This document shows, piece by piece, positions 1 through 64,000 of a stretch of 64,000 nucleotides of DNA. The DNA is taken from IMG/VR virus record IMGVR_UViG_3300024308_000018, positions 1 to 64,000 of that record. The stretch is one strand, 5' to 3'. Numbering within the stretch: the first letter of the stretch is position 1; each line of letters opens with the position of its first letter. Both the position numbers and the translations under genes were made by a program. The notes beneath the pieces are model-generated. The model was not told where the DNA came from. It did not search any database and saw only the letters and a program-made list of their open reading frames with translations.

Positions 1-120
1 AGCGTCGGGGTCTTCCTCTTCAGCGTCGGGGTCTTCCTCTTCAGCGTCGGGGTCTTCCTCTTCAGCGTCGGGGTCTTCCTCTTCAGCGTCGGGGTCTTCT
101 TCAGCGTCGGGGTCTTCTTC
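1..120 (-). repeat. Coding tandem repeat (VNTR): 4 x 21 bp plus 2 x 18 bp, encoding (E)EEDPDA
   Basis: agcgtcggggtcttcctcttc at 1, 22, 43 and 64; agcgtcggggtcttcttc at 85 and 103. Unit lengths are multiples of 3 and in frame with the CDS. Confidence 0.95.
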
Positions 121-1473
121 AGTGGCCGGATCTTCCTCTTCCTCTTCCTCGTCAGCAGGTTCTTCACCGCTGGCCTTAGCTTCCCACTTCGCGACGATGG
201 CGTCCTTGTCCTCTTCGGTAGTATCCGCAGCCTTCAGAGCCTTGGCATCTTCCTTATACTCGGCACGGGCAGCGGCTTCCGCTTCCTTGTCGTCACCAGC
301 GGCTTCGATCACAGACTTCAGAGCTTCAGCCATTCGCAGGCTGATGTCTTCGGCACGCTTGCGAGCATCGAGCTTGGATTTCTCCACGTCGTTCTCTTTG
401 GTGCGCTCGGCTTTCTTGTCATCCGACTGGCGAGTGACGTCACCTTCCAGATCCTCGCCGAAGTCCTCGTCATCGTCGACGTCTTCCTCTTCCATCGCGT
501 GCTCAAGCGGCTTCATCTTGCTTGCCTTGGCATTGCGGAGATCTTCATCCTGCAATCCGGCCTTGGCGCGGCGCTCTTCTTTCTGCTGCTCGGCCTTGGC
601 GGTTTCAACGCGGGCCACTTCGGCAACCTGCTTGGCGATTTCGCTATTCTCTTTGGCGTCGAGGATGCGGCGCTGCTTCTGCTCTTCCTCGCGCTTGGCC
701 TTGGCTTCACGTTCAGCGTTACGTGCAGCAGCCTGTTGGGCACGCTCTTCCTTCTCACGCTCGTTACGTTCGCGGACACGTTGGCGCTCTTTGTTGAGCT
801 GGTACTCCTTGATCATCTCGGGAGTAACAACGGTCTGCGGCCAGCGGCCCTTCGGCATTACCGGAAGGTCGGAGGCGATGCGGTCATACTCGGCGGTGGT
901 TACCGTTTCGTACAGGCCGTTGAGGTCGACGATCTTACCGCCCTGTGACGGACGGCCGAAGCGCATACCGATCTTATCGCCACGGCGCAGCTTGATAGGG
1001 CGCTTGTTGGTTTGAATCAGGTACTCGGGATCGCGAACAATGCGCCACTGATAGTTAGTGGTATCGACACCGAACGCTTCAGTGCCATCCCGACCGAATG
1101 CCTCGTTGCGCACAGCGCCCAGCGGTTTGAAGCGGTCGGAATCAAACTTCTGAGTAGCGGCGTCGTCGAGGATTTCTTTGGTCTTGGCAGTGGGCTGATC
1201 GCCTTGCAGGATAACGCGCTTGATGCGCTTGCCTGTGCTCGCAATCTTGTTGGCGCGCTGCTTGGTGATCTTGAACAGTTTCTTCGGCGCGTCCTCGGTT
1301 ACGATGTAGTAATCCTTGGAACGTGCAACGGGGCGGATGCCAACCCGCGTCCCTTCTTTGACTTGCGCCCGAGCAGTACCGCCAGTGACAGTGAAGGTGC
1401 TGCCCTTGTAGATGTACCACTCGAAATCTTGCTGCGCAGAAGTCGAGGCAATAGAGCTAATCGACAGTTGCAT
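1..1473 (-). CDS. Putative internal head/scaffold-like protein (3' end outside window): SxSA-tagged N-terminus, two small beta-rich repeats, coiled coil, acidic tail
   Basis: Absent from the ORF track because it runs off the edge. Read by hand from ATG at 1473 (preceded by AGGA): MQLSISSIASTSAQQDFEWYIYKG..., open to position 1. Contains an E/R/K-rich coiled coil and EEEDPDA repeats. The + strand ORF 122..1015 is its Ser-rich shadow. Confidence 0.85.
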   Translation of the reverse strand, partial: MQLSISSIASTSAQQDFEWYIYKGSTFTVTGGTARAQVKEGTRVGIRPVARSKDYYIVTEDAPKKLFKITKQRANKIASTGKRIKRVILQGDQPTAKTKEILDDAATQKFDSDRFKPLGAVRNEAFGRDGTEAFGVDTTNYQWRIVRDPEYLIQTNKRPIKLRRGDKIGMRFGRPSQGGKIVDLNGLYETVTTAEYDRIASDLPVMPKGRWPQTVVTPEMIKEYQLNKERQRVRERNEREKEERAQQAAARNAEREAKAKREEEQKQRRILDAKENSEIAKQVAEVARVETAKAEQQKEERRAKAGLQDEDLRNAKASKMKPLEHAMEEEDVDDDEDFGEDLEGDVTRQSDDKKAERTKENDVEKSKLDARKRAEDISLRMAEALKSVIEAAGDDKEAEAAARAEYKEDAKALKAADTTEEDKDAIVAKWEAKASGEEPADEEEEEEDPATEEDPDAEEDPDAEEEDPDAEEEDPDAEEEDPDAEEEDPDA

Positions 1474-1505
1474 ACTTGGATCCTAATGTTGAATTCAACA
1501 ACGTT

Positions 1506-1513
1506 GTTTACAG
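1506..1513 (-). promoter_or_regulatory. CTGTAAAC putative phage promoter element
   Basis: Intergenic, about 30 nt upstream of ATG 1473. The same motif recurs upstream of several other genes. Confidence 0.6.
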
Positions 1514-1524
1514 TATGGTGGCGG

Positions 1525-4500
1525 TTACCCGCCACTCAAATACCCATAAGGGGGACATTCAACGCACATGTTGACGCACAGATCTGGGGTAGCCCAGTAC
1601 CACTGACCCGTAGGCAGCTGACGCGCAACAACGTCGGACGGTTCCATCTTCCACACGCGCACCGCATTCTGCAACGCCTCCACTTCAGTCGCGAAGTATC
1701 CACGGTCAAGCAAGTCCGGATTCCCGTCGTGCGACGTTGCCAGATTGAACACAACCGTGCGGCCTTCGAACGACTGCGTTGCCGTCTGCACAAACTCACC
1801 AGTGCGGGGAGCGTGCGACGTTACGGCCGACGAAGCAGCGAATGACGAAGTGCTACCGAACCGCGAGAAGCTGTTAACGCGCACGGCCTTAGCGGGCTTC
1901 AACTCTGCGCTCTGGCTTTGCGATTCCACGTACTCAGCGGGCGCTGCGTCGACGGCTGCGGCTTTGCCGATCTGCGCGTAGTCAGCGGCGAGAGACAGCT
2001 GCCATGGTGCATACTGCACGTGCCACGTTACGCCGGGAATCGGGTCGGCCATCTCGTACAGTTTGGGGAAGACGAACGAACGCGACTCAATCTTGACGGT
2101 GCGCTTCTTCACCTGCCGATACAGAGCGCGGATCGGGATCGTGTCGGGCTGCCGGGCTTGCGCGCTACGTGCCTCAGTTCCCCAGTGCGTGAGGCCAAGA
2201 ATTTGCTTCTGCGCTGCGTTCAGTTCTAGGTACTGCTTCTTGGGCAATGGAGCGAACGTTGCATCCAACTCAAGCGTCATGGCTGTGCGGTAGACAGCAC
2301 CCGTGACATCCAATGCCTCGACGGTGTACGCTGGCTTCGGCGTTGCCCCGTTGGCGGCGAGCGATAGGCCCTCAGCTGCGCGCTGTGTTACAGCCTGCGC
2401 ATCCAGCCCCAGTGCGGCAGCGCGTTGTGCGCGAACCTCTGCGTACTTCGCGCTCTTGGTTTCCGCACGATTACGCTTCATGTGAGTGAAATTAGAGGAT
2501 TCAACATCGACATGTTGCATTTGGCGGAATTTCGGAGCCGACGGCGCATGGCTGTGTGCCGCATGCACGTTCGAGACGATTTGGAAATCGAGATCGTTGA
2601 ACGTCCGTACCTCCTGCCGCTTGGTGTGTTGCGCAGTAGAGCGCTCGACACTGCTGACAGTGAACTCGTTGTGGTCAAATGTCGGAGTCCGGATACCACC
2701 ATTCGTAGGCACCGCGTTGCGCTGGAACCCAACCCCTGCATAAGAGGACGAATCTGGGCGCGTGAACGACTGGTGCTTGCGGAGCGGATACAGCACAAAA
2801 GTGCTCGGCTCATGTTCAACGATTGGGGTGCGTGGGATAGTGAGCAGCGAATCGACGGGCAACACGATGTCGCGTGCCGGAACTTTCAGGAGCTGCTGTT
2901 TCTCCAACTTGATGGCGGTGACAATCGGGTCATAGTGCCAGCGGGCAACTACATCGCCGAAATCCAAAGTGCGACCGTCAGCGAACGGAATAGCGCGGTA
3001 GGTCAGTGGCTGATCAAGGTCAAACTCAACCTCTTCCTCTGCCCTGTTGAATCCGCGAGCATCGGTATCTGCTGGCAGTGCATCGCCATCGACGGAAACC
3101 CACACACCAGCCGGAGTGCGCGCCACGGCGTAGAATCCCTCGGGTATTGCATCGAAGGGGAACGCTGGCGACGTGCCGATAACGTAACGCGCTGCCGCAT
3201 CAGTTACAGGCTCGGCATCGAGGAAGTGGTCATCCGCCCAGATACGAAGCACGTGATCGGTGCGCCCGAACTTGTACGGGATTTCGTAGTGGGCGTGCTC
3301 GGTCACTTCGAACTTGATGTGAGCCGTCTGGCTGGGGCCCAACACAATGGATCGCAGTGGCGTATTTTGGAACTCGCCAAGATCGCTGGTCAACGTCAGG
3401 ATCACACGGCTATCATGCGTGTTCTCGATGGCACGACTGACGAACTTGCCCAGCGGCATGTACGCGCGTCCCTTGATGCCAACTGTGATCGGCTGCGCGT
3501 CCTGAATGGAGTTGAAGGTCACCCGCAGCGCGCCAGTGGTCACCCACCAGTTATCGACAAACTCGTCGCTCTGCGTAACGCGAATCGCCAAGCTCTGGCC
3601 GGGGCGAATCAGCGTACCGTCAGCAACCTCAACGCCATCGATCAGGATCACGCCATTACTGTGTACCGGAATAGCGGTGTCGTAAGCAGTAGGTGTCACG
3701 GCAACCGTGGCGCGCACTTCCTGCGGGCGGATGTTGTAGATGTCGTCGATTACGAACGTGTCGGGCAGCTCGTCGGGAATCATCGGTTCGTCGAGGGCAT
3801 TGCGGCCAACGGCAATGACGAACAGGTTGTCGCGAATGCTGTTGGTATCGACTACGATCTTGAGCTGCTGGCCGTTGCGTGCGCTGACCGTTGGTGCGTC
3901 ATTGACGGTAACTGTCGCGTTAGACCCTTCAGGCAGCGCGAGCGGGAACGCCTCGTTGGCGTCACCCACAACGTCCACCCACAACGTCATCCAGTTGCCA
4001 GCGGTTTCCTTCTTGGCAATCGTCAGGGTGGTGGCGTGCTTGCTGCTGTCAGTGCGCAGCGATACCACGGGAGCCATGGCACAAACAGCATGCGCAACGT
4101 TGTTGAGGTAGATGATGCCCAACAGCGTGCGACCATCCGGCAGATTGCCCGTCAGCGTTCCGGCCTCGTAGCGCTTACCGTCCGTGCTCAGGTACTTGCC
4201 AGACGCTGGGTAGAGCAGCTGGCCTGCACACGCGTCGTAGGAGACGGCAATCGACGTGGTGTCAGTCAGCAGCTTGCGATAAGCGCCGTGCATGAACCCA
4301 GTATCGGTTAAGCCGAGACCAGTATACGACTCGCCAGCAAACGTGGGAGTCAGTTCAGTGCCGTAGGTGAACGCGTTGTCGGTTACGGCATCGCTGACGC
4401 AGTAGACGCGGCTGGCATCTTGCGGATCGGGCTGCACACGTGTCCACGTGCGAGTTGAATCCAACAGGGTGACCGCACTTGGCGCATAGCTGGCCCCAAG

Positions 4501-5208
4501 AGCAACACGTTTCAGGCTACCATCGTCGGCAACAAACACGAACCCGGTGGCGATGCCGTTGGTGTAAGTGAATGCGCCGTTGCGTACCCCAACACCGATG
4601 TCGTGTGGCGCTAGGGGATTGAAGCTGTGGTCGTAGCGATGGAGGCGGCCCGCGACGTCAACGAACAAATGCGCACGCTGATCACTAGAGTTACGGGAGA
4701 TTCCGGTCGCGACTGTTACTTCACCGATATTGATGGAGCGGCCGACCGTGGGGACAGTCAGTGTTGAATTCGAGCGCAGGGCCCAAACGCGCTTGCCCGC
4801 AGCGTCTGGGACGAGGATGTAATCGAGCCAAGGATCCGCAGCCGTGGCCGGAGCAGTCAGCACAGTTTCGACATTGGTAACCAAGTTGATTACACAGATG
4901 CCGCTGCTGTTCCAGTCAAGGTGGTTACCGATGCCGCGCAGTGCCGCGAGCGACCAACGGTCAGCGGTCGGGCTCAGCACGCAGTAGGTTTCGATTCGAC
5001 GCCCGCTCTCACTTACCTCAACGAGTCGGGCTTGCAGCGCACGGTTTGCTTCAATCGTAATGTTTACGTTTTGCAGCCCCGTGAGTGTCAGCTCTTTGCT
5101 GCCGTTGGGGAATGTTGCGTTGCCCGTGATCCGATACGTTTTGGTTTGACCGATTGCACCCAGCGACAGAGGTTCAATGACCGCGCCGCTCGTTGTGATG
5201 TATTTCAT
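1525..5208 (-). CDS. Large tail fibre/virion structural protein (1227 aa)
   Basis: Long ORF at the distal end of the tail operon. Beta-rich, propeller-like N-terminal half, an extended low-complexity segment, and a C-terminal CxxxCxxC...GG. Confidence 0.6.
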   Translation of the reverse strand: MKYITTSGAVIEPLSLGAIGQTKTYRITGNATFPNGSKELTLTGLQNVNITIEANRALQARLVEVSESGRRIETYCVLSPTADRWSLAALRGIGNHLDWNSSGICVINLVTNVETVLTAPATAADPWLDYILVPDAAGKRVWALRSNSTLTVPTVGRSINIGEVTVATGISRNSSDQRAHLFVDVAGRLHRYDHSFNPLAPHDIGVGVRNGAFTYTNGIATGFVFVADDGSLKRVALGASYAPSAVTLLDSTRTWTRVQPDPQDASRVYCVSDAVTDNAFTYGTELTPTFAGESYTGLGLTDTGFMHGAYRKLLTDTTSIAVSYDACAGQLLYPASGKYLSTDGKRYEAGTLTGNLPDGRTLLGIIYLNNVAHAVCAMAPVVSLRTDSSKHATTLTIAKKETAGNWMTLWVDVVGDANEAFPLALPEGSNATVTVNDAPTVSARNGQQLKIVVDTNSIRDNLFVIAVGRNALDEPMIPDELPDTFVIDDIYNIRPQEVRATVAVTPTAYDTAIPVHSNGVILIDGVEVADGTLIRPGQSLAIRVTQSDEFVDNWWVTTGALRVTFNSIQDAQPITVGIKGRAYMPLGKFVSRAIENTHDSRVILTLTSDLGEFQNTPLRSIVLGPSQTAHIKFEVTEHAHYEIPYKFGRTDHVLRIWADDHFLDAEPVTDAAARYVIGTSPAFPFDAIPEGFYAVARTPAGVWVSVDGDALPADTDARGFNRAEEEVEFDLDQPLTYRAIPFADGRTLDFGDVVARWHYDPIVTAIKLEKQQLLKVPARDIVLPVDSLLTIPRTPIVEHEPSTFVLYPLRKHQSFTRPDSSSYAGVGFQRNAVPTNGGIRTPTFDHNEFTVSSVERSTAQHTKRQEVRTFNDLDFQIVSNVHAAHSHAPSAPKFRQMQHVDVESSNFTHMKRNRAETKSAKYAEVRAQRAAALGLDAQAVTQRAAEGLSLAANGATPKPAYTVEALDVTGAVYRTAMTLELDATFAPLPKKQYLELNAAQKQILGLTHWGTEARSAQARQPDTIPIRALYRQVKKRTVKIESRSFVFPKLYEMADPIPGVTWHVQYAPWQLSLAADYAQIGKAAAVDAAPAEYVESQSQSAELKPAKAVRVNSFSRFGSTSSFAASSAVTSHAPRTGEFVQTATQSFEGRTVVFNLATSHDGNPDLLDRGYFATEVEALQNAVRVWKMEPSDVVARQLPTGQWYWATPDLCVNMCVECPPYGYLSGG

Positions 5209-5223
5209 TCAGTCACCTCGGAG

Positions 5224-5255
5224 AAAGAAAAAAGGGCAGCCCGAAGGCCGCCCTG
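5224..5255 (-). terminator. Rho-independent terminator
   Basis: Minus strand agggcggcc-TTCG-ggctgccct followed by tttttcttt. Confidence 0.85.
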
Positions 5256-5270
5256 TCTCGGGGTTGTTGC

Positions 5271-6404
5271 TTATGCCACACCGCCGCCTTCTTGCAGCAA
5301 GAACAGGCGCATGCCAGTGTTCTTCGGCCCGTTGGCGGCACAGGCGCGGTACTTGCGCAGCTTCGGAGAACCGCCGTCCATCTCGTTATATACCTGCACC
5401 TCGATAGAGATGTCGTTGGTGCTGGTATCAGCGGAACCGTAACCGATCATGTCGATCTCATACGGGTAGCTGTAACGTTGGGTGTTCAGGCCAGCAGGCA
5501 GACGGAAGTCGTAACGGCCGTTTTCGTTGAACGACACCTGCTGCAACGGGTTCATAACCGCGAACGAGTCGGGGGTATGAGTGGTCGCAGAGGTAGCCCA
5601 CGCCGGAGAGTTCATGTCGTCTTCGCGCACGGTGAAGCGCATGATACCAGACGGCCAGATGGTGTTGGCATCGGGGGCACCGCCACCAGAGCAGGAGTAC
5701 AGGCAGAACAGCGGAGCCGCGCCAGTAGTAACGACAGTGCCGTCCGGATTGATCGCGCGCTGGATACAGAACCAGTTTTGACGGCAGCCGAAATCGTCCT
5801 GCGCTTCCACGCTGGTCACAACCGCGATGCCGTGGGTGCTGACGGAGCAGAAGTAGGAGAACGGGGTTGCGGTGTAGTCAGCATTGACCAGCGGAGCAGG
5901 GCCCGCGTCATCAGCAAACTGCATGGAACCGAAAGCGTCGAAGTCCTTAGCGGTCGCACCGCCAGTCCCTTTCTTACCGCGATGGTAGAAGAAGGTGTCG
6001 CGCAGTTCGGCCGGAGTGGACGTAACCCCCATGGCCTGCTCGGGGCGATAGTTGCCGATGGTGCCCGAGTAGAGAGGCAGGCTGTAGGAAGTCGGGTTAC
6101 CGCCGACCTTCAGGGAGCCTGCTTTGGACACAGTGCCATCGTCGGTGATCTGAGTCGGAGTCGCGCAGTACATCTTCACGCTGTCCTCGGTGACCTTGAT
6201 CGCCAGACGCCACTTCTGGGTGGCTGCCAGCGGATCCATAGTGGTGGTGGCTTCGAGCACGATTGCCTCGATGGACTCACCGACTGCGGAAGCCGCGATG
6301 CCATTTTGAGAAATGACGGTCATGCCACCAGCGACAAGATCCTTGGCGATAGCTGCCCACAGTTTACGTTGATCGGTAAAACCTTGGCCTGTAGTAAATC
6401 CCAT
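5271..6404 (-). CDS. Virion structural protein, probable major fibre subunit (paralogue of 6416..7369)
   Basis: 377 aa, RBS GAGG, followed by a terminator. Shares QR..APLF, TVRE.D, QQVS, NT.R..Y..DM.GY.SAD and ANG..N.G.R motifs with the upstream gene. Confidence 0.65.
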   Translation of the reverse strand: MGFTTGQGFTDQRKLWAAIAKDLVAGGMTVISQNGIAASAVGESIEAIVLEATTTMDPLAATQKWRLAIKVTEDSVKMYCATPTQITDDGTVSKAGSLKVGGNPTSYSLPLYSGTIGNYRPEQAMGVTSTPAELRDTFFYHRGKKGTGGATAKDFDAFGSMQFADDAGPAPLVNADYTATPFSYFCSVSTHGIAVVTSVEAQDDFGCRQNWFCIQRAINPDGTVVTTGAAPLFCLYSCSGGGAPDANTIWPSGIMRFTVREDDMNSPAWATSATTHTPDSFAVMNPLQQVSFNENGRYDFRLPAGLNTQRYSYPYEIDMIGYGSADTSTNDISIEVQVYNEMDGGSPKLRKYRACAANGPKNTGMRLFLLQEGGGVA

Positions 6405-6415
6405 GATGGAACCTC

Positions 6416-7369
6416 TTAGTCAGTAGGGAACAGAACGCGGAGCCCACGGTTGTTGGCACCGTTCGCGTTCATTGCTTTATACGTGCGCTGCGGAACACCA
6501 GCGAACGCAATAGGGACGTCACTTGCGGAACTCATGATGTCAGCACTGGTGTAGCCCAGCATATCCAACATCAGAGCGTACACGTGGCGATGGGTGTTGA
6601 TCCGTTGAGGGAACGACACGACGGCGTTGTTATCTACCGTGACCGAAACCTGCTGCATCGAGTTGATGATGGGAGCAACATCGGGAGCAAAGCTGCACGC
6701 GGTTACAGCCAAAGCCGCAGCATGAATGTCGGCTTCGCGGACTGTGATGCGTTGAATCTCTTTGGCGTTGAGGACGTCGGGATCCCCAGAGCCTTCGGCA
6801 CGGAACACCGCGAACAACGGAGCAGGGCCAGCGGGAACAGCCATAGAGCTTTCCAGCACCGGACGTTGAACCACGGCCCAGCTGTAGGCTTTGCCTGTAT
6901 TGTCCAGAGCATCAGCTGCGACATGCAACGTGAATCCGTGGTCGGACGTTGAGATGAACAGGGTCAGGGGAACGGCCGTGTAATCAGCCTCTTCTGCAAT
7001 GCCCCACGCGTCGAACGACACGAAGTAGCGATTGATAAGATTGTCCACTGACAAACGTCCGGCTTCAGCGGTAGCGGTAATCTTTGCCACCTTGCCGTCG
7101 TCGGAAATCTGCGGAGTCGGAACAACATTCAGCGAGACCCAGCGGTCGAGGTCATGGCCTTCAACCACAACAGACCAAGGCTCGTTGTTGAACTTGGGAT
7201 CGATAGTAGGCCCAGCACTCAGCACAATGCGGCTGCTGTCATCGAGCACAGCGTTGGCTGCAACTCCATCGACGTTGGTCACGGTAAACCCGAGACCAGC
7301 AAGCTCGCGCGCAATGGTACGTGCAAGGCCCTGCATACCGATCACATCCTTTTTAATGACGTGAGGCAT
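6416..7369 (-). CDS. Virion structural protein (paralogue of 5271..6404)
   Basis: 317 aa, collinear motif sharing with the neighbouring gene, located in the tail operon. Confidence 0.65.
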   Translation of the reverse strand: MPHVIKKDVIGMQGLARTIARELAGLGFTVTNVDGVAANAVLDDSSRIVLSAGPTIDPKFNNEPWSVVVEGHDLDRWVSLNVVPTPQISDDGKVAKITATAEAGRLSVDNLINRYFVSFDAWGIAEEADYTAVPLTLFISTSDHGFTLHVAADALDNTGKAYSWAVVQRPVLESSMAVPAGPAPLFAVFRAEGSGDPDVLNAKEIQRITVREADIHAAALAVTACSFAPDVAPIINSMQQVSVTVDNNAVVSFPQRINTHRHVYALMLDMLGYTSADIMSSASDVPIAFAGVPQRTYKAMNANGANNRGLRVLFPTD

Positions 7370-7372
7370 CTA

Positions 7373-8188
7373 TTACTCCAAAACCAGATAGTTGATCGTT
7401 ACCGTCGGCTTGCTTGCTGCGGCACCAACGTTGGTGAAACGACAGTACAGCTGATCAGCGCTCGGCGAACGATTGACGAATACCGCGTAACGACGATGTT
7501 TGACTTTCTTGCCGTCCTGCACCGTGATGCCTTGGTCGGACATGACGTCTACCCCGCTCACAAAGCGATAGGGGTTTTCATCGTCGTAAGCAGCGGTAGA
7601 AAAGATTTGAAAGTCGATGTCTACCGCATTCAAAATTACGTCAATTAGCAGCAGAGCCCGCGACGCCTTGATAGAAAAGTCGTGCGCCTGCGAGGGCTGC
7701 AAGTAAGTTGGAGCTTCGTACTCCACAGACGAGCGCGTACCTGCTTTGTCCTGCCCACTGGTATCAATCCAAATGAGCGTTCCGTTAGCGCCAGACATCA
7801 AGGTGTAGCCAGCAGCTGGAGCGGGAGGAATCTTCTGGCTGTTGTGCAGCGAGATGATTTGCTTCTTGTCGACAGGGGTCAGGAGGATCGGCAGCTCTGC
7901 GCCAATCTTGTCTCCTGTATCCATGCCTTCAATCAACGCCCTCACGTCCTCTTCACTCATGCCCATCTTAAACTCTTCCCAGTTCGTTTTGTCTGGTTGG
8001 AGTTTGTAGATTTTGTCGTCAGCGATTACGTAAGCGAGCATCCCCACCTTCTTCGCGAACGGGTGTATCTTCGCAAGCTCGGCGAAGGTGGCCTTCACTT
8101 GAAAGCCACCCTTGACATAAATGTCCTCGACGAGAAACGGCACAGCCGTGTTCGAAGGCAGAAGGAATGCCGACATTGAAATCGGCAT
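7373..8188 (-). CDS. Putative tail fibre-associated protein
   Basis: 271 aa with RBS AGGAG. The N-terminal 'KGGF...K.GM.AYV..D.K.Y.L..D...W' module is typical of fibre proteins; tail operon context. Confidence 0.5.
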   Translation of the reverse strand: MPISMSAFLLPSNTAVPFLVEDIYVKGGFQVKATFAELAKIHPFAKKVGMLAYVIADDKIYKLQPDKTNWEEFKMGMSEEDVRALIEGMDTGDKIGAELPILLTPVDKKQIISLHNSQKIPPAPAAGYTLMSGANGTLIWIDTSGQDKAGTRSSVEYEAPTYLQPSQAHDFSIKASRALLLIDVILNAVDIDFQIFSTAAYDDENPYRFVSGVDVMSDQGITVQDGKKVKHRRYAVFVNRSPSADQLYCRFTNVGAAASKPTVTINYLVLE

Positions 8189-8199
8189 ACGCTTTCTCC

Positions 8200-11100
8200 T
8201 TATGGGTTACCAGACATCGGATCGGTTGCGTGGTACTGGAACTCGTAGGTGTATTCCATCTGGTTGAACGGGAAGTCGTTACGATACACCACGTAGTCGA
8301 CGCCATCGATCTTCCCTTCCCACGGGCCAGTAAAGTCCCATGCGTCCGGATAATCTTTCGCGCCATCCCACGAACCAGCGAAGCCGTACTGACCGCCCAC
8401 CGCAACGAAGCCCGGCTTGCCGTCAATAGAAGTTACGGAACGCACATATGCGTAACCGCACTTGGCTTTCGGCATCGCGAAGTATCCCCACTTGTCGTTA
8501 TCTTGGGTAGAAGAGAACGCAGGCATGTAGATACGGTCAGACACGGTGCCCGTGAGTTCTTGCGTCAGGCTATCGAGGAAAGCCTTGTTGAACCCAGAGG
8601 GACTGTTGACCCGCGAGACAATGCCGAACTTGATCTTGGATTCCCCAATGGGAGGAACGCTGGTGTCGGTGATAGTCACAGTCTTGGTCGCCGTCTTGGT
8701 AACGCCGCCCTCAGTGTACGAGGCGGTGATTACGATGTTGGTGTTGGCCGCTACTGCCGGAGTGGTCAGGATGCCAGACGAAGAGATCGACACACCAGTC
8801 AGGCCGCCCGCGTTGCTAATGCTCCACGTGGGGTTGACGTTCTTGGTGCTGTTGTCGCTCATGGTGGCAACGCAGGTGTAAGTTGCGGTGGCCGTACTCT
8901 CGGCGGCAGTGTTCGGGCCCTGAATCACGATGGAGCTGAGAACAAGCGGCACGTTCTTGATCACGATGTCCTTGTCCGCAGTCCAGCTCTTGCCTTCGGC
9001 GGTTACCGTACCACGAATGGTCAGCGGCACATCCGCAGAAACCTGACTCGCCGTTACAACGTTGCCGCTGATGGTGGCGTTACTGGTCGGCGTCACGAAC
9101 GTGAGCGCGGGCGTACTGAAGAGGGATTTGGATCCGTCTTCGAGCGTGGCTTCCATGGTGTAGGTGCCCGTCTGACCTTCGGTAATCTGTGCAGGGCCCA
9201 ACAGTGCGACCGACACAATATTGCCGAGGTTGACGATGTTCACGTTCAGCGTAGCAGTGAACGCTTGGCCCGCCTTCACGGCCTTCAGCTCAATGACGAC
9301 CGGAGTGTTCGCCAGAACTTTCGGCCAAGTCGCGAGACCAGCAGCCGAGATGGTGCCGACGCCAGACTTGATTGTCCACGAAGTGATGGAGTCGGGAGCA
9401 ACTTTGCTGCCGTCACTCATGGTAATCTGAGCGCTGTACTGCGACGTGGTGTTCTCGTTGGCAGTAGTCGGGCCGAGAATCTGCATGGACGCAGGCAACA
9501 CCGCACGATCCTTGATGGTTACGTCGATGGTATCGGACTTCACGATGCCGCCGATGTTCGCACGCAGCGAAATGGTGACCAGAGTGTCCTGAGTTACCTG
9601 CTGCGCGACCAGCATACCGACGTTGGAGATAGTGCTAGTGCCCGTTACCTGCCACTGCTCCATTTCACCGGGAGCTACACCACGCACGCTACCGTCAGAG
9701 AAGTAGGCGTCCGCTTGGTACTGCGTCGAGCTGCCTTCGTCTACGGAAGTCGCGCCCGTGATCACAATGCTTTCCAGCGTGATGATCACTTCGTTCTTGA
9801 CCATGAGGTCAAGGTGGCCTTGGATTGCGTAGCCCGCAACAGTCGCCTTACAGGTGACGGTGTTAGGAGTATCAATCGTTACCTCGGGCGCAGTGAACAC
9901 GCCGGACGCACCGGATGCCGCGATGCTGCCGACCAGAGTTTCCCAGCCAGTGAGTTCCGCAACCTTCAGGTCTTCCTTGCTGCCGTCGCTGTAGACAACT
10001 TTGGCAGTGTAGGTCGAACTGGTCTTCTCTTGTACCAGAGTAGCACCCAGAACTTGAATGGATTCCGGAATACGCTCGGGCGGGTTGCTCACGTTGCGCA
10101 GCGTGATATTCTTGGTTGCGGTGACCGTCACACCATTGACCATTTTGGTGGCCGTCAGGATTGCAGCTTCATCGGCAGCGACTTCGGCGGCTGCGACCTT
10201 GTTGCCAGTCACGGTGCCTTTCGGGTTGTCACACTTGAAGGAATCGACCGTGGTCTGTTCCTGTGTGCCGTCGTTGTACGCTACGTAGAACGCGTAAGCC
10301 TGTTCGGTGTGCTCGTCGATAACCGCAGCACCTTGGATGGTGAGGGTCACTGGCTTGAACTGGCGAATCAGCACGTCGTGGGTATCGGTCAGGCCGTCTT
10401 TCACGGCGGACAGAGTTACCACGGTGTCTTGGGTTACGCGCTTCGCAACACCGACGAACCCGTTGAGGGCCAGCGCATCGTTGTTGTTCGATGCGAACGT
10501 ATCGGGAATCAGAGCCGCGCTGCTGCCGTCGCTGTAGTGGCCGACGACGCCGAACGTGGTTTGATCCGCAGGCATCATCTCGGTGACACCGACGATCTCG
10601 ATACTGACCAGCGTGACGACGGTGGACTTAACGATGATGCGCAGCAGGTACTCGGCTTCTACCCACTTGTTGAACACGACGTCGCGCAACTTAACCTTGA
10701 CGGTCAGGTCGGTGTCGAACTGCAACTTCGGACAGGTGACAACGCCAGTAGCCGGATCGATGGTCACGCCAACGGTGTTCTGCTGAATGCTCCACACCAG
10801 ACCCTCGGGGTCAACTTCGGTGCGGTCAGTCCAGATAGCCGTGCCGATCAGATCCATCGTGCCGTTGTCGTTCATGTACGACGCGTTGCCCGGCAGGCTG
10901 ATGATTACGCGTTCGAGGCGCGGGCTTACCCAGTCGATGTGCTCGATGGTGGGCTTGCCCCAGCGTGCGTAATACACGTTGCGGTCGGTGGGATGGGCGC
11001 GAACCAGATACAGGATGTCACCAGCAGCCGGGGCGTTGCCCTCGATGATTGCGTAGTGAGTGGCGCTGATCTTTACCAGCTTGCGCGGGTAGTCCGGGTG

Positions 11101-11601
11101 GTCGTGCTCGGTCGGATAGCGCTTGTCCGACATTGCCGGATGGTTGGACACCACGACGACAGCATCTGCCTGCTCGGCTTCCAGCTGCACAACACCCATG
11201 ACTTTCGGGGTTGCGTGCGGGATGGTGGTGTCGGCAGGGTCGAGACCGATGTCGGCCGGATTCTCCACAACCGGACGGAAGAACTGATCTACAACGTAGA
11301 TTTGTGCCAGCTCAGTGATCTCTTCCCACGTGCCACGGTGCACGCCATCGGTGCTGTGACTGGTGCGGCGACGCAGCGAACGGAACTCTGGGGAGCCCGG
11401 ATTCATGTTCAGCCACAACGTGTTGTAGGGAACTTCACTGAAGGTCGGCTCAGTGAAAGAGCACACGATGATAAACGAGCGTGCGGTCTCAGTGTCGTTC
11501 TCCATCTGCGTCAGTTGAACTGGATGTGCGGGATTACAGCCCCGCACACGTGCCAGATCATACCAACGCGCAATGGCTTTGTTGAGCAATTCCATAATCA
11601 C
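8200..11601 (-). CDS. Tail fibre/whisker protein with about 8 tandem Ig-like domains
   Basis: About 90-aa repeats beginning L/P-x-S-I-x-I-x-G...E...Y...Y/M-S-D-G-S (8 counted). The N-terminal module is shared with the two upstream genes. Confidence 0.85.
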   Translation of the reverse strand: MIMELLNKAIARWYDLARVRGCNPAHPVQLTQMENDTETARSFIIVCSFTEPTFSEVPYNTLWLNMNPGSPEFRSLRRRTSHSTDGVHRGTWEEITELAQIYVVDQFFRPVVENPADIGLDPADTTIPHATPKVMGVVQLEAEQADAVVVVSNHPAMSDKRYPTEHDHPDYPRKLVKISATHYAIIEGNAPAAGDILYLVRAHPTDRNVYYARWGKPTIEHIDWVSPRLERVIISLPGNASYMNDNGTMDLIGTAIWTDRTEVDPEGLVWSIQQNTVGVTIDPATGVVTCPKLQFDTDLTVKVKLRDVVFNKWVEAEYLLRIIVKSTVVTLVSIEIVGVTEMMPADQTTFGVVGHYSDGSSAALIPDTFASNNNDALALNGFVGVAKRVTQDTVVTLSAVKDGLTDTHDVLIRQFKPVTLTIQGAAVIDEHTEQAYAFYVAYNDGTQEQTTVDSFKCDNPKGTVTGNKVAAAEVAADEAAILTATKMVNGVTVTATKNITLRNVSNPPERIPESIQVLGATLVQEKTSSTYTAKVVYSDGSKEDLKVAELTGWETLVGSIAASGASGVFTAPEVTIDTPNTVTCKATVAGYAIQGHLDLMVKNEVIITLESIVITGATSVDEGSSTQYQADAYFSDGSVRGVAPGEMEQWQVTGTSTISNVGMLVAQQVTQDTLVTISLRANIGGIVKSDTIDVTIKDRAVLPASMQILGPTTANENTTSQYSAQITMSDGSKVAPDSITSWTIKSGVGTISAAGLATWPKVLANTPVVIELKAVKAGQAFTATLNVNIVNLGNIVSVALLGPAQITEGQTGTYTMEATLEDGSKSLFSTPALTFVTPTSNATISGNVVTASQVSADVPLTIRGTVTAEGKSWTADKDIVIKNVPLVLSSIVIQGPNTAAESTATATYTCVATMSDNSTKNVNPTWSISNAGGLTGVSISSSGILTTPAVAANTNIVITASYTEGGVTKTATKTVTITDTSVPPIGESKIKFGIVSRVNSPSGFNKAFLDSLTQELTGTVSDRIYMPAFSSTQDNDKWGYFAMPKAKCGYAYVRSVTSIDGKPGFVAVGGQYGFAGSWDGAKDYPDAWDFTGPWEGKIDGVDYVVYRNDFPFNQMEYTYEFQYHATDPMSGNP

Positions 11602-12206
11602 CCCGTGATTTCAGTGCGGGCCAGTTTGCGCTGGTCAGCGGAAGTGGGAGAGGCTGCGACGAAAGTTGCACCTTGCGCTGCGGCCCCGTTGTCCATGTTG
11701 ACCACGCCGATAACGTCGACAAGCGGTTTCTCGGGGTGCATCTCGTCATGCGGCAGCGGGTAGCGCTCGTCGGTCAGGCGCGGGTCACTTGCGGCGACGA
11801 ATGCGGGCGCAGTCTCTTGAGCTGCCGGATGGTTGAGCTTGGCGATGCCGTAGCGCGTGGTGGTCGCGATGTCGACGTTGCCCAGATTCGGATCGCCGTC
11901 GGCCGCGTCGTAGTATTGCGCAGACCAGATACTCTCAACGCGCTCGACCAGCTCCCACGTGTTGTTCAGTCCGTTGCTCGGAACCTTGCTCACGCGACGC
12001 ACGAACTTCATGTAGGTATCGCGGTCGCGGTTCATGTCGAGCCACACGACGTTGAGCGGCAGCATGCGCGTTGGCTCTTCGTCAGATACCCACACCATTG
12101 CGCTGTTGTTCAGCACTGCGTTGTACTGGCGGAAGATCTTCGCGCTCTGCCCAACGGTGTAACCAGTTACGGTCAGGATGGCCTGCGCCATTTCACGAAT
12201 GTTCAT
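11598..12206 (-). CDS. Tail fibre-associated protein (paralogue family)
   Basis: Start revised to ATG 12206 (TGATG overlap, GGAGG RBS). Motifs WLDMN, AT...G, D.RLTDERYPLPHDEMHPEKP. Confidence 0.7.
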   Translation of the reverse strand: MNIREMAQAILTVTGYTVGQSAKIFRQYNAVLNNSAMVWVSDEEPTRMLPLNVVWLDMNRDRDTYMKFVRRVSKVPSNGLNNTWELVERVESIWSAQYYDAADGDPNLGNVDIATTTRYGIAKLNHPAAQETAPAFVAASDPRLTDERYPLPHDEMHPEKPLVDVIGVVNMDNGAAAQGATFVAASPTSADQRKLARTEITG

Positions 12207-12841
12207 CAGACCTCCAAATCGCTTTCTTTCAGGTGACGCCACGTGTAGACGGGAACGCCCTCTACGACATCAGCAACCAGAGTGTCGCCCAAGCGCGGGG
12301 CAACCTGACTAGCGATTTTCACCGAGGTGCCGTCGCCAGTGCGGATGATGGTCGCGGGCTTCTCTGGGTGCATCTCCATATGCGGCTTCGGATCGCGGTC
12401 GTTGGTCAGGCGAATGTCGCCCTCGATTACAACCTTGGAATCCGGTTCCGGTGCCGACAGGTAACCGATGCCGTGCACTTGCTGGGTAGCTGGCGGCGGC
12501 AGCGTGATGGAGATCATGCCAGTGTCTTCCGGATCGTACTGCTGATCGGGGAACGCGTCGGCGTAGAAGTAGAGAACCTTCCACTCGTCACCGTCCGGAG
12601 TTTCCCCTTTCTTGGTACGCAGGTACGCATGCTGGTAGGTGTCGGACTCCGGATTGAAGTCAATCCAGATGGCCTGAATCGGCAGCAGCACGTACTTGGG
12701 TTGATGATACGAACAGCACACGACAGTCGCCTTGCCCGTAGCATCGTCCGTAAGGCGAACGATGATCGGGGCTTCTTGTTGACGGTGAATGTTCGTAGTC
12801 AACTCAAGTGCAGCGATATATTTCTCTAACTTGAGTTCCAT
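12206..12841 (-). CDS. Tail fibre-associated protein (paralogue family)
   Basis: Motifs WIDFNPES, PAT...G, DIRLTNDRDPKPHMEMHPEKP are shared with the two downstream genes. Confidence 0.7.
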   Translation of the reverse strand: MELKLEKYIAALELTTNIHRQQEAPIIVRLTDDATGKATVVCCSYHQPKYVLLPIQAIWIDFNPESDTYQHAYLRTKKGETPDGDEWKVLYFYADAFPDQQYDPEDTGMISITLPPPATQQVHGIGYLSAPEPDSKVVIEGDIRLTNDRDPKPHMEMHPEKPATIIRTGDGTSVKIASQVAPRLGDTLVADVVEGVPVYTWRHLKESDLEV

Positions 12842-12852
12842 GGATTACCCTC

Positions 12853-14511
12853 TTACTGGATTTCGGTGGCCCGAGAACCCTTCGGATTGATGTTGTAGCG
12901 GAAGAAGATCCGACGCACGGAGTTCGCCGGGTCGATGATCACGTCCAGAATCAGATCACCGTTAGCGATAGCGGTGTTCGGGTTGTTGGTGTGGTCACAG
13001 ATAACCTCGAACGGAGTAGCGCCGTCCACAGTGTTGAATGCACCCAGCAGGTTCAGGGCACTCAGCTCGTCGGTCGCCTTGGTTTTCAGATCCTGACGGA
13101 GCACAATGTCGTTGGGATCGAAGAGACCGTACTTGGCGCGGGCCGCTACCAGTTCCAGAACGCGACCGCTGACCGCACTGGCGTTGATGTTGCGCAGCGC
13201 AGACGGGCGACGGTACAGTGTGAGCTGTTCCCAGACGGCAAAGCTGCCTCCAATCTCGTCCGGCATCTTGCGGGCGTAGTTGATCTGGGCGTTGGTCAAC
13301 ACGTTACGCATCGGCTGATCGTAAATGATGTTGGTGCCGAGAACCTTGATGTGTTCACTCATGCGAAGACCAGCAGGAGCGCGCACAAAGTTTGCAGCAG
13401 CATACGCACCAGCAGCAAAAGCGACCACAGGCACATAGACTTTGCGAGCTTCTTGATCATCGAAGACCAAGAAGTCCCCGACGTAAAGGGCACCGTAGTA
13501 AGTGTCCAAGTTGAGAGTCTGTTCACGGTACTTAACAGCCTCACGCACGGAATGCTTATCGCTGGCAATCTGCATGAAGGCACGGCAGTTGTTATGGACG
13601 GCAGATGCGGCGACCATTGCGCGGTGAACGATGTGATCGTTACCTTGGCAGTTCAGCAACATGTGCGGGGAAAGTTGTTCAGGGTCACTGAAGAACTTGG
13701 CGTAGGCTTGCGCGATTTCATCGCTGGTTGCACGACGGCCAGCTGTACCACCACGCATGTCGGACTTCGCGGTGCGCAGGACGGGGACAGCAGGGCAGCT
13801 CTTGTTACGCTTGAAGCGCAGGATCTTACTGTCGCGTTCCAGAACTTCGGACAGCTCGTACTGGCGGCCCTCGCCGTCGACGTAGTGGTCGAAGGTGACG
13901 AGGTGGCTTTCGTTGGGCATTGCGCCAGCAACGTAGTTCTCGAAAACCTGCACACGGAAGATCGTCGGGTCGTACTCGCCACGGTTCTTGATAGGGTCAA
14001 GGCCCTTGGGTACGTTCGGCTGCACGAATACCAGCGTGCCTTCGGCCCAGTCGCCGGGGTTTGCTTGGAAGAAGCAGCCGAGCACGGTGTCGATCAGCGG
14101 GTCGGTGGGCAGCCAGCCGAGTTCGTCGGGAGACAGTACGCCCTCGACCTCGCCGTTTGCATTGGTGCGCGGGGACAGGTTGATCTTCGGAACGTTGGCT
14201 TTCGGGTCATCCACGGACAGGTTCAACACGGCGTAGTGCGCTTCCGGCGCGAGACGCAGGTTGTAGAGTTGGTTCGTGAACTTGTGAACGAGTTCAGCGA
14301 ACGTGCCCATGTACCCGAACTTTTTGTGGTTGCGCTTACCGAAGTATGCAGTCCAGTCGTCGGCCGTCAGGGAACGAAACACCATGTTGACGGGGCCGCG
14401 CTCAGCTTCACCAACCATCGCGACACGCAGGCCGCTGTTGACGATGTTGAGGCGAGAGAAATCTCGGATCTTGGTATATACACCAGCCGAGCTATGCGGA
14501 ACATTACTCAT
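12853..14511 (-). CDS. Contractile tail sheath protein
   Basis: Start revised to 14511 (ATGA overlap with the lysozyme stop). N-terminal AGVY...D.S and G.AERGPVN; C-terminal APAG, LFDPND, EVICD.TNN....I.NG.L..D are characteristic sheath motifs. Confidence 0.9.
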   Translation of the reverse strand: MSNVPHSSAGVYTKIRDFSRLNIVNSGLRVAMVGEAERGPVNMVFRSLTADDWTAYFGKRNHKKFGYMGTFAELVHKFTNQLYNLRLAPEAHYAVLNLSVDDPKANVPKINLSPRTNANGEVEGVLSPDELGWLPTDPLIDTVLGCFFQANPGDWAEGTLVFVQPNVPKGLDPIKNRGEYDPTIFRVQVFENYVAGAMPNESHLVTFDHYVDGEGRQYELSEVLERDSKILRFKRNKSCPAVPVLRTAKSDMRGGTAGRRATSDEIAQAYAKFFSDPEQLSPHMLLNCQGNDHIVHRAMVAASAVHNNCRAFMQIASDKHSVREAVKYREQTLNLDTYYGALYVGDFLVFDDQEARKVYVPVVAFAAGAYAAANFVRAPAGLRMSEHIKVLGTNIIYDQPMRNVLTNAQINYARKMPDEIGGSFAVWEQLTLYRRPSALRNINASAVSGRVLELVAARAKYGLFDPNDIVLRQDLKTKATDELSALNLLGAFNTVDGATPFEVICDHTNNPNTAIANGDLILDVIIDPANSVRRIFFRYNINPKGSRATEIQ

Positions 14512-14993
14512 AGCTTCAATACTCCGTTGTAAACTTGTGGAATTGAACCGTGATACATGACCAGTGCGTGTCGCTGCGCGCGTTCCGGAGTATCGCGTTT
14601 GGCCCATTTGCTATCCAGCATTTGGTTGTAGGCTTCACGCCAGTTACCAGCGGCGGCTGCCTTCAGGAACTGACCAAACCCGAGCACGCCGGAAATACCC
14701 AGCTGGTGAATCATAGACACGACGATGGCGCGGCGATCCTCATTCATCTGGTTCCACGCAGCGGCCAGCTTTGCTTCTGCCTGCTGCACGTACTCTTCGG
14801 AAAGCTCACTCAACATCAGGTGAGAAACTTTCCGGCTCATGCTGAAGTTTGCGTAGTGGGCGAGCGGAGCATTCAGCCTACAAAGCAGAAATCCCGAGCC
14901 AATGGTCGGGAAACCTTTCGTATCGTAGTACGCTTTGGGGCGAAACCCTTCTTCGAAGTCCATGACGACAACGGCGTGAGTTGGGACTGTCAT
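14508..14993 (-). CDS. T4-type (GH24) lysozyme
   Basis: EEG.R.KAY.DT.G.PTIG.G catalytic E/D/T motif and C-terminal SKWA...TP.RA.R. Confidence 0.92.
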   Translation of the reverse strand: MTVPTHAVVVMDFEEGFRPKAYYDTKGFPTIGSGFLLCRLNAPLAHYANFSMSRKVSHLMLSELSEEYVQQAEAKLAAAWNQMNEDRRAIVVSMIHQLGISGVLGFGQFLKAAAAGNWREAYNQMLDSKWAKRDTPERAQRHALVMYHGSIPQVYNGVLKL

Positions 14994-14996
14994 GAT

Positions 14997-15395
14997 TTAC
15001 TTCCGCTGCTTTTTCTTGCGGGCCCGCGCCATCGCTTCGTTGCGCTTCGCGTTCAGAATGGACACGCGATTACGCAGGCTCTCGATAGACTTGCGGGTGT
15101 TGTTCAGACGGCTCACCAGTTTCTTTTGCAGGGCTTGCGTTTCCTTGAGGGGTCGCGGGCTTGTGCCGAGGTAGCCTTTGTTCTTCGCATCGAACTTTTC
15201 GAGTTCGGCGCGGGCACCTTCACGGACAAGTTGGCGACGCTGCTTGGTGAGCTTGATGATGTTGTCGACCTTATTACGCGACGCAACAAGGCCCTTACGC
15301 TTCGCCACCAACTCACGGCCTTTTGCTTTTGCCGCTGCCAGTCGCTTGTCGTAAGTTGCAACGCTGTATAAACGTTGCGGCTTATCAGTTGGCAT
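14997..15395 (-). CDS. Basic helical hypothetical protein, first gene of the tail operon
   Basis: ATG 15395 follows GGAGG; very K/R-rich. Confidence 0.7.
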   Translation of the reverse strand: MPTDKPQRLYSVATYDKRLAAAKAKGRELVAKRKGLVASRNKVDNIIKLTKQRRQLVREGARAELEKFDAKNKGYLGTSPRPLKETQALQKKLVSRLNNTRKSIESLRNRVSILNAKRNEAMARARKKKQRK

Positions 15396-15440
15396 TCTCG
15401 CCTCCAATCAACGTTGATTAAACACATTTTGACGTCGGTG

Positions 15441-15450
15441 GTAAATTAGC
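15441..15450 (-). promoter_or_regulatory. Putative late promoter (GCTAATTTAC)
   Basis: Lies between a terminator and the start of the tail operon. The TAATTT core recurs at 27656, 52437 and 53276. Confidence 0.6.
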
Positions 15451-15460
15451 GTTTGAATGC

Positions 15461-15488
15461 GAAAAGGGCCCGCAAAAGCAGGCCCTTG
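15461..15488 (-). terminator. Rho-independent terminator
   Basis: Minus strand aagggcctgc-tttt-gcgggccctttt just after the HD gene stop. Confidence 0.85.
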
Positions 15489-15497
15489 TTCTACGCG

Positions 15498-16358
15498 TTA
15501 GCTGTTCATATCCAACACAATGCGGTGAAGATCTAGCACGGCTTGGAGTGCAGCTTTGTTCTCAGGCAGCTGCACGCGACCAACGCAACCCTTCTCGATG
15601 AAGCGGATCTGTGCACGGCAGAAGGTTTCGATGTCCAAGTGTGCATCGTTACCTTGGGTCGCCATGTCATGCGCAATCACGCTGCCCAGTGCAGGCCAGA
15701 ACGGAGTGGCTGACATCATGAGATCAGCTTCAGCCACGATACGCGCTGCCAGCGCAAACTGCTCTTCCCATGTGGCGGTGGCCGCAAGAGGGTCAAGAGA
15801 GCTTTCTGGAATGTCATGAGGGAATTCCCCGCACGTCCATTCAGTGAGGCGCAAAATCTCAGAGATGTGTTGCGCTTCCTTAATGTCGAGCCCAAGACTA
15901 TCACCGTGGACTGCAACAACGTTGCGGATGTAACGTTGTGCACGTGACACATTGTCTGAGTCGGGCAGTGCGCCATGAGAATGGAACGAATCGTGGAACA
16001 TTGCAGCTACTACTGCAACGCGAGCCATGACCGGATGGTACGGCAAGTATATGTTGCACAACCGCCGCGTCAGAATCGCAATCAACACACCATGCGATAG
16101 GCAGTGATAGCCATATGTGGTGTAGGAGTCGGTGAACGCCGCCACCCAGTGCGGGTCGTAGATCCCCACGTGGTTGGAGAGCGTGGCCGCAGTGTGCAGC
16201 TCCATATCGCGCTCGCTAGGCATGTCGGAGCGGAACAACTCAAACCGCTCGTCCTTCCAGTAGGGAGCGCCTTCGCCGTAGACTGCGGCCAGCGCTTCCT
16301 CTATCTTGCGTGCACGAATGGATGCCAGTTCGTGGAGTGCATCTTCGTAACGTTTCAT
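15498..16358 (-). CDS. HD-superfamily phosphohydrolase, class I phosphodiesterase-like
   Basis: Motifs YH...H, AAMFHD..H....D..N, T, ADL and Q..FI. Confidence 0.75.
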   Translation of the reverse strand: MKRYEDALHELASIRARKIEEALAAVYGEGAPYWKDERFELFRSDMPSERDMELHTAATLSNHVGIYDPHWVAAFTDSYTTYGYHCLSHGVLIAILTRRLCNIYLPYHPVMARVAVVAAMFHDSFHSHGALPDSDNVSRAQRYIRNVVAVHGDSLGLDIKEAQHISEILRLTEWTCGEFPHDIPESSLDPLAATATWEEQFALAARIVAEADLMMSATPFWPALGSVIAHDMATQGNDAHLDIETFCRAQIRFIEKGCVGRVQLPENKAALQAVLDLHRIVLDMNS

Positions 16359-16370
16359 ATCCTTTCCTTG

Positions 16371-17186
16371 TCAGTGGCAGACGTCCACGCCTACCGGTTG
16401 ATTATTGGCGAGCAGGTCGATGCGCTGCTGACGTTTGGGGGCGTGCTCTTCGGGAACGGTGTAGGGAGAAGTGCGAATGTAGTTCCACAACTTCTTGTAC
16501 ATGTTCTTCGCCATGGCAGAGCCACGGACTTCGGCGTAGACGTGTAGCTCTTGCAGCAGAACCTTGATGATGGACTCAACGTGAATGACGCGAGTGCTAC
16601 CGAACGCGACGTCAACGTTCCACGGCTGCGACACCACGACAGTACGAGCCCAGCGGTCGTGAACGAGAGTGCCACCAGCATCCGGACGGCGGCAGTGAGT
16701 GTTGTCATCCACCAGCACGTAGTTTCCGCGACCGGACAGTCCGGAGAAGTGGGACTCCATGAATTCGTGCTTGGAGACCGACGAGGGAACGGCGACGACT
16801 TGCGGAGTTGCGGTCGGCACGTGCTTGGCGAAGAACTCTTCGGTAAATCGCTGGCCGTCTTCGTGGTAACCGCGATGCGTGAGCACGAAGTGCGGGTACT
16901 CGATGTAGCTCAGAGCTTTCAGCAGATACTCGGCACCCGGCAGCAGCGGAGCTTCGCGCATGAACGTTGCATCTTGCAACGCAGTGTTTTGATACTTGCG
17001 CTCAATCAGATCGTCACCTAGAGACAGCGTTGGGCACGCCAAGCACTTGGCCTCGTTGGCGCCTGCGGCTACCGCCACCTTGGTGAACCATGAGCGGGTA
17101 TCGACCAGCGTGTCGTCGGCGTCCAGAGCCAGTACCGGAAGATGGTGATGAATGTCAGCAGCGAACTTGAAAGTGAAGTTAGACAT
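16371..17186 (-). CDS. HAD-superfamily 5'(3')-deoxyribonucleotidase-like protein
   Basis: HAD motifs LDADDTLVD, LTHRG, K and LVDDN, plus PWN. Confidence 0.8.
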   Translation of the reverse strand: MSNFTFKFAADIHHHLPVLALDADDTLVDTRSWFTKVAVAAGANEAKCLACPTLSLGDDLIERKYQNTALQDATFMREAPLLPGAEYLLKALSYIEYPHFVLTHRGYHEDGQRFTEEFFAKHVPTATPQVVAVPSSVSKHEFMESHFSGLSGRGNYVLVDDNTHCRRPDAGGTLVHDRWARTVVVSQPWNVDVAFGSTRVIHVESIIKVLLQELHVYAEVRGSAMAKNMYKKLWNYIRTSPYTVPEEHAPKRQQRIDLLANNQPVGVDVCH

Positions 17187-17920
17187 CAGTGATGAATTCC
17201 GTTGATGATGTAGGTTTGGTCGTTACTGCGTATCGCTACGCATGAATAGCGTGTGGTGCTTTGCGGATCGTCTGACGGCACTACAGATACCGCCACGCTG
17301 TCCGGTCGGCCACCGCACATATAAGAAATAAGTATGAACAGGCGGAACGTTACGCACTCTTCAGTGTTCAGCGGGGCCCCGTGCTTGAGGCCGTCCTCGA
17401 CAATGCTTGAGCACGCTGCCGCAATCCTGTCCCCATACTCTGGGTTCCGCGTGCGCAGCGCCACAAGGTAATCAACCACAGAGACGTTGTTGTAGTCCTT
17501 GAGGTCGGTCATTGTGGAGCGCCGCGCGTACTGAATGGAGCGCGTTGTCTTCGGCACCACGTAGTCCCATGGCATTTCACGCAGCTCTTCCTGAGTGATT
17601 CCAGACAGCTCGCTCATACGGCGGCGTGCCGTGGAGTTGCGGTGGTTGTAACGGTCACAGCCCAGCATCCGGTTCGCCATGTTGTAGCGAATCGGCGACG
17701 GGAACAGTGCTGCGATCCACAGGTAACCATGCTCAGGCGCATGGAAGTTGGATTCAACGAGGGAGAACATTGCGCTCATTGGATCCGGACTTTCCATGAT
17801 CTGGGTGCGCCACTGCTGCCAGCTGTGATACGCGAACCCTGTCAGAGGAATGTATGTGGCAGGTACGCCACCACGAATCCAGCTAGTGGGGATGCCTCGG
17901 TGTTTGGGGAACAGCTTCAT
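17186..17920 (-). CDS. Hypothetical protein (RLF..Y..G family)
   Basis: Start revised to ATG 17920 (TAATG overlap); coupled to neighbours on both sides. Confidence 0.65.
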   Translation of the reverse strand: MKLFPKHRGIPTSWIRGGVPATYIPLTGFAYHSWQQWRTQIMESPDPMSAMFSLVESNFHAPEHGYLWIAALFPSPIRYNMANRMLGCDRYNHRNSTARRRMSELSGITQEELREMPWDYVVPKTTRSIQYARRSTMTDLKDYNNVSVVDYLVALRTRNPEYGDRIAAACSSIVEDGLKHGAPLNTEECVTFRLFILISYMCGGRPDSVAVSVVPSDDPQSTTRYSCVAIRSNDQTYIINGIHH

Positions 17921-18498
17921 TACTTGCACTCCGCGACAGTAGACCAATCGAAGTTGAGATCGAACTGGTTGGGCTCTTGGATCACCACGTCACCTGACGG
18001 GAACTTCAGCACGATGCGCTCGGGGGTAATCTCGATCTCGTCCATAGAAGGCGCGGCCCCGTAGACGTAATCAAGAAACAAGCGCAGCACCGCTTTCAAC
18101 TTCCACTCTTCGACGTTCGCGTAATCAGCCGCATTGCGCAGCGAGGTAATGCCGCAGCGAATGCGCGCGTACATTGACTTGTACTCGTCTTCGATGTGCG
18201 CCATGTAATCTGGCAGTTCCATGAACACCGTCGGGCGCATGTAGTAGCGGCACTTGACGCTCTTCCCTGCCGAGCGTGAGATGGCAACGCGCTTGCAAAG
18301 GTGGTGGCCAAAGTGCATTGGTGGCAGCAGACCCGCCAACATCGTGATACTGAACGTTGACATGCCGTACTTGGTGCGGTCGAGCCAGTCGTAGGTGAAG
18401 TTCACCGGAGACGTGGTTACCAGCAGGGAGCCCAGCATTTCATCGCCAAAGTAGGCCATCGCTTTATGGAGGTAAGGCAAACTTATTTTCGACATCAT
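17920..18498 (-). CDS. Hypothetical protein (RLFLDYVYG family)
   Basis: RBS GAGG, operon packing, motif shared with neighbours. Confidence 0.65.
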   Translation of the reverse strand: MMSKISLPYLHKAMAYFGDEMLGSLLVTTSPVNFTYDWLDRTKYGMSTFSITMLAGLLPPMHFGHHLCKRVAISRSAGKSVKCRYYMRPTVFMELPDYMAHIEDEYKSMYARIRCGITSLRNAADYANVEEWKLKAVLRLFLDYVYGAAPSMDEIEITPERIVLKFPSGDVVIQEPNQFDLNFDWSTVAECK

Positions 18499-18503
18499 TC
18501 ACC

Positions 18504-19070
18504 TCACAGCGGGCCGTCGTAGATGGAGAAGCTGGGGCCTGCGGGATCCGCGTACAGCTCAATCTTGGCCCAGCCGACTTTTACCACGCCGTTTTCTCTG
18601 GTCTTCGGAGTGATGGAGATGTCGAACGCGTGGGGATAGCACACGAACCCGAACATGAATTCGAGGAACAGACGCAACCGCGATTGCAGGTAGTTGTCGC
18701 TCGGGGAATCCAAGTGGTCGTAGATAATCTCGCGCACGCCGTCACCCCAGCGATTGATTCGATCCAACTCATACTTGGGCAGCGTGCCGCCCAAGTGGTC
18801 GCGCAGTGTATCGAAATCTTCAACGCGCTTGGTGCGGTGCTTGCCTATGTAGAATGGCGCGACGGGCGGCAGCAACTTCTTCTTGGTGTCGAGAAGTTCG
18901 CGGGCCACACGCTCGCGGGCCGTGTACGGGTACAACAGCATCAGGACGTCCACGGTCGTCGCACTACGTCCGAATGTGTTGAGGATTGTTTCTATAGTTG
19001 AGGATGGGGCATCTGCGTCGAGCAACCAGTCAACGCGTGCGCCAAACATTTCTATCACTTTGTGTCTCAT
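18504..19070 (-). CDS. Hypothetical protein (RLFLEFMFG family)
   Basis: Operon packing, motif shared with neighbours. Confidence 0.65.
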   Translation of the reverse strand: MRHKVIEMFGARVDWLLDADAPSSTIETILNTFGRSATTVDVLMLLYPYTARERVARELLDTKKKLLPPVAPFYIGKHRTKRVEDFDTLRDHLGGTLPKYELDRINRWGDGVREIIYDHLDSPSDNYLQSRLRLFLEFMFGFVCYPHAFDISITPKTRENGVVKVGWAKIELYADPAGPSFSIYDGPL

Positions 19071-19083
19071 GGGAAGTACCGTA

Positions 19084-20250
19084 TCAGTCTACACTGCAAT
19101 TGGAGGAAGATTCACTGCCCCAGCTTGTGGACGGGGAGGCGTCTCGACAAACAGGGGACGGGTCGGGCTCGCGATAGGTCGGCGTCGGGTCGGGAGCGCG
19201 GTAGCACGGCTCAGGGTCAGCAATGCTGAGGCCGTGCGCAATGTCATTGGCAACCGCGTCATCACCTGCACGTCCAAGTTTGAACGCGGGGCTTTCGTGC
19301 GGTGAGCTAACGAGATTGTCAGCGATGGAGGCCGCCAGTGCGACATCAGCAATCGTCATGCCATCCTGTTGCCGAACGTTGCCATGGTAGTGAATGCGCG
19401 TGAGATCAATGTGGTTGATAGAGTAAGTGTCGGGAGCTTGCGCGCTTGTGCGTCCTGTCGAGGTGGGCCCCGCTGGTGCATTACGACGCGGGGCTTCTGC
19501 CCGCTCCTTCGGTTTCCACGCCGGAACTTCCATAGTGCCTTCGAAGTATTCCGGCACGCGATCATAAAAGGAAGTGAAGCCGATGCGATTGTCGATAACT
19601 GCTGGGATACCGATAACGAACGACAAGTGCCCGGACGGGGACAGCAGCGTGAGGATCATTGAACGCAACAAACGCACGGTAGTCACCAGACCTATGTGGG
19701 GAGGTAGGTTGGCTTTAATCAGGTTGGTCAGCGCAATGACTTCCGACGGTAGCCACTTGCCATCGACAATGGGAGGACGGCAGTTATTTTTGCAGTAGCT
19801 GGACGCGGTTGGTGCGGCGTTCGTGTAGCGTCCGGACACATGCCCGTAGACATGCGGAGTCTGTGTAGCAACCAGAGCAGAGAACATGAAAGCATTGTGG
19901 GCGAACCGCGCGGGTAGCACCTGCACTTTCTGACTGAAAGGGATCCAGCTTGTACGTTCCCAGCATGCTTGCTTGGTCAGCAGCTTGAGCAAGCGATTGC
20001 GGCGCTCGGCATCTGTGGGAACCCAGAACTCAACGAACGCCTTCAGTTGGTCGTCGGCACTGGTTATGCCTTTGAGGTGACGATGCGTAATGTCCAACGC
20101 TACGTCAATCGGGTGATGCAGCATCCACGTTGCATGACGCTTCTTTACCTCGGCCTCGCTGCGGGGAATTGCGTGCAGCTGATCCCAGAACTCGTCTGCA
20201 AGGTTGATGGGGCGAGGCGGGGCTGACAGACTGCGGAACAATGTTCTCAT
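19084..20250 (-). CDS. Hypothetical protein with a Pro/Ser-rich disordered tail
   Basis: Start revised to ATG 20250 (GGAG RBS); begins MRTLFRSLSA. Confidence 0.7.
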   Translation of the reverse strand: MRTLFRSLSAPPRPINLADEFWDQLHAIPRSEAEVKKRHATWMLHHPIDVALDITHRHLKGITSADDQLKAFVEFWVPTDAERRNRLLKLLTKQACWERTSWIPFSQKVQVLPARFAHNAFMFSALVATQTPHVYGHVSGRYTNAAPTASSYCKNNCRPPIVDGKWLPSEVIALTNLIKANLPPHIGLVTTVRLLRSMILTLLSPSGHLSFVIGIPAVIDNRIGFTSFYDRVPEYFEGTMEVPAWKPKERAEAPRRNAPAGPTSTGRTSAQAPDTYSINHIDLTRIHYHGNVRQQDGMTIADVALAASIADNLVSSPHESPAFKLGRAGDDAVANDIAHGLSIADPEPCYRAPDPTPTYREPDPSPVCRDASPSTSWGSESSSNCSVD

Positions 20251-20265
20251 GATGATCTCCAATGG

Positions 20266-20297
20266 AAAAAGGGTAGCAGGTTGCCCCACTACCCTTT
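20266..20297 (-). terminator. Rho-independent terminator closing the tagged-effector operon
   Basis: Minus strand aaagggtagtgg-ggcaa-cctgctacccttttt. Confidence 0.8.
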
Positions 20298-20305
20298 GTT
20301 TACAG
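20298..20305 (-). promoter_or_regulatory. CTGTAAAC putative promoter element abutting the terminator
   Basis: Exact motif, intergenic, immediately 5' of the hairpin. Confidence 0.6.
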
Positions 20306-20312
20306 ATTTGCG

Positions 20313-22520
20313 TTACATAGTGCCCAGCCCAGAATTGAGCAGCATGCGCACGGCAGCAGGGTTGAAGTCTGCACCGAATCTGTCACGCAATTCCTCTTCG
20401 ATAGTGACGCCATGTTCCTGTGCATCTTCCACCGACTCTTGAACGTTGTACGCTGCTTGCATCAGCGGGAACATTCGGGCCACACGCAAGAACGACGGAA
20501 CGTTGCGGAGAGCTTGCTTCAGCAACGTCAGCATCTTGTTGGCGGTCTTCGGGTCAGCAGCGATTGCATTCATTACCGATCCGAAGGGGCCGCCATTGAA
20601 GTCCTCGGTGTTTGCCAGCGCCATGATACGAACGGGAGCAGCAGAAATCCACGACGTGATTCCAAGCGCGCCCTCAATTTCGCCGCGACCCCCGCTGCCG
20701 TTCAATAGCACGTCGAGACCGATCATTGCCATGGCGGGCTCAGTCCACAGCGCGTCCGGAATAGCATGGAAGAACTCGGGCCCATACTGCGGGCCTGACA
20801 TTGCTCCCTCAAAGGGAAGCATCAGCTTCACCATGAAGTTGCCACGTTTGGTTTCGTCCTTCATGTAATCCGCAATGCGCTTTGCAAGGTACGGACGCAT
20901 AGCGCTGATTGCCGTGTCGTTGGTGTCGTTGGCATACGTGCTATGCACCAGCAACGGCATCAGGTAGCTACCACGGAAAGCAGTCGCCCACTTGTCGGCA
21001 GGCATGCGCTCAATCAGCAGCTTCATCGTTGCTGGGCTGTGCGTACTGCCAGTCGACCGTCCCCTTACAAACTCGTTGTTGGCGGCTTCGACGAACTTCT
21101 TGAACATTGCGGGCATCTTGGTGTCGGGAGCAAGTGCGGCCTCGTAATACGGCGGCAGCTCGTCGACACCTTCATCCGCCCACGTCCGCTTCAAGATTTT
21201 GAGTTCGGCCTTGGTGAGGGTAACGCGGTGCCAGTTGTTGTGCGTGTCGGTCGTCATCAGTGACAACGCCTTCGCCGGAGAGATCCCAAACTTCGGAGCC
21301 GCGTCGAGCAGCGGACGACTGGCTTCCACATCCATCAGCATGGTGTAGAGGCGGGACATTGAAATGTCGCGTTCGGCGCGTACCGTGGAGGCCGCAACCT
21401 TGAACGCGTCAATCTCCGACAGCAGCTTCTGGCCCATCAGAGCGGATACCCGCAGCAGCGCAAGCGCGTCGTGCGTTACGAACGTGCTCGGGTTGTGGCA
21501 ATATCCGCGCGCTGCGATTTCCGCACAGTCCTTATAGGCGAGCGTGACCGCGTTGTCCTCGACGAGGATTCGGATCTTGCGCACGGCGCTCTCGGCCAGC
21601 CGCATATCCATCTCTTTCGAGTTGATCGCGTTGACCAGAGCGTAGAACTCGGACGCATCGGAACCGAACTTGGTCTCGAACATCCCCAACTCTTCCACTA
21701 CGGATTTGGGATTGGCGCGCAGCGACTTTTCCAACTCCTTCAGCGCGGTTGCCGGATCGTAGTTGTCATTGACTACAGTCTTGCGTCCATCGTTGTAGAG
21801 GTCGTCGAGCAGATCCATCGTCATGCCGTAGGGGATGCCGAAGTACGTTGCGTTCACTTCACTGCACCACTTACGCACGGTGTCGAAGAACAGTTGCGAA
21901 CGGGCGCCGTAAATGCCGGACGGGAACAGGCCCTTCTTGCCGTTCTCTGCACGATAGACACGCAGCAAGATACGGGCGCTCGGGCGCTGCAAGTTCAGGT
22001 CGTCTTTGCCCACAAGGTACGCGATGATCGATCCCTGAATGATGTCGTCCTTGACGTACTTGGCGTTGGAGCCGCCGACAAGGTGCATGCAGCTTACCCA
22101 ACCACGATCTGTCGACATGCCCGCCACGTCGTAAGGGTGGCGGGAGATCACGATCATCTGATTGCCTGACGCCGCGTTGCGTGCGTTACTACGCGACTTG
22201 TCGTTGGCGAACACCTTCTGCAACTCCGGCGTCAGCAGCTTACCGATCTTGATGCGACGTTTACCGCTGGCGTCCACGGCGATCCCCGTGATGTAGTCCT
22301 CGACAACGTAACCCTTTTCCGCAACTGACTTCTGGATTGCTTCAGGTACTGGGGCGTAAGCCACACGTTTTGCACCAGCCACTAGCGGCAAGTGGATGCG
22401 GTAGTTATTACGGTCACCAGTGTACTTGCGAAACAGATCGGCGTAGCGTTCTTTGTTCCACCCCTTCACGTACTGTCGGTATTGGCTGGGTTTCAGCGCC
22501 GACGTTGAGATGTTGATCAT
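20313..22520 (-). CDS. Putative internal virion protein (735 aa): conserved N-domain with RGW.SCM motif plus unique C-region
   Basis: The first ~245 aa align with 22524..25169 (SRHPYDVAGMSTDRGW.SCM, IAYLV, ARIL.RV, GLFPSG.YG, KWCSEVN). Begins MINISTSA. Confidence 0.7.
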   Translation of the reverse strand: MINISTSALKPSQYRQYVKGWNKERYADLFRKYTGDRNNYRIHLPLVAGAKRVAYAPVPEAIQKSVAEKGYVVEDYITGIAVDASGKRRIKIGKLLTPELQKVFANDKSRSNARNAASGNQMIVISRHPYDVAGMSTDRGWVSCMHLVGGSNAKYVKDDIIQGSIIAYLVGKDDLNLQRPSARILLRVYRAENGKKGLFPSGIYGARSQLFFDTVRKWCSEVNATYFGIPYGMTMDLLDDLYNDGRKTVVNDNYDPATALKELEKSLRANPKSVVEELGMFETKFGSDASEFYALVNAINSKEMDMRLAESAVRKIRILVEDNAVTLAYKDCAEIAARGYCHNPSTFVTHDALALLRVSALMGQKLLSEIDAFKVAASTVRAERDISMSRLYTMLMDVEASRPLLDAAPKFGISPAKALSLMTTDTHNNWHRVTLTKAELKILKRTWADEGVDELPPYYEAALAPDTKMPAMFKKFVEAANNEFVRGRSTGSTHSPATMKLLIERMPADKWATAFRGSYLMPLLVHSTYANDTNDTAISAMRPYLAKRIADYMKDETKRGNFMVKLMLPFEGAMSGPQYGPEFFHAIPDALWTEPAMAMIGLDVLLNGSGGRGEIEGALGITSWISAAPVRIMALANTEDFNGGPFGSVMNAIAADPKTANKMLTLLKQALRNVPSFLRVARMFPLMQAAYNVQESVEDAQEHGVTIEEELRDRFGADFNPAAVRMLLNSGLGTM

Positions 22521-22523
22521 TGA

Positions 22524-25169
22524 TTACTCCTGTGCCAGTCCAATAAGGGCTGCGGCGTAACGGGTGACGTCAGCCGGATTTGGCTTACGGGGCGAGAGGC
22601 GGCGGCGAAGTCCCGGCTCAATCGCGAGTTCGACACGACGCTGTAGCGAGACGTCTTCTTCGAAGTCTTCCTCTTCGTCAGCCACCAAGCGGTCAATCAT
22701 GCTTTGGATGCCTGCTTTGACTTTGTAGGTAAAGGTCTCGTTACCTATGGCAGCACGCAGCTTAGGCGGCAGCTTCGCCATGAAGGCGGTAACGCCCTCT
22801 TCCAGCTGCTTCCATGCAGGGCTCGCGATAGTGTCGAGCAGCTGGATCGGCAGTAACCGCTCGATGTAGTCGATGCGCCCTTTGTCGTCAAAGTCTTCGC
22901 TATCGAAGATGTAGTGCAGGGCCAGCAGCATCTCCATCTCTGGAGTCCGCCGCTTCGGCAACGCTGCCGTCAGTATCCGAGCAGAGTCAATACCTAGCGC
23001 ATGGTCGCACCCAGTAACGAAAGGAATTGCCACCATCAGATACGGAGCAAGCGGAGATCCCAGCGCCACAATCTGCGTATGCGACAGACCATGATACGAG
23101 ATGTCGACCTCGTTGTTCGGGTCGTGGGAGTTGAACATCTTCTCCATAGTGACCAACGCTGCATCTTCGGTGCTGATACTTGCGATCATTGCCGCGCGCA
23201 TAGTCTTGGACAATTTCTTGAACAGTGCGCTGTTGCCGAAGAGTGGGCTGCTCTTACGTGTGTGCATCAGGCCGCGCTTCTCCCCAGTGTAGAGGGATTC
23301 CGCAACACGAATCAGAATATCACTGCCGAGCAATGCGGGGTCTGAAGGTGCAGCCGCCGTCCATTCTTCAATGAACTTGGCTACGTTGTATCCCTCGCGG
23401 CGGATATGGGCGGCCAGCAACGCAACAGCGATGGAGGTTTTGTTGCCTGCCTTCAGGGTCTCAATCACCGATTCCAGACTCTTGGCGTTTAGGGCGGAGC
23501 GCAAGGTTCCCACAGATCTGCTCATGGGCATGGCGTTCACGCGAGCGAACGCAATAAACTCCGGCTTCGGATTGAACTGGGGAGCGTAGCTAATGCGCAT
23601 ACCGCTGATGTCCACAAGCCCATCCTTACCAACTTGCTTGAGCAGCTGCTTGATCGTAATGCGGCCTCGGCAGTAGTTGGCAAACTGTGCGAGCAGGTAG
23701 TCGTCGGATCCTTCTTCAAAGGACGCTGCAAGTTTCTTTGCATCCTCTTCTTCAAGGTAGAGGCCGAACAGAAGGTCGGCAACATTGGCCCCATCCCGAT
23801 CAGAAAGAGCGTCGACGTATGACGGCTCGTTCGAATAGATGTTCTCACCCTGATACTGCGCTAACTTGAACAGGTCTTTGATGAAGGTGACGACATCATC
23901 TCCGGAGTACGGGCTACTCTTGAAGTGATCGGAGGACAGACTAAACACCAGTGACTCAAAGCCTTTAATCTCCATCCACGTGTTAAACTGCTTGAAGACT
24001 TTGATGTTCGGCTCCCGCTTCGTCGCATTGGTGCGGGCCAGCGAGATCATCTGGGCGATGCAGCTAGTCAGGTACTCACGACTTGCGTCCGGCAGTCGCT
24101 GCACGTTGGTTATCAAGTTCTGGTCGCGCAGATGAATCATAGCACGCGGCACAAACACCGAACGTATGGCTTTCACCGAAGAGGGGTACTTGGCCTCGAA
24201 CACCTTGGCAGATTGAATAACGCTGTCTGCTTGCTTGGCGCTGGCATCGTATGAATTTGGATCAAACCCAGCGGCGCGCGCTTCACGGTCTGCCATGTTG
24301 TCCACGAGAACCACATAGGTATTGCGAAGTACCGCTTCTGAAATTTTGGATGGTGCGGTAGGTGCGTCGAGCAACGTGCGGATATTGGCAGCAGCGGTAT
24401 CCTCTTGCGGCAGGTGCGTCTCACGGGTCGCTGAGTCCGGATACAGCGACGAGAGCATTTTCATGGTCGTGCCGTAGGGGATCTTGAAGAACTTGGAGTT
24501 CACTTCACTGCACCACTTGGAGACCGTTAGGGCAAACGCGTCCGGCGCAGTTCCGTACACTCCTGACGGGAACAGTCCGATCTTGCCCTTGGCCTTGAAC
24601 ACGCGCATCAGGATTCTGGCTTTAGGTGACTGGATATTCAAGTCAGTGGCATCGACAAGATACGCAATGAGCGAGCCTTCTTTGACATCCTTGTTGACGT
24701 AGTGCTTGTTCTGACCGTCGATCAGATTCATGCAGCTAGTCCAGCCACGGTCAGTCGACATGCCAGCAACGTCATAAGGGTGACGCGAAATAACAACGGT
24801 CAGAGCACCAGACTTCTGCTTTGCCGCGCCCCGGCGTTTGTCGTTAGCAAACTCCTGCGCCACGTCGGAAGACTTCAGGATCTTACCGATGCGCACGCGG
24901 CGTTTACCAGTAGCGGAGTCCACGGCATAACCGCCGATGTAATCGTCAACGATGTAGCCAGCAGATTCCACGGCGGCCTTGACTGACGGCAGCGGCTCCA
25001 CTGGCTTTGCATCACGCGCTAAGGTCTTAGCAAGAGGCAGTGAGAAGCGGTATGCTTTAGGATCCGAAGTGTAGGCAGCAAATATGTCTGCGTACCGTCC
25101 CTTATCCCAGCCGCGCACAAACTTGCGATACTGGCTCGGCTTCAACGCCGATGTTGAAATATGAAGCAT
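22524..25169 (-). CDS. Putative internal virion protein (881 aa), paralogue of 20313..22520
   Basis: Same N-domain with an unrelated helical C-region. Begins MLHISTSA. Confidence 0.7.
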   Translation of the reverse strand: MLHISTSALKPSQYRKFVRGWDKGRYADIFAAYTSDPKAYRFSLPLAKTLARDAKPVEPLPSVKAAVESAGYIVDDYIGGYAVDSATGKRRVRIGKILKSSDVAQEFANDKRRGAAKQKSGALTVVISRHPYDVAGMSTDRGWTSCMNLIDGQNKHYVNKDVKEGSLIAYLVDATDLNIQSPKARILMRVFKAKGKIGLFPSGVYGTAPDAFALTVSKWCSEVNSKFFKIPYGTTMKMLSSLYPDSATRETHLPQEDTAAANIRTLLDAPTAPSKISEAVLRNTYVVLVDNMADREARAAGFDPNSYDASAKQADSVIQSAKVFEAKYPSSVKAIRSVFVPRAMIHLRDQNLITNVQRLPDASREYLTSCIAQMISLARTNATKREPNIKVFKQFNTWMEIKGFESLVFSLSSDHFKSSPYSGDDVVTFIKDLFKLAQYQGENIYSNEPSYVDALSDRDGANVADLLFGLYLEEEDAKKLAASFEEGSDDYLLAQFANYCRGRITIKQLLKQVGKDGLVDISGMRISYAPQFNPKPEFIAFARVNAMPMSRSVGTLRSALNAKSLESVIETLKAGNKTSIAVALLAAHIRREGYNVAKFIEEWTAAAPSDPALLGSDILIRVAESLYTGEKRGLMHTRKSSPLFGNSALFKKLSKTMRAAMIASISTEDAALVTMEKMFNSHDPNNEVDISYHGLSHTQIVALGSPLAPYLMVAIPFVTGCDHALGIDSARILTAALPKRRTPEMEMLLALHYIFDSEDFDDKGRIDYIERLLPIQLLDTIASPAWKQLEEGVTAFMAKLPPKLRAAIGNETFTYKVKAGIQSMIDRLVADEEEDFEEDVSLQRRVELAIEPGLRRRLSPRKPNPADVTRYAAALIGLAQE

Positions 25170-25178
25170 GGAATTTCC

Positions 25179-26018
25179 TTACAGCGCGTTCAGGGAGCCG
25201 ATATAGAGAACCTTATACAGCTTGCCAGTGGCCTTGTCGGTGACGACCTTCTCAACCAAGTTGCAATTGACGCCGTGACTGCGGTAGTGAGCAGCAATGT
25301 TGCTCGGACGTGCGACGCCCGTGGCGCTGTACTGAGTTGCACTGCCGAGGTTGATGCCACACACGCGGCACTTGGCGAACCCACGGAACTCAACAGCTTT
25401 GACTGACTTGAAGGCAATGGTCGGTGCCGAGCCCATCATGGCGAACAGGTCAGAGCGCGGAATCGTACCGTATAGGGTCTTGACCTTGCGAGTGACTGGG
25501 CCGTAGGCGAACGGCCAGAACATGAGGTGCGTGCCAGTATCGGTCTTCACTTCCTTGATAGCCAGCAACGCGGTGCCGAGCGCAATCACTTTCTTGGCGA
25601 GCGCCGTGCCATACTTGGCGGTGACTTCGGCGCGCTGCTCCTTGGTCAACTTGGCTGGGGCCTTCGCCTTGAACTTGATTTGCTTGCGCGCCTGTTCAGA
25701 TCCGGCCTTGGGGCCTATGGCCGCGAGCTTGGCTTTCAGCATATCGCCGCGCTTGGAGGCAGTCGTGCTTTGGGTGGAAGTAAGTCGGGCACCTACGCGA
25801 GGGGCGGGAAATTCCAGAAGCATTTTGCCGTCGTGTTTGACGAACACGTGGCCGCCTTGCTGGTCGTAAGTGATCACAACGTTATCGCCAGATGCAGTGT
25901 ACTTGGTGCCTCGCTTGGATGTTTTGATTCCAGACAGGCCAGCACGCTGTGCAATGATGCGCGCGAACAACTCGGGAGGGGTAGGCAGGTTGGCTGAGAT
26001 TGACAGTTGAATTTTCAT
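25179..26018 (-). CDS. Putative internal virion protein with a C-terminal Zn-binding (CxxC...HxxxH) domain
   Basis: Begins MKIQLSISA; basic; contains RG...CRVC...HYRSH. Confidence 0.65.
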   Translation of the reverse strand: MKIQLSISANLPTPPELFARIIAQRAGLSGIKTSKRGTKYTASGDNVVITYDQQGGHVFVKHDGKMLLEFPAPRVGARLTSTQSTTASKRGDMLKAKLAAIGPKAGSEQARKQIKFKAKAPAKLTKEQRAEVTAKYGTALAKKVIALGTALLAIKEVKTDTGTHLMFWPFAYGPVTRKVKTLYGTIPRSDLFAMMGSAPTIAFKSVKAVEFRGFAKCRVCGINLGSATQYSATGVARPSNIAAHYRSHGVNCNLVEKVVTDKATGKLYKVLYIGSLNAL

Positions 26019-26027
26019 GACAGATCC

Positions 26028-26456
26028 TTACCAGTCGTCGGCGACTGCTGGGCTATCTTGGCGGCGACGTTCGTCAAACTTGCGGCGGTCGGCTTCGCGT
26101 CGGTTGATGATGTACTCGGCGTAGTCATGCGCAGTACGCAGACCGAACTTCTTCATCTCAAGCAAGAGACGGTCGAGGCGCGTGCGATCCTTCATCATGC
26201 GAGAGCCCGCAGCACGTGACGCATTCTGGAACGCGGCAGACAGCTGACGTTCGAGGTCTTCGGCGTAACGTAGGTAACCGAGGAATCGCTTGTCGATTCC
26301 CTTGACGTCGTAGATCGCATCGTAGGTGTCGAACTCGGGGTCAGCAGTCAGGCGCAGCACGTGAAGCGCGGAACTCAGAATAGTCTCAAGTCCACGGCCA
26401 CTGTCGCCATACTTTGGGGCGGGTGCCTGTTTGTCCACCGCTTCTTCGATAGACAA
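26028..26456 (-). CDS. Hypothetical protein or orphaned 3' gene fragment
   Basis: Protein-like 142-aa frame with only a TTG start near its 5' end. Overlaps the upstream ORF by 71 nt. Confidence 0.5.
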   Translation of the reverse strand: MSIEEAVDKQAPAPKYGDSGRGLETILSSALHVLRLTADPEFDTYDAIYDVKGIDKRFLGYLRYAEDLERQLSAAFQNASRAAGSRMMKDRTRLDRLLLEMKKFGLRTAHDYAEYIINRREADRRKFDERRRQDSPAVADDW

Positions 26457-26904
26457 GCGGCCCTTCCCTGCCGATCACGTGGTCGTAACCAGCGGCCTTG
26501 AGCATGTCGACGATGCTCTTGTCCTCCATGTACCACGCCCAGACTTTCTTGAACTTGCCAGTGTCCTTTTCAGTCATATCGAACAACTGATCCATTACGT
26601 TGCGATACTGCGCTTTGGTCATAGAGCCGCTGTTCGCTCTGTTATTCACGGCGGTCTTGATGCGGTCGAGTACGTCGGCTCGCTTTACCTCCGTGTCGAA
26701 CGTGCGGAAGCCGAAGTTGAACCCGTGGTTGACGTTCACGGAGAAGCGCATCAGGTGGCGCGGGTCACCAGCGTAACGCATTGCGTACTGACGATCAGTT
26801 GTGAGCCACACGATATGCGAGCGGTCATGAACGGCTTGGTCAAACGCAACTTGCAGGCCACGGTAATAAATCCTGTGGCCCGATAGTGAGAGTTGGATTT
26901 GCAT
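26386..26904 (-). CDS. ADP-ribosyltransferase-like protein (ART-PolyVal-like), possibly C-terminally disrupted
   Basis: YYRG, VWLTT...YA..YA and GYD.V...E motifs parallel those of the upstream ART. Begins MQIQLSLSG. The tail after GREG looks out of frame. Confidence 0.55.
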   Translation of the reverse strand: MQIQLSLSGHRIYYRGLQVAFDQAVHDRSHIVWLTTDRQYAMRYAGDPRHLMRFSVNVNHGFNFGFRTFDTEVKRADVLDRIKTAVNNRANSGSMTKAQYRNVMDQLFDMTEKDTGKFKKVWAWYMEDKSIVDMLKAAGYDHVIGREGPLVYRRSGGQTGTRPKVWRQWPWT

Positions 26905-26913
26905 CTTGGTTCC

Positions 26914-27630
26914 CTAGTCGGTGATGTCGGCAACGCGACGGTAACGTCCACTGTTACCTACAGCGGATTTGATCTGCAACGGAGAGAACACGACGTACAC
27001 GTCGCCTCCCGGTCGCCGGGCAACGACACCATCGTATCCGGTAGCCGCAGCGAAAATCTCTGGGAAGTGTCCAGCGGTAGGCTGCCCCTCGTAGAGGTCG
27101 CTCCACAACATCATCGACGCGTGAATCAGATCGTGTCCGATGTAGTTCTCGGCGTATTCGTGGATACTGCGTTGCATGCCCTGAAATTCCACGTCGTAGT
27201 TGTCGCGGATGAAGCGTTCAAGGTTGCGGCGGCCGAGGCCAGTCAACATCTTGCTTACTTGCGTGCGGGTAATCTTCGGCTGGCGGTAGAAGTCGATGGG
27301 CTTCTTGATGCGCAGGTACACGGGCATGACGTTACTGCTCTCAGGGTCAGTGCCGTCCTTTCCCGTAACGCGGTCAATCTTGTTGCGCGTGTAGGTGTTC
27401 GCCATCTCTGGCGCGCTTGTGAAGTAGTAGCCAATCCCGTACTGGTCAACGCCGGAGCCGATGTACTTGGGGTCGAACTGCTTGAATTCTTTGGGAGTGC
27501 CATGGTAACAACGCAGAGGCGCACCAGACTTGTCGCGAACCACACTTTTGCCGAACCAACGTTCGAACTTTGCAAGTTCTGCGGAGGTCAATGCCGAATA
27601 CGCTTTCGACATTGAAAGTTGGATTTTCAT
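26914..27630 (-). CDS. ADP-ribosyltransferase-like protein (ART-PolyVal family)
   Basis: F..WFG.S.V.D..G.PL..YHGT, G.G.YFT, A..Y, V.PVYL.I..P, GYDG and YVVF.P.QIKSA.GN.G match the ART domain of phage polyvalent proteins. Confidence 0.85.
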   Translation of the reverse strand: MKIQLSMSKAYSALTSAELAKFERWFGKSVVRDKSGAPLRCYHGTPKEFKQFDPKYIGSGVDQYGIGYYFTSAPEMANTYTRNKIDRVTGKDGTDPESSNVMPVYLRIKKPIDFYRQPKITRTQVSKMLTGLGRRNLERFIRDNYDVEFQGMQRSIHEYAENYIGHDLIHASMMLWSDLYEGQPTAGHFPEIFAAATGYDGVVARRPGGDVYVVFSPLQIKSAVGNSGRYRRVADITD

Positions 27631-27655
27631 CGCGATACCTCTTGGTGAATGTAGA

Positions 27656-27666
27656 GCAAAATTAGC
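27656..27666 (-). promoter_or_regulatory. Putative late promoter (GCTAATTTTGC)
   Basis: Just downstream of a terminator and 25 nt before ATG 27630 (GAGG RBS). Confidence 0.6.
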
Positions 27667-27670
27667 GACG

Positions 27671-27707
27671 GAAACGCGAAAGGGGCAGGCAAATGCCCAC
27701 CCCCTTC
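27671..27707 (-). terminator. Rho-independent terminator
   Basis: Minus strand aagggggtgggc-attt-gcctgcccctttc..gtttc. Confidence 0.7.
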
Positions 27708-27729
27708 TACAGGTTGCCTTGTTCGTCGG

Positions 27730-27870
27730 TTAGTGCGACCAGAATTCGCATGCAATACCTGCAAGAGCAACGTGCGTGCTCCTACCGCCGGAAGCGTTGG
27801 AATCTGTCCAACTCAGGTCTAGGTGTGCACCAAGGCTAATGCACGCTAAACAAATCAGGAACCAGATCAC
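27730..27870 (-). CDS. Possible 46-aa hydrophobic peptide
   Basis: GTG overlaps the upstream TGA (GTGA). Reads MIWFLICLACISLGAHLDLSW...EFWSH and fills the gap before the terminator. Confidence 0.4.
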   Translation of the reverse strand: MIWFLICLACISLGAHLDLSWTDSNASGGRSTHVALAGIACEFWSH

Positions 27871-29030
27871 TCAGCGTCGTCGCCGCCGAGGATGGATTCA
27901 GCGAACTGACGAGCCGCGCTACCGTTGAGGGTAGGCAGGATCAGCAGTGCGTCGTACAGGGAATCGAACTCGCCGACGTGACGGCCACCGGAGGCACGCA
28001 ACGCCAACGCAGTTTGCTTGTTACCCAGACCGTTGTAGAGGTTGGATTTGCCTTGGTCGTTGTACGCCAACTGGGCGAACTGGTTGGCGGCAGTGCGGCG
28101 TTGAGTTGCAGCGTTTTTGTAGGCCATGTCCAAATGCTCTTTGGTTGCCTGTGGGTTGCCGCTGGCCGCCAACAGACCAGAACGGTAGCCGTCGAGGTAC
28201 GAACGGATTTCGGTGACGGAACGGAAGAACCAGATGGTTCGGAATTCGGCACCTGTGTCTGGATCCGGAATGTTGGCGAACGCGGTTTCCGGAGTAGCGG
28301 CGGGCCGGATGTCCAGTACCTGCTGGAACAGGGTTTCCAGCGCAGCGGCATCGTACTGCGAACCGCGTACCACGAAACGCACGCTCTTCATCACGGTCTC
28401 TGCATCTTCCAGAGTGAGACCTTCGACGGCTTCACTGAGGCGGTGGATCACGAAGTGGCGAATGCTGTCCAGCGTGTCACCCAGACAGTGCTTATGCGAA
28501 TAGCGCGGTGCACTGGCGGCAGCATGAGCTTGCGGGGAGGCATTGGCCCACCACGCCTGAGTGGACTTGGATACGGTACGGCCGTAACGGCGGATCTGGG
28601 CGTCGACGTCGAAGTTCCAGCTGCGGACAACTACGCTCGGGGAAACAACGGAGTCACCGCAGAGATCCGAATCGTCGTTTGGGCCACGGGCGCGTTCACG
28701 GTGAGATTCCAGCGCGGACTCCGCAACGGCGTCGACCAGATCGGACGGCATGGCGCGGGAGGCGTCCATGTAGATGGCACCGAGGCTGGCGATTGCGGTG
28801 GAGGCCAGCACGTCCATACCTTCGATGTCCAGCAGGATCACGGGGGACGGCAGGATCTCGGAAGAGCTGCGACGAGTCGGCAACGCGTGCGCTTCGGCTA
28901 CGCTGTTCAACAGCGCTTCGCGCGTGCTGACTTCGGTCACGACTTCGGGCTCGGGTGCCTGATTGGCTTTCGGTGCACTCTTTTTCGCAGTGGGCTTCTG
29001 CCCATCGACGTTTACTTTCTTTGCAGTCAT
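27867..29030 (-). CDS. DEDD 3'-5' exonuclease (Rv2179c/ExoVIII-like)
   Basis: Motifs LLDIEG, IASLGA, ST.AWW, RG..YD...L, EIRS and H......L.DA. Start revised to 29030 (AAGGA RBS). Confidence 0.7.
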   Translation of the reverse strand: MTAKKVNVDGQKPTAKKSAPKANQAPEPEVVTEVSTREALLNSVAEAHALPTRRSSSEILPSPVILLDIEGMDVLASTAIASLGAIYMDASRAMPSDLVDAVAESALESHRERARGPNDDSDLCGDSVVSPSVVVRSWNFDVDAQIRRYGRTVSKSTQAWWANASPQAHAAASAPRYSHKHCLGDTLDSIRHFVIHRLSEAVEGLTLEDAETVMKSVRFVVRGSQYDAAALETLFQQVLDIRPAATPETAFANIPDPDTGAEFRTIWFFRSVTEIRSYLDGYRSGLLAASGNPQATKEHLDMAYKNAATQRRTAANQFAQLAYNDQGKSNLYNGLGNKQTALALRASGGRHVGEFDSLYDALLILPTLNGSAARQFAESILGGDDAE

Positions 29031-29113
29031 TTCTATTTCCTTGTTACATGATCCAAACCCATCTGGGTTCAATGAATTGGCCGAAGGCTGGCCCCGGCCA
29101 ATAGTAGGCAGAC

Positions 29114-29989
29114 CTAGAAGCGGTCGACGTCGTTACCAAGCACCGTAATGTGCGGACGGCGCTGTCGGGCAAACAACTCGACGGTCGGATACTTCTTGAG
29201 GTCATATAGACGGTTTACAGATTTGTAGAACGCTTCAGGCTTCTGACTGTGCTCACGCAACGCTTCGTAGATAACCTGCTTGACGTTGTTGTTGAAGCGC
29301 GGAATGCGCTTGCCGCGAACACCAATCAACACGAACTCGCTGTTGCTGCGGGTGTAGTGACCGCCGCCCATGAAGTCGATGTCGGTTTGCAGCTTGTTGC
29401 GCTTGACCCACACGAACGCGTTGGTCTTGTACTTGAAGCCCCACGCGCGCATTACGGCTTTCGCTTCATCCAGCAGCGGCCACGTTCCCCAGAGAAGAAG
29501 CACGGCATCTTTTGCCACAATGCTGTTCACATCGAGGTTCTTGATGTCGCGCAACTTCATGACCGGATACTTGAACTCGGCACCCCGCTCGCCAGCTGCC
29601 GCCTTGTCCTCGTACTCCCACGGAGGATCCGCGATTACGATGTTGAACTTCTTGCCTTTGCGAGCCAGCTTCTTGACTTGCTGGTGAATCGGCGACGCCT
29701 TCTCGTCGAAGGGCACGAACTTCTCGCGGCGAGTTTTCATCTGAGATGCGCAACCGTCAGCAATGATGTTCGCCACGGCGTGCAGCACCTTGCGCGGATT
29801 CGGCTCATTCTCCTGATAACGCAACTGGCGCAGAAGACGACGCATCGAGTCCTCTGTCCGGTTCGTTGGTTCGAGCAGCTGGTTGATGATCAAGGCCAAG
29901 TCGCATTCCGCATCAGTGGCAATGCCAATAACGCGGTTATCAACGTTCAGTGAGCCGAGCGTCCCATTCGTGTTACGCTCTATAATCAC
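29114..29989 (-). CDS. MT-A70 family N6-adenine methyltransferase
   Basis: Motifs IADPPW, LLLW, WGF.YKT..FVWVK, G.YTR.NSE, HSQKP and ELFAR. Confidence 0.92.
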   Translation of the reverse strand: MIIERNTNGTLGSLNVDNRVIGIATDAECDLALIINQLLEPTNRTEDSMRRLLRQLRYQENEPNPRKVLHAVANIIADGCASQMKTRREKFVPFDEKASPIHQQVKKLARKGKKFNIVIADPPWEYEDKAAAGERGAEFKYPVMKLRDIKNLDVNSIVAKDAVLLLWGTWPLLDEAKAVMRAWGFKYKTNAFVWVKRNKLQTDIDFMGGGHYTRSNSEFVLIGVRGKRIPRFNNNVKQVIYEALREHSQKPEAFYKSVNRLYDLKKYPTVELFARQRRPHITVLGNDVDRF

Positions 29990-30177
29990 TTGATCAGCCC
30001 CTTGATTTCCAAGGCCGCCAGCTCCTTGATTTCAGCCGGAGCGTCAATCTTCTTCAGAGCCTTGCGCAGCCAGCTGAGGTTGCCGCCACTTGCGTCAATC
30101 TTGCGGCGGAAGGATGGAAAGTCGTGGGTGTCAGCTTCCTTGGCAAGCCACGCATTGAGTTGATCCAACTTGCTCAT
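29986..30177 (-). CDS. Small hypothetical protein
   Basis: 63 aa, AAGGA RBS, stop overlaps the methyltransferase start. Confidence 0.7.
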   Translation of the reverse strand: MSKLDQLNAWLAKEADTHDFPSFRRKIDASGGNLSWLRKALKKIDAPAEIKELAALEIKGLIK

Positions 30178-30186
30178 AGAGGTTCC

Positions 30187-30846
30187 TTACATGAAGAGGT
30201 GGTACTGTTCAAGGTTGCCATCCTTGCGCAGGGCAGCCAGCATGGTTTGCGCCCACATGGATTGCAGAGGCACGTGATAGTGGTGAGCGAGCACCACACG
30301 CTGCAACATCTCGCCACTGCGATAATGGGTGTAGGCATCCGGCAGGTTAACGTCTCCGCTTACTTGCACGCCGCCCAGCACAGGCACGTACCAATCAGCT
30401 GGCTTGTCCGCGAGCATGAGGGCGTACAGGGCATAAGCTGGTTCTACGCAAGCACCGTGCGATGCGTACTTGAGCAGGTCGGCCGCGAACAACTCAAGCG
30501 CATCCGGTGCGAACGTCCGCAACGCAGAGCGTGACACATTGAAGTGCGGATTACGATCAACGACTTCCGCCAGCGTTGAGATAAGCTGACCGCTGAGAGG
30601 GCGCAACGCGTCGCACACCTTGGCGATGAAGTGGGTGCGGAACTCTTCGGTAGTGAAGGCACGCAGGAACAGTCCGTACTGCTGGGTACGGTCGGCGCGC
30701 ACGTACACGTCTTCCGGTTTGGAGAAGAGGCCCTTCTTACGCGGCGGGTTGAAAATCCGCATCTTGTGGTCAGGGCCGAAAGACAGCTGGCCGCGAACGA
30801 GGTTCGCTTCAACGCGCTGCCAGCAACGCAGCTTGAGATTGATCAT
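30187..30846 (-). CDS. Hypothetical protein
   Basis: 219 aa, ATGA-coupled to the upstream gene. Confidence 0.7.
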   Translation of the reverse strand: MINLKLRCWQRVEANLVRGQLSFGPDHKMRIFNPPRKKGLFSKPEDVYVRADRTQQYGLFLRAFTTEEFRTHFIAKVCDALRPLSGQLISTLAEVVDRNPHFNVSRSALRTFAPDALELFAADLLKYASHGACVEPAYALYALMLADKPADWYVPVLGGVQVSGDVNLPDAYTHYRSGEMLQRVVLAHHYHVPLQSMWAQTMLAALRKDGNLEQYHLFM

Positions 30847-31466
30847 AGTCCATCCAGTATTGAGACCACAACGGTCTTGCCTTTGAACATCAGCGGGTGA
30901 GTAACAGCGTAACGCAGCCGAGTTGCCGACAGCGTTACGGGGTCAATGGAAGAGCCGCACATTACAACGCGCGGGATACCTGAAAACAATTCGAGGACGT
31001 CGCGCAGTCGCTCCATCTTTTGCGGTGTTGTGTCGTCCGTTATGTTGGAGATGAACAACGCAGTCGGGTTACGCTTACGCAACGCCTCGTAGTCGAGATA
31101 CGAGTTGTAGAGCGTGATCCAGTGCGGACGCCGCTTGCGAATGTCAGGGTTCGGGTGGTTGCGGCCCTCTTCCCAGCAACGCTTCAGCAACTCCGCACCG
31201 AACAACTTGGCACGCACGTCAGTCGGGTAACTGCAAACCATCGCACAGTAGTTGGCGGCCAGCGGATTCTCCAACAACTTCAGCGCGCTCGCTTCCTGCA
31301 TCTCTTGCGACACCGTTGCACGTTGCACGCCGTTGATTGCAGGCTGGAACTCGAAGAAAGAGCCTTCAAGTTCGAAGGCATCCTTTTCGTGATACAGGGT
31401 GCGCGGGTCGGTGCCGAGCTGGTGCAGTACGCTCGCGTAACCGTCAAACTTACCATCGAGGAACAT
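30843..31466 (-). CDS. Hypothetical replication protein (possible degenerate DnaC/helicase-loader-like fold)
   Basis: Coupled to the helicase. Alpha/beta pattern resembles a P-loop fold but no intact Walker A is present. Confidence 0.4.
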   Translation of the reverse strand: MFLDGKFDGYASVLHQLGTDPRTLYHEKDAFELEGSFFEFQPAINGVQRATVSQEMQEASALKLLENPLAANYCAMVCSYPTDVRAKLFGAELLKRCWEEGRNHPNPDIRKRRPHWITLYNSYLDYEALRKRNPTALFISNITDDTTPQKMERLRDVLELFSGIPRVVMCGSSIDPVTLSATRLRYAVTHPLMFKGKTVVVSILDGL

Positions 31467-33103
31467 CAGAAACTCCTAGACAAAATACTGTTCGCTTGTA
31501 CCTTGTTTACAGATCCTGCGCGCGGCACGTCGTAGATTGCCGAACCGTACTCGTTTTGCAGGTAGGCCCGCGACTTCTCGCTCAACTGGTGGTTGAACTT
31601 CATCGACGCCTGCAACGTTACCTTGAAGCAGCCCACGCTACGTTGCATGTACTTGTCGAGGAACATGCGAATGCGCGGTGTCGGCTTGTCTGGCATTGGC
31701 GTCAGGATCCGATACGACTCCTGCTCCCAGTTTGGCTCGTTCGACATCGGCATGATGTAGTAGAGGGTGTCCCAGCATGGAATGTTGATCCCCAGCTGAA
31801 TCAGACTACGGATACCGATAACGACTTTGATTTTGCCGCTACGTGCATCGTCCACAACCTGCTTCCGCTTCTTGGCTTCCTTGCTGCCGCCCATGAACAA
31901 CGCAACGACGGACGTGTCGTAACCGAGAGCGAAGTCAATCTCGCGCTTCAGCTTGTCGGCATGCTCCTTATACATGATCGGGATACACACCGAGCGTCCG
32001 GCCTTCACGTCCTTCACCGCCATCTCCACAATCTGCATGTTACGGTCTTCATGACGCGCAAGGAACTGGCAGAACTTCGTCCATCCGGCTTGGCCGTTGA
32101 ACTGGGCTTTGGTGCGCACAGTGTCGGGCGTTGGGTGCACAACGATGGTGGGGCACATGGCTTCCGCGCGGGTCGTCGCAATGACGGGCCCGATCAGGTT
32201 GTACGCCAGCACCTCGCGCTTGTTCTTCTTCTTCGGTGTTGCCGAGAGCCCGAACCGTGAGCGCGCTTTCATCTTACCCAGCACCTTGCTGAACTCGGGA
32301 GCACAAGTCCGATGCACTTCGTCGACTGCCAGTGTCCCGTAGTTCATGCGCAACAGCTTCAGGCGCTTGCGGGACATCTCGCTATCTTTGATCAGCTGCT
32401 GGTAGGTGACGAGGATAACTTGGAACGTCTCGTAATCCTTCAGCGTTTTCGGGAACCCGATCAGCTTGGTGCCTGCTTGCTCTTCCAACTCCTTCATGTT
32501 GGTCAGGGCTTCGAACGTTTCGAGGAAGCCGTCGAGAAAGTCCTTCTGATCCGCCATGATGATCGCGCGCTGCTTCATCCGACAGATTGCGGCTACCGCC
32601 ATGACGGTCTTGCCCGTCCGTGGTTTGGATTTCAGGATGCCCATCTTCTTCTTGCAGATGATGCGTACCGGATCCTCTTGGTAGTCAAACAGGTTGCCCG
32701 TGAACTTGAGCGGATAGGTAAACTGGCGCTTCGTGGTCTTGTCCACAAGTTCGAAGTCGTCGAAGTCAATGCCGAGCTTGTACTCAACGTTGTCGATGTC
32801 CCCGAGCGGCGTGGTGTAATACTCATTGCCGCTAACCATCCGGTGGCCCGCCATGCAGAACGTCTGCTTCAGGCCACCCCACTCGCACGCGTAGCAGTCC
32901 TCGCAGGGACGAACGTTGCGCATATCACAGCCACGACAGATGTTGTCGTCGAATTCGCAGTGAGTGTACGCTTTCTTCAGTCGGTCTTCGTCCACGAACC
33001 TGACTGGGATGTAGATCTTGTCGCTCAAGTAGATCTTGGGCATGCGTGGTTTGCGCGTGCTTGCTTTCTTCTTGGGCGCGGGCTTCTTGGATTTCTTTTC
33101 CAC
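31466..33103 (-). CDS. Superfamily 2 DNA helicase (UvsW/XPB-like) with an N-terminal Cys cluster
   Basis: Motifs PRTGKT, DEVH, GLSATP, GINIP and Q...R; CxxC...CxxC..C near the N-terminus. Confidence 0.9.
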   Translation of the reverse strand: MEKKSKKPAPKKKASTRKPRMPKIYLSDKIYIPVRFVDEDRLKKAYTHCEFDDNICRGCDMRNVRPCEDCYACEWGGLKQTFCMAGHRMVSGNEYYTTPLGDIDNVEYKLGIDFDDFELVDKTTKRQFTYPLKFTGNLFDYQEDPVRIICKKKMGILKSKPRTGKTVMAVAAICRMKQRAIIMADQKDFLDGFLETFEALTNMKELEEQAGTKLIGFPKTLKDYETFQVILVTYQQLIKDSEMSRKRLKLLRMNYGTLAVDEVHRTCAPEFSKVLGKMKARSRFGLSATPKKKNKREVLAYNLIGPVIATTRAEAMCPTIVVHPTPDTVRTKAQFNGQAGWTKFCQFLARHEDRNMQIVEMAVKDVKAGRSVCIPIMYKEHADKLKREIDFALGYDTSVVALFMGGSKEAKKRKQVVDDARSGKIKVVIGIRSLIQLGINIPCWDTLYYIMPMSNEPNWEQESYRILTPMPDKPTPRIRMFLDKYMQRSVGCFKVTLQASMKFNHQLSEKSRAYLQNEYGSAIYDVPRAGSVNKVQANSILSRSF

Positions 33104-33112
33104 AGCTTACCC

Positions 33113-33661
33113 TTACAAATCGACTCGACCTTCCGCTTTGAATATCGCACCGAACACGTCGGCCATCGCGCGTATCCCATAACCAGCTTGGTCGATGTCT
33201 TTGATGTAGTAGTTGAGTTCTTGCAGGAAGTTCTCGGTGTCGTCCATCAGCCGTATGTAGCTGCGCATCGTGTTCGCGATTAACGACTCCCGCTCCTTTG
33301 CCGTTTTACAAACTTGCGACACCTCGTAGCTGTACTCAACGGTCAGCCAGTCAGTCAGCGCCTCGATGTGCTGCTTGAGCTTGCGGTGCACAGTGTTGGT
33401 CTGCACCAACATTTCGGTGAATCGTCCACGGGCAGCAGTTTCCATAGCCTGCGCCTTCACCAGCTTGCGTGCAAAGTTAGGTGACGAGCCACTGAGTTTC
33501 TTTACCGTGCGGGCCCCGAAGAGGAGGCGGGCTTCTTGCCGCCATTCATCTATGGGTAGGCGCAGCGCGTTATCGGCCGCAACGAGGTCGCGGAATTTCA
33601 CAAAGCGCTTATCACTTCGGAGTAAGCGCTTCGCAATATCCAGAGGGTCTGTCGATGCCAT
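33113..33661 (-). CDS. Helical hypothetical protein (possibly UvsY-like)
   Basis: Start revised to 33661 (TAATG overlap); coiled-coil pattern; next to the helicase. Confidence 0.5.
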   Translation of the reverse strand: MASTDPLDIAKRLLRSDKRFVKFRDLVAADNALRLPIDEWRQEARLLFGARTVKKLSGSSPNFARKLVKAQAMETAARGRFTEMLVQTNTVHRKLKQHIEALTDWLTVEYSYEVSQVCKTAKERESLIANTMRSYIRLMDDTENFLQELNYYIKDIDQAGYGIRAMADVFGAIFKAEGRVDL

Positions 33662-34098
33662 TAGAGTTTGTCCCTTATCACCAGCGGGCTGGACGGGTAC
33701 GCCGCTGCTTCGGACAGCGCCATGCACGAACCATTCCCGTCACTGAACATGTAGAGCCCGCCGCAGGCACTGCCCGTAATGCAGCGCATGTCATGGTGGG
33801 CACCATCAATTAAAACTCGGCTGACGGTCAGCGCACTGTACTCACAAAACTTGGCGCGCACATACAGGATGGAGCCGACCACAATGTTGTCGACGTCAAT
33901 CACGTAGTGCTGACGGAATTCAGGATCGTTGTTGACGTCAATGGAGCTGTCGACTGTGAGTCGGCTGCTGTTCACTGGAATGCGCATTAGAATCAAAAAC
34001 GTGTGGCAGCCCTTGTTCGTATCCAGCAGGATGAACGAACCGGGATGGAGCGATGCCAATTGCTCGGCACTGAGTTTGAGGTAGTTGTTCTTCGTCAT
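33661..34098 (-). CDS. Hypothetical protein
   Basis: Start revised to 34098 (TGATG overlap). Confidence 0.6.
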   Translation of the reverse strand: MTKNNYLKLSAEQLASLHPGSFILLDTNKGCHTFLILMRIPVNSSRLTVDSSIDVNNDPEFRQHYVIDVDNIVVGSILYVRAKFCEYSALTVSRVLIDGAHHDMRCITGSACGGLYMFSDGNGSCMALSEAAAYPSSPLVIRDKL

Positions 34099-35291
34099 CA
34101 GTTGGTGCAGTGCATGAGGTACTTGATACGGAACTCTTTCATGTCGTAGTCCAACATGAACGCTTTGTACTTGCCGACTGGGCCGAACACCCGCATCAGG
34201 TGATCGCACTCACCGCCCTTGATTCCATTACCCAATGCCTTGAGCAGAAGTTGGAACAGGCGGATGTCAGCATTGAACGTGAACGTATCCTTGGTTGCGA
34301 ACTTGATCTTCTCAACCAGAGACTGGCCGTCGGTGCTGAACTTCAACAGAGCTTGGCCGGACTTCGCACTGAAGTTGAACTTCACGCTCTGGCCCTTCAG
34401 TGCCTTGTTCGCACTGACCAGCGCAGCTAACGTATTCACCGCCAACACCATATCGTGATGTCCGTTACCCGTGGCAGTTGCGGAGCCCAGCGTATCCAAC
34501 GCGATGTCGAACTTCTGGAAGTCTTCTTTCGAGCTACGTACCGGAGGCAGCAGCACCAAGAAGTTGTCGGCACTTGCAACGAAGTTCGCACCGTTGACAT
34601 AGAACTGGGTGTCGGCATCGCCCACGACTTTGTAGAGCAGCTTCAGCATGTCGGAGCCCAAGCTGATCTTGGTGTCAGGCACGCGCTCTTTGAACTCGGC
34701 CTCGTACAGCGCACTGATAAAGTTGCTGCTGGTGACGACCGTCAGCTGGCCGGACTTCAACGTGATGTGCGAGTTAACACTGGCGTCGGTGTAGAGGTCG
34801 GGGATGTACGACATATCGACCGCACGCTTCAGCTCGCTAACCACGTTCGGCGGCAGGATGTCCGCGTTGTTCTTCACTTCGATATTACGGATCGTCATGT
34901 CCAGCGACATCAGCTGGTCTTGCGAAACGTGACGCACGCTGATCTTGAGCTTGCTGTTGCGGGACTTGGCCAACATCTCGCCGCGCGTGAACTCGAACTT
35001 GATCAGGTCTTTGCGGACAACCGGAGACAGCTGAGAGAAGTCCAGCAGTGCGGCACCAACGCCTTCAATGCCGGAAGCCGACAGCTCATTGATGATGAAG
35101 GTGTCGATGGTGCGTCCGATCAGATAGACCTTGCTGCCAGTGCACACCACCATGTTGAGGTCTTCGATCATCTTGTCAGCTTCACTGAACTTGATTACCT
35201 CGTCGCACAGTTTGAGGCTCTTGCCGAAGAGGTTGCCATCGAGAGTAAAGCTGAAGTCTTCAATGGTCTTTGGAATCTGCGGTAACTGCAT
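34098..35291 (-). CDS. Putative DNA sliding clamp (beta-clamp-like)
   Basis: About 397 aa with a three-fold repeating alpha/beta pattern and a C-terminal Y.LM strand, downstream of the DNA polymerase. Start revised to ATG 35291 (AAGGA RBS). Confidence 0.5.
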   Translation of the reverse strand: MQLPQIPKTIEDFSFTLDGNLFGKSLKLCDEVIKFSEADKMIEDLNMVVCTGSKVYLIGRTIDTFIINELSASGIEGVGAALLDFSQLSPVVRKDLIKFEFTRGEMLAKSRNSKLKISVRHVSQDQLMSLDMTIRNIEVKNNADILPPNVVSELKRAVDMSYIPDLYTDASVNSHITLKSGQLTVVTSSNFISALYEAEFKERVPDTKISLGSDMLKLLYKVVGDADTQFYVNGANFVASADNFLVLLPPVRSSKEDFQKFDIALDTLGSATATGNGHHDMVLAVNTLAALVSANKALKGQSVKFNFSAKSGQALLKFSTDGQSLVEKIKFATKDTFTFNADIRLFQLLLKALGNGIKGGECDHLMRVFGPVGKYKAFMLDYDMKEFRIKYLMHCTN

Positions 35292-35565
35292 CAGCCGGAT
35301 CCTTGTAGTTTTGTGGGTCGCATTTCTCTGGGACAAACACTGTCCGCCCTTGAATAACCTTTACAGCAATGCGCATTCCGGTTGGCCCGTAAATGCCATT
35401 GAGGAAACCAATGACGTTGAAGCGCAGTGCCTCGGCCCCGAGCTGGGTGTACTCGACAGCAAAGTGCGGAGTACGCGCGTCCCATGACGTATTGGTCATC
35501 GCAGCGAGTGACAGGTAATCAACCTCGCCAAGTTCATTCAGAAGATTGCACGCTTGTTCGATCAT
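35260..35565 (-). CDS. Hypothetical protein
   Basis: 101 aa with a strong GGAGG RBS. Confidence 0.65.
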   Translation of the reverse strand: MIEQACNLLNELGEVDYLSLAAMTNTSWDARTPHFAVEYTQLGAEALRFNVIGFLNGIYGPTGMRIAVKVIQGRTVFVPEKCDPQNYKDPADAVTADSKDH

Positions 35566-35583
35566 GATTTGATCCTCCTACGG

Positions 35584-35606
35584 CAAAAGGGAGCCGAAGC
35601 TCCCTT
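35584..35606 (-). terminator. Rho-independent terminator
   Basis: aagggagc-TTCG-gctccctttt after the polymerase stop. Confidence 0.85.
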
Positions 35607-35608
35607 GT

Positions 35609-38600
35609 TTATGCCGCCTTTCTCTTGAGACGACGTTTCTTTTTCGGCTCGGCCTCTTTGGCCCCACCGTTCTTAGCGCGCTCTTCATCCTCGATGATTT
35701 TCTGCAACAGCGGCTCGTTGGTTTCAATCTCCTGACGCCACTTCTTAGCACGGCGGCGGGTGACTTCATCCAACGGGTTCTCCTTGCACATAGAACGAAT
35801 CTTGATGCCGTTGGCCCACAGCTGTTGCTGCATCCACTCAGGCATAAGGTCGTACTGGTCTTCCATCATGGAGTCCAAAATGCGGTCGAACGTTTTGGGG
35901 TCGGCCAGTTGCTTATCGCCCAGTTCGTCACGCTTGAATTCCAACGACGCCTTGAAGATGTCGCGAATTGCAGCGTAGCTGAAGTCCCAGCTCTTGACCG
36001 TTGCTTCTGAACCACCGATCTCGAAGTCGATCTCTGGAATCGACGTGAACTTCATGCCATGGCGACGTTCCATTTCTTTCGCGACGTCCTTGGTCATACA
36101 CTCTTCGATGATCTTGATGGCGAACCACACCCAGTCGTAGGCAGCCTCTACCGACAGCGAGTCGTGCACTGAGATACTGAAACGGATGTCAGGCCACACG
36201 CCATGTTCCTTCCAGTGGTCAAAGCAACGACGCTCCATCATGCGAATAGCGGTCATCATCAAGTCAGAGCCGAAGCCCTGTACCGGACTGTTCACCGACT
36301 GGCGCTCACTTCGGCTGATGGTGCTGCGTGCTCCCTGTAGAGTTTCGTCCAACAGGAATGCAAACAGGTTACGACGCCGACCAAGTGGGGACTCCACGTA
36401 GTAGTTCTTCCGCGCGAAGTTCTTGATCTTGTCGAACCACTTCAGGCCGATTGGGAAGCGGTTAAGGAACCGCGCCTTGATGTCCACGATCTCTTCGACC
36501 GGACGTTTCGTTGAGTTCGCGAGACCTTCATCGCCCTGCTGATAGATCAGGCCGAAGATTACAGTCTTAACCGCGTTACGAATGTCCTTCACTACTTCGT
36601 AGATTGGAATCCCGAAGAAGTAGGCCGCGTTGATCTTGTGAACGTCACCTTCGTACTCAAGCCGCTTTGCAATGTACGGGTCAGGAACCAGACGGTACTG
36701 ACGTCGCAACTTTGCACCCTGCTCGAATACGTCAGCCACACCTTGGTCGCCCGAGATGATTGACCAACCTCGCACTTCGTGAGCTGAGTAGTCGACCTTG
36801 ATAACCAAGTAGCCCATCGTGGAAATCAGCAGGCGCTTGATGTACTTCGCCATTGGCCCACGGCTAGGAACCTGCTGCAAGTTTGGATCATTAGCGGACG
36901 TCCGGCCCGTTACGATCCTGTCGTAGTTGTACGTCGCACGCAATCGCTTGGTCGTGTTGAAGTCGATGTCCTCACCGAACTTCTTGATCAGGCTCTTTAC
37001 GTATGCGTTACGCAACTTCAGCAGCTTGGTCATCGAGGTATACATGGCAACCACTGGGTTGTCCTTGTATTTCTCTTGGAACGCCTTGTCGATCTTGGCT
37101 TCCGGTTTTCCGTTGTCGCGTATCTTGGTTTCCGATACCACGACAGGCTCCAACTTCATGACGTCGAAGAACAGAGTTTGCAGGTGCTCACGCGACGACA
37201 GCTTGAACATGCGATCCTTGATCTTGCCGAACAGTCCGACCTCTGGGACATTGGCGCGCTTCTTCAAGCGGGAGTCGGCACGGGCAACCTCGTCGGTGTC
37301 CTTGAACTTCTGCACGGTTTCCCGCAGCAACGAGTTGATTGGCGAGTCCGGCATCGAGAGACGGAACAGGTAGTCAACGTCAGTCGCGGCTCCCGTGTAC
37401 TCCAACGTCGAGAACGTGTGAATCTGATCGCTGATCTGCTCGCCCACAATCGACTGATACTTCTCGTACCCCATCGACGCGGCCTTCTTCATCTGCTGGA
37501 AGGCAATGCGCCAAGGGATGATGGTATCAAGCGCCGCATATTCGCACACGTCTTCGTCGAGCGGGACGTCCTTGATCAGCGCTCGGTTCTGCTTGCCGAA
37601 GTTCGCTTCAAGGTACGCGGTGCAGCCGTACTGCATCGACAGGTTCGCCAAGCTGTAGTACCAATGCCCGGTAACCTGCGACAGGACTTTCATGTTTTCA
37701 TCCATCGCGAAGTCGCCCGCGATGATGTCCCACACGTTGTTGATGAAGCTGCGAACCTTGATGCAGTTACGCAGGATGTTCAAGTCGAACTTCGCGTTGG
37801 TGTAGATATGCAGGCGGTTACGGTTGTCGTACTCGAAGTAAGCCTGCAACGTCTGCCGGATCTCTTCCAGCTGCTTACTGGTGAACGGCGAGTCGTTGTG
37901 CATGAAGGGAAGCACGTAGCTGGTTTCACCGTCGGCACTGAATTGCAGCGTCAACATATTCACGTTGATGCGGTGCAGGCCGTCGGTTTCCGTATCTATT
38001 GCGACGTACTTGGCGCGACGAAGCACCTTCATCATCAGGTGGAACTTCTTCATCGTGTCAACGACGATCATGTTCCAGTTGCGCTTCTCCCCGGTCTTGA
38101 CGGGCTTGATCTTGAACGGCATCTTGCCTTCGTTGAAGATGGGCAGGAAGTTGCGCGCGTAGTACCCCAGCAGGTAAGCCGAACTCGTAATCGACTTGCT
38201 GTTGAGCAGGCTGTTGATCGAGAGGTTCGGAATCAGGCGAACCTTACGGCCCTCGGGAGTTGTCATCGGCAGACTGTTACCCAGCCAGCCGTTGGGCTTG
38301 TCGGGAGCGCGGTCGAAATATTTGCGCCCCAGATGTTGGAACGGAGCCCGACCACACGTTACCACGTAGTCAGCGCCGTACTCGTCGATGATACCTAGCA
38401 CGCGCTCGGCAAAGTAAGAGTCGCTTTCCTGTCGGCGCTCTTCCGACATCGTGTAGGTCTTCCAGCAGTTCCAGTTCACAAACAAGAGGTCGAGGTCTTC
38501 CATCTTGTGCGTGTTGGTCTTGAACGCTGTTGCCGCGTAGTGCATTACGCGGTTGATCGTGCCGCCCGTGCCGCCGCTCAGCAGCTTGCCGGACTTCAGG

Positions 38601-38746
38601 TCTTCCGTGGGAACGTGGTCGAGAACTATGACAACGCGCGCAGCAGGCTTGTCCACCTTCTGCCGAATACACTGCACGTTGTAGTGCTCTTCTCCCCTGA
38701 ATGCCTTGGGCACCTTGATTGGTAGATTAAGGTGTTGGATTTTCAT
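35609..38746 (-). CDS. polA: Family A DNA polymerase with a 3'-5' exonuclease and an N-terminal uracil-DNA-glycosylase-like domain
   Basis: Exonuclease motifs DTET, NAKFD and YAALD; polymerase motifs TGRTS..PNLQQVP, DYSAHEVR, R...K...FG..Y, NSPVQG and VHDS. Start revised to 38746. Confidence 0.95.
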   Translation of the reverse strand: MKIQHLNLPIKVPKAFRGEEHYNVQCIRQKVDKPAARVVIVLDHVPTEDLKSGKLLSGGTGGTINRVMHYAATAFKTNTHKMEDLDLLFVNWNCWKTYTMSEERRQESDSYFAERVLGIIDEYGADYVVTCGRAPFQHLGRKYFDRAPDKPNGWLGNSLPMTTPEGRKVRLIPNLSINSLLNSKSITSSAYLLGYYARNFLPIFNEGKMPFKIKPVKTGEKRNWNMIVVDTMKKFHLMMKVLRRAKYVAIDTETDGLHRINVNMLTLQFSADGETSYVLPFMHNDSPFTSKQLEEIRQTLQAYFEYDNRNRLHIYTNAKFDLNILRNCIKVRSFINNVWDIIAGDFAMDENMKVLSQVTGHWYYSLANLSMQYGCTAYLEANFGKQNRALIKDVPLDEDVCEYAALDTIIPWRIAFQQMKKAASMGYEKYQSIVGEQISDQIHTFSTLEYTGAATDVDYLFRLSMPDSPINSLLRETVQKFKDTDEVARADSRLKKRANVPEVGLFGKIKDRMFKLSSREHLQTLFFDVMKLEPVVVSETKIRDNGKPEAKIDKAFQEKYKDNPVVAMYTSMTKLLKLRNAYVKSLIKKFGEDIDFNTTKRLRATYNYDRIVTGRTSANDPNLQQVPSRGPMAKYIKRLLISTMGYLVIKVDYSAHEVRGWSIISGDQGVADVFEQGAKLRRQYRLVPDPYIAKRLEYEGDVHKINAAYFFGIPIYEVVKDIRNAVKTVIFGLIYQQGDEGLANSTKRPVEEIVDIKARFLNRFPIGLKWFDKIKNFARKNYYVESPLGRRRNLFAFLLDETLQGARSTISRSERQSVNSPVQGFGSDLMMTAIRMMERRCFDHWKEHGVWPDIRFSISVHDSLSVEAAYDWVWFAIKIIEECMTKDVAKEMERRHGMKFTSIPEIDFEIGGSEATVKSWDFSYAAIRDIFKASLEFKRDELGDKQLADPKTFDRILDSMMEDQYDLMPEWMQQQLWANGIKIRSMCKENPLDEVTRRRAKKWRQEIETNEPLLQKIIEDEERAKNGGAKEAEPKKKRRLKRKAA

Positions 38747-38776
38747 ACGGCCACTCGGTTGAAGTGTTACCAGCTT

Positions 38777-38784
38777 CTTTACAG
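38777..38784 (-). promoter_or_regulatory. CTGTAAAG putative promoter element for the polymerase
   Basis: Between a terminator and ATG 38746. Confidence 0.55.
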
Positions 38785-38790
38785 TTTTCG

Positions 38791-38820
38791 GAAACAAGAA
38801 AGGGAGCACTAGGCTCCCTT
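38791..38820 (-). terminator. Rho-independent terminator
   Basis: aagggagc-ctagt-gctccctttcttgtttc. Confidence 0.8.
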
Positions 38821-38826
38821 GTAACG

Positions 38827-39297
38827 TTACTTGCGCTGTTGGTTTTGCTGGTGCTTCTGACCTTGCTGCTGAACGTTGTTCTGTTGAACGTTGTTCTGCT
38901 GCTGGGTCGGAGCAGGCGCAGGCGCTTCAGCCTTCACAGCAACTGGCTTGGGCTCAAGGCCCTCGTCGATTGCGGAAGACGTCAGCGGATTGAACGTCGC
39001 CATGTGCTTGTCGACTTCTGCCCGCAGCGCAGGGCTCAACAACACGTAGCTGATTTTCGGTACGGGGCCAGACGCCCAGCTCAGACCTTTCGGCAAGCGG
39101 GACGGGTAGGCCATCGGGTAGCCGCGAGTCGGCAACGCGGGATCGAAACTCTCTTCCATCTCCCACAGTCTCATTGCCGCTACAGCCTTCGGGCCCCAGC
39201 TCCCGTCGATTTCGCCGTCGTAGAATCCGAGCGCGGCCATGACTGCCTGCTGAGTGGCAAGCATTCGCTGCATCGGTGTTCCTTTGTTATCCATCAT
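38827..39297 (-). CDS. Peptidoglycan-binding domain protein with a Gln/Asn-rich tail
   Basis: Q..M.ALGFY.G.IDG.WGP....A...W matches PG_binding_1; QQNNV repeated twice at the C-terminus. Confidence 0.75.
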   Translation of the reverse strand: MMDNKGTPMQRMLATQQAVMAALGFYDGEIDGSWGPKAVAAMRLWEMEESFDPALPTRGYPMAYPSRLPKGLSWASGPVPKISYVLLSPALRAEVDKHMATFNPLTSSAIDEGLEPKPVAVKAEAPAPAPTQQQNNVQQNNVQQQGQKHQQNQQRK

Positions 39298-39330
39298 GTT
39301 CTCCAAGTAGAGAGGGCCGAAGCCCCCTCG

Positions 39331-42300
39331 TTACTTCTTGGGCTCGTCGGCGGTGGGGCGCACGCGGATTTCCGAGAGCGTCTTGACCACGGCCTTGAGG
39401 TTGGTAATGGTGTAACCAGCTTTCTGCAACTGGGACAGCACGCGCTTGGCTTCCGTGGGGTTAGCCACGAAGTTGATCGCCATGCTTTCGTGCAGTTTCC
39501 AAGTCGCGTACTTGGCGGTGGCACCGACCGATACCTTGCCGACGAGCTTGCGCGCGTGCGGGTTGGTCTTCAGGTCGATCATCACGCGCATACGGTCACG
39601 CATGAAGGACGGATATGCCTTCAGGATGTTGGGCTTCTGGTTGTCGATGTGGCGCGTGCGGAAGAACTCGATAACTTCGTTCTTCAGTTTGTACGCAACC
39701 GGGTAGAGGAACTTCGAACGGCCAGACTCGCTGAACACGTTCTGGATCTCTTCCAGTCGCTTGGCACTTGCCTTGTCGAACGGGCCTTCACCGAACACTG
39801 AATCCAAGTAATCAAGGTGAGCGTAGAAGTCCTTGATATACAGGGAGTCGGCATAGACGTACTCGCCGAACACTTTGAACCCGAAGCTCTTGACCAGTTC
39901 CTTGTAGTCACTGTCGCTGGTGTTCACGTAGATAGCCAGCAGGCCGTTATACACGGTCGGGTAAACTTCGATGCTCTTGTCGGGAGCGGCAGCGGCAGCT
40001 TTCGGGGTACGCGTGCGCGGAACCTTGTTGCCCGCAACGTCGACGTCCTTGCCAGTAGGCATAACGATCTTGCCTTCGGTGTCGGTGTCGCTGAGTACAG
40101 GCAGACCCGAGTTGATGGCCTTGCCCTCCTTGACGTTCTGCTTGCGAGTACCGCTGGCCTTCGCGCCTTCGGTTGCAACTTCGGCCCCTTCGCGGATCTG
40201 TTTGTCGATGTCGCGTTGGATTGCTTCTTCTTGCTTCCGACGTTTGTCCTCGGCCTTGGTGATTGCATCCTCGACTTCGGAGTCGCGCTTGGTCTTCGGC
40301 ACGGGCTTGACTCCGCCCTTGCTTCCCTTGGCGAACACGCTGCTACGCAGTACCGGATCCTTGATGGCGTTGACCGACACGTGGACACGACCTACCCCGA
40401 CAATGCGCTCACTGCCATCCTGATACTGCACTCGGACGGTGGTGAACGTCGGGTCAGCTTGACGCCGCTCGACGTCTGCGAACTTCTCGTCGTTGACCTT
40501 GCCAATACCGACGATGATACCGTTGCCCCATTCGGTGTGAACCGGAACCCCGTCAAACAACTTGCGGTGCTCTGCCTTGTTGTCGTTGTACGGAACCTTG
40601 GAGCCGCGCGACTTGTAGTAGTCACGGAACGATACCAGACCAAAGCCCCAGCGGTCGTGGATGCGTTGGTTCGGAACATACGGCACGTTGTCCAGCATGC
40701 GATAGCCAGCAGCAGGATCAACAGGCGCACCTTCAATGACGTGCATCGCGGACGCAGTTGACAGGCGCATCTCTGCGAACTCTGCGGCGTCGATAGCACT
40801 CAGGTTTGCCTTGGCGACGAAGTGTTGCAGGCTCTCGTCTTCCGGATCCATGTAGGTGTCGAAGTTGATCCACTTACCAGTCTTATCCAGAATGGTTTCG
40901 GCGTTGTAGGGCGGCTCTTGCATTGCTGCCCACTTCTTCACCTCGTCGTAGCGTGGGTTGCCCGCTTCGTCCCAGATGGTGGTCTTCACATCCTTGGCCG
41001 TCACACGCGCTACCTTCAGCACCTCCATCGTGTTGTTGGTCATCACCCAGTCGATGAAGATTACTTCACGCTTCATGTCACCCGGCTTTCCGTTCTCGTC
41101 GAAGATTGCGGAGTTGAAGTCCGGACGCATGATACGTGCATGCGACTGGCGAACGCGACCCGGTGACCACGGAGTGTCACAGCGGATAATGCGCGAACCG
41201 ATCTGCATGTTGTAGCCTTCAGTGATCCGCTGCTCGTTCGCCACCAGAATGCGGGCTTCAGAGTTGTTGCGGAACTGTTCGACCAGCTCTTTGGTGTCGG
41301 CACCTTTGCCCAGACGGATGGCGTAACGCGCCAGCTTCGGAGCGAGCTTCTTGAGCGACTTGATCACGGAATCGCCGGAGCGGGTGTATTCGCACAGCAC
41401 GATAACCTTGCCCGTGTCTTCCGGTTTCCAGTATTCCAGATCCTTGTCCGGAGTGACGTTGGATTCCGGCAGGCGGAAACGTTGCGGCGTACCCTGCTTC
41501 TGCTTACGTGCCAGATAGCGCTTGCCCTGATACACGCACAGGTCGAGTTCGAACGGACGGCAGCCCGCTTTCCACTCAAACATCTGGTGCATCTGTGCGA
41601 TCTCTTCGCCGTCATCATTGCGCTGCGGCTTGGCAGGCTCGATGAAGTTGGGCTGGACTTCGAAGTGCTTCTTGATCCGCTCGACAATCTTGTGCATCTT
41701 GACGGGGATGAAGTCTTTCACGCCCTGCTCTTTGAAGATCTCGACAGCTTCTGGGTCACCCATCGGGTCAGACAGGATCATTTCCATGCGCTGCCAGTAT
41801 TGGCGCAGCTTCACGGACGACGCAATCATCGAGCCGATAGAGTCAGCCGCTTCTTCCTCTTCTTCGAGCACTGCATCTTCATCAGCCAGCTCGTCGTCTT
41901 CGGATTCCGCGTCCTCGTCTTTCTTGACCGGGCCCTTGCGCTTGATCTCGGCCATCACCTCTTCGACCAACGCAGCGTACACAGCGTCATAGGCAATCTT
42001 GTGCAGGCCGGAGTGCGGCACGCTCGGATCGTCGATGTCGAAGTGCAGGAAGGTCTCGATAGGGTTGGGCAGCATGAACGCCCACTCTTTCCGCTTGTAC
42101 GATGCCATCGTTGCATAGTTGCTGAAGCGACCACGCATTGCGGCAACGCGCTTGTTGAACAGGTCAACAGCGTCCAGAGTTACAGCGCCATCACCGTTGG
42201 AGCGGGAGGCGTCTTCGATGTCCTGACCGTCGCCGAAGATACCCGGCGTGAACATTGCGGCTTGACCAACAACGTCAGACACCTTGTCGGGCACCAGAGT

Positions 42301-45300
42301 ACCGGTAGCCAGACGCTTGAACTTGACAGTGGATTGCAGGAACATCTGCTTGATAGCAGCGTGCACGCCGGAGCCAGAGTTCTTGACGCGGTGCGATTCG
42401 TCGAGGATCACGTAGTTGAACTTGTAGCGACGCAGGAATTCAGTCTGCGCCATGATAGTCACGCGCTCGCCACCGATGTCGGCATCGAAGCGGCCATGGT
42501 GGTTGGCGATGAACGTATCGGCGAACACGAAAATGGTGTTGACCGGAGCGTTGGACAGCAACTCCTGAATGCGCTCAAGGCCGTGCTCTTTCACGGTCTC
42601 GTTGGTGATCGGAACCACGTTCCAGTCGTGAGTGACCAGCAGCAAGTCTTCGCACCAGTTGGCGACCAGACCCTTCGGCGCGATTACCGCAGGTTTAATC
42701 GGCTCGTCCATGATCGACGCACACCACAGAATGTCGTGCAGGCCGAGGATGGTCTTACCGCCACCCGGATGGATGTCGAGCGTCGCGTAGGGCGGCGGCA
42801 CTTTCTTCGACAGCTGAGTCTGCGCCTTGAACTGGTGCGGCATCAGCGTGAAGTCGTGCGTACCTGCAATCTTCAGCGACTCTTCGCTCACGCTATCGTC
42901 AGGCTGGTTGGCCTCAACGTGGGCTTCGACGGCCTCGAAGTAACGGCGGGTGTCGGGAATCGCATGACCGAACATGAACGCGGTCGGCAGCACTGCACGC
43001 ATCAGGAAGCCGGACGGCATCAGGTTGGTTTCGTACAGGGCGCTGAACACTTTCTTCCGGTCGGCGTCGAACACAGCACGCGACATCGCAACCAGCAACG
43101 CACCGCCCAGATAACCACGCAGGTTACCCATGGTATGCAGGCCGGACTTCGACGGGCTGTCGATGAAGCGCCAGTCGTTCACGATCTCAGTGCTTTGACC
43201 CTGACGTTCCCAGAAGCCACGCAGGCGGCCACCGCGATACGAATCACGGGCGTCTTCGATTGCCAGCAGGACGCGGTACATTGCGATCTCGCCATCGTTC
43301 GCCAGACGGCCTTGCGCGGAGTACATGCCAGCGTCGATATAGTTGGCGGGCTCGGCTTCGGGATCGTGCTCCTGAGTGTACGCCATCTGGATCGCTTTCG
43401 CTTGGTTGTTGATTTCCTCGAAGGAGGGAACCAGACCCTTCTGCTGCATCCAGTCGTAGGTGCGGACGATCATGCACGCGGCATAACGCAGCATGTGCGG
43501 GCTACGGGCAGACTTCAGATCGTTCCAGTTGTTATTGTTGTAGCCAGCGTGCGGCACAGCAAACTCGTACTTGGTGCCGATACTAGCGGACATCGCGCTG
43601 ACCACGCGGTCGGTCACAGCACCTACCAGCATCAAGCGCTCGTTGGTTGCGTTGTAGCGCAGGAACTGGCCGAGTACGCGGGAGCCAGTGCGGATGTTCG
43701 GCGCTTCGCCTTCGGCTGCAAAGTTGAAGCCCAAGCTATCACCGATTTCCAGATCGGCAGCGGGTACTGCGCCGCTCTCCTGAATGGAGTCGAAGTTCAG
43801 GAAGTCCGCAGAGGTCTGGATAACCAAACCGGAAGTCGGATCCGTACCAACGACAACGTTGGAGAAGCGGTTGGCCTTGGCGCTGAAGTCGTTGTGCAGC
43901 GACGCGATGTTGACAGTGGTCTCACCGTTGACGCGCTCCAAATCGAGTTCCAGCACCTTGCGGTACTCGGTGCTCAAGTGGCCGACGGGGATGCCGTGCT
44001 CGTACAGAGTGCTCATGCCGTCGGCAAGTGCGGATTCTGCTTTCGCTACGACTTCGAGGTCGATGTCTTGGGTACGCGGGTACACGACCAGCGCGCCGTT
44101 GCTGCTGACTGCTACGCCCTTGTCATCGCCGATGGAGTCGGAGATGGGGAAGCCCAGCTTTTTGCGCATGTCGTTCAGGCGCTTGATCTCGGTGCTCGAA
44201 GTCAGGCAGCGCGGAACGTTGCTGCGGCTACCAGTGCGAGAACCGGACAGGCGGAAGAAGCCTTGGCACCAGCGGTTGAACCAACGAGCAAGCAGCAGCT
44301 CGGCCGCAGAGTGATCGTCGTTCTGGATGATGTAGTCGACCACAGGGTTCGGCAGGTGCAGGGTGTAACCCACGTGCACTACGAAACCGCAGTATGGCAA
44401 CATCGCATCGTGCATGGAAGCCATGCTACCAGCGTTGGTGCTACCGCTCAAGAGCGCGGCGGCGCGGGCGGTGTGTGCTTCAGCCAGTACACGACGCACG
44501 GTGAACTTGAACATCGGGCCGAGGTTAACGCGCACGGGATCAGGCACGAAGCGCGACGGGAAGAACACGGTGTTACCGATGGCTTCCTTGACGCCGGGGA
44601 TTTTCTGCAACGCAGCATTCAGCACGCTGAAGTTGGTGTCGAGATCGAAGTGCACAGTCTTCGACTTCAGGTTGGCCTTGGAGGGCACGTCGCCGAAGAA
44701 GAACTTGTGGAACGCCAGCGCTGCCTTGTGCACCGCTTGCCCGAACTCGGACTGCATGCCGCCGAAGTAGAAGTCACGGAACTCCTTGCTGGCTGATGTG
44801 TCGTCGGGCTTGCCAGACTTCTCGAACTCGGGCGAGCTGCCGTTGTACTGGAAGTAGGGGTCAATACCGGAGCCAACTTCGGAAACCAGCGAGTCGTTGC
44901 GGTAGGTCTGAAACGCGTTCCAGTAACCTTCGTTGGTGCCCGCAATCTTCACAACTTGCAATTCGTAGCCGTCGTTCCCGCGCTTGATTACCAAGTCGCT
45001 GGTGTTCGACATTGCCGCAGTGATCATGCCGCGAGTGGCGGACGTAATCATGGGCGTGCCGCTCTGCATCTTGGCGAGTACGGAGCCGCAGCTGGATTCG
45101 AACACTTGGGAAATCAGGGCAGCCGCACGACCGTTAGTGCCACGCATCTTTTCGAAGATCAGGGTGTTGCTGATCTCGACACTATTACGCATCAGCGCAG
45201 ATAAGAAGGACTGATACAGCTTGATGCGAACGTTCAAGGTGATCAGAGACTCAGCGAACGGGCCGTATTGGTCGGGACGCGGAGTGTTAGCCACGTCGCG

Positions 45301-45480
45301 CGTTGCCTTGGTCAGGCGATCAGGCGGAAACAGCGCATTGGAGAATACGGTTTCGTACTTCGGGTCGAGCGGGCGCGCCGTCAGCTCTGCCCCAATCTGA
45401 GCGCGCAGCTGGCTGGCTACGCCACCCGTTTCCTTGGGCGCTGCCGACTCAGATTGGAAGACGTTGAAGGGATATTGCAT
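39331..45480 (-). CDS. Giant SNF2-like (SF2) helicase/ATPase, 2049 aa
   Basis: Motifs L.PHQ, PGGGKT, P...V.NW, ILDESH..KN, LATGT, EGYNMQ and W.P....Q...RI.R. Preceded by an ~870-aa N-terminal extension beginning MQYPFNVFQSESA. Confidence 0.9.
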   Translation of the reverse strand: MQYPFNVFQSESAAPKETGGVASQLRAQIGAELTARPLDPKYETVFSNALFPPDRLTKATRDVANTPRPDQYGPFAESLITLNVRIKLYQSFLSALMRNSVEISNTLIFEKMRGTNGRAAALISQVFESSCGSVLAKMQSGTPMITSATRGMITAAMSNTSDLVIKRGNDGYELQVVKIAGTNEGYWNAFQTYRNDSLVSEVGSGIDPYFQYNGSSPEFEKSGKPDDTSASKEFRDFYFGGMQSEFGQAVHKAALAFHKFFFGDVPSKANLKSKTVHFDLDTNFSVLNAALQKIPGVKEAIGNTVFFPSRFVPDPVRVNLGPMFKFTVRRVLAEAHTARAAALLSGSTNAGSMASMHDAMLPYCGFVVHVGYTLHLPNPVVDYIIQNDDHSAAELLLARWFNRWCQGFFRLSGSRTGSRSNVPRCLTSSTEIKRLNDMRKKLGFPISDSIGDDKGVAVSSNGALVVYPRTQDIDLEVVAKAESALADGMSTLYEHGIPVGHLSTEYRKVLELDLERVNGETTVNIASLHNDFSAKANRFSNVVVGTDPTSGLVIQTSADFLNFDSIQESGAVPAADLEIGDSLGFNFAAEGEAPNIRTGSRVLGQFLRYNATNERLMLVGAVTDRVVSAMSASIGTKYEFAVPHAGYNNNNWNDLKSARSPHMLRYAACMIVRTYDWMQQKGLVPSFEEINNQAKAIQMAYTQEHDPEAEPANYIDAGMYSAQGRLANDGEIAMYRVLLAIEDARDSYRGGRLRGFWERQGQSTEIVNDWRFIDSPSKSGLHTMGNLRGYLGGALLVAMSRAVFDADRKKVFSALYETNLMPSGFLMRAVLPTAFMFGHAIPDTRRYFEAVEAHVEANQPDDSVSEESLKIAGTHDFTLMPHQFKAQTQLSKKVPPPYATLDIHPGGGKTILGLHDILWCASIMDEPIKPAVIAPKGLVANWCEDLLLVTHDWNVVPITNETVKEHGLERIQELLSNAPVNTIFVFADTFIANHHGRFDADIGGERVTIMAQTEFLRRYKFNYVILDESHRVKNSGSGVHAAIKQMFLQSTVKFKRLATGTLVPDKVSDVVGQAAMFTPGIFGDGQDIEDASRSNGDGAVTLDAVDLFNKRVAAMRGRFSNYATMASYKRKEWAFMLPNPIETFLHFDIDDPSVPHSGLHKIAYDAVYAALVEEVMAEIKRKGPVKKDEDAESEDDELADEDAVLEEEEEAADSIGSMIASSVKLRQYWQRMEMILSDPMGDPEAVEIFKEQGVKDFIPVKMHKIVERIKKHFEVQPNFIEPAKPQRNDDGEEIAQMHQMFEWKAGCRPFELDLCVYQGKRYLARKQKQGTPQRFRLPESNVTPDKDLEYWKPEDTGKVIVLCEYTRSGDSVIKSLKKLAPKLARYAIRLGKGADTKELVEQFRNNSEARILVANEQRITEGYNMQIGSRIIRCDTPWSPGRVRQSHARIMRPDFNSAIFDENGKPGDMKREVIFIDWVMTNNTMEVLKVARVTAKDVKTTIWDEAGNPRYDEVKKWAAMQEPPYNAETILDKTGKWINFDTYMDPEDESLQHFVAKANLSAIDAAEFAEMRLSTASAMHVIEGAPVDPAAGYRMLDNVPYVPNQRIHDRWGFGLVSFRDYYKSRGSKVPYNDNKAEHRKLFDGVPVHTEWGNGIIVGIGKVNDEKFADVERRQADPTFTTVRVQYQDGSERIVGVGRVHVSVNAIKDPVLRSSVFAKGSKGGVKPVPKTKRDSEVEDAITKAEDKRRKQEEAIQRDIDKQIREGAEVATEGAKASGTRKQNVKEGKAINSGLPVLSDTDTEGKIVMPTGKDVDVAGNKVPRTRTPKAAAAAPDKSIEVYPTVYNGLLAIYVNTSDSDYKELVKSFGFKVFGEYVYADSLYIKDFYAHLDYLDSVFGEGPFDKASAKRLEEIQNVFSESGRSKFLYPVAYKLKNEVIEFFRTRHIDNQKPNILKAYPSFMRDRMRVMIDLKTNPHARKLVGKVSVGATAKYATWKLHESMAINFVANPTEAKRVLSQLQKAGYTITNLKAVVKTLSEIRVRPTADEPKK

Positions 45481-45483
45481 CGC

Positions 45484-46008
45484 TTACTTTCCTCGTCCGG
45501 TGTTGGAGATTTCGACCCAGAGGGGCCGCGTGACTTTCGTTACAGCGATAAGGGCGCGAGCCAGTCCCGCTGCCTCTTCAGGCTTCAGGTTCTGGAACAG
45601 GACAGGATCGTCATAAACGATTTCGGCCTGTGCCACACCGCGCAGCTTCTCGCGGTAGTAGGTGTCAAAGCTCTGCACCTCAGACTGGTTGAGGCTGCTG
45701 ACTTCTGCGCTCTCGGCATCTTTGGTTACCGCGTTGCGCATCCCGATCAGGATGGACGACAGCTTGATAACGAGGGCAACAGGGTCTTCCTTCTCTTCAG
45801 GCGAGATGATACCGGACGCGAGCAGCGCTTCAACGTTGGAGTCGTAAGCGAACGGGTCAGTAGAGCCTTCAGGTTCCGCAACTTCGTCAGCGGAATGTGA
45901 CTGAATCTTGAACCCATCATGCGACAGGATAGAGCGCGCATAGCTTCCAAGCGGCCCTCCATCATGTGACAGACGAGTCAACAGTTTCGTTAGATCTTTA
46001 CCTGCCAT
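45484..46008 (-). CDS. Hypothetical protein
   Basis: Start revised to ATG 46008 (AGGAG RBS). Confidence 0.7.
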   Translation of the reverse strand: MAGKDLTKLLTRLSHDGGPLGSYARSILSHDGFKIQSHSADEVAEPEGSTDPFAYDSNVEALLASGIISPEEKEDPVALVIKLSSILIGMRNAVTKDAESAEVSSLNQSEVQSFDTYYREKLRGVAQAEIVYDDPVLFQNLKPEEAAGLARALIAVTKVTRPLWVEISNTGRGK

Positions 46009-46018
46009 GAAGCAGCTC

Positions 46019-46801
46019 CTATTTTTTCGAAAGCCGCTGGGCGGCCATGCGGAAGAAATCTGAAATCTTACGGTGGTCAATATAAACTACCGTTTTCGGA
46101 TAGATGCGCGTGCGGAACACAAGGACGTTGCCTTCAGCGCGTGCGACCGAGATGTCAGGCACGACCTCTACCCAGCGACTTGGCATTTGCGTAAGCTCGT
46201 CAACACTGGGCCACTTGGCATTACGCAGCGCCGGAATGTCGGTGGGCGACAGCAGCTTGCTTGGCACCGAGACTTTCGACAGCCAATGCTGAGAACGCAG
46301 TTTAAGTGCAGCAGCCATGTCAGCAGGCTTCGGCCCTTTGCGTCGCAGCACCAGCGAGTAATAGACGTCGACGTACTCGGGAACGTGCGCACTGATCGCC
46401 TTGTCGTAGTCGTAGTCCGGCCACAGGTTAACAGCCACCTTGGTGAAGTCGTTGAATATGCCACGCTGGCGTATGTAGGTCTCAAGGGATCTGCGCACCA
46501 GATCATCCAGCTCACGCACCGCTTTGTCCGCTGACATCTTGGCAGCAGAGAACGCGACGTTGCTGATGAACGGGCGCATCCGCTTGCTCTCAAGCGAGGC
46601 GATGAATGCCATAACAACTTCGAGCATCGCGGAGTCTGGATCGGTGTGGCGATTGTAGAGTTCGTAGCAGGTGGGCGATGCCACGAAGGTAGCCCACGCT
46701 TGCAAATGCTTCGGGTGAAGCGTAGTTGGAAAGTTCACCACGCTGCAATCGTTGTTGGCGACGCCAAGATTGCGTAGCAGCGTGCGGTTAGCAATTGACA
46801 T
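46019..46801 (-). CDS. Hypothetical protein
   Basis: 260 aa, TGATG-coupled to the HNH gene. Confidence 0.7.
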   Translation of the reverse strand: MSIANRTLLRNLGVANNDCSVVNFPTTLHPKHLQAWATFVASPTCYELYNRHTDPDSAMLEVVMAFIASLESKRMRPFISNVAFSAAKMSADKAVRELDDLVRRSLETYIRQRGIFNDFTKVAVNLWPDYDYDKAISAHVPEYVDVYYSLVLRRKGPKPADMAAALKLRSQHWLSKVSVPSKLLSPTDIPALRNAKWPSVDELTQMPSRWVEVVPDISVARAEGNVLVFRTRIYPKTVVYIDHRKISDFFRMAAQRLSKK

Positions 46802-47181
46802 CAGCGCCTCCGACGTTTGATGCCGCGCAGCAGTCTCGCCCCATTACGGTTCGAAGTCCCTATCTCATTGTTCATGTGACAGTCGATGCAGCGCAGTCGT
46901 AGGTTGTTGGGAGTGTAGGGGCCGCCGTCGGCATGTGCGATGATGTGAGCCACAGTGATTGTGGTCTGGTCTTCGCCTTTACCGCAGCGGGTGCAGCAAC
47001 GATTGTCGCGCGCCCACACGTAGGCATCGACCGCAGCCTTGACGCTTGCGGGAATCGCACGCACCAGAGTTCCGGCACGGGTACGATCCAATCCGCTGGT
47101 TGCGCCGCGCAGCCGCTGACTAACCTTGCGCGGGTGGCCGCCGAATGGGGCAGCGCGTGCCGCAATTCCACCTTTTGCCAT
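46801..47181 (-). CDS. HNH endonuclease
   Basis: RD..CC..CG...HI.....GG.....NL...C..CH. Confidence 0.9.
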   Translation of the reverse strand: MAKGGIAARAAPFGGHPRKVSQRLRGATSGLDRTRAGTLVRAIPASVKAAVDAYVWARDNRCCTRCGKGEDQTTITVAHIIAHADGGPYTPNNLRLRCIDCHMNNEIGTSNRNGARLLRGIKRRRR

Positions 47182-47958
47182 TTAGCCTCCAAGTACAGTC
47201 TGCGATTTGTCGAGCGAGTTTTCGTAAGAGCGCTGCATGCTGGTAGCAGCACTTGAAAACAGCTGATCCACTTTTGGCTTTAACGCGGCAGCCTGCTGGG
47301 GGTCAAGGTGGGAAGCGTGCAATCGGACTACGGCCTGATAGAGGTCGACCGTATCCTGCGAGATAGATTGCATCATTGGCGCAAGCACCTCGTCGTTCAA
47401 CAGCGAGCCCATGGCGCCAACGTCACGCAGCGCCCGCATGTCGGCAATCACTTCACGAATCTGGTTGTACGTCTGCATGAGCGGGTACACTTCGCGCCCG
47501 TTCTTGTTCCGTGTGATGTTGTCTTCCAGAATGTTCGCAATGTCCACCAGCTTGTCAAACATGTGGCGATACTGGGCAAGCTGCTCAGCGTCTTCACTGT
47601 TGTTGACCGGAATGCGTTCAATGACGGCTTCCGCTTCAGCCTTCAGCCTCTCCAATTCATCGCGGCGCTCGCTTGCCGAAGACGACGCGGTAATCTTGGC
47701 GATGGCCTTTTTGGTTGTAACCTTCTTCTTTACAGTTTCAGGTTCAACGTTTGCGGACTTGCGACGTTTGGGTTTGCGCTTAGGCATCGCCTCGTCGTCA
47801 GCTGGACGCTTCCGCTTGCGGTTCGGGGCGAACTCGTCGGCAACGCTCAGCTTCTTTTTCTTTTTGACACGCAGTGGCTTGGCGTCTTCCGCCTCGGGCT
47901 TACGCTTTTTTACCACGCGTTTCTTTTTGGCAAGTGCACCAAGTTCCACTTCGATCAT
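47182..47958 (-). CDS. Hypothetical protein with a K/R-rich N-terminus and helical C-domain
   Basis: 258 aa; adjacent to the HNH gene. Confidence 0.7.
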   Translation of the reverse strand: MIEVELGALAKKKRVVKKRKPEAEDAKPLRVKKKKKLSVADEFAPNRKRKRPADDEAMPKRKPKRRKSANVEPETVKKKVTTKKAIAKITASSSASERRDELERLKAEAEAVIERIPVNNSEDAEQLAQYRHMFDKLVDIANILEDNITRNKNGREVYPLMQTYNQIREVIADMRALRDVGAMGSLLNDEVLAPMMQSISQDTVDLYQAVVRLHASHLDPQQAAALKPKVDQLFSSAATSMQRSYENSLDKSQTVLGG

Positions 47959-47970
47959 GGCAGGATCCTC

Positions 47971-47991
47971 GAAGGGGGCCGAAGCCCCCTT
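47971..47991 (-). terminator. Intercistronic UUCG hairpin (weak terminator or stabiliser)
   Basis: aagggggc-TTCG-gcccccttc with only a short U run. Confidence 0.55.
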
Positions 47992-48000
47992 GTTGATTGG

Positions 48001-48804
48001 TTACGCGAAGGCGTGACCTTTGATGATTTCGGACAGCTTCTTGAAATACTCGGGAGCGTGACCGAACACACGACGGTAGTAGTCGAGCAGAGTCTTGCTG
48101 CTGTTGGCGGCAGCGCTCTCGCTCAGGTGCACGTCGGGGTACTTGATGTTGTCGCTGGGCAGTACCGCGATCACCGCTTCACGGCTCACGCTGAACACTT
48201 CGCCGTCCATGCTCTGAACAGCCAGCGCTTCTTGCCCGTCAGCGGACTTGCTCACGTAGGCGATGAAGCCAACGTCGACTTGCTTGTCGTCGCGCACGAA
48301 GGACACGATGTCGGAACCTTCAGCAGCGGACAGACTGGCAGCGAAGTTGGCGCACGCTTTACGCAGGATCGGGTCGCGGCCGATTTCAACAGCGATGTCG
48401 CTGGAGCAGGACTGCATCATATCCGCGAGTTCGGCCGGGTCTTCGCTCACGCTACGCACCAGCATTTGCTGATCGCCGGAGCTACGCAGAGCCCACAACT
48501 TCTCGTTGGCATCCATGAACATGTTGGAGGACAGCGCGGTCATGTTGCCAGCAGCGGTAGCAGGCAGCACTTCGTGGGCCGGGGCCATCATGGCACGGAA
48601 GATCGCTTCGTTGGCGCCACGCTCTTCCATCATTACGACAGAGCCGGGAATGGTGGACATGCGGTGGCCGCTGGCAGCAGACAGAGCAACCAGCATCTCG
48701 TCGGCGGACGACATGGAGGCAATGCCCTGCACGGTAGCGATCACGCTAACGATGTTGGAAGAGGAATGAGCAACTTCGGTATTCTTGATTTGAGCAGACA
48801 GCAT
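48001..48804 (-). CDS. Probable virion structural protein
   Basis: 267 aa, AGGAG RBS, followed by a hairpin; contains internal HLSESA. Confidence 0.55.
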   Translation of the reverse strand: MLSAQIKNTEVAHSSSNIVSVIATVQGIASMSSADEMLVALSAASGHRMSTIPGSVVMMEERGANEAIFRAMMAPAHEVLPATAAGNMTALSSNMFMDANEKLWALRSSGDQQMLVRSVSEDPAELADMMQSCSSDIAVEIGRDPILRKACANFAASLSAAEGSDIVSFVRDDKQVDVGFIAYVSKSADGQEALAVQSMDGEVFSVSREAVIAVLPSDNIKYPDVHLSESAAANSSKTLLDYYRRVFGHAPEYFKKLSEIIKGHAFA

Positions 48805-48818
48805 GGCTGTTCTCCTAG

Positions 48819-50000
48819 TTAACGTCTAAGTCCGTAATGGGCACGCATCCACATACGTTGTTGTCCGTGGATTGACGATGCACCATAGCGAGTTGTTGGT
48901 GATACAGTGACACCCAGAACACCCATCTTCTGCGCGCCGTCTACACGTTTGCCGCCAATGGAGCCGTCGCCCTCGAACGCGCCAGCACGCGCCAACAATT
49001 TCTTGTAGGGCATGACTATCGTGTTGAGCTGGCCTTCAAGGCGGCCGAGCGTTGCTTCAATGGCAGGCGTCCGATCCATGTTGAGGCTGACAGTCTGACC
49101 GCTAAAGTCAAACGCCAAGCTACCTTCAGCAAGGAACTGTGCACTCAGCGCGTGAATGCTTGCGCAGATTACCCACGAATCGAGAAGCGGGCCCTGCATG
49201 TTGGTTCCGGTGAAGTTGGTTGCTCGCGACGGCAGAGAGTTGAACATCGCGAGGCCCCGATACAGGTAGTTCATCAAATCAGATTCGACGTACTCCAACT
49301 CGGGAATCACGTTCTCCATCCGTGCACGGTCGATGAAGTTTTGCAGCATGCCCATCGCCACACCAATCTGCGGGTTCACTGTCCACAGAATGAATTGTGT
49401 GTTGCGCACCATGTTACCAGTGATCGGATTCACGGGGTCAATGCGTGCGCTCAGCGAGTATGGTGCCACGATAGGCGGCCAGCCACTGAGAGGCAGACGG
49501 TATACCGTCCGGTCAGACAGCTGGGCAACCAGCTCAACGTCGGAGTCGAGATTCGTGTAGCGTGCAATCACATCGTTGTTGAGTGACAGCGCCAGCTTCA
49601 CCTTGTCACCGTCGCGAATCACCCACGGCAGAACGACGTCGTAATAAACGGTCTCGCCGGGTTCATCGAAGTAGACACAGATGTCGGTGATACGCTTGCG
49701 GCTCTCTGGTTCGATCACAACCTGCTGCGACATGCGTTCGCGGCCTTGCTCGGTCTCGAATACCCAGACAACTGTCACCTCGATTTCATCTTCCAGCCCC
49801 ATTACCGGGTACGCAACGTCACACGTCCAAACACCCGGCGTCAAATCAGGAGCTGCGGATCCTTCGAAGAGGATTTCCCCGTCGCTGGTGATAGCGCGCA
49901 CCAGCGGGCCGGATCCGAAATCGGTAGGCTGCAACGGCAAGCCGTCATCGTCTACGAACTTTTGAGTGACTGGCAGGATCCCGCCTTCAGTTACCCGCAT
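48819..50000 (-). CDS. Putative neck/head-tail adaptor protein
   Basis: Beta-sandwich-like N-part and helical C-part (L..YL.RGL..FN..P...FDFSGQTVSLN.D), reminiscent of myovirus neck proteins. Start revised to 50000. Confidence 0.4.
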   Translation of the reverse strand: MRVTEGGILPVTQKFVDDDGLPLQPTDFGSGPLVRAITSDGEILFEGSAAPDLTPGVWTCDVAYPVMGLEDEIEVTVVWVFETEQGRERMSQQVVIEPESRKRITDICVYFDEPGETVYYDVVLPWVIRDGDKVKLALSLNNDVIARYTNLDSDVELVAQLSDRTVYRLPLSGWPPIVAPYSLSARIDPVNPITGNMVRNTQFILWTVNPQIGVAMGMLQNFIDRARMENVIPELEYVESDLMNYLYRGLAMFNSLPSRATNFTGTNMQGPLLDSWVICASIHALSAQFLAEGSLAFDFSGQTVSLNMDRTPAIEATLGRLEGQLNTIVMPYKKLLARAGAFEGDGSIGGKRVDGAQKMGVLGVTVSPTTRYGASSIHGQQRMWMRAHYGLRR

Positions 50001-51096
50001 TGTACGCCGCCTCAATCAGCTGAATGAGGGTTTTCATTGCGGGAAGCGTCACCAGACCTTGAGTCAGGCATTCGGCCGCCTCAAGGTTACGCATCTGCGC
50101 GATGGTATCCAGCAACCCTTGTTGCAGTGACGGGGTATTTGCACACCCAGCAATCACACGCATCATGAACATCGTGACGTAGCGTTCGGACTCCGCGTAA
50201 CGCTTCTCGTCGATGGGCACACCTTGCAGTGCACGCATGCGGGTGATCAGCGCAACGAGTTCGGGGGCCGGACGAATTGGAGCCACCAGATTCTTGATTG
50301 CAACGGACATCAGGGCCATCGCGGGCGCAAGGAACTGAGTCACCGACGTTTCGATCAGAGCACGTGCGCGGTCGCCGACACCGAAGCGGTAGACGTCATC
50401 ATCCAGATAGAGGCTCCAATACAGCGGGAACATGGCGGGCAATTCGCGCTGCCAGATCAGGTAGCTGTACTCGGCCCACACTTTCGGAACCATGATCCAC
50501 TCGGACACCGGAACGTTATCAACGATCTGACTCAGGGTAGTCGCAGCGTAAGCGCGGTTGGCGTAGATGTGGAAGTATTGGGGATCGCATTCGGTCTCCA
50601 ACACCATGCCGTTACGCAGCAGGTTCTTGGTTGCGGCACCCACTACATTGTAGAGAACGCGCAGCACAGGTTCAAGCAGCGTGGTGGCTTGGGTCTTTGC
50701 CAGCTCGGTGCGCGGCACAAACACGGTGGCAAACTTGGTGCGGCTATCGCCCCAGATTACCAGACCGCGACCGCGACTGTCTTCCGGCGTAGGCCAGACA
50801 AACTTGCTCTTGCCTTTGATGGGCTTGAGTGCGAAGGTGAACGCGATACCCGCATCTTGCGTCACAATCTGAGGCGCATCTTCAATGTAGCCGATACTGA
50901 TTTGGTTCGGCGCATAGAACATGTTGATCAGCGTGAAGTCGATTGCGAATGGTGCGAGCAGGGATCCGGCAGCACTGGATTTCAACGTGGAGAGCACAGA
51001 CCCGAGGATCGGCCCTACACGATCAACGCCGGAGATGTTGTCCTGAAAGAACGACATCCCCGCGCTGGGTGCAGTTTTGAATGTGGTTTTCCACAT
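49987..51096 (-). CDS. Hypothetical protein
   Basis: 369 aa, GGAG RBS. Confidence 0.7.
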   Translation of the reverse strand: MWKTTFKTAPSAGMSFFQDNISGVDRVGPILGSVLSTLKSSAAGSLLAPFAIDFTLINMFYAPNQISIGYIEDAPQIVTQDAGIAFTFALKPIKGKSKFVWPTPEDSRGRGLVIWGDSRTKFATVFVPRTELAKTQATTLLEPVLRVLYNVVGAATKNLLRNGMVLETECDPQYFHIYANRAYAATTLSQIVDNVPVSEWIMVPKVWAEYSYLIWQRELPAMFPLYWSLYLDDDVYRFGVGDRARALIETSVTQFLAPAMALMSVAIKNLVAPIRPAPELVALITRMRALQGVPIDEKRYAESERYVTMFMMRVIAGCANTPSLQQGLLDTIAQMRNLEAAECLTQGLVTLPAMKTLIQLIEAAYNAGN

Positions 51097-51107
51097 AGAG
51101 CACTCCC

Positions 51108-52409
51108 TTACTTCATGGCGGCAACGAGATTGCGACGTTGGCTTTCATCCATGCCCAGCAGGCTGGCGACTTCGTTGATCTTCTGAAGCGTCATCGAGCC
51201 AGCCTTGGAACCGCGCGTCGGCAGGATACTGAATTCCAGCCACTCACGACCTTGCTGCCCGCGAACAACCTTGTAGGTGATCGCGTTGTTCTTGCGTTGG
51301 CTGGTCATGCCGCCGCTATACATGCTGCTGACAATGGCAACGACTTCGTTGATTGCTGCGGCGCGTTCGCGGGGGCTCATGCCCTTGACCAGACGCACGA
51401 AGATCTTGTGGTTCGAGACGCGCACGCCGTCGATGATCTGCACGTCTTTGCCGTTGATGTTGTGGGTCTTGAGGCCGAGCGCAGTTGCTTTACGCATGTG
51501 GTCGGTGCTACGCCCAACAGGACGACGGTCGCCAAACGCCGGAGTACCGTCAATCGCGAGCAGGCGGTTAACGGACGCTTTCAGCTGCGGCAGCGACTTG
51601 AACTCGGAACCGAACGGGAAGGTGCCCGGCGCTTTGCTGTCAACCAGACTGGTGATGAAGCGTGCGGTCTTGCCCGTCATGGTATTCAGGGAGCTGGTGA
51701 TCACCATGATGTACGTGGGGTACGTGTACCCGTCATCGCTGGTGAAATCCGCAACCGTGATATACGACTGGTAGTTAACGAGGGAGCCGCTGCTGCCTGC
51801 AATGTAGTGCACCAGAGAGATCTTGGTGTAGCGATCTTTCTCGATGGTGGACTTCAGGTAGCGACCGACAGAAGCCGCGAGGCTCTGGTGTTCTGCGGGA
51901 ACTTCGTCTTTCGCTGCTTGCGACAACTTGAACCAGCGGTCGCGAATGATAGTAGCTTCCTTGATGGTTGCGGCTACCGATGCAGCGGTGTCCTTGGCCG
52001 TCTTCATCTTGCTGAAGTTGGGGGACATGAGCAGTTGATACGCTGCGTTCAACTCAGTGATTGTCTGGTTGAGGATCGCAAGGTTGCGGGCAGCGCGGGC
52101 ACGGGATTGTGCGGTGTCGAGTTTGAGACCTTCGAGATCGGTAACGTCGTCGAGCACCGGGTGCGCAGCACGCGCAGGACGAACAGGCTGCTTGGAGACA
52201 AGCGTGCCTGACTCAATCTCCGCCGATGCAGAATTCAACTTGGCACGCACCTTCAGAGAAGAAGGGCGCTGCTTCAAGTCCAGCACTGCGTCGAGTTCGG
52301 TTTGCATGGAACTGACGGAAGTGATTAGCGGACTGACGTGCGCCCTCAACTCAGTAACGGTGCGACTGGCAGTTATCTTCTGCAACGTTGCACTTGGTTG
52401 ATTGGACAT
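51108..52409 (-). CDS. Probable virion structural protein
   Basis: Start revised to 52409 (GGGAG RBS), directly behind a TAATTT motif; contains internal LNSASA. Confidence 0.55.
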   Translation of the reverse strand: MSNQPSATLQKITASRTVTELRAHVSPLITSVSSMQTELDAVLDLKQRPSSLKVRAKLNSASAEIESGTLVSKQPVRPARAAHPVLDDVTDLEGLKLDTAQSRARAARNLAILNQTITELNAAYQLLMSPNFSKMKTAKDTAASVAATIKEATIIRDRWFKLSQAAKDEVPAEHQSLAASVGRYLKSTIEKDRYTKISLVHYIAGSSGSLVNYQSYITVADFTSDDGYTYPTYIMVITSSLNTMTGKTARFITSLVDSKAPGTFPFGSEFKSLPQLKASVNRLLAIDGTPAFGDRRPVGRSTDHMRKATALGLKTHNINGKDVQIIDGVRVSNHKIFVRLVKGMSPRERAAAINEVVAIVSSMYSGGMTSQRKNNAITYKVVRGQQGREWLEFSILPTRGSKAGSMTLQKINEVASLLGMDESQRRNLVAAMK

Positions 52410-52436
52410 TCTGGGAACTCCCTTGGCTGTGACAAC

Positions 52437-52487
52437 GTAAATTATTGAGCAAGTCACAGTAGCCTTGCATACACGTTCTGTTTACAG
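52437..52487 (-). promoter_or_regulatory. Tandem putative promoters: CTGTAAAC (52480-52487) and ATAATTTAC (52437-52445)
   Basis: Both recurring motifs occur in one intergenic region downstream of a terminator. Confidence 0.6.
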
Positions 52488-52522
52488 AATCCGCGAACGC
52501 ATTTCGGTGGATTTTGAATGTG

Positions 52523-52549
52523 AAAAAGGGAGCACGAGGCTCCCTTTTT
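52523..52549. terminator. Bidirectional rho-independent terminator
   Basis: aaaaagggagc-acgag-gctcccttttt. Confidence 0.9.
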
Positions 52550-52570
52550 GGTTCGCACTAGACCGGAAGG

Positions 52571-53227
52571 TTAGGCGGCTTTCGGGCCGGACTTCTTGCG
52601 GGTCTTGGCGGCTTGCTTGCCAGCGGCCTTGTCTTCGGCAGCCGGAGCATGCTTCACTTTCGGCTTGTAGGTGATCTTGCCGTTTTCCAGACGCGGCATC
52701 GGCTTCAGCTTCGGCTTCTTCGGAGTGTAGACCGGAGCGGTGACCTTCGGAGTCACAACCTTGCCATCTTTCAGCACCGGCTTCTTGGCCTTCATGTACT
52801 TGAGGCGGGCTTCGTTACGCGCCTTGATGTTGGCGTCAGTGGCGTTCTGACGAGCCTTCAGGTTGACGTTCTGAACAGCCTTGCGCTTCTCTTGCAGAGT
52901 TTTCTGCAAGCTGGCGGTCTTCTCGGCTTTGGCGACGGCAGCGTCGTGAGCCTTCAGACGCTCGGCCAGCTGGGCGGAAGCGTCTTTCTTGGTTACGCCA
53001 GCCTTCTGGCCGTTCTTGCGCTCTTCCAGAACGTTGCGACGCTTCTTGTTGAAGTCCTTGTCGGCAGCGGTCAGATCTTTGTTGGCTTTCGGAGCGCGCT
53101 TCGGCTTCGGAGACGCGGCCGGAGTAGCCGGAGCTTTGGTGCCCTGCTTGCGCTGTACGGTAGCAGAGGTGGAACCCATTTTCGGGTCGTGAACGCTTTT
53201 CAGCTTACGTTTGATGGGCTTGGCCAT
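52571..53227 (-). CDS. Lys/Ala-rich histone H1-like basic protein
   Basis: Start revised to 53227. Extremely K/A/P-rich; monocistronic between a TAATTT motif and a strong terminator. Confidence 0.7.
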   Translation of the reverse strand: MAKPIKRKLKSVHDPKMGSTSATVQRKQGTKAPATPAASPKPKRAPKANKDLTAADKDFNKKRRNVLEERKNGQKAGVTKKDASAQLAERLKAHDAAVAKAEKTASLQKTLQEKRKAVQNVNLKARQNATDANIKARNEARLKYMKAKKPVLKDGKVVTPKVTAPVYTPKKPKLKPMPRLENGKITYKPKVKHAPAAEDKAAGKQAAKTRKKSGPKAA

Positions 53228-53275
53228 GATAGTGATTCCTGTAGTGATGCCGATTTCGGCGGTTACCTTTTGCAT

Positions 53276-53287
53276 GTAAAAATTAGT
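53276..53287 (-). promoter_or_regulatory. Putative late promoter (ACTAATTTTTAC)
   Basis: TAATTT core in AT-rich intergenic DNA upstream of the basic protein. Confidence 0.55.
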
Positions 53288-53310
53288 ATTGAATACAAAA
53301 TTTCTTCACG

Positions 53311-54357
53311 CTATGAATAACCAATTTCAGAGAGGGCTGTTTTTAGCAGGCGTCCGCAACTTTTGATTTCGTCTTTCGAAAGTCCAGCCGAAACCAAGTG
53401 TCGCTTCAAACCTTTGCGCGGGTGCATTGCGGTTGACGCAATCTTCACTTCCAACGTTCCATGTTCTTCAATTTGCTGCAACGTATGTTTCGCAACGCCT
53501 TTCAGTTGTGCAATGTTGGGATAGCGAATCCGCAAGTCAGCTGGCACTACAACTCCCTCTTCAATGAAGAGGCGATAACGTAGGTACTTGTTTTCCACAA
53601 GTGAGCTGAAATCCTGCTGCTCTGAAATTATCTTCGTTTCAAGAATAAACTTCGGAGTGTTTGGCACAAACTTATGGGAAATATTTAACTTCGATTTCGC
53701 ATAGTATGCTTTGAACTCCAAGAAACCTTTCGGCAAACTTTCACCGAACGTTTTCTGGTATGGCGAACCATTGATGATCATTCTTCGTTTCAACAATTCT
53801 TGGTACAGGTGAATGTGCCCGCCAATTGTGAAGTCACGATCATTGACTGTGATGTCATGCGAAGTTCGCAACGGATGTCCGTTGTCACCGCGCGCACCAA
53901 CAACGTCACAGTGCACAAAGTTCAAACATGGTTTCTTGTGCGGTATGCTTTCCTTTGCCGGATGCGGCAGGAAGTTTACAACGACACCGCCAATCACAAG
54001 TTGCTCAGGCTCCAGAAACACGTGGAACGTTTTCAGGAAATCCCATTCGCAGAACTGCGAGATCAAATCCATCGACGTGTGCTTTGCATCAGCACGGTCA
54101 TGGTTGCCGCCGATGTAGTAAGTGTTGATCTTGCCATCATACTTAATGAGCAAGGCGAGCAACTTACGTTTGGTCTCGTCCGTCATTGTCGACGTGTCGG
54201 TGATGTCACCGGGAACGAAAACGTGGTTGATGCCTTGCTCCAACGCGTAAAGATAAATCTTGTCAATCTCGGCCAGCTGTAGGTCAACTCCCTCGGGGCC
54301 GAAATGCTTGTTCATTGCTTCAAGGTGCCAGTCACTGGTCGAGATTGCGTGCAACAT
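53311..54357 (-). CDS. sbcD: SbcD/Mre11-like (gp47-like) nuclease
   Basis: Metallophosphoesterase motifs SDWH, PGDI, GNHD, H, GHIH and GSPYQ..FGE. Confidence 0.88.
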   Translation of the reverse strand: MLHAISTSDWHLEAMNKHFGPEGVDLQLAEIDKIYLYALEQGINHVFVPGDITDTSTMTDETKRKLLALLIKYDGKINTYYIGGNHDRADAKHTSMDLISQFCEWDFLKTFHVFLEPEQLVIGGVVVNFLPHPAKESIPHKKPCLNFVHCDVVGARGDNGHPLRTSHDITVNDRDFTIGGHIHLYQELLKRRMIINGSPYQKTFGESLPKGFLEFKAYYAKSKLNISHKFVPNTPKFILETKIISEQQDFSSLVENKYLRYRLFIEEGVVVPADLRIRYPNIAQLKGVAKHTLQQIEEHGTLEVKIASTAMHPRKGLKRHLVSAGLSKDEIKSCGRLLKTALSEIGYS

Positions 54358-54362
54358 TGGTC

Positions 54363-54854
54363 TTATCTCAGGTAGGTGTTGATGTAATGGGGACGTACAG
54401 GTTGCTTACCCTTGATGTCGTTCACGGTTGCGGGTTCGCAGTAACGTTGGAAGGACATCAGCACGCAGTAGTCAGCCATCGTTCCGGATACTGACGCTTT
54501 GCAGAATTGCTGCCACTGGTTCGCTTGCACCAACTGCGCTTCCGTGCAGACAGTCAGCAACGGGACGTTCACGTTCGCGAGTCGGGTATCCGCATCTTGG
54601 TCTGCGACAGAAACTGTCTGCGCACTTGCTTGAGTTGCTGCCGTAGTTGCGATCACTGCTGCCGTTGCCAGCAGTGCAGCGTTGGTGCCACTGTTGGATT
54701 TTGCAACGTTGTTAACCTGCACTGGCTTTGCCGCTTGTACCGGAACCGGACGACTGATGGTAATCGGTCGGCTGATAGACACAGGGCGCGACACGACGGC
54801 GGCACCCGCAGTTGCGGACAGGAGAAGAACGGCGGCGACAACAAACTTTTTCAT
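54363..54854 (-). CDS. Secreted/periplasmic protein with a signal peptide
   Basis: Start revised to 54854 (GGAG RBS). MKKFVVAAVLLLSATAGA signal peptide; four Cys in the C-domain. Confidence 0.7.
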   Translation of the reverse strand: MKKFVVAAVLLLSATAGAAVVSRPVSISRPITISRPVPVQAAKPVQVNNVAKSNSGTNAALLATAAVIATTAATQASAQTVSVADQDADTRLANVNVPLLTVCTEAQLVQANQWQQFCKASVSGTMADYCVLMSFQRYCEPATVNDIKGKQPVRPHYINTYLR

Positions 54855-54867
54855 ATGGGCTCCAGAA

Positions 54868-54914
54868 AGTAGAAGAGGACGAACACCACTTGGCATCCGT
54901 CCTCTCGTTTACAG
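54868..54914 (-). promoter_or_regulatory. CTGTAAAC motif abutting a terminator-like hairpin
   Basis: CTGTAAAC (54907-54914) followed by gagaggacgga...ttcgtcctcttctacttt. Confidence 0.55.
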
Positions 54915-54915
54915 T

Positions 54916-56874
54916 TTAGCCGAGCACTGGTGTGAAGTGCGAAAGGAACCACTCACGTCCGCCAGTGATTGCCTTGTCGCCACACAGAACAACGTAGTTG
55001 TCCGTCTGCACCACAAAGTCGGAGATGCTGCCTTCACTGTTGTAGATAGTCAGACCGTTGCGGCCGTAGCACACGGTAGACTTCTGGCAACGTTGCGCGG
55101 CTGCAACGATGACGCCAGCGACAGCGGGGGAGCCATCGTAGATATAGGCGATTGCGGTTTCGCCTTCCTTGTCGATAACATGGAACGGGCCATTGTCTAC
55201 GGCTTCATCCTGCTCGACCGGATCGGTGTTGCCGTCGAAGGCCATGTCGTACTCTTTGCGCACCGAGTCTTCGCTCATGACGCGGAAGTGGCCGTTGCCG
55301 ACGTGCACGATGTAGTCACCAACGTTGATCGGAGTCAGCGGGAATTCGCCGTCCCACTTGAGTGCGATGGAGTCGGTGGCCGGAGTTTTGTCATACACGA
55401 TGCGGCAGATGTCGGTGCTGTTGTTCACCCACTCGACAACTTGGTCTGCGCTCTCCACGGTGCCATCGAAACGGGCCATGTCGTGGTAAGCGGCGCGGCG
55501 GCGAACGTTGAACACACCACGGAAGAGATGCGCGTTGCTCTGCGCTGCAATAAACTGGTCGAGACCTTCGAGAGGCAGCGAGTCCCGCACAGGCTTACGT
55601 ACCTGCTCGGCCACGTCACCTACTTGCGATGGAGAGTTGATCTGTACCAGACGACGGCCATTTTTCTTGTCGCCATTGATCAGGTCGATGCGCACGCCGG
55701 GAACAAAGGCGAGAGCTTCAGCAACCTCGTCACCTTGCTGCGTCGTAACCTGCACCACGCAACCGACGCCCGGAATTTCCATGGCCTTCGTGCTCTTCAT
55801 CCAGCCTTCGTCCTCGCTGCTGGCCTTACAGATCAACTTGAAGGTATCACCATCGCCGTAGATCTGAATGTCGCGAACGTTGTCGCGTGCACCGCTGACC
55901 GAGCTGTTGTGCAGGGTCTTGCCACCTTTCTTTTCTTTCTTTTCTTTCTTCACTTTCTTTGCCTTGTCCGCCATGATGTCTTCCTCGTTTACTTCGATGT
56001 AGGTTGCTTGAAAGTCCGACGCCGTTACAACTTCGATCTTGCTGTAGTCGGTGCCGAGGTCGTGGGCAACGATGTAATCGCCAACGTTGACCGGAGTTTG
56101 ATTACCCATTACGTTGAGCACCAGCCCCAGACTGTTGGACAGGAACTTGGACTGTGCGCGCTTGCTGTAAATCTGATCCAATATACGGAAGCGACAGCGG
56201 GCAGTCCCATCGTAGACGAGGGCCAAGCTGTTGGTCACCACCATACTCGCGCGCTCACGGATGTGCTTCATCTCGTAGCTCAGGAATTTCGGGAGCGCAC
56301 CTTCTTCGACCACTGAGAGTACGCCATCGGCATCGACACGCACTGTCCGCCCTTCAGCGATTGTGATACTACCATTGCTGTCGGTCAGTACCACGTAGCC
56401 ATCGTGTGTCAGCCGGAAAGCCTTACCGAACTCGCTGGCGTAGATGCGCAGGATCTCCAACGAAGGCAAGCCGCTGTACTTCATGAAGAACGAATAGTCT
56501 TCAGTGTTGCAGCGCTTGGCACACGGGTGATAGTCCAGCATGTTCTTGAGCTTCAATACAGTATGGCGCTTGTCAATCTCATAGAGCTTGAGGAACGTCT
56601 CGGTGTTGAAGTAGATGATGTGCGGCGAGTCATCAGGGGCGTGCGTTATCGCCACGTAGTTGTTGAATGGGATTTTCTGCATGTCGCCGTGAGGGGTCGT
56701 GATGAACTTGATCCCGTCGAGTTCCTTGAACCCAACGGGGAATCCATGACACGCCAGAAACTCCGTCACTTCCGAAATGCTTTCCGGTTGGTTGAGGAAT
56801 CTGAAGAAGACGCCGACGTCAGGGGCGGCACCGACTGCACCATTGCGCAGTTTCACTTCTACCTTGTGGTACAT
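54916..56874 (-). CDS. Multidomain protein: about 5 divergent GDY-type repeats plus an inserted conserved phage domain
   Basis: P(V/I)NVGDYIV occurs twice exactly and three weaker copies end in F...Y. Central KASS..EGWMKSTKAMEI.G.GC.VQVTTQQ domain. Confidence 0.65.
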   Translation of the reverse strand: MYHKVEVKLRNGAVGAAPDVGVFFRFLNQPESISEVTEFLACHGFPVGFKELDGIKFITTPHGDMQKIPFNNYVAITHAPDDSPHIIYFNTETFLKLYEIDKRHTVLKLKNMLDYHPCAKRCNTEDYSFFMKYSGLPSLEILRIYASEFGKAFRLTHDGYVVLTDSNGSITIAEGRTVRVDADGVLSVVEEGALPKFLSYEMKHIRERASMVVTNSLALVYDGTARCRFRILDQIYSKRAQSKFLSNSLGLVLNVMGNQTPVNVGDYIVAHDLGTDYSKIEVVTASDFQATYIEVNEEDIMADKAKKVKKEKKEKKGGKTLHNSSVSGARDNVRDIQIYGDGDTFKLICKASSEDEGWMKSTKAMEIPGVGCVVQVTTQQGDEVAEALAFVPGVRIDLINGDKKNGRRLVQINSPSQVGDVAEQVRKPVRDSLPLEGLDQFIAAQSNAHLFRGVFNVRRRAAYHDMARFDGTVESADQVVEWVNNSTDICRIVYDKTPATDSIALKWDGEFPLTPINVGDYIVHVGNGHFRVMSEDSVRKEYDMAFDGNTDPVEQDEAVDNGPFHVIDKEGETAIAYIYDGSPAVAGVIVAAAQRCQKSTVCYGRNGLTIYNSEGSISDFVVQTDNYVVLCGDKAITGGREWFLSHFTPVLG

Positions 56875-56877
56875 TTC

Positions 56878-57843
56878 TTACTCCGTTACGTCGTCGCTGC
56901 CTACGTCACCTGTCCCAGTGACCGGACGCTCGCTCACGCGCCAGTACGTGTAGTCACCGATGTGCAGCGAGAGGCCCTTGTTGTCTTCTATGAGTGTGCG
57001 CACTGCGTGAGTTGCGCGCGTCACGCACGACACACGTTCTACCAATGCGGTACTGGTCGTTGTACTGTGACGATTCACCAAGGCACTGCGCACGGACTCC
57101 ACATCGTGGGGATAGCGGCGGCCCAAGTCGAACACGTTCTCTTCAGCGCGCAGAGTGTCGTTTTCCACGACACGCAATACACGCAGGCCATAACGGCGAC
57201 GTATCTTGTTCCGCACGTAGGTCTCGGCTTTGTACGCGAGCTTGTGCATGCCACGCACGATGGAGAATCCGTTGGGGCAACCCAGATAGCAATCGCCCAT
57301 ACCGCCGAAGTAGCCGTAGTCGAGGAACACTAGGCGGCCGTCTGCGGTGTAACCGAGATTGCGCATGTAGCCATCGTCGTGAAAGCGGAAGCCTTTGACG
57401 TTGAACGTCGCATCCATTGTCGCGAAGTCACGTTCAAAGTTCGGCTCGTCGACTACGGGCGCACAGCGTCGGCTGATCTGGACGAGGCCGAAACGGTCGG
57501 CCCACAGGATCTCATTGAGAAACGGATAGTTCCACTTGTGCGTGCCGCTTTCGCTACACCACCAGTAACGTTCCTCCAACTGTTCACGGAAACCCGAAAT
57601 CATCCGCACGAAGTTTGCGAACGTCGGGAACTTGAACACCAGATGGCCGATCATGAATCCCCAGCGGCGTGAGCCGCTGAAGAATTCCAGCGCCTTGGAG
57701 ATCTTCGGAGCTGGGGCCGCCATGGAGTAGCGGTAATCCACGATGGCTTTGCGGCGGCGCTCTTCGTGCGCACGCTCCTGCTCGTCGGGTTTTGCATTGC
57801 GATACCAATCCTTGTAGCGCTCAGCTTCAGATTTCTGAGACAT
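56878..57843 (-). CDS. Protein kinase-like protein
   Basis: G..R, VFKFP (Lys), E, DGYMRN (DxxxxN) and LVFLDYG in kinase order. Confidence 0.65.
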   Translation of the reverse strand: MSQKSEAERYKDWYRNAKPDEQERAHEERRRKAIVDYRYSMAAPAPKISKALEFFSGSRRWGFMIGHLVFKFPTFANFVRMISGFREQLEERYWWCSESGTHKWNYPFLNEILWADRFGLVQISRRCAPVVDEPNFERDFATMDATFNVKGFRFHDDGYMRNLGYTADGRLVFLDYGYFGGMGDCYLGCPNGFSIVRGMHKLAYKAETYVRNKIRRRYGLRVLRVVENDTLRAEENVFDLGRRYPHDVESVRSALVNRHSTTTSTALVERVSCVTRATHAVRTLIEDNKGLSLHIGDYTYWRVSERPVTGTGDVGSDDVTE

Positions 57844-58195
57844 CTTCTTCCCTCTCTATGTCCAGCAGGTCAACGGTTTGACCGCTCAGTTCATGCGTAG
57901 TGTCCGGTAGGAATTGCGCACGGCCATCAGTGATCCACGTGTGGCAGCGAACCTCTACCGCCTTGGTTCCCACAAGGCGTTGCGTTGTGCTCAACACACT
58001 CGGGTGCAGAGTCGGGGCATTCACTGATCCGTTCCAGCTCCAACAGTTGGTGCCAGCTCGGGTGCCGCGCAGTATCACCGGAATGTAGCGCGTTGGAATC
58101 GGGCCGGGCATATTGAGTTCAACGTGCGTTGCTTCCTCGACGCTGCAATCGAAGTACCCCTGCCCGTAAACGAGTTTGACTGGACGTGCTTTCAT
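57827..58195 (-). CDS. DUF6527-like putative metal-binding protein
   Basis: W.WNG....PTL.PSV...CH..I.DG...F..D.TH.L.GQTV.L. Confidence 0.65.
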   Translation of the reverse strand: MKARPVKLVYGQGYFDCSVEEATHVELNMPGPIPTRYIPVILRGTRAGTNCWSWNGSVNAPTLHPSVLSTTQRLVGTKAVEVRCHTWITDGRAQFLPDTTHELSGQTVDLLDIEREEDVSEI

Positions 58196-58806
58196 CGCCG
58201 CAGCCTCGCCAGATTAAGGTGCTCGACTACGGATTCTAAATTGTAGACGACTGCCGCGCGATTGCGACGCACCAGATCAGCAACCGACTGAATGGATCGT
58301 GATTGAGCTTCCGTCCAGAAGTCGCCATCATCTGCGCTCAGCACACAGAGCACGGTGCGGCGCGGGCGCTTGTTGCTATCGTCCACAACTTCAGCGACCG
58401 AATACACGCCAGTCATCTTGGGAGTGAGAACGTAGAGACACACGTCGCAGGATTCGCGTTCCTGAATCTCGATAGCCTTGCACTCCGGCGTCCAATCAGG
58501 CACGACAGGATCGAAGTAATCGAAGCCCTGACGCACCAACATCGGAATCAGGGTCTCACGCCACTTGCTATCGTTACACGTGCCGCCGAGGAAAACGCGC
58601 ATCTTCCGGATCTGCTGAGGATGGCCGGAGTGGTAGCGTTCACGCTTTTGGATTTCTTCAGCGTCGCGTTCGCGCGCAATCACGTGAGCGGGAGAGTTGT
58701 CGCCCGCGTAGTTCTTGGCGTCGAGCACTACCTGCTGGCGCATTTCCTGATCGAGCTTCTGCTCTTCGCTGGGCTTCGGAGCTTCCATGAAAAGTTTGTC
58801 ACCCAT
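58192..58806 (-). CDS. Nucleoside 2-deoxyribosyltransferase-like protein
   Basis: VFLGGTC...WR, YF.PVV.DW, E...CD..LYV.T....GVYS.AE. Start revised to 58806. Confidence 0.8.
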   Translation of the reverse strand: MGDKLFMEAPKPSEEQKLDQEMRQQVVLDAKNYAGDNSPAHVIARERDAEEIQKRERYHSGHPQQIRKMRVFLGGTCNDSKWRETLIPMLVRQGFDYFDPVVPDWTPECKAIEIQERESCDVCLYVLTPKMTGVYSVAEVVDDSNKRPRRTVLCVLSADDGDFWTEAQSRSIQSVADLVRRNRAAVVYNLESVVEHLNLARLRR

Positions 58807-59077
58807 GGCGACCTTCCTTGCACGCGGCCTTTCTGGTAGCGGCACGCAGCAGATCTTCCAGCGTTTCAGTCTGCCAGACCGGGAGCAGGGCATCGGCCCG
58901 GCCAGTGAACACCAGCCACGCGCAACGCAGACGAGCCCGCAGAGTGTCGTGGAACGGATGCGGACGGGCCGGGATCCAGTTGCCGGAGTTCGGGCACTTC
59001 GCCATCGTGGTCTCGCCCCGTTCACGCAGTTCCTTGTGGGTCAGGACATCCGGGGCATGGTTCTTGAAGATGCGCAT
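58799..59077 (-). CDS. Conserved-type phage hypothetical protein
   Basis: W.PARP....R.R.AW.VFTG.ADAL motif, which I recognise from phage proteins. Confidence 0.65.
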   Translation of the reverse strand: MRIFKNHAPDVLTHKELRERGETTMAKCPNSGNWIPARPHPFHDTLRARLRCAWLVFTGRADALLPVWQTETLEDLLRAATRKAACKEGRHG

Positions 59078-59078
59078 T

Positions 59079-59975
59079 TTAAATCTCCGCTACGTAGGTT
59101 TGAAGATCGTGGACTACGGAATCGAACAGGTGAACGTTCGACGGCTTGTCATTGAGCGAGGCGGCCAGACTGTTGGAAGTGCAGTAACCGACGCGGCCCT
59201 TGTTGGGCAACGCATCGTTGAGAGTACGCACGACGTACTGACTGCTCAGCAGTTCAGGGTGGCTCAACACAACGCGGTGAATGTCGCGCGATACCAGAAC
59301 ACGCGTCAGCACGTGCATGAGGTAGGCACCGCGAGCCGGGTCTGCTTCGTGCTTCCGCAGCGCGGACAGCAGGTAGCGCTCAAGGTACGATTGCGGCAGA
59401 ACCGCAAGAACGTTGTCGCCCTCAACCTCGCCATACGGCAGGAACGGGAACGGGTTGGCGTCCACGGCTTCGGCGAACGGGTCGTGCGCAAAAATCGTGG
59501 GGCGCAGCGTAAGGTGCGATTGCAGGAACTCACACGGTGCGTCGGTGAACAGGAAGATGGGGCCGAGGTGGCAGCGGATCATCTTTGCCACTTGCATGAG
59601 GTTGTCCGCCAGTTGCGGCATGTCGAGAATCAGCGGAGCTTGAGCGAACTTGCTAGACATCTCGCTCAGCCCCTGCGCGTTCGTGGTCACACCACTGCCC
59701 TCGACGCGGCTGATAGTCGGGTCACCTTCACCCAGCAGTCCCTTGCAGTAGCGATGCAACTGCCCAGCGGTCAGGAACATTGCATGCGAGCCGAAGAATT
59801 CTTCGTGCAACAGGCGGTTGAGAGTGAAGGTGAGGCCGGAGCGCGGGACAGCGGTGTAGACAACGTTGAAGCCAGACTTCATCGCGCTGCCCAGTACGTT
59901 GATCAGAGTCTGGTCACTGTGGCGGAAGAGAGGGTCAACGCCAGTAGCCATCGCAGTTTCCTGTTGATCATTCAT
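59079..59975 (-). CDS. Hypothetical protein with a degenerate P-loop
   Basis: PRSGLT after a beta strand and LILD (Walker B-like); the Walker A lysine is absent. Confidence 0.55.
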   Translation of the reverse strand: MNDQQETAMATGVDPLFRHSDQTLINVLGSAMKSGFNVVYTAVPRSGLTFTLNRLLHEEFFGSHAMFLTAGQLHRYCKGLLGEGDPTISRVEGSGVTTNAQGLSEMSSKFAQAPLILDMPQLADNLMQVAKMIRCHLGPIFLFTDAPCEFLQSHLTLRPTIFAHDPFAEAVDANPFPFLPYGEVEGDNVLAVLPQSYLERYLLSALRKHEADPARGAYLMHVLTRVLVSRDIHRVVLSHPELLSSQYVVRTLNDALPNKGRVGYCTSNSLAASLNDKPSNVHLFDSVVHDLQTYVAEI

Positions 59976-60486
59976 GTGTGGTTCCCCAGATCATTTCCAT
60001 CAGCTGATTGAGTTCGACCAGAATAAAGTCGAGATAGTAGAGCGTGAACTGCTGCCACGCGGTGGCACCCAGTGTAGTCAGGCGGTAATCAAACGTGCCG
60101 TCCTCGTCTTCATCTAGCACACAGAAGCCACTGTGCAGCAGAGTCTTGTACGACGCGGTAGGGGCGGCGTAGATGCGCAGGCCGTACAGCTCATTGAATG
60201 CGAGGCTGCACAGTGCGGACGCCACACCACGGGAGAGGTGCATGCCGCGCTCGCCATACGGATAAGGCGCAACGCAGAACTTGGCCCTCTGCCAGAGCAG
60301 CACCGCGACGGTGGCTTCGATGATCGTGCGCTCGCGAAGTTGCGTCGGCTTCTTCACCGGGCGACGACGTACAGCGTTGCGCTCAAAGTCAGCGATGGTA
60401 GCAATCGGCATTTCGAGGAAATCGCGCGGGGCGATGTTGTCGACGATGCGGGCGATTGCGGGGTTATCCTTGTAGTCTCTTTTCAT
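59968..60486 (-). CDS. Hypothetical protein
   Basis: Start revised to 60486 (TAATG overlap). Confidence 0.6.
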   Translation of the reverse strand: MKRDYKDNPAIARIVDNIAPRDFLEMPIATIADFERNAVRRRPVKKPTQLRERTIIEATVAVLLWQRAKFCVAPYPYGERGMHLSRGVASALCSLAFNELYGLRIYAAPTASYKTLLHSGFCVLDEDEDGTFDYRLTTLGATAWQQFTLYYLDFILVELNQLMEMIWGTTHE

Positions 60487-60683
60487 TACGGGGCCTTTAC
60501 GAATTTCGTGCGCCACTCTGAAATCGGACGTGACCAAACATGTCCGTGAGTCAGGCAGCGGTAAACCACAGTTGGTTTGAACTTGTAGAGTTGGGTGCTC
60601 GCCAAGTTAGACAGCGCGATTATCTCATAGCGCCGCCCACTAGATACGTGCACCCATACTCCGGTCAGGTCATCGACGGGCAT
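60486..60683 (-). CDS. DUF1653-like small beta-barrel protein
   Basis: W.H..SG..Y.II......VVYR......W.RP..E...KF. Confidence 0.7.
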   Translation of the reverse strand: MPVDDLTGVWVHVSSGRRYEIIALSNLASTQLYKFKPTVVYRCLTHGHVWSRPISEWRTKFVKAP

Positions 60684-60684
60684 A

Positions 60685-61059
60685 TCAGCGGCGGGTGACT
60701 GCTGCGGGAACGCCGACCGGATTCAACATCGCGCGGTAGCTACGAATATCCTTCGAGCCGAACAGCGCCAGCAGCACCTTGCTACCAGCTTCGGTCAACG
60801 CAACCGCATGCTTACCCTTGTGGACGATCTCGTTGTAGACCTTGCCGTAGCACGCACCATGCTGCACCAGAGTGTACGCAGGATCGTCATTGCAGATTAC
60901 ACCGACGTCAGCCAGCTTCAACATAACCGAAAGGTCTGCCATGTTCAGGTCGTAGGTTACGCCTTCGGTGATGCCATTAGCCATAACACTGAAGCACTTG
61001 AGGCTAGTCAGCTGCTCGGGGCTGACGTCAGCCAGCTTGTTAGATTCAATCATCATCAT
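60685..61059 (-). CDS. Hypothetical protein
   Basis: 124 aa, AGGAG RBS, ATGA overlap. Confidence 0.65.
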   Translation of the reverse strand: MMMIESNKLADVSPEQLTSLKCFSVMANGITEGVTYDLNMADLSVMLKLADVGVICNDDPAYTLVQHGACYGKVYNEIVHKGKHAVALTEAGSKVLLALFGSKDIRSYRAMLNPVGVPAAVTRR

Positions 61060-61784
61060 TCTTCTCCTGTGTTTTGAACGTAGATGTCGGTGACGTCAGC
61101 CTTGCGATCAAGGCTGCCATTCACGAATCCGATCTCGAACGGGCGAACGCTGTTCTTACGGGCAGCGTCCTCCACACTCATTCCCTTCGCTACGTCGTTC
61201 AATGCTTTCTGCAAGCGCAGTGCAATCGGACGTTGCATAACTTCCATTATGCCTTCGAGCACGTGGTGCTTGCTCTTGGTGATTCCGGCCAGCGTCTTGC
61301 GCAGTTCGGTAAGATCCTTGTCCTTACCAGTCAGCCACTGACAGCACGCGGTGGTCGCTGGCTTCTGCGCCACACGACTCGGCAGGTCGTAGATGTGCGA
61401 CATCAAATCACCGAACAGCGAATACTGCTGCACGATGTCCAGCACACGCTCCGTCATGCCACCGCTCACTGGCTTCTTCGGCACGCGAATCACTTGATCG
61501 AAGTCAACGTCCATGATGGAGTCGACATCATCGTCGGCGGGCGCGATACCCCAGCGACCCAAATCGAATGCTGACCCGAAGACATAGATCTTGTACTTCA
61601 TCACCCGCAACAGCGCCGCGTTCTCTTCGAAGTCCGCGAAGTCGAACATGATCAGGTGGTCGATCTTCTTGGATGAAGGAGGCACGTCGCCGGACTTCAG
61701 AATGTGGATACGTTTCGGATCTACGGTTTTGATCAAACGCCCGAACACTTGCTCGGGCCCTTGGTGTGCAAAGCCTATAACCAT
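61056..61784 (-). CDS. Hypothetical protein with a possible C-terminal HTH
   Basis: Start revised to 61784 (TGATG overlap with sbcC). AL..V..GMS...AA....V..F resembles an HTH. Confidence 0.55.
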   Translation of the reverse strand: MVIGFAHQGPEQVFGRLIKTVDPKRIHILKSGDVPPSSKKIDHLIMFDFADFEENAALLRVMKYKIYVFGSAFDLGRWGIAPADDDVDSIMDVDFDQVIRVPKKPVSGGMTERVLDIVQQYSLFGDLMSHIYDLPSRVAQKPATTACCQWLTGKDKDLTELRKTLAGITKSKHHVLEGIMEVMQRPIALRLQKALNDVAKGMSVEDAARKNSVRPFEIGFVNGSLDRKADVTDIYVQNTGEE

Positions 61785-64000
61785 CAATATGATTCCTCTA
61801 CCGTGGAGACACCGCCGCTCTTCACAATCGTCCACTTGGGAACATCGTCACCGAACACGTCAGTGTCGAGCGGGGTGATCCAGAACACGTGCGGGACAAT
61901 GCTCATTAACTTCGGCAGGAACTCGGTGATCAGGTGCTCACGAACTCCGGGCGAGCAAGTGTTATCCGGCTCGTCCAGTATGATGAAGTTCGGGCGCTTG
62001 TGCTCTGGCGCAAACACCAACATGGTTACCGCCCACAGCAAGGCAAAGCAGTTACTCTCTGCACCACTGAGGTTCGCAATGTCTGATGTCCTTCCGTCGT
62101 GGCGGATGGCCTGCGCCTCTACCTCGTTCCTGTTATTTACAGCTAATCGGAAGCGCATTGACTCGGGGAACGCCAGCGACTGCAACTCGTTGAGTTGTTC
62201 CTCAATCATGCCCAGTACCTCGGCCACTGCCTGCGACTTGATGTCACCAGCGTAAGCCTTCTGCATGACCTTGTAGAGCTTGAGACGCTGCATCACGTCT
62301 TCTGAGGCGTCCAGTTCGGTACGCAGGCGACGCACGGTTTTCAACACGCTGCGCTTCTGCATGTAGGCAGCACGCAGCGTTGAAACCTCTTTCGCCGCCT
62401 TGTCGCTCTGGCCCAACAGCTTGACGCGCTTGTCATCCAGCACCTTGATTCTGGTGTCGAGGGTTGCGACGTCCACGTCGTGCTCGGGCAGTTCCGCCAG
62501 CTGGTCACGCAGCTCAATGAAGGTGCTGAGTGCCCGGCCCCTTGCTTTGATTTCCTTCGACGTCAACTTGGTGGCTGGCTTCTTCACGGCACGCGGTTCA
62601 CGCAATGCCCGCAACTCACGTTGGAGTTCGGTGCGCTCACGTTGCAGCTGTTCCGTTTTCTCAAGCTCGTCGAGTTCACGTGCAAGGTCGCGGCCTTCAG
62701 CTTTCAACGCCTTAACGTTAGGCATTGGCGGCAGTGCCTCCAACTCTGCAACGATTTCGGCCCGAGTATCCAACCCGTCGAAGTATGCAAGCGCATGATC
62801 GATCTCAACCAAGCGCTTCTGCGCACGCAGCGACGCTTTCTTCAAAGCAGCGACGTCTACTTTCTGGCGGCAAGTAGGGCACACGCAACCTTTCTTGTCG
62901 CTGACGATCTCTGAACCAAACTCTTTGGCGACCTTGATGATTGCGCGCTCTGCCGCTCTGTCTTCCAGCCATGACTCACGTTCCCCTTCCATCGGATTGG
63001 GATATTCGGAAAGCAGCTCGTCAATGCGACGAATGCGGGCTCTGAGTTCCCCGCGCTTCTCCTTGGTGTCGTCGGCCGCATCCAGCTCTTCATCGATCTC
63101 GGTCAGGCGGTCACGGATTTCATCGACACGCGCACTGACAGGTTCTTTGCTGACTTTGATGGCCTTCAGTTTCTTGGACAACGCCGCGTGCGCTTCGTCG
63201 TACTCTTCCTTTCGCGCAAGGTAGTTGCGATAGTCGGCCAGATCGTCGACTAGCTTTTCCAGCTTGGCGATCTCGGCTTCCGGATCATCGGACTTCACGT
63301 CGAGGTCATCGAGGCGCGATTGCAACGTGTGACGTTGCTTCACTGCGCTGCGCTGCTCGCGGTACTTCTGAATCTTGGTCAGGATTCCGCTGTCGCCCAT
63401 GAGCTGATCGCGGATCTTGGCTTCGCGGGCTTCCGCGTCGTCTACCTGCTCCTTAGTAACCTTGATTGCCTTCAACTCGACTTCGGCAACCTGCAACTCG
63501 GACGCCAAGGTTTCCGCGCGGTCGGCTTCCTTCTGAGTGGCGCTGACCTTCGCGCTGAAATTTGCACGGAGCTTGTCGTACACGTCGAGATCGAACAAGT
63601 CGATGATGTACTTCATACGCTCGGTGCCCGTTACGCGCTGGAACGGGTGCGGACGCTGAGTCGTCAGGTACGCGTAGGAATAGAACTCGGCTTGGCTGAG
63701 CGGGAACATCTTGCGAATCCAGTCCCGCCCAACTTCTTGACGGCTCTTGTGGACTTCCATATCCACGCCGTCGATTTCGATGAAGTAGTTCTTGCTGTTG
63801 AGTGCGGCTTTCACCTTCTGCCCGAGGTGCGACCACTCGAACCCAATGCGACTTTCCTTGTCATTGAGTGCCTTCTTCTTGCTGCTGCGTTTGGTCAGCG
63901 AGAGAGGATCGTTGTCGTACATGAGAATGGGGAGCGTGCCCCACAGAACAGACTTACCAACACCGTTGCGGTTGTTGGGCGTATCCGAATCCAGATTACG
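61784..64000 (-). CDS. sbcC: SbcC/Rad50-like (gp46-like) ATPase, 5' end outside window
   Basis: The frame is open to the edge and includes Walker A NGVGKS. Coiled coils, CPTC zinc hook, LSGAE signature and IILDEP Walker B are present. Confidence 0.93.
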   Translation of the reverse strand, partial: RNLDSDTPNNRNGVGKSVLWGTLPILMYDNDPLSLTKRSSKKKALNDKESRIGFEWSHLGQKVKAALNSKNYFIEIDGVDMEVHKSRQEVGRDWIRKMFPLSQAEFYSYAYLTTQRPHPFQRVTGTERMKYIIDLFDLDVYDKLRANFSAKVSATQKEADRAETLASELQVAEVELKAIKVTKEQVDDAEAREAKIRDQLMGDSGILTKIQKYREQRSAVKQRHTLQSRLDDLDVKSDDPEAEIAKLEKLVDDLADYRNYLARKEEYDEAHAALSKKLKAIKVSKEPVSARVDEIRDRLTEIDEELDAADDTKEKRGELRARIRRIDELLSEYPNPMEGERESWLEDRAAERAIIKVAKEFGSEIVSDKKGCVCPTCRQKVDVAALKKASLRAQKRLVEIDHALAYFDGLDTRAEIVAELEALPPMPNVKALKAEGRDLARELDELEKTEQLQRERTELQRELRALREPRAVKKPATKLTSKEIKARGRALSTFIELRDQLAELPEHDVDVATLDTRIKVLDDKRVKLLGQSDKAAKEVSTLRAAYMQKRSVLKTVRRLRTELDASEDVMQRLKLYKVMQKAYAGDIKSQAVAEVLGMIEEQLNELQSLAFPESMRFRLAVNNRNEVEAQAIRHDGRTSDIANLSGAESNCFALLWAVTMLVFAPEHKRPNFIILDEPDNTCSPGVREHLITEFLPKLMSIVPHVFWITPLDTDVFGDDVPKWTIVKSGGVSTVEESY

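Follow-up and report, generated by a model that had tools for sequence, protein, structure and literature searches.

What two adjacent ADP-ribosyltransferase-like (ART) genes contribute to a phage is a question raised by the 229.7-kb genome of a contractile-tailed jumbo phage recovered from a subsurface metagenome. Within the window analyzed here (a 64,000-nucleotide stretch of this genome), two such ORFs lie next to each other on the minus strand, where a preliminary description had placed them, with the motif pairs YHGT...YYFTS and YYRG...VWLTT that it had reported. That description took them for a tandem of two injected enzymes with different targets. We lean slightly toward a reading in which the ORFs belong to a cassette of genes tagged by a common N-terminal leader, whose products would be loaded into the virion and injected into the host, with the first gene (ART1) active and the second (ART2) broken. 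The features on which the argument depends are as follows.

27678..27707, minus strand: 13-bp G+C-rich hairpin (RNA fold -28.9 kcal/mol, z = -3.0)
26914..27630, minus strand: ART1 (ORF1), 238 aa, intact stand-alone ART-PolyVal, His type
27607..27630, minus strand: ART1 leader codons, MKIQLSMS; common N-terminal motif M-x-[IVL]-x-[LIVMF]-S-x-S
26882..26997, minus strand: junction module (ART1 gene 3' end, ribosome-binding site and ART2 leader), from overlapping blastn matches
26386..26904, minus strand: ART2 ORF (ORF2), 172 aa, Arg type, incomplete
26881..26904, minus strand: ART2 leader codons, MQIQLSLS; residues 1-8 disordered in the AF2 model (pLDDT below 50)
26458..26904, minus strand: native part of ART2, residues 1-149, ending ...GREGP (homologue alignment, hhalign and AF2)
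26458..26465, strand not applicable: deletion junction, an 8-nt microhomology, AAGGGCCG on the minus strand
26386..26457, minus strand: out-of-frame tail of ART2, 23 codons LVYRRSGGQTGTRPKVWRQWPWT plus stop (three-frame reading and alignments)
26028..26457, minus strand: remnant of a 310-315-aa leader-bearing gene, its C-terminal ~142 codons; the first ~170 codons are deleted
25179..26018, minus strand: 279-aa protein, function unassigned; leader MKIQLSIS, conserved in relatives

ART1 and the Arg-type ART2 family

ART1 carries the motifs ...RCYHGT...GIGYYFTS... and matches the Pfam family ART-PolyVal (PF18760) over profile positions 1-139 of 140 with 86.6 bits (E 3.6e-24), a score so far above the cut-off of 31.2 that the match is not due to chance. 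A scan of the 229.7-kb genome returned it as the sole PF18760 match (85.9 bits). The active site published for ART-PolyVal (Tox-ART-HYD2 clade) is H-Y-D, with His on strand 1, Tyr on strand 2 and Asp on strand 5 (PMC5512222), and at the level of sequence it is matched in ART1 by H43 (19/19 in family alignment A4), Y69 (18/19) and D200 (19/19). The assignment of D200, and of D141 in ART2, to strand 5 comes from alignment, hhalign to a modelled homologue and predicted secondary structure, not from coordinates. A doubt had been raised about ART1 activity because a D-V-Y stands where a catalytic Glu is often found, but this pointed to the wrong residue: the Asp of D-V-Y is D210, present in only 6/19 family members, and the conserved acidic residue is D200, within GYDG. 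The family also shares an invariant C-terminal motif, QIKSAxGNxG, and ART1 is under strong purifying selection (dN/dS versus relatives of 0.02-0.05).

ART1 is thus predicted to be an intact His-Tyr-Asp ART-PolyVal enzyme, which, early in infection, would most likely transfer ADP-ribose from NAD+ to a host macromolecule. It could instead be an NAD+-consuming or NAD+-binding protein (a NADase or decoy) or a catalytically dead scaffold, and not a macromolecule transferase. The ART1 subfamily does not have the Glu six residues past the conserved Asp that is invariant in the Arg-type subfamily (57/57), and ART-fold toxins among the structural matches described below (RES, MbcT) degrade NAD+ without ADP-ribose transfer. 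We nonetheless judge this alternative decidedly unlikely given the invariance or near-invariance of H, Y and D, the low dN/dS, the published H-Y-D site of the family, and the example of AcrIF11, a small Asp-type phage ART that is a specific protein transferase.

The second ORF (motifs ...IYYRGL...IVWLTT...) has no BLASTP similarity to ART1 and no match in Pfam or PHROG, and its stand-alone homologues P0029 and P0030 do not match PF18760 either. Its relationship to ARTs emerged from family profiles and models. The ART2 and ART1 family profiles align in hhalign with a probability of 97.7% (E 2.3e-12, 163 columns), and the ART2 profile covers the residues that Pfam calls ART-PolyVal in the larger proteins P0046, P0049, P0050, P0052 and P0063. 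An AF2 model of the intact homologue P0001, built from a 57-sequence alignment, reached a pLDDT of 90.6, an earlier run with the ten close homologues (164-170 aa) having been unusable (pLDDT 59). Against BFVD the model gave 25 matches at E<=1e-3, many of them named ART-PolyVal, and in a PDB-wide structural search ART-superfamily titles were found for 33 of the 34 top matches; the one exception, 9k3a_B, ranked first, and the AcrIF11 structure 6kyf was second (Z 6.5). Single PDB fold scores were modest (Z 5-6.8; best Foldseek E 0.029), Foldseek against Swiss-Prot models returned weak ART-flavoured matches only (RES, MbcT and ParT; best E 0.18), and the sequence profiles of both families found nothing significant among PDB chains. 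Judged by profiles and models, the ART2 family is a divergent, mostly Arg-type sister branch of ART-PolyVal, in line with the ART fold first proposed for both ORFs. Because the present Pfam model misses this branch, its genes are annotated less often than they occur.

ART2 does not have the H-Y-D configuration: Arg and Trp take the place of His and Tyr, the conserved family columns being R15 (55/57), W33 (55/57), D141 (46/57) and E147 (57/57). Both proteins stand alone and differ in His versus Arg at the strand-1 residue, as had been noticed from the start, but two general statements attached to that observation had to be revised. Such ARTs were said to occur usually as domains of giant proteins, yet stand-alone forms are common in the Arg-type branch, where 62 of the 103 cluster representatives have <=260 aa and 12, the five larger proteins named above among them, lie inside proteins of >1000 aa. 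His versus Arg was also said to separate ART clades; orthologous mini-ARTs of 147 and 149 aa with 60% identity carry YYHGT and FYRGV, respectively, and a residue this labile is a weak guide to separate clades or targets.

A deletion that truncates ART2

ART2 is cut after residue 149, and its last 23 residues (150-172) are read out of frame into the remnant of another gene. In alignment A1 it diverges from the ten homologues after GREGP, its tail standing where all of them have ...SDDVPTIGVFDPxNVKVE, and in the model of the intact homologue two strands (153-158 and 164-167) lie past the break point. About 3,555 bp carried by near-identical phages are absent here. Homology to four relatives in blastn ends at 26458-26462, and in contigs of runs X13 and X4 the two sides of the junction lie about 3.55 kb apart, with 26458-26465 fitting either side. 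Contigs from X1, the source run, and from X3, a second sample, read across the junction without differences, and a second JGI assembly (229,747 bp) has an identical sequence at this locus; the deleted form was seen in three assemblies from one study, and near-identical phages elsewhere have the intact ART2 form. Going by the nearest sampled relative, L011, whose Arg-type gene is intact at 169 aa, the lost segment would have contained genes for 103-aa and 67-aa proteins and a NUDIX hydrolase gene. Judging from relatives, a 310-aa gene lost its first ~170 codons to the same deletion. What is left of it matches residues 171-310 of the 310-aa protein of L002 (BLASTP 63% identity, E 6e-59), and its sole possible starts are TTG or GTG codons within the ART2 tail.

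The tandem of ARTs was therefore half right: ORF1 is intact, but the ART sequence of ORF2 stops at residue 149. The idea of a pair of enzymes with separate targets does not fit this genome, since the Arg-type gene lost its last two β-strands in the 3.55-kb deletion, and from alignments and models ART2 is here most likely an inactive remnant. Its dN/dS of 0.08-0.16 is not evidence of function; relaxation of the kind seen in pseudogenes is absent, which makes a recent deletion probable. It could be argued that the shortened ART2 is functional and that both ORFs as written are active injected enzymes with different targets, as the truncated protein keeps R15, W33, D141 and E147 and the deleted form is stable across the three assemblies. 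We find this highly improbable: the ten close homologues and the wider family have two more β-strands where this copy has 23 unrelated residues, the break arose as a side effect of a deletion that halved another gene as well, and near-identical phages have kept the gene intact. The deletion, a natural one, indicates that in at least one environment the phage can do without the NUDIX gene, the Arg-type ART and the genes next to them, as expected of accessory arms-race genes.

A shared leader in a variable cassette

ART1, ART2 and the 279-aa neighbor, the last cassette gene with a full leader, all start with the same eight-residue sequence, M-x-I-Q-L-S-x-S. The 279-aa protein has no significant match in Pfam or PHROG. 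Leader-bearing genes number three in the window and one elsewhere in the genome, ten in L001 and six in L002, and six are found in the distant cultured Dickeya phage JA11. Serine codons of the leader alternate between TCN and AGY, which indicates selection on the leader peptide. At the DNA level, a stretch of the leader region is itself repeated, so that gene conversion could add to the uniformity within a genome. We found no description of the M-x-I-Q-L-S-x-S leader, and no virion proteome of leader-bearing relatives, in the literature.

The gene content of the cassette varies among L001, L002, L006, L011 and the window, and the cassettes of relatives include ART-PolyVal several times, NUDIX and a weak zincin-like match. 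L001 has two copies of the junction module, which form a 117-nt direct repeat (family D3, 83% identity, spacing 762 nt) and flank an extra 250-aa ART-PolyVal gene. On balance, the cassette is probably a hypervariable set of small effector genes, of which the two ORFs are the remains in this genome. The genes just upstream of it are replication genes (methyltransferase, exonuclease), and it is outside any clear head module. A gap of 236 nt separates the exonuclease gene from ART1, and relatives have a comparable one at that position. The hairpin at 27678..27707 falls in this gap and may be a terminator, or mark an operon boundary, in front of the cassette. A scan of 25000-29200 for sigma-70-type promoters found none, a terminator scan of the region gave no more than chance, no exact 11-mers upstream of ART1 recurred at other genes, and a near-identity DNA search with the 5-kb region found no match among phage and plasmid records.

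A parallel arrangement was found in T4-like phages. In the T4-like contig L013, MKTFKQFI.E, or a sequence close to it, opens at least seven genes, six of which are consecutive. Among them, an Arg-type homologue of ART2 is followed directly by a His-type ART-PolyVal, and the set is flanked by the sheath gene on one side and the tail-tube and portal genes on the other. Ten further stand-alone ART2 homologues carry MKTFKQFI.E-like leaders. We take this type of leader to resemble the capsid-targeting sequence (CTS) of T4. In T4 itself, a 10-residue N-terminal sequence is enough to load foreign proteins into heads (PMC9026906), and diverse internal proteins have only that N-terminal sequence in common (PMC9026906; PMC3012670). 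M-x-I-Q-L-S-x-S has no sequence likeness to the T4 CTS or to the MKTFKQFI.E-type leaders, nor a conserved Glu of the kind after which the T4 prohead protease cuts, and a search for a T4-type prohead protease (PF03420) had no match in this genome and none in control genomes either, so that its silence carries no weight. Because the ART pair recurs in two phage lineages, a heterodimer of ART1 and an intact ART2 homologue was also predicted; its score of 0.00 weighs neither for nor against binding.

The occurrence of stand-alone ARTs with a T4-like leader in T4-like phages, together with a lineage-specific equivalent here, makes injection plausible, and this part of the preliminary description stands by analogy. 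The leader would act in the manner of the T4 capsid-targeting sequence, drawing unrelated proteins into the assembling virion, and the leader-bearing proteins would then enter the host together with the DNA.

It is also conceivable, if on the unlikely side, that the ARTs, like ModA and ModB of T4, are synthesized after infection as early or middle proteins and are not packaged, and that the leader serves translation start, is a degradation or localization tag, or is a by-product of recombination. A cassette placed after the replication genes, past a hairpin and a gap, looks like a separate transcription unit; the junction of gene end, ribosome-binding site and leader is a 38-117-nt repeat flanking a gene that is present or absent among relatives; and the literature yielded no proteomic evidence of packaging. 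These points are countered by the persistence of the leader peptide across distant phages despite diverged DNA and TCN/AGY switches, by the stand-alone ARTs of T4-like phages, which carry the presumably CTS-like leader among structural genes, and by the position of the fourth leader-bearing gene of this genome in the baseplate and tail-lysin module.

Under virion loading and injection, a broader proposal can be put forward tentatively, with a little less than even confidence. M-x-I-Q-L-S-x-S may be a virion-targeting signal, not described before, in a lineage of jumbo phages with cultured Dickeya phages among its members, and the cassette may be a 'polyvalent protein in pieces', i.e., a shuffling set of co-injected effectors (several ART types, NUDIX, a zincin-like protein and unknowns) that are gained and lost by recombination at the gene-end/RBS/leader junctions, with the pair of His- and Arg-type ARTs as recurrent cargo. 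In this lineage, which has members in culture, one simple sequence tag marks a full set of effectors that are candidates for injection. Should the tag prove to direct packaging, N-termini would suffice to list candidate injected proteins for host takeover and anti-defense, the T4 capsid-targeting principle would extend to an unrelated lineage, and large phage heads could be loaded with foreign proteins by means of a small handle.

Comparison with known systems

ART1 is a new member, and ART2 a broken member, of kinds of protein that are already known. With ART-PolyVal, ART1 shares a score well above the cut-off and H, Y and D at the family positions, and the ART2 family is related by profile and fold and also occurs within proteins of 2-5 thousand residues. 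Here, in contrast, both are stand-alone, and a giant ART-bearing protein was not found in this genome; the ART2 branch differs further in its Arg, Trp and invariant Glu, which Pfam misses, and in the truncation of the present copy. Members of the R-S-E clade (T4 Alt, ModA and ModB, cholera-toxin-like) are recognized by Arg on strand 1, Ser-Thr-Ser on strand 2 and Glu-x-Glu before strand 5. ART2 has the Arg, but its strand 2 reads W-L-T-T and it has G-R-E-G in place of E-x-E; by profile, the domains nearest to it are ART-PolyVal domains of the HYD2 type.

The anti-CRISPR AcrIF11 of phages and plasmids (6KYF, 8DWQ) has Asp-type key residues and a variable helical insert, and is an Asp-dependent phage ART that modifies a defense protein specifically (bioRxiv 10.1101/2024.08.26.609590). 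By analogy, it is the closest characterized counterpart of ART1 in size and chemistry, as a small stand-alone ART of a mobile element with an Asp-based site and a helical insert between core strands; it has no detectable sequence relationship to the ARTs described here, and the structural Z is only 6.5. We know of no packaging of AcrIF11 and of no link between ART1 or ART2 and CRISPR.

With the internal proteins of T4 and with Alt, the cassette shares a short N-terminal leader on unrelated small proteins and a gene set that is variable and dispensable. The cargo includes an ADP-ribosyltransferase in both (Alt in T4), and ART2 homologues in T4-like contigs carry the leader that we take to be CTS-like. 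The leader differs, being MxIQLSxS as opposed to the MKTFKQFI.E type, without the conserved Glu of a T4-type protease site. Alt, moreover, is an ART of the R-S-E clade and not one of the HYD2 clade (PMC5512222). The polyvalent proteins of phages and conjugative elements have a similar domain repertoire and a predicted early delivery with the DNA. They combine several domains in one giant polypeptide, whereas ART1 (238 aa) and ART2 (172 aa) are single-domain proteins, and the domains of the cassette are separate genes, each with its own leader.

The ART pair of the jumbo phage genome

The window is the initial 64 kb of one 229,746-bp contig, which was assembled from a subsurface metagenome of the JGI and is rated 100% complete. 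Almost all window genes lie on the minus strand, and they include a family-A DNA polymerase, a 2049-aa helicase, an MT-A70 methyltransferase, a tail sheath and tail proteins; these genes therefore identify a contractile-tailed jumbo phage. Among named phages, the JA11 group of Dickeya phages and Erwinia phage Y3 are the closest (~40% identity in the sheath protein). In a survey of sequencing runs with positions 25900-27700, ~60% of sampled 31-mers were present in metagenomes of several studies, taken from wastewater, wetland, fish gut and birds, so close relatives of this phage are widespread; where checked (runs X4 and X13), they have the undeleted form of ART2. The features considered first are:

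26914-27630, minus strand: ART1, 238 aa, adjoining ART2, with the motifs YHGT and YYFTS
26386-26904, minus strand: ART2, 172 aa, with the motifs YYRG and VWLTT
27678-27707, minus strand: G+C-rich hairpin of 13 bp (-28.9 kcal/mol, z -3.0) in the 236-nt gap ahead of ART1

The two adjacent minus-strand ORFs and their motifs were thus present as the preliminary description had placed them, and the ART fold it assigned was correct for both. ART1 covered the whole Pfam ART-PolyVal model (86.6 bits, cut-off 31.2, E 3.6e-24) and was the sole match to it in a scan of the 229.7-kb genome. Its 18 homologues (28-97% identity) were alignable end to end, and dN/dS of 0.02-0.05 places ART1 under strong purifying selection. 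The active site of ART-PolyVal, of the Tox-ART-HYD2 clade, is described as His, Tyr and Asp in strands 1, 2 and 5, respectively (Iyer et al. 2017, PMC5512222). By alignment column counts, H43 and D200 (in GYDG) were invariant in the ART1 family and Y69 occurred in 18 of 19 sequences. Earlier doubt about the catalytic residue, centered on the 'D-V-Y' motif, was misplaced: its Asp, D210, was present in only 6 of 19 sequences and is therefore not the relevant residue, whereas the invariant D200 matches the Asp of the family site H-Y-D. One real difference of ART1 from other family members is the lack of Glu six residues past the conserved Asp. The C-terminal motif QIKSAVGNSGRY (residues 217-238, positions 26917-26982) was invariant throughout the ART1 family and recurred behind ART domains inside giant proteins, e.g., SQIKSATGNRGTF; a role as linker, processing site or docking site is possible. 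A gap comparable to that ahead of ART1 was seen at the same place in relatives, and the hairpin is a possible operon boundary.

The window ORF of ART2 had no match in Pfam or PHROG, and BLASTP detected no similarity between ART2 and ART1. A profile built from ten close homologues (164-170 aa) recovered 103 cluster representatives among 1.84 billion proteins, 62 of them ≤260 aa and 12 >1000 aa, and in five larger matches the Pfam ART-PolyVal call fell on the same residues. A 57-sequence alignment of the family aligned with the ART1 family over 163 columns (hhalign, 97.7%, E 2.3e-12), pairing YYRG with YHGT, VWLTT with YYFTS and GYDHV with GYDGV. The fold was modeled with AF2 on P0001, a natural intact homologue with 91% identity to the window copy across their common part, and the model was confident (pLDDT 90.6, pTM 0.83). 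It gave 25 matches at E<=1e-3 among viral models, many named ART-PolyVal. Exhaustive comparison with the PDB gave ART-superfamily entries, by title, in 33 of the 34 top rows (Z 3.9-6.5), including diphtheria-toxin homologues, AcrIF11 (entry 6kyf), PARPs, RES, ParT, MbcT and related toxins; each score for the predicted structure is modest, and the overall list is consistent. The exception was the top row, 9k3a_B (VIA, 130 residues; Z 6.8; Foldseek probability 0.94, E 0.029). Chain B of 9k3a is a component of the cyanophage A4 pre-ejectosome, and the paper describing the structure makes no mention of an ADP-ribosyltransferase-like domain; should the match hold, a solved virion ejection complex would contain an ART-like domain. 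Conserved family positions were R15 and W33 (each 55/57), D141 (46/57) and E147 (57/57). Based on the family matches, the fold and these residues, ART2 falls within a sister branch of ART-PolyVal, of Arg type, which the Pfam model misses.

The preliminary description had also treated His versus Arg at the first catalytic residue, here in strand 1, as separating ART clades, and had inferred two enzymes with different targets. Two orthologous mini-ARTs from related contigs (L001:11387-11830, 147 aa; L002:10501-10950, 149 aa), 60% identical and with sub-threshold ART-PolyVal matches, differ at this residue (YYHGT and FYRGV) and both retain D-x5-E-G (HYDAIIVSEG and HYDGIIVSEG). His also occupied the position in 2 of 57 ART2-family sequences. 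Judged from these alignments, the residue is labile in this ART group and a poor predictor of target class here.

Truncation of ART2

All homologues of ART2 end in ...GREG[PA]-x-D-x-[VI]-PTIGVFDPxNVKVE; after ...GREGP, the window copy continues as LVYRRSGGQTGTRPKVWRQWPWT. Homology to four related contigs breaks off at 26458-26462, and past the break the +1 frame matches residues 171-310 of a 310-aa protein (63% identity, E 6e-59), which relatives encode several genes farther downstream. From two metagenomes unrelated to each other, X13 (wetland) and X4 (wastewater), contigs ~90-99% identical map on both sides of the break with ~3,555 additional bases between them, and positions 26458-26465 are compatible with both sides (8-nt microhomology). 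The junction was spanned by contigs of X1, the likely source run, with no differences, and of X3, another sample of the same study, and the locus was identical in a second JGI assembly (229,747 bp), which shows the deletion to be real and stably present in the source population. It removed the two final β-strands predicted for ART2 (model residues 153-158 and 164-167). Judged from the part of the segment read in L011, the closest sampled relative, genes for 103-aa and 67-aa proteins and for a NUDIX hydrolase of 301 aa were lost too, as was the front of the 310-aa gene. In its truncated form here, ART2 most likely lacks activity.

A leader-bearing, mosaic cassette

The pair alone is an added member of a known family and a broken paralogue; the surrounding cassette, tagged and shuffling, is what deserves following. 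ART1, ART2 and the next complete gene share the start MKIQLS[MLI]S or MQIQLSLS:

25179-26018, minus strand: 279-aa gene, the next complete gene after ART2, beginning with the leader

Elsewhere in the 229.7-kb genome the full leader was found on one gene only (407 aa, 196636-197859; L012:5637-6860, minus strand), which had no family match. This gene starts MEIQLSVSAKK and lies beside baseplate-hub and tail-lysin/transglycosylase genes. At the same region of relatives, ten leader-headed genes were found in L001 and six in L002, including a second ART-PolyVal (250 aa, 73 bits), the 147-aa protein, a 190-aa protein (weak zincin-like match) and a NUDIX protein, and the cultured Dickeya phage JA11 has six genes with such starts around its ART1 homologue, e.g., MQIVFSLSK and MELLISLSK. 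The leader serine codons switch between TCN and AGY and third positions are variable, so conservation is of the leader peptide. In the AF2 model the leader is disordered, three residues ahead of the first core strand. The genes next downstream of the cassette (20313-22520 and 22524-25169, minus strand) encode two large paralogues of 735 and 881 aa with weak PHROG 17056 matches. Their starts, MINISTSALKPSQYR and MLHISTSALKPSQYR, may represent a shortened leader variant, [IL]-S-x-S-A.

Cassette gene content varies among close relatives. The dS values of ART1 and ART2 were discordant (0.10 vs 0.52 to L011; 0.60 vs 0.29 to L005), which points to recombination between the adjacent genes. In L001 a 117-nt direct repeat (83% identity, 9146-9262 and 9908-10024), composed of a gene end, RBS and leader, lies either side of the extra 250-aa ART-PolyVal gene, which is present in L001 and L006 and absent from the window; positions 26882-26997 of the window match both copies. 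The repeat is a likely site of cassette gain and loss by recombination. Given the varying content, discordant dS and flanking repeat, the cassette is a mosaic, with junctions that are likely recombination points.

We propose that the leader would recruit cassette proteins during particle assembly, that these would enter the host along with the DNA, and that ART1 would then move ADP-ribose from NAD+ onto a host target. The phage protein AcrIF11 is a small ART whose key residues are of the Asp type and whose helical insert is variable, and it modifies a defence protein with high specificity. By analogy, target recognition may lie in the long helical insert (model residues 75-137).

A leader-bearing counterpart in T4-like phages

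Ten stand-alone ART2-family proteins start with leaders such as MKTFKQFITE and MKSFSQFINE. One of them, P0085, is encoded in T4-like contigs, with the sheath gene on one side and the tail-tube and portal genes on the other; at this place at least seven genes (L013:8001-11538 and 13615-13980), six of them consecutive, carry the leader or a close variant (MKTFKQFI.E, MISFKQFINE, MKSFKSFINE, MIRFKEFITE). In L013 the Arg-type ART2 homologue is followed directly by a His-type ART-PolyVal, an order opposite to that in the window lineage. The capsid-targeting sequence of T4 IPIII is MKTYQEFIAE, and the MKTFKQFI.E-type leaders of L013 resemble it.

The first 10 residues of IPIII suffice to load foreign proteins into T4 heads, T-even internal proteins are diverse and have only this sequence common to all, and Alt is an ADP-ribosyltransferase that is packaged and injected (PMC9026906, PMC3012670, PMC5512222). 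From a survey of viral NAD+ systems it was concluded in general terms that myoviruses often package ARTs and Nudix proteins in their virions (PMC9503650). The injection originally suggested gains comparative support from the leaders and the T4-like parallel; of the two enzymes suggested, the second, ART2, is a deletion remnant in this genome. Because of this parallel and the T4 and myovirus literature, MxIQLSxS may be read, by analogy rather than demonstration, as a lineage-specific equivalent of the T4 capsid-targeting leader.

What the first reader, a model, noticed from the sequence alone, without database searches (positions are those of the whole stretch)
39331..45480. 2049-aa SNF2-like ATPase carrying the putative capsid tag
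Seen: complete SNF2-type motifs, an ~870-aa uncharacterised N-region, an acidic insertion, a KOW/SH3-like VHTEWGNG segment and N-terminal FQSESA. It lies at the end of a run of probable head genes. Established: P1 DarB is a virion-packaged protein with a helicase-like domain that acts in anti-restriction. Inference: a packaged DNA translocase that could aid ejection, strip basic proteins from incoming DNA, or counter restriction.
Basis: partly seen in the sequence, partly recalled or inferred. Interest (0 to 1): 0.6.

Follow-up and report, generated by a model that had tools for sequence, protein, structure and literature searches.

The report
Giant virion-linked SNF2 ATPase of a jumbo phage
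The 2049-residue gene is real and encodes an intact SNF2-type DNA motor protein found only in one clade of giant phages; its counterpart in phage PaBG was detected in purified virus particles, so it may ride in with the DNA, though what it does there is untested.

Summary
The ORF at 39331-45480 (minus strand, 2049 aa) is real. All SNF2/SF2 ATPase motifs are invariant across 25 relatives of 26-94% identity. It matches PHROG 21391 ("DNA helicase") over its full length and is the syntenic counterpart of Pseudomonas phage PaBG gp202. In a published gel and mass-spectrometry analysis, gp202 (221 kDa) is band 1 of CsCl-purified PaBG virions.

The 870-aa N-region folds confidently (pLDDT 87). It has no known structural relative and occurs only inside giant proteins of this family (106 clusters among 1.84 billion proteins). 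The acidic stretch and an SH3/Tudor/KOW-like barrel at VHTEWGNG are present.

The "capsid tag" is not supported. The only other FQSESA in the window is out of frame, and PaBG virion proteins share no such tag. The family does keep a disordered N-terminal hydrophobic-S-x-S peptide.

The neighbours are a head-tail connector operon upstream and the replication module downstream, not a run of head genes.

P1 DarB is an analogue: it is SNF2-related and virion-borne, but there is no specific homology and this protein has no methylase. Function remains inferred. This is a new member of a known but unstudied family.

The parts
39331..45480 (-). Complete CDS of the 2049-aa giant SNF2-family ATPase (stop codon at 39331-39333)
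   Evidence: PHROG 21391 full-length match, E=0; 47 relatives
45421..45480 (-). Residues 1-20: disordered N-terminal peptide. It holds FQSESA (res 8-13, 45442-45459), this protein's version of the family-conserved hydrophobic-S-x-S-[A/K] motif
   Evidence: pLDDT <50 for residues 1-20; S10 nearly invariant
42871..45420 (-). Residues 21-870: family-specific N-region, confidently folded, mixed alpha/beta, no known fold match
   Evidence: AF2 pLDDT 86.9, pTM 0.79; no PDB match; BFVD matches are three viral proteins, the one named being the Achromobacter phage Motura helicase; found only in giant proteins, 106 clusters
42196..42858 (-). Residues 875-1095: SNF2 ATPase lobe 1 with PHQ, Walker A GGGKT (42748-42768), motif Ia, DESH (42391-42402) and TGT
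   Evidence: Pfam PF00176, 28.6 bits against a cut-off of 24.9; invariant columns; profile hits to SsoRad54, Rad54, INO80 and ISWI
41419..42195 (-). Residues 1096-1354: insertion between the lobes, at the usual SNF2 insertion site. It holds the acidic run 1188-1213 (41842-41919) and a small CBM5/12-like aromatic motif at 1301-1354 (41419-41580)
   Evidence: CBM_5_12 only E=0.47 in relative P0014
41071..41418 (-). Residues 1355-1470: SNF2 ATPase lobe 2 with motifs IV, V, DTPWSPG and motif VI QSHARIMRPD (41119-41148)
   Evidence: Pfam PF00271; SsoRad54 1z63 E=4.9e-18 with the family profile
40561..41070 (-). Residues 1471-1640: conserved, mostly helical segment after the ATPase
40366..40560 (-). 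Residues 1641-1705: five-stranded SH3/Tudor/KOW-like beta-barrel containing VHTEWGNG (40519-40542)
   Evidence: AF2 strands; weak Tudor, SAWADEE, eS4 and Spt5 matches at Z about 5; Pfam PcrA_UvrD_tudor only E=0.16
39976..40365 (-). Residues 1706-1835: long charged single helix followed by a disordered, Lys/Pro-rich linker
   Evidence: coiled-coil-type matches only
39334..39975 (-). Residues 1836-2049: conserved C-terminal alpha/beta domain, no known relative, not found as a separate protein
38827..39306 (-). 159-aa downstream gene, homolog of PaBG gp203 'putative lysozyme', with a peptidoglycan-binding-like N-terminus; last gene of the transcription unit
   Evidence: blastp 37% identity, E=1e-14; weak SleB match
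38800..38820 (-). Terminator-like hairpin (8 pairs plus a T-rich tail) that closes the connector-to-helicase unit just before Pol I
38778..38789 (-). Promoter-like GAAAACTGTAAA upstream of Pol I. The same 12 bases stand at the matching place in Lu11, where the annotated 'putative middle/late promoter' starts at CTGTAAA
52481..52492 (-). Promoter-like GGATTCTGTAAA, 24 nt upstream of the 449-aa gene that heads the connector-to-helicase gene string
48819..50015 (-). Head-tail connector protein gene in the same gene string (phrog_17327; PaBG gp195)
47182..47958 (-). 258-aa protein (PaBG gp198 homolog) with a very basic Lys/Arg-rich N-terminal ~100 aa, pI 9.7; a CTGTAAA motif lies inside it at 47729-47740

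Best explanation
The gene encodes an active SNF2-family double-stranded-DNA translocase, a motor that walks along the duplex without unwinding it. This core is embedded in a giant protein found only in this phage clade. The layout is a disordered N-terminal peptide, an 850-aa domain block of unknown fold, a split ATPase with an acidic insertion, an SH3/Tudor-like barrel, a long helix and a C-terminal alpha/beta domain.

The gene lies in the same gene string as the head-tail connector gene. By analogy with its PaBG ortholog gp202, the protein is built into the virion. The most likely mechanism is that it enters the cell with, or stays bound to, the phage genome. There it would use ATP to move along the incoming duplex and clear bound proteins. 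Candidates are co-packaged basic proteins, host nucleoid proteins or restriction and defence complexes. The result would be DNA that is accessible and protected early in infection.

Shown: the gene is real; the ATPase motifs are intact and conserved; orthology and synteny with PaBG gp202 hold; gp202 is present in purified PaBG virions (published). Inferred: virion presence in this phage; a location inside the head; ejection into the host; a remodeller-type action on entering DNA.
For: The ORF is real and the motifs are conserved. The family profile hits only SNF2 enzymes in the PDB, with SsoRad54 best at E=4.9e-18. The match to PHROG 21391 is full length. Orthology and collinearity with PaBG gp190-gp211 hold. 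PaBG gp202 is band 1 of purified virions (PMC7412058 Table 1), and the masses agree. The helicase lies in one gene string with the connector gene, closed by a hairpin before Pol I. The N-region and C-domain occur only in this giant architecture, which argues for a specialised role rather than a generic helicase. Inteins have invaded the ATPase core in several lineages; by background knowledge, inteins tend to sit in conserved sites of important enzymes. P1 DarB is a precedent for a virion-borne SNF2-related giant protein that acts on entering DNA (PMC5512222). Basic proteins are encoded in the same operon, and the ATPase carries an acidic patch.
Against: Virion presence rests on one gel and MALDI study of one relative that is only 29% identical. 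That study gives no copy number and no location in the particle. The gene abuts the replication module. Its operon begins with the same CTGTAAA promoter-like motif that precedes Pol I, the clamp gene and the RecA and sigma-factor gene strings. That motif was not found upstream of the capsid, sheath or portal genes. There is no methylase and no specific similarity to DarB. No shared packaging tag was found. No experiment addresses ejection or function.
Confidence: 0.5

Rival explanations
1. It is an ordinary intracellular replication, recombination or repair remodeller. It would work like Rad54 or RapA, or as a UvsW back-up that rescues forks or clears RNA polymerase, and would be made for use in the infected cell. 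Its detection in PaBG virions would then be incidental carry-over on packaged DNA.
For: Databases annotate it as a DNA helicase. It lies immediately upstream of Pol I, the clamp gene and UvsW. Its operon shares the CTGTAAA promoter-like motif with replication genes. A comparative study proposes recombination roles for other jumbo-phage groups' own SNF2 helicases (PMC7824862). Lobe 2 resembles RapA and DpdE/DrmD-type SNF2 enzymes weakly.
Against: A 221-kDa band visible by Coomassie in CsCl-purified virions is hard to explain as carry-over. The phage already has UvsW, DnaB and RecA homologs. About 1400 residues of family-specific domains and the co-orientation with the connector gene are not expected for a fork remodeller.
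Confidence: 0.25
2. It is a genome-internalisation motor. Anchored at the tail exit or inner membrane after ejection, the SNF2 translocase would reel the roughly 230-kb genome into the cell, much as RNA polymerases pull in T7 or N4 DNA.
For: The ortholog is in virions. It is a dsDNA translocase class with intact motifs. The genome is very long, and the phage has no RNA polymerase of its own, only a sigma-factor homolog (PMC7824862). The extra domains could serve as anchors.
Against: There is no membrane-binding or tail-binding feature and no transmembrane segment. There is no precedent for an SNF2 entry motor. Nothing shows that the protein is ejected first.
Confidence: 0.1
3. It acts during assembly in the producer cell, for example by organising or condensing DNA for packaging or at head-tail joining, and it stays bound at the neck or on the DNA as a passive passenger.
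For: It shares a gene string with the head-tail connector homolog. The ortholog is in virions.
Against: The phage has its own large terminase. No similarity to packaging or portal-associated proteins was found.
Confidence: 0.1

Closest known systems
Pseudomonas phage PaBG gp202 (AGS82077; 'putative ATP-dependent DNA helicase', listed as 'RuvB helicase-like protein' in the virion table) and PHROG 21391
   Same: The domain order is the same along the whole length. Identity is 29% over residues 823-2043, with weaker N-region similarity. The neighbours match: connector, HNH, helicase, lysozyme-like gene, Pol I.
   Different: Sequence divergence is high, and the N-terminal 820 aa barely align by BLAST. 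The window protein is 80 aa longer. Virion presence is shown only for PaBG.
Alexandravirus, Salmondvirus and Yoloswagvirus giant helicases (e.g. Dickeya phage AD1 gp175, JA11_164) and Lu11_0099
   Same: About 35% identity over residues 273-2040, or 27% for Lu11. The gene order is the same, and the N-terminus keeps the hydrophobic-S-x-S motif.
   Different: No functional or proteomic data were found for them. Some relatives, such as Yersinia phage fHe-Yen9-02, carry inteins.
Phage P1 DarB (virion-borne anti-restriction protein, 2255 aa)
   Same: It is a giant protein with an SNF2-related ATPase in the middle, at about residues 830-1520 against 875-1470 here. [quoted passage not shown]
   Different: DarB has an N6-adenine methyltransferase, which is absent here. 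There is no significant pairwise or profile similarity outside the motif II region. The N- and C-terminal regions are unrelated.
Sulfolobus SsoRad54 and eukaryotic Rad54, INO80 and ISWI; bacterial RapA (SNF2 ATPase cores)
   Same: The ATPase motifs and the two-lobe core are shared. These are the best PDB hits with the family profile.
   Different: Only the core aligns. The 259-aa insertion, the N-region and the C-terminal domains have no counterpart, and no RapA N-terminal domains are present.

Membership tests
SNF2/SWI2 family of SF2 ATPases | Pfam SNF2-rel_dom (PF00176) and Helicase_C (PF00271) above their gathering scores | tested here: met
   28.6 bits against 24.9, and 23.8 against 23.5, the latter marginal. 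Relatives score higher.
SNF2/SWI2 family of SF2 ATPases | Conserved motifs: Q/PHQ, I (GxGKT), Ia, II (DExH), III (TGT), IV, V, the WxP block and VI (QxxxRxxR) | tested here: met
   All are invariant or nearly so in 25 sequences of 26-94% identity.
SNF2/SWI2 family of SF2 ATPases | The nearest solved structures are SNF2 enzymes rather than other SF2 clades | tested here: met
   All 47 PDB hits at E<=0.001 appear to be SNF2-type enzymes. SsoRad54 is best at 4.9e-18, followed by Rad54, INO80, ISWI, CHD1L, DDM1 and RapA.
SNF2/SWI2 family of SF2 ATPases | dsDNA-stimulated ATPase and duplex translocation without strand separation | not testable with these tools
   This needs ATPase and triplex-displacement assays.
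PHROG 21391 / PaBG gp202 group of giant jumbo-phage helicases | Full-length collinear match, including the N-region and the C-terminal domain | tested here: met
   E=0; residues 229-2041 against profile positions 221-2016 of 2021. The N-region profile finds only giant proteins.
PHROG 21391 / PaBG gp202 group of giant jumbo-phage helicases | Conserved gene neighbourhood: connector, HNH, helicase, lysozyme-like gene, Pol I | tested here: met
   blastp synteny with PaBG. The order is the same in AD1, Lu11 and JA11.
PHROG 21391 / PaBG gp202 group of giant jumbo-phage helicases | Presence in purified virions | not testable with these tools
   Reported only for PaBG (PMC7412058). The window is an uncultivated IMG/VR genome.
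P1 DarB-like methylase-helicase dyad (polyvalent proteins) | An N6-adenine DNA methyltransferase domain fused to the ATPase | tested here: not met
   DarB itself hits N6_Mtase and Eco57I. The window protein and its relatives hit neither, and it has no [DNS]PP[YFWH] motif.
P1 DarB-like methylase-helicase dyad (polyvalent proteins) | Specific sequence relationship to DarB beyond generic SF2 motifs | tested here: not met
   Best BLASTP E=0.071. hhalign probability is 7.6%, covering only the motif II region.
P1 DarB-like methylase-helicase dyad (polyvalent proteins) | Packaged in the head, injected, and protects DNA in cis from restriction | not testable with these tools
   The only evidence is virion presence of an ortholog.
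PcrA/UvrD/Mfd-type Tudor domain that binds RNA polymerase | Pfam PcrA_UvrD_tudor above its cut-off, or profile similarity to solved examples | tested here: not met
   E=0.16, 12.3 bits against a cut-off of 23.9. The family profile finds only chance antibody matches in the PDB. The fold is SH3/Tudor-like at Z about 5 only.
Capsid-targeting or prohead-protease tag (as in T4 internal proteins) | The same N-terminal peptide shared by several virion proteins of the phage, or a conserved protease site | tested here: inconclusive
   The only other exact FQSESA in the window is out of frame. A looser M-x(1-6)-hydrophobic-S-x-S-[AGK] start occurs in about 13 ORFs of the genome. It was defined after the fact and may reflect A/T-rich first codons. 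Among the PaBG genes examined, which include all 14 virion proteins, only the baseplate wedge gp240 starts with such a motif. A Glu before the second Ser is not conserved in the family.

The most novel reading that the evidence does not exclude
A whole clade of jumbo phages carries in its particles a chromatin-remodeller-type motor. It would be delivered with the genome and would either reel the 230-kb DNA into the cell or strip co-packaged basic proteins and host defence complexes from it. That would be a DNA-entry or 'phage chromatin remodelling' mechanism with no described precedent. It would rely on an 850-aa domain block of new fold and on an acidic patch acting as a sink for basic proteins.
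Probability: 0.15. Interest if true: 0.8.

Novelty: new member of a known kind. Interest (0 to 1): 0.5.

Why it matters
If the protein is truly virion-borne and delivered, this widespread clade of jumbo phages would use an SNF2 motor at the most vulnerable step of infection. The clade includes Baikalvirus, Alexandravirus, Salmondvirus, Yoloswagvirus, Lu11 and many metagenomic relatives. That would add a new enzyme class to the short list of proteins injected with phage DNA. It would also offer a tractable model: PaBG, AD1 and the Erwinia phages are cultivable. With them one could study how very long genomes enter cells and escape defence.

The 850-aa N-region is a confidently predicted fold with no known relative, which makes it a good target for structure determination. 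The gene is also an intein hotspot, which may be useful to people who mine inteins.

Tried and rejected
- Nucleotide search of the phage collection: no match, so only protein-level relatives exist.
- DarB homology: rejected.
- An RNA-polymerase-binding Tudor domain of the PcrA/UvrD type: only E=0.16, and the profile search found nothing, so it is not supported.
- Fold searches of the N-region: Foldseek against the PDB, VIA-align wide search and the ESM Atlas found no meaningful match. BFVD returned three viral proteins, the one named being the Motura helicase.
- Fold searches of the C-region: only weak Tudor/KOW similarity for the barrel.
- Protein Atlas feature search of the N-region and the C-domain: no usable hit.
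- Word search for the C-terminal domain as a separate protein: one fragment only.
- PDB profile searches with the N-region and C-domain profiles: nothing credible.
- CBM5/12 assignment of residues 1301-1354: only E=0.47 in one relative, kept as a remark.
- The 'split helicase' of Dickeya phages JA11 and JA33: I first took it as a sign that the gene is dispensable. It is a different gene (JA11_155+156); the giant gene JA11_164 is intact.
- N-terminal tag among PaBG virion proteins: not shared; among the PaBG genes examined only the baseplate wedge gp240 starts with a comparable motif.
- Prohead-protease site by comparison with capsid protein N-termini: uninformative.
- A packaged helicase in phiKZ as a precedent: the two papers read contradict each other, so it was not used.
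- The Lu11 genome paper is not held in the library. No virion proteomics was found for the Alexandravirus or Salmondvirus phages.
- RNA libraries: short contigs from three metatranscriptomes lie on the gene. Contigs cannot prove transcription or timing.


Full report
**The object.** The window is the first 64 kb of a 229,746-bp IMG/VR virus record that CheckV rates complete. GC content is 56.6%, and almost all genes here lie on the minus strand. The ORF at 39331-45480 (minus strand) is 2049 codons, 228.4 kDa, pI 6.5. Its third-position GC is 0.76, typical of real genes in this genome. The long antisense ORF that overlaps it has 0.60.

**Family and conservation.** Pfam finds SNF2-rel_dom at 906-1087 and Helicase_C at 1353-1452, both above their cut-offs. 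PHROG 21391 ('DNA helicase') matches from residue 229 to 2041 with E=0. tblastn finds 95 phage records, none above 60% identity. The best are Erwinia and Dickeya jumbo phages (Alexandravirus, Salmondvirus, Yoloswagvirus) at about 35% over residues 273-2040, followed by Lu11. More distant jumbo phages (phiRSL1, BcepSauron, Motura and others) share only the ATPase core. The word-index search gave 47 relatives of 28-94% identity, nearly all about 1900-2100 aa. In an alignment of 25 of them the following are invariant: PHQ 881-883, GGGKT 906-910, DESH 1027-1030, TG 1059-1060 (T1061 nearly invariant), W1438/P1440/G1441, and Q1445/R1449/R1452. A profile of the core hits only SNF2 enzymes in the PDB: SsoRad54 at E=4.9e-18, then Rad54, INO80, ISWI and RapA. 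The protein is therefore an intact SNF2-family ATPase. Longer family members owe their length to inteins inserted in the ATPase core.

**Anatomy.** AlphaFold2 with the family alignment gives a confident model of residues 1-870 (pLDDT 86.9, pTM 0.79), in which only residues 1-20 are disordered. The fold has no match in the PDB by Foldseek or by the wide VIA-align search (best Z 5.2), and none in the ESM Atlas. In BFVD it matches three viral proteins at E<=0.001; the one that carries a name is the Achromobacter phage Motura helicase. An exhaustive HMMER profile search of 1.84 billion representative proteins found 106 clusters. Nearly all are proteins of 1800-2700 aa with the region at their N-terminus; the short hits look like fragments. 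The N-region is thus a hallmark of this giant architecture.

Between the two ATPase lobes lies a 259-aa insertion, at the usual SNF2 insertion site. It holds the acidic run 1188-1213, and residues 1151-1250 carry a net charge of -17. It also holds a small aromatic motif at 1301-1354 that resembles CBM5/12, but only at E=0.47 in one relative.

The model of residues 1455-2049 is weaker (pLDDT 68.9). It shows a helical segment, then a five-stranded barrel at about 1641-1705 that contains VHTEWGNG. After that come a charged helix of about 55 residues, a disordered Lys/Pro-rich linker and a C-terminal alpha/beta domain. The barrel gives only weak matches to Tudor, SAWADEE, eS4 and Spt5-KOW structures (Foldseek E about 0.5, Z about 5). 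A tempting link to the RNA-polymerase-binding Tudor domain of PcrA/UvrD rests on E=0.16 and was not borne out by a profile search. The C-terminal domain has no relative in the PDB or the Atlas and does not occur as a separate protein.

**The key outside evidence.** The PaBG paper (PMC7412058) lists 14 proteins identified by MALDI-TOF from Coomassie-stained bands of CsCl-purified virions. Band 1 is gene product 202, 221,161.95 Da, 'RuvB helicase-like protein'. PaBG_00202 (KF147891, 148541-154450) translates to 1969 aa and 221,159 Da. It aligns with the window protein at 29% identity over residues 823-2043, plus a weaker N-region segment. The neighbourhoods are collinear. In order they hold SbcD (gp190), head-tail connector (gp195), gp197, gp198, HNH (gp199), the giant ATPase (gp202), a lysozyme-like gene (gp203), Pol I (gp205), clamp (gp207), gp209, UvsW (gp210) and an exonuclease (gp211). 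AD1, Lu11 and JA11 show the same order. That paper does not discuss it, and I found no proteomics for the closer Erwinia and Dickeya relatives.

**The 'capsid tag'.** FQSESA is at residues 8-13. The only other exact copy in the window, at about 19939, lies in an 81-codon frame that overlaps the real gene 19084-20250 out of frame. It is chance. Within the family, the first 10-20 residues keep a hydrophobic-S-x-S-[A/K] pattern (ISTSA, LSLSA, ESLSK; PaBG has LNSLSAA), and S10 is nearly invariant. The peptide is predicted to be disordered, so it is probably functional.

In the window's own genome about 13 ORFs start with M-x(1-6)-hydrophobic-S-x-S-[AGK], against about 3 expected from internal frequencies. 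Only one clear paralogous pair is among them. However, I defined the pattern after seeing it, and A/T-rich first codons would enrich Ser, Ile, Lys and Asn at N-termini anyway. Among the PaBG genes examined, which include all 14 virion proteins, only the baseplate wedge gp240 starts with such a motif. A Glu that could mark a T4-type prohead-protease site is present only in the closest relatives. I therefore treat the tag idea as unproven.

**Transcription context.** A good hairpin followed by a T-rich tail lies at 38820-38800 (minus strand), after the 159-aa lysozyme-like gene. Directly after it comes GAAAACTGTAAA. The same 12 bases stand at the matching place in Lu11, where the annotated 'putative middle/late promoter' upstream of Pol I starts at CTGTAAA. 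The motif A-[A/C/T]-[A/C/T]-CTGTAAA occurs 29 times in the genome, always in the direction of the genes and mostly 10-60 nt upstream of start codons. It precedes Pol I, the clamp gene, an exonuclease gene and the gene strings that hold the RecA and sigma-factor homologs. It also precedes the 449-aa gene that heads the connector-to-helicase string. It does not precede the capsid, sheath, tube, portal or terminase genes. The giant ATPase is thus separated from the replication genes by a terminator-like site, yet it may belong to the same temporal class. This is mild evidence for the rival 'intracellular enzyme' reading.

**Comparison with P1 DarB.** Pfam calls DarB's ATPase SNF2-related too (residues 849-911, E=1.3e-10). 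Helicase_C lies at 1455-1517 and an N6-adenine methylase near the N-terminus. The two proteins share enzyme class, size and rough layout. DarB is described as a head component that protects entering DNA in cis (PMC5512222). There is no significant pairwise similarity (best E=0.071) and hhalign gives a probability of 7.6%. The window protein has no methylase domain or motif. It works perhaps like DarB, but it is not a DarB family member.

**Mechanism.** I commit to a virion-associated SNF2 translocase that acts on the phage genome at or just after entry by clearing bound proteins, with confidence 0.5. The circumstantial points are these. SNF2 enzymes displace proteins from duplex DNA. The operon encodes very basic proteins: the 258-aa gp198 homolog has a Lys/Arg-rich N-terminus, and the 449-aa protein has pI 10. 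PaBG virions contain the strongly basic gp191. The ATPase itself carries a conserved acidic patch. The rivals are an intracellular replication or recombination remodeller (0.25), a genome-internalisation motor (0.1) and an assembly-phase role (0.1).

**Ecology and expression.** Near-identical DNA is held by runs from about ten studies (eight hold most of the gene, two a small share): subsurface, groundwater, wastewater, wetland, fish gut, bird, food and leaf litter. Short contigs from three metatranscriptomic libraries lie on the gene, which is compatible with transcription but does not prove it.

**Verdict.** The tag and the 'head gene run' are not. The object is a new, divergent member of a catalogued but functionally unstudied family. 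Interest is moderate (0.5), because a Coomassie-visible chromatin-remodeller-type motor in virions is unexplained and can be tested in cultivable relatives.

Noticed in passing
window 38778-38789, 52481-52492, 54908-54919, 47729-47740, 20299-20310, 1507-1518 (all minus strand); 29 copies in the whole genome: A promoter-like motif A-[A/C/T]-[A/C/T]-CTGTAAA always lies in the direction of the genes, mostly 10-60 nt upstream of start codons. The copy before Pol I reads GAAAACTGTAAA, the same 12 bases as at the matching place in Lu11, where the annotated 'middle/late promoter' starts at CTGTAAA. It precedes replication-type genes and the connector-to-helicase operon, but not the capsid, sheath or portal genes.
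   Followed up: partly
window 1-1473, 1525-5208, 7373-8188, 20313-22520, 22524-25169, 25179-26018, 26386-26904, 26914-27630 (minus strand); genome 193535-194026, 196636-197859, 208950-209615, 210188-210925: About 13 ORFs begin M-x(1-6)-hydrophobic-S-x-S-[A/G/K], for example MINISTSA, MKIQLSISA and MLLNLSLSA. About 3 would be expected. Only one clear paralogous pair is among them. This could be a shared N-terminal signal of virion proteins, or simply A/T-rich first codons.
   Followed up: partly
window 20313-22520 and 22524-25169 (minus strand): Two adjacent large genes (735 and 881 aa) are paralogs over their N-terminal ~245 residues (56% identity) and diverge afterwards. They look like a duplicated module with swapped C-terminal parts. 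Both match phrog_17056, of unknown function.
   Followed up: partly
window 47182-47958 (minus strand) and 51108-52457 (minus strand): The 258-aa homolog of PaBG gp198 has an extremely Lys/Arg-rich first ~100 residues (pI 9.7), and the 449-aa first gene of the operon has pI 10. They are candidate DNA-binding or internal proteins encoded in the same operon as the ATPase.
   Followed up: partly
window 46801-47181 (minus strand): An HNH endonuclease gene sits inside the connector-to-helicase gene string. PaBG, Lu11, AD1 and JA11 have one at the same relative position, so it is a conserved resident rather than a recent homing insertion.
   Followed up: partly
relatives P0029 (Yersinia phage fHe-Yen9-02), P0076, P0069, P0080: Several family members of 2450-2740 aa carry one or two inteins (Intein_splicing, LAGLIDADG_3) inserted in the SNF2 core. 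The gene is an intein hotspot.
   Followed up: partly
window 41419-41580 (residues 1301-1354): A conserved pattern W..G..P.E.D.AVY.G..YLARK ... YWK.E lies inside the SNF2 insertion. It resembles a CBM5/12-type small aromatic beta domain (Pfam E=0.47 in one relative). It is an unexpected module inside an ATPase.
   Followed up: partly
window 38827-39306 (minus strand): A 159-aa gene with a peptidoglycan-binding-like N-terminus, homolog of PaBG gp203 'lysozyme', always follows the giant ATPase and ends the transcription unit. It may be a virion-associated wall-binding protein.
   Followed up: no
window 19922-19939 (minus strand): The second FQSESA of the window lies in an 81-codon frame that overlaps the real gene 19084-20250 in another frame. 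It is a chance match.
   Followed up: yes
whole gene, window 39331-45480: Near-identical DNA is present in runs from about ten independent studies of very different habitats: subsurface, groundwater, wastewater, wetland, fish gut, bird, food and leaf litter. The host is therefore probably a ubiquitous aquatic bacterium. The host was not identified.
   Followed up: no
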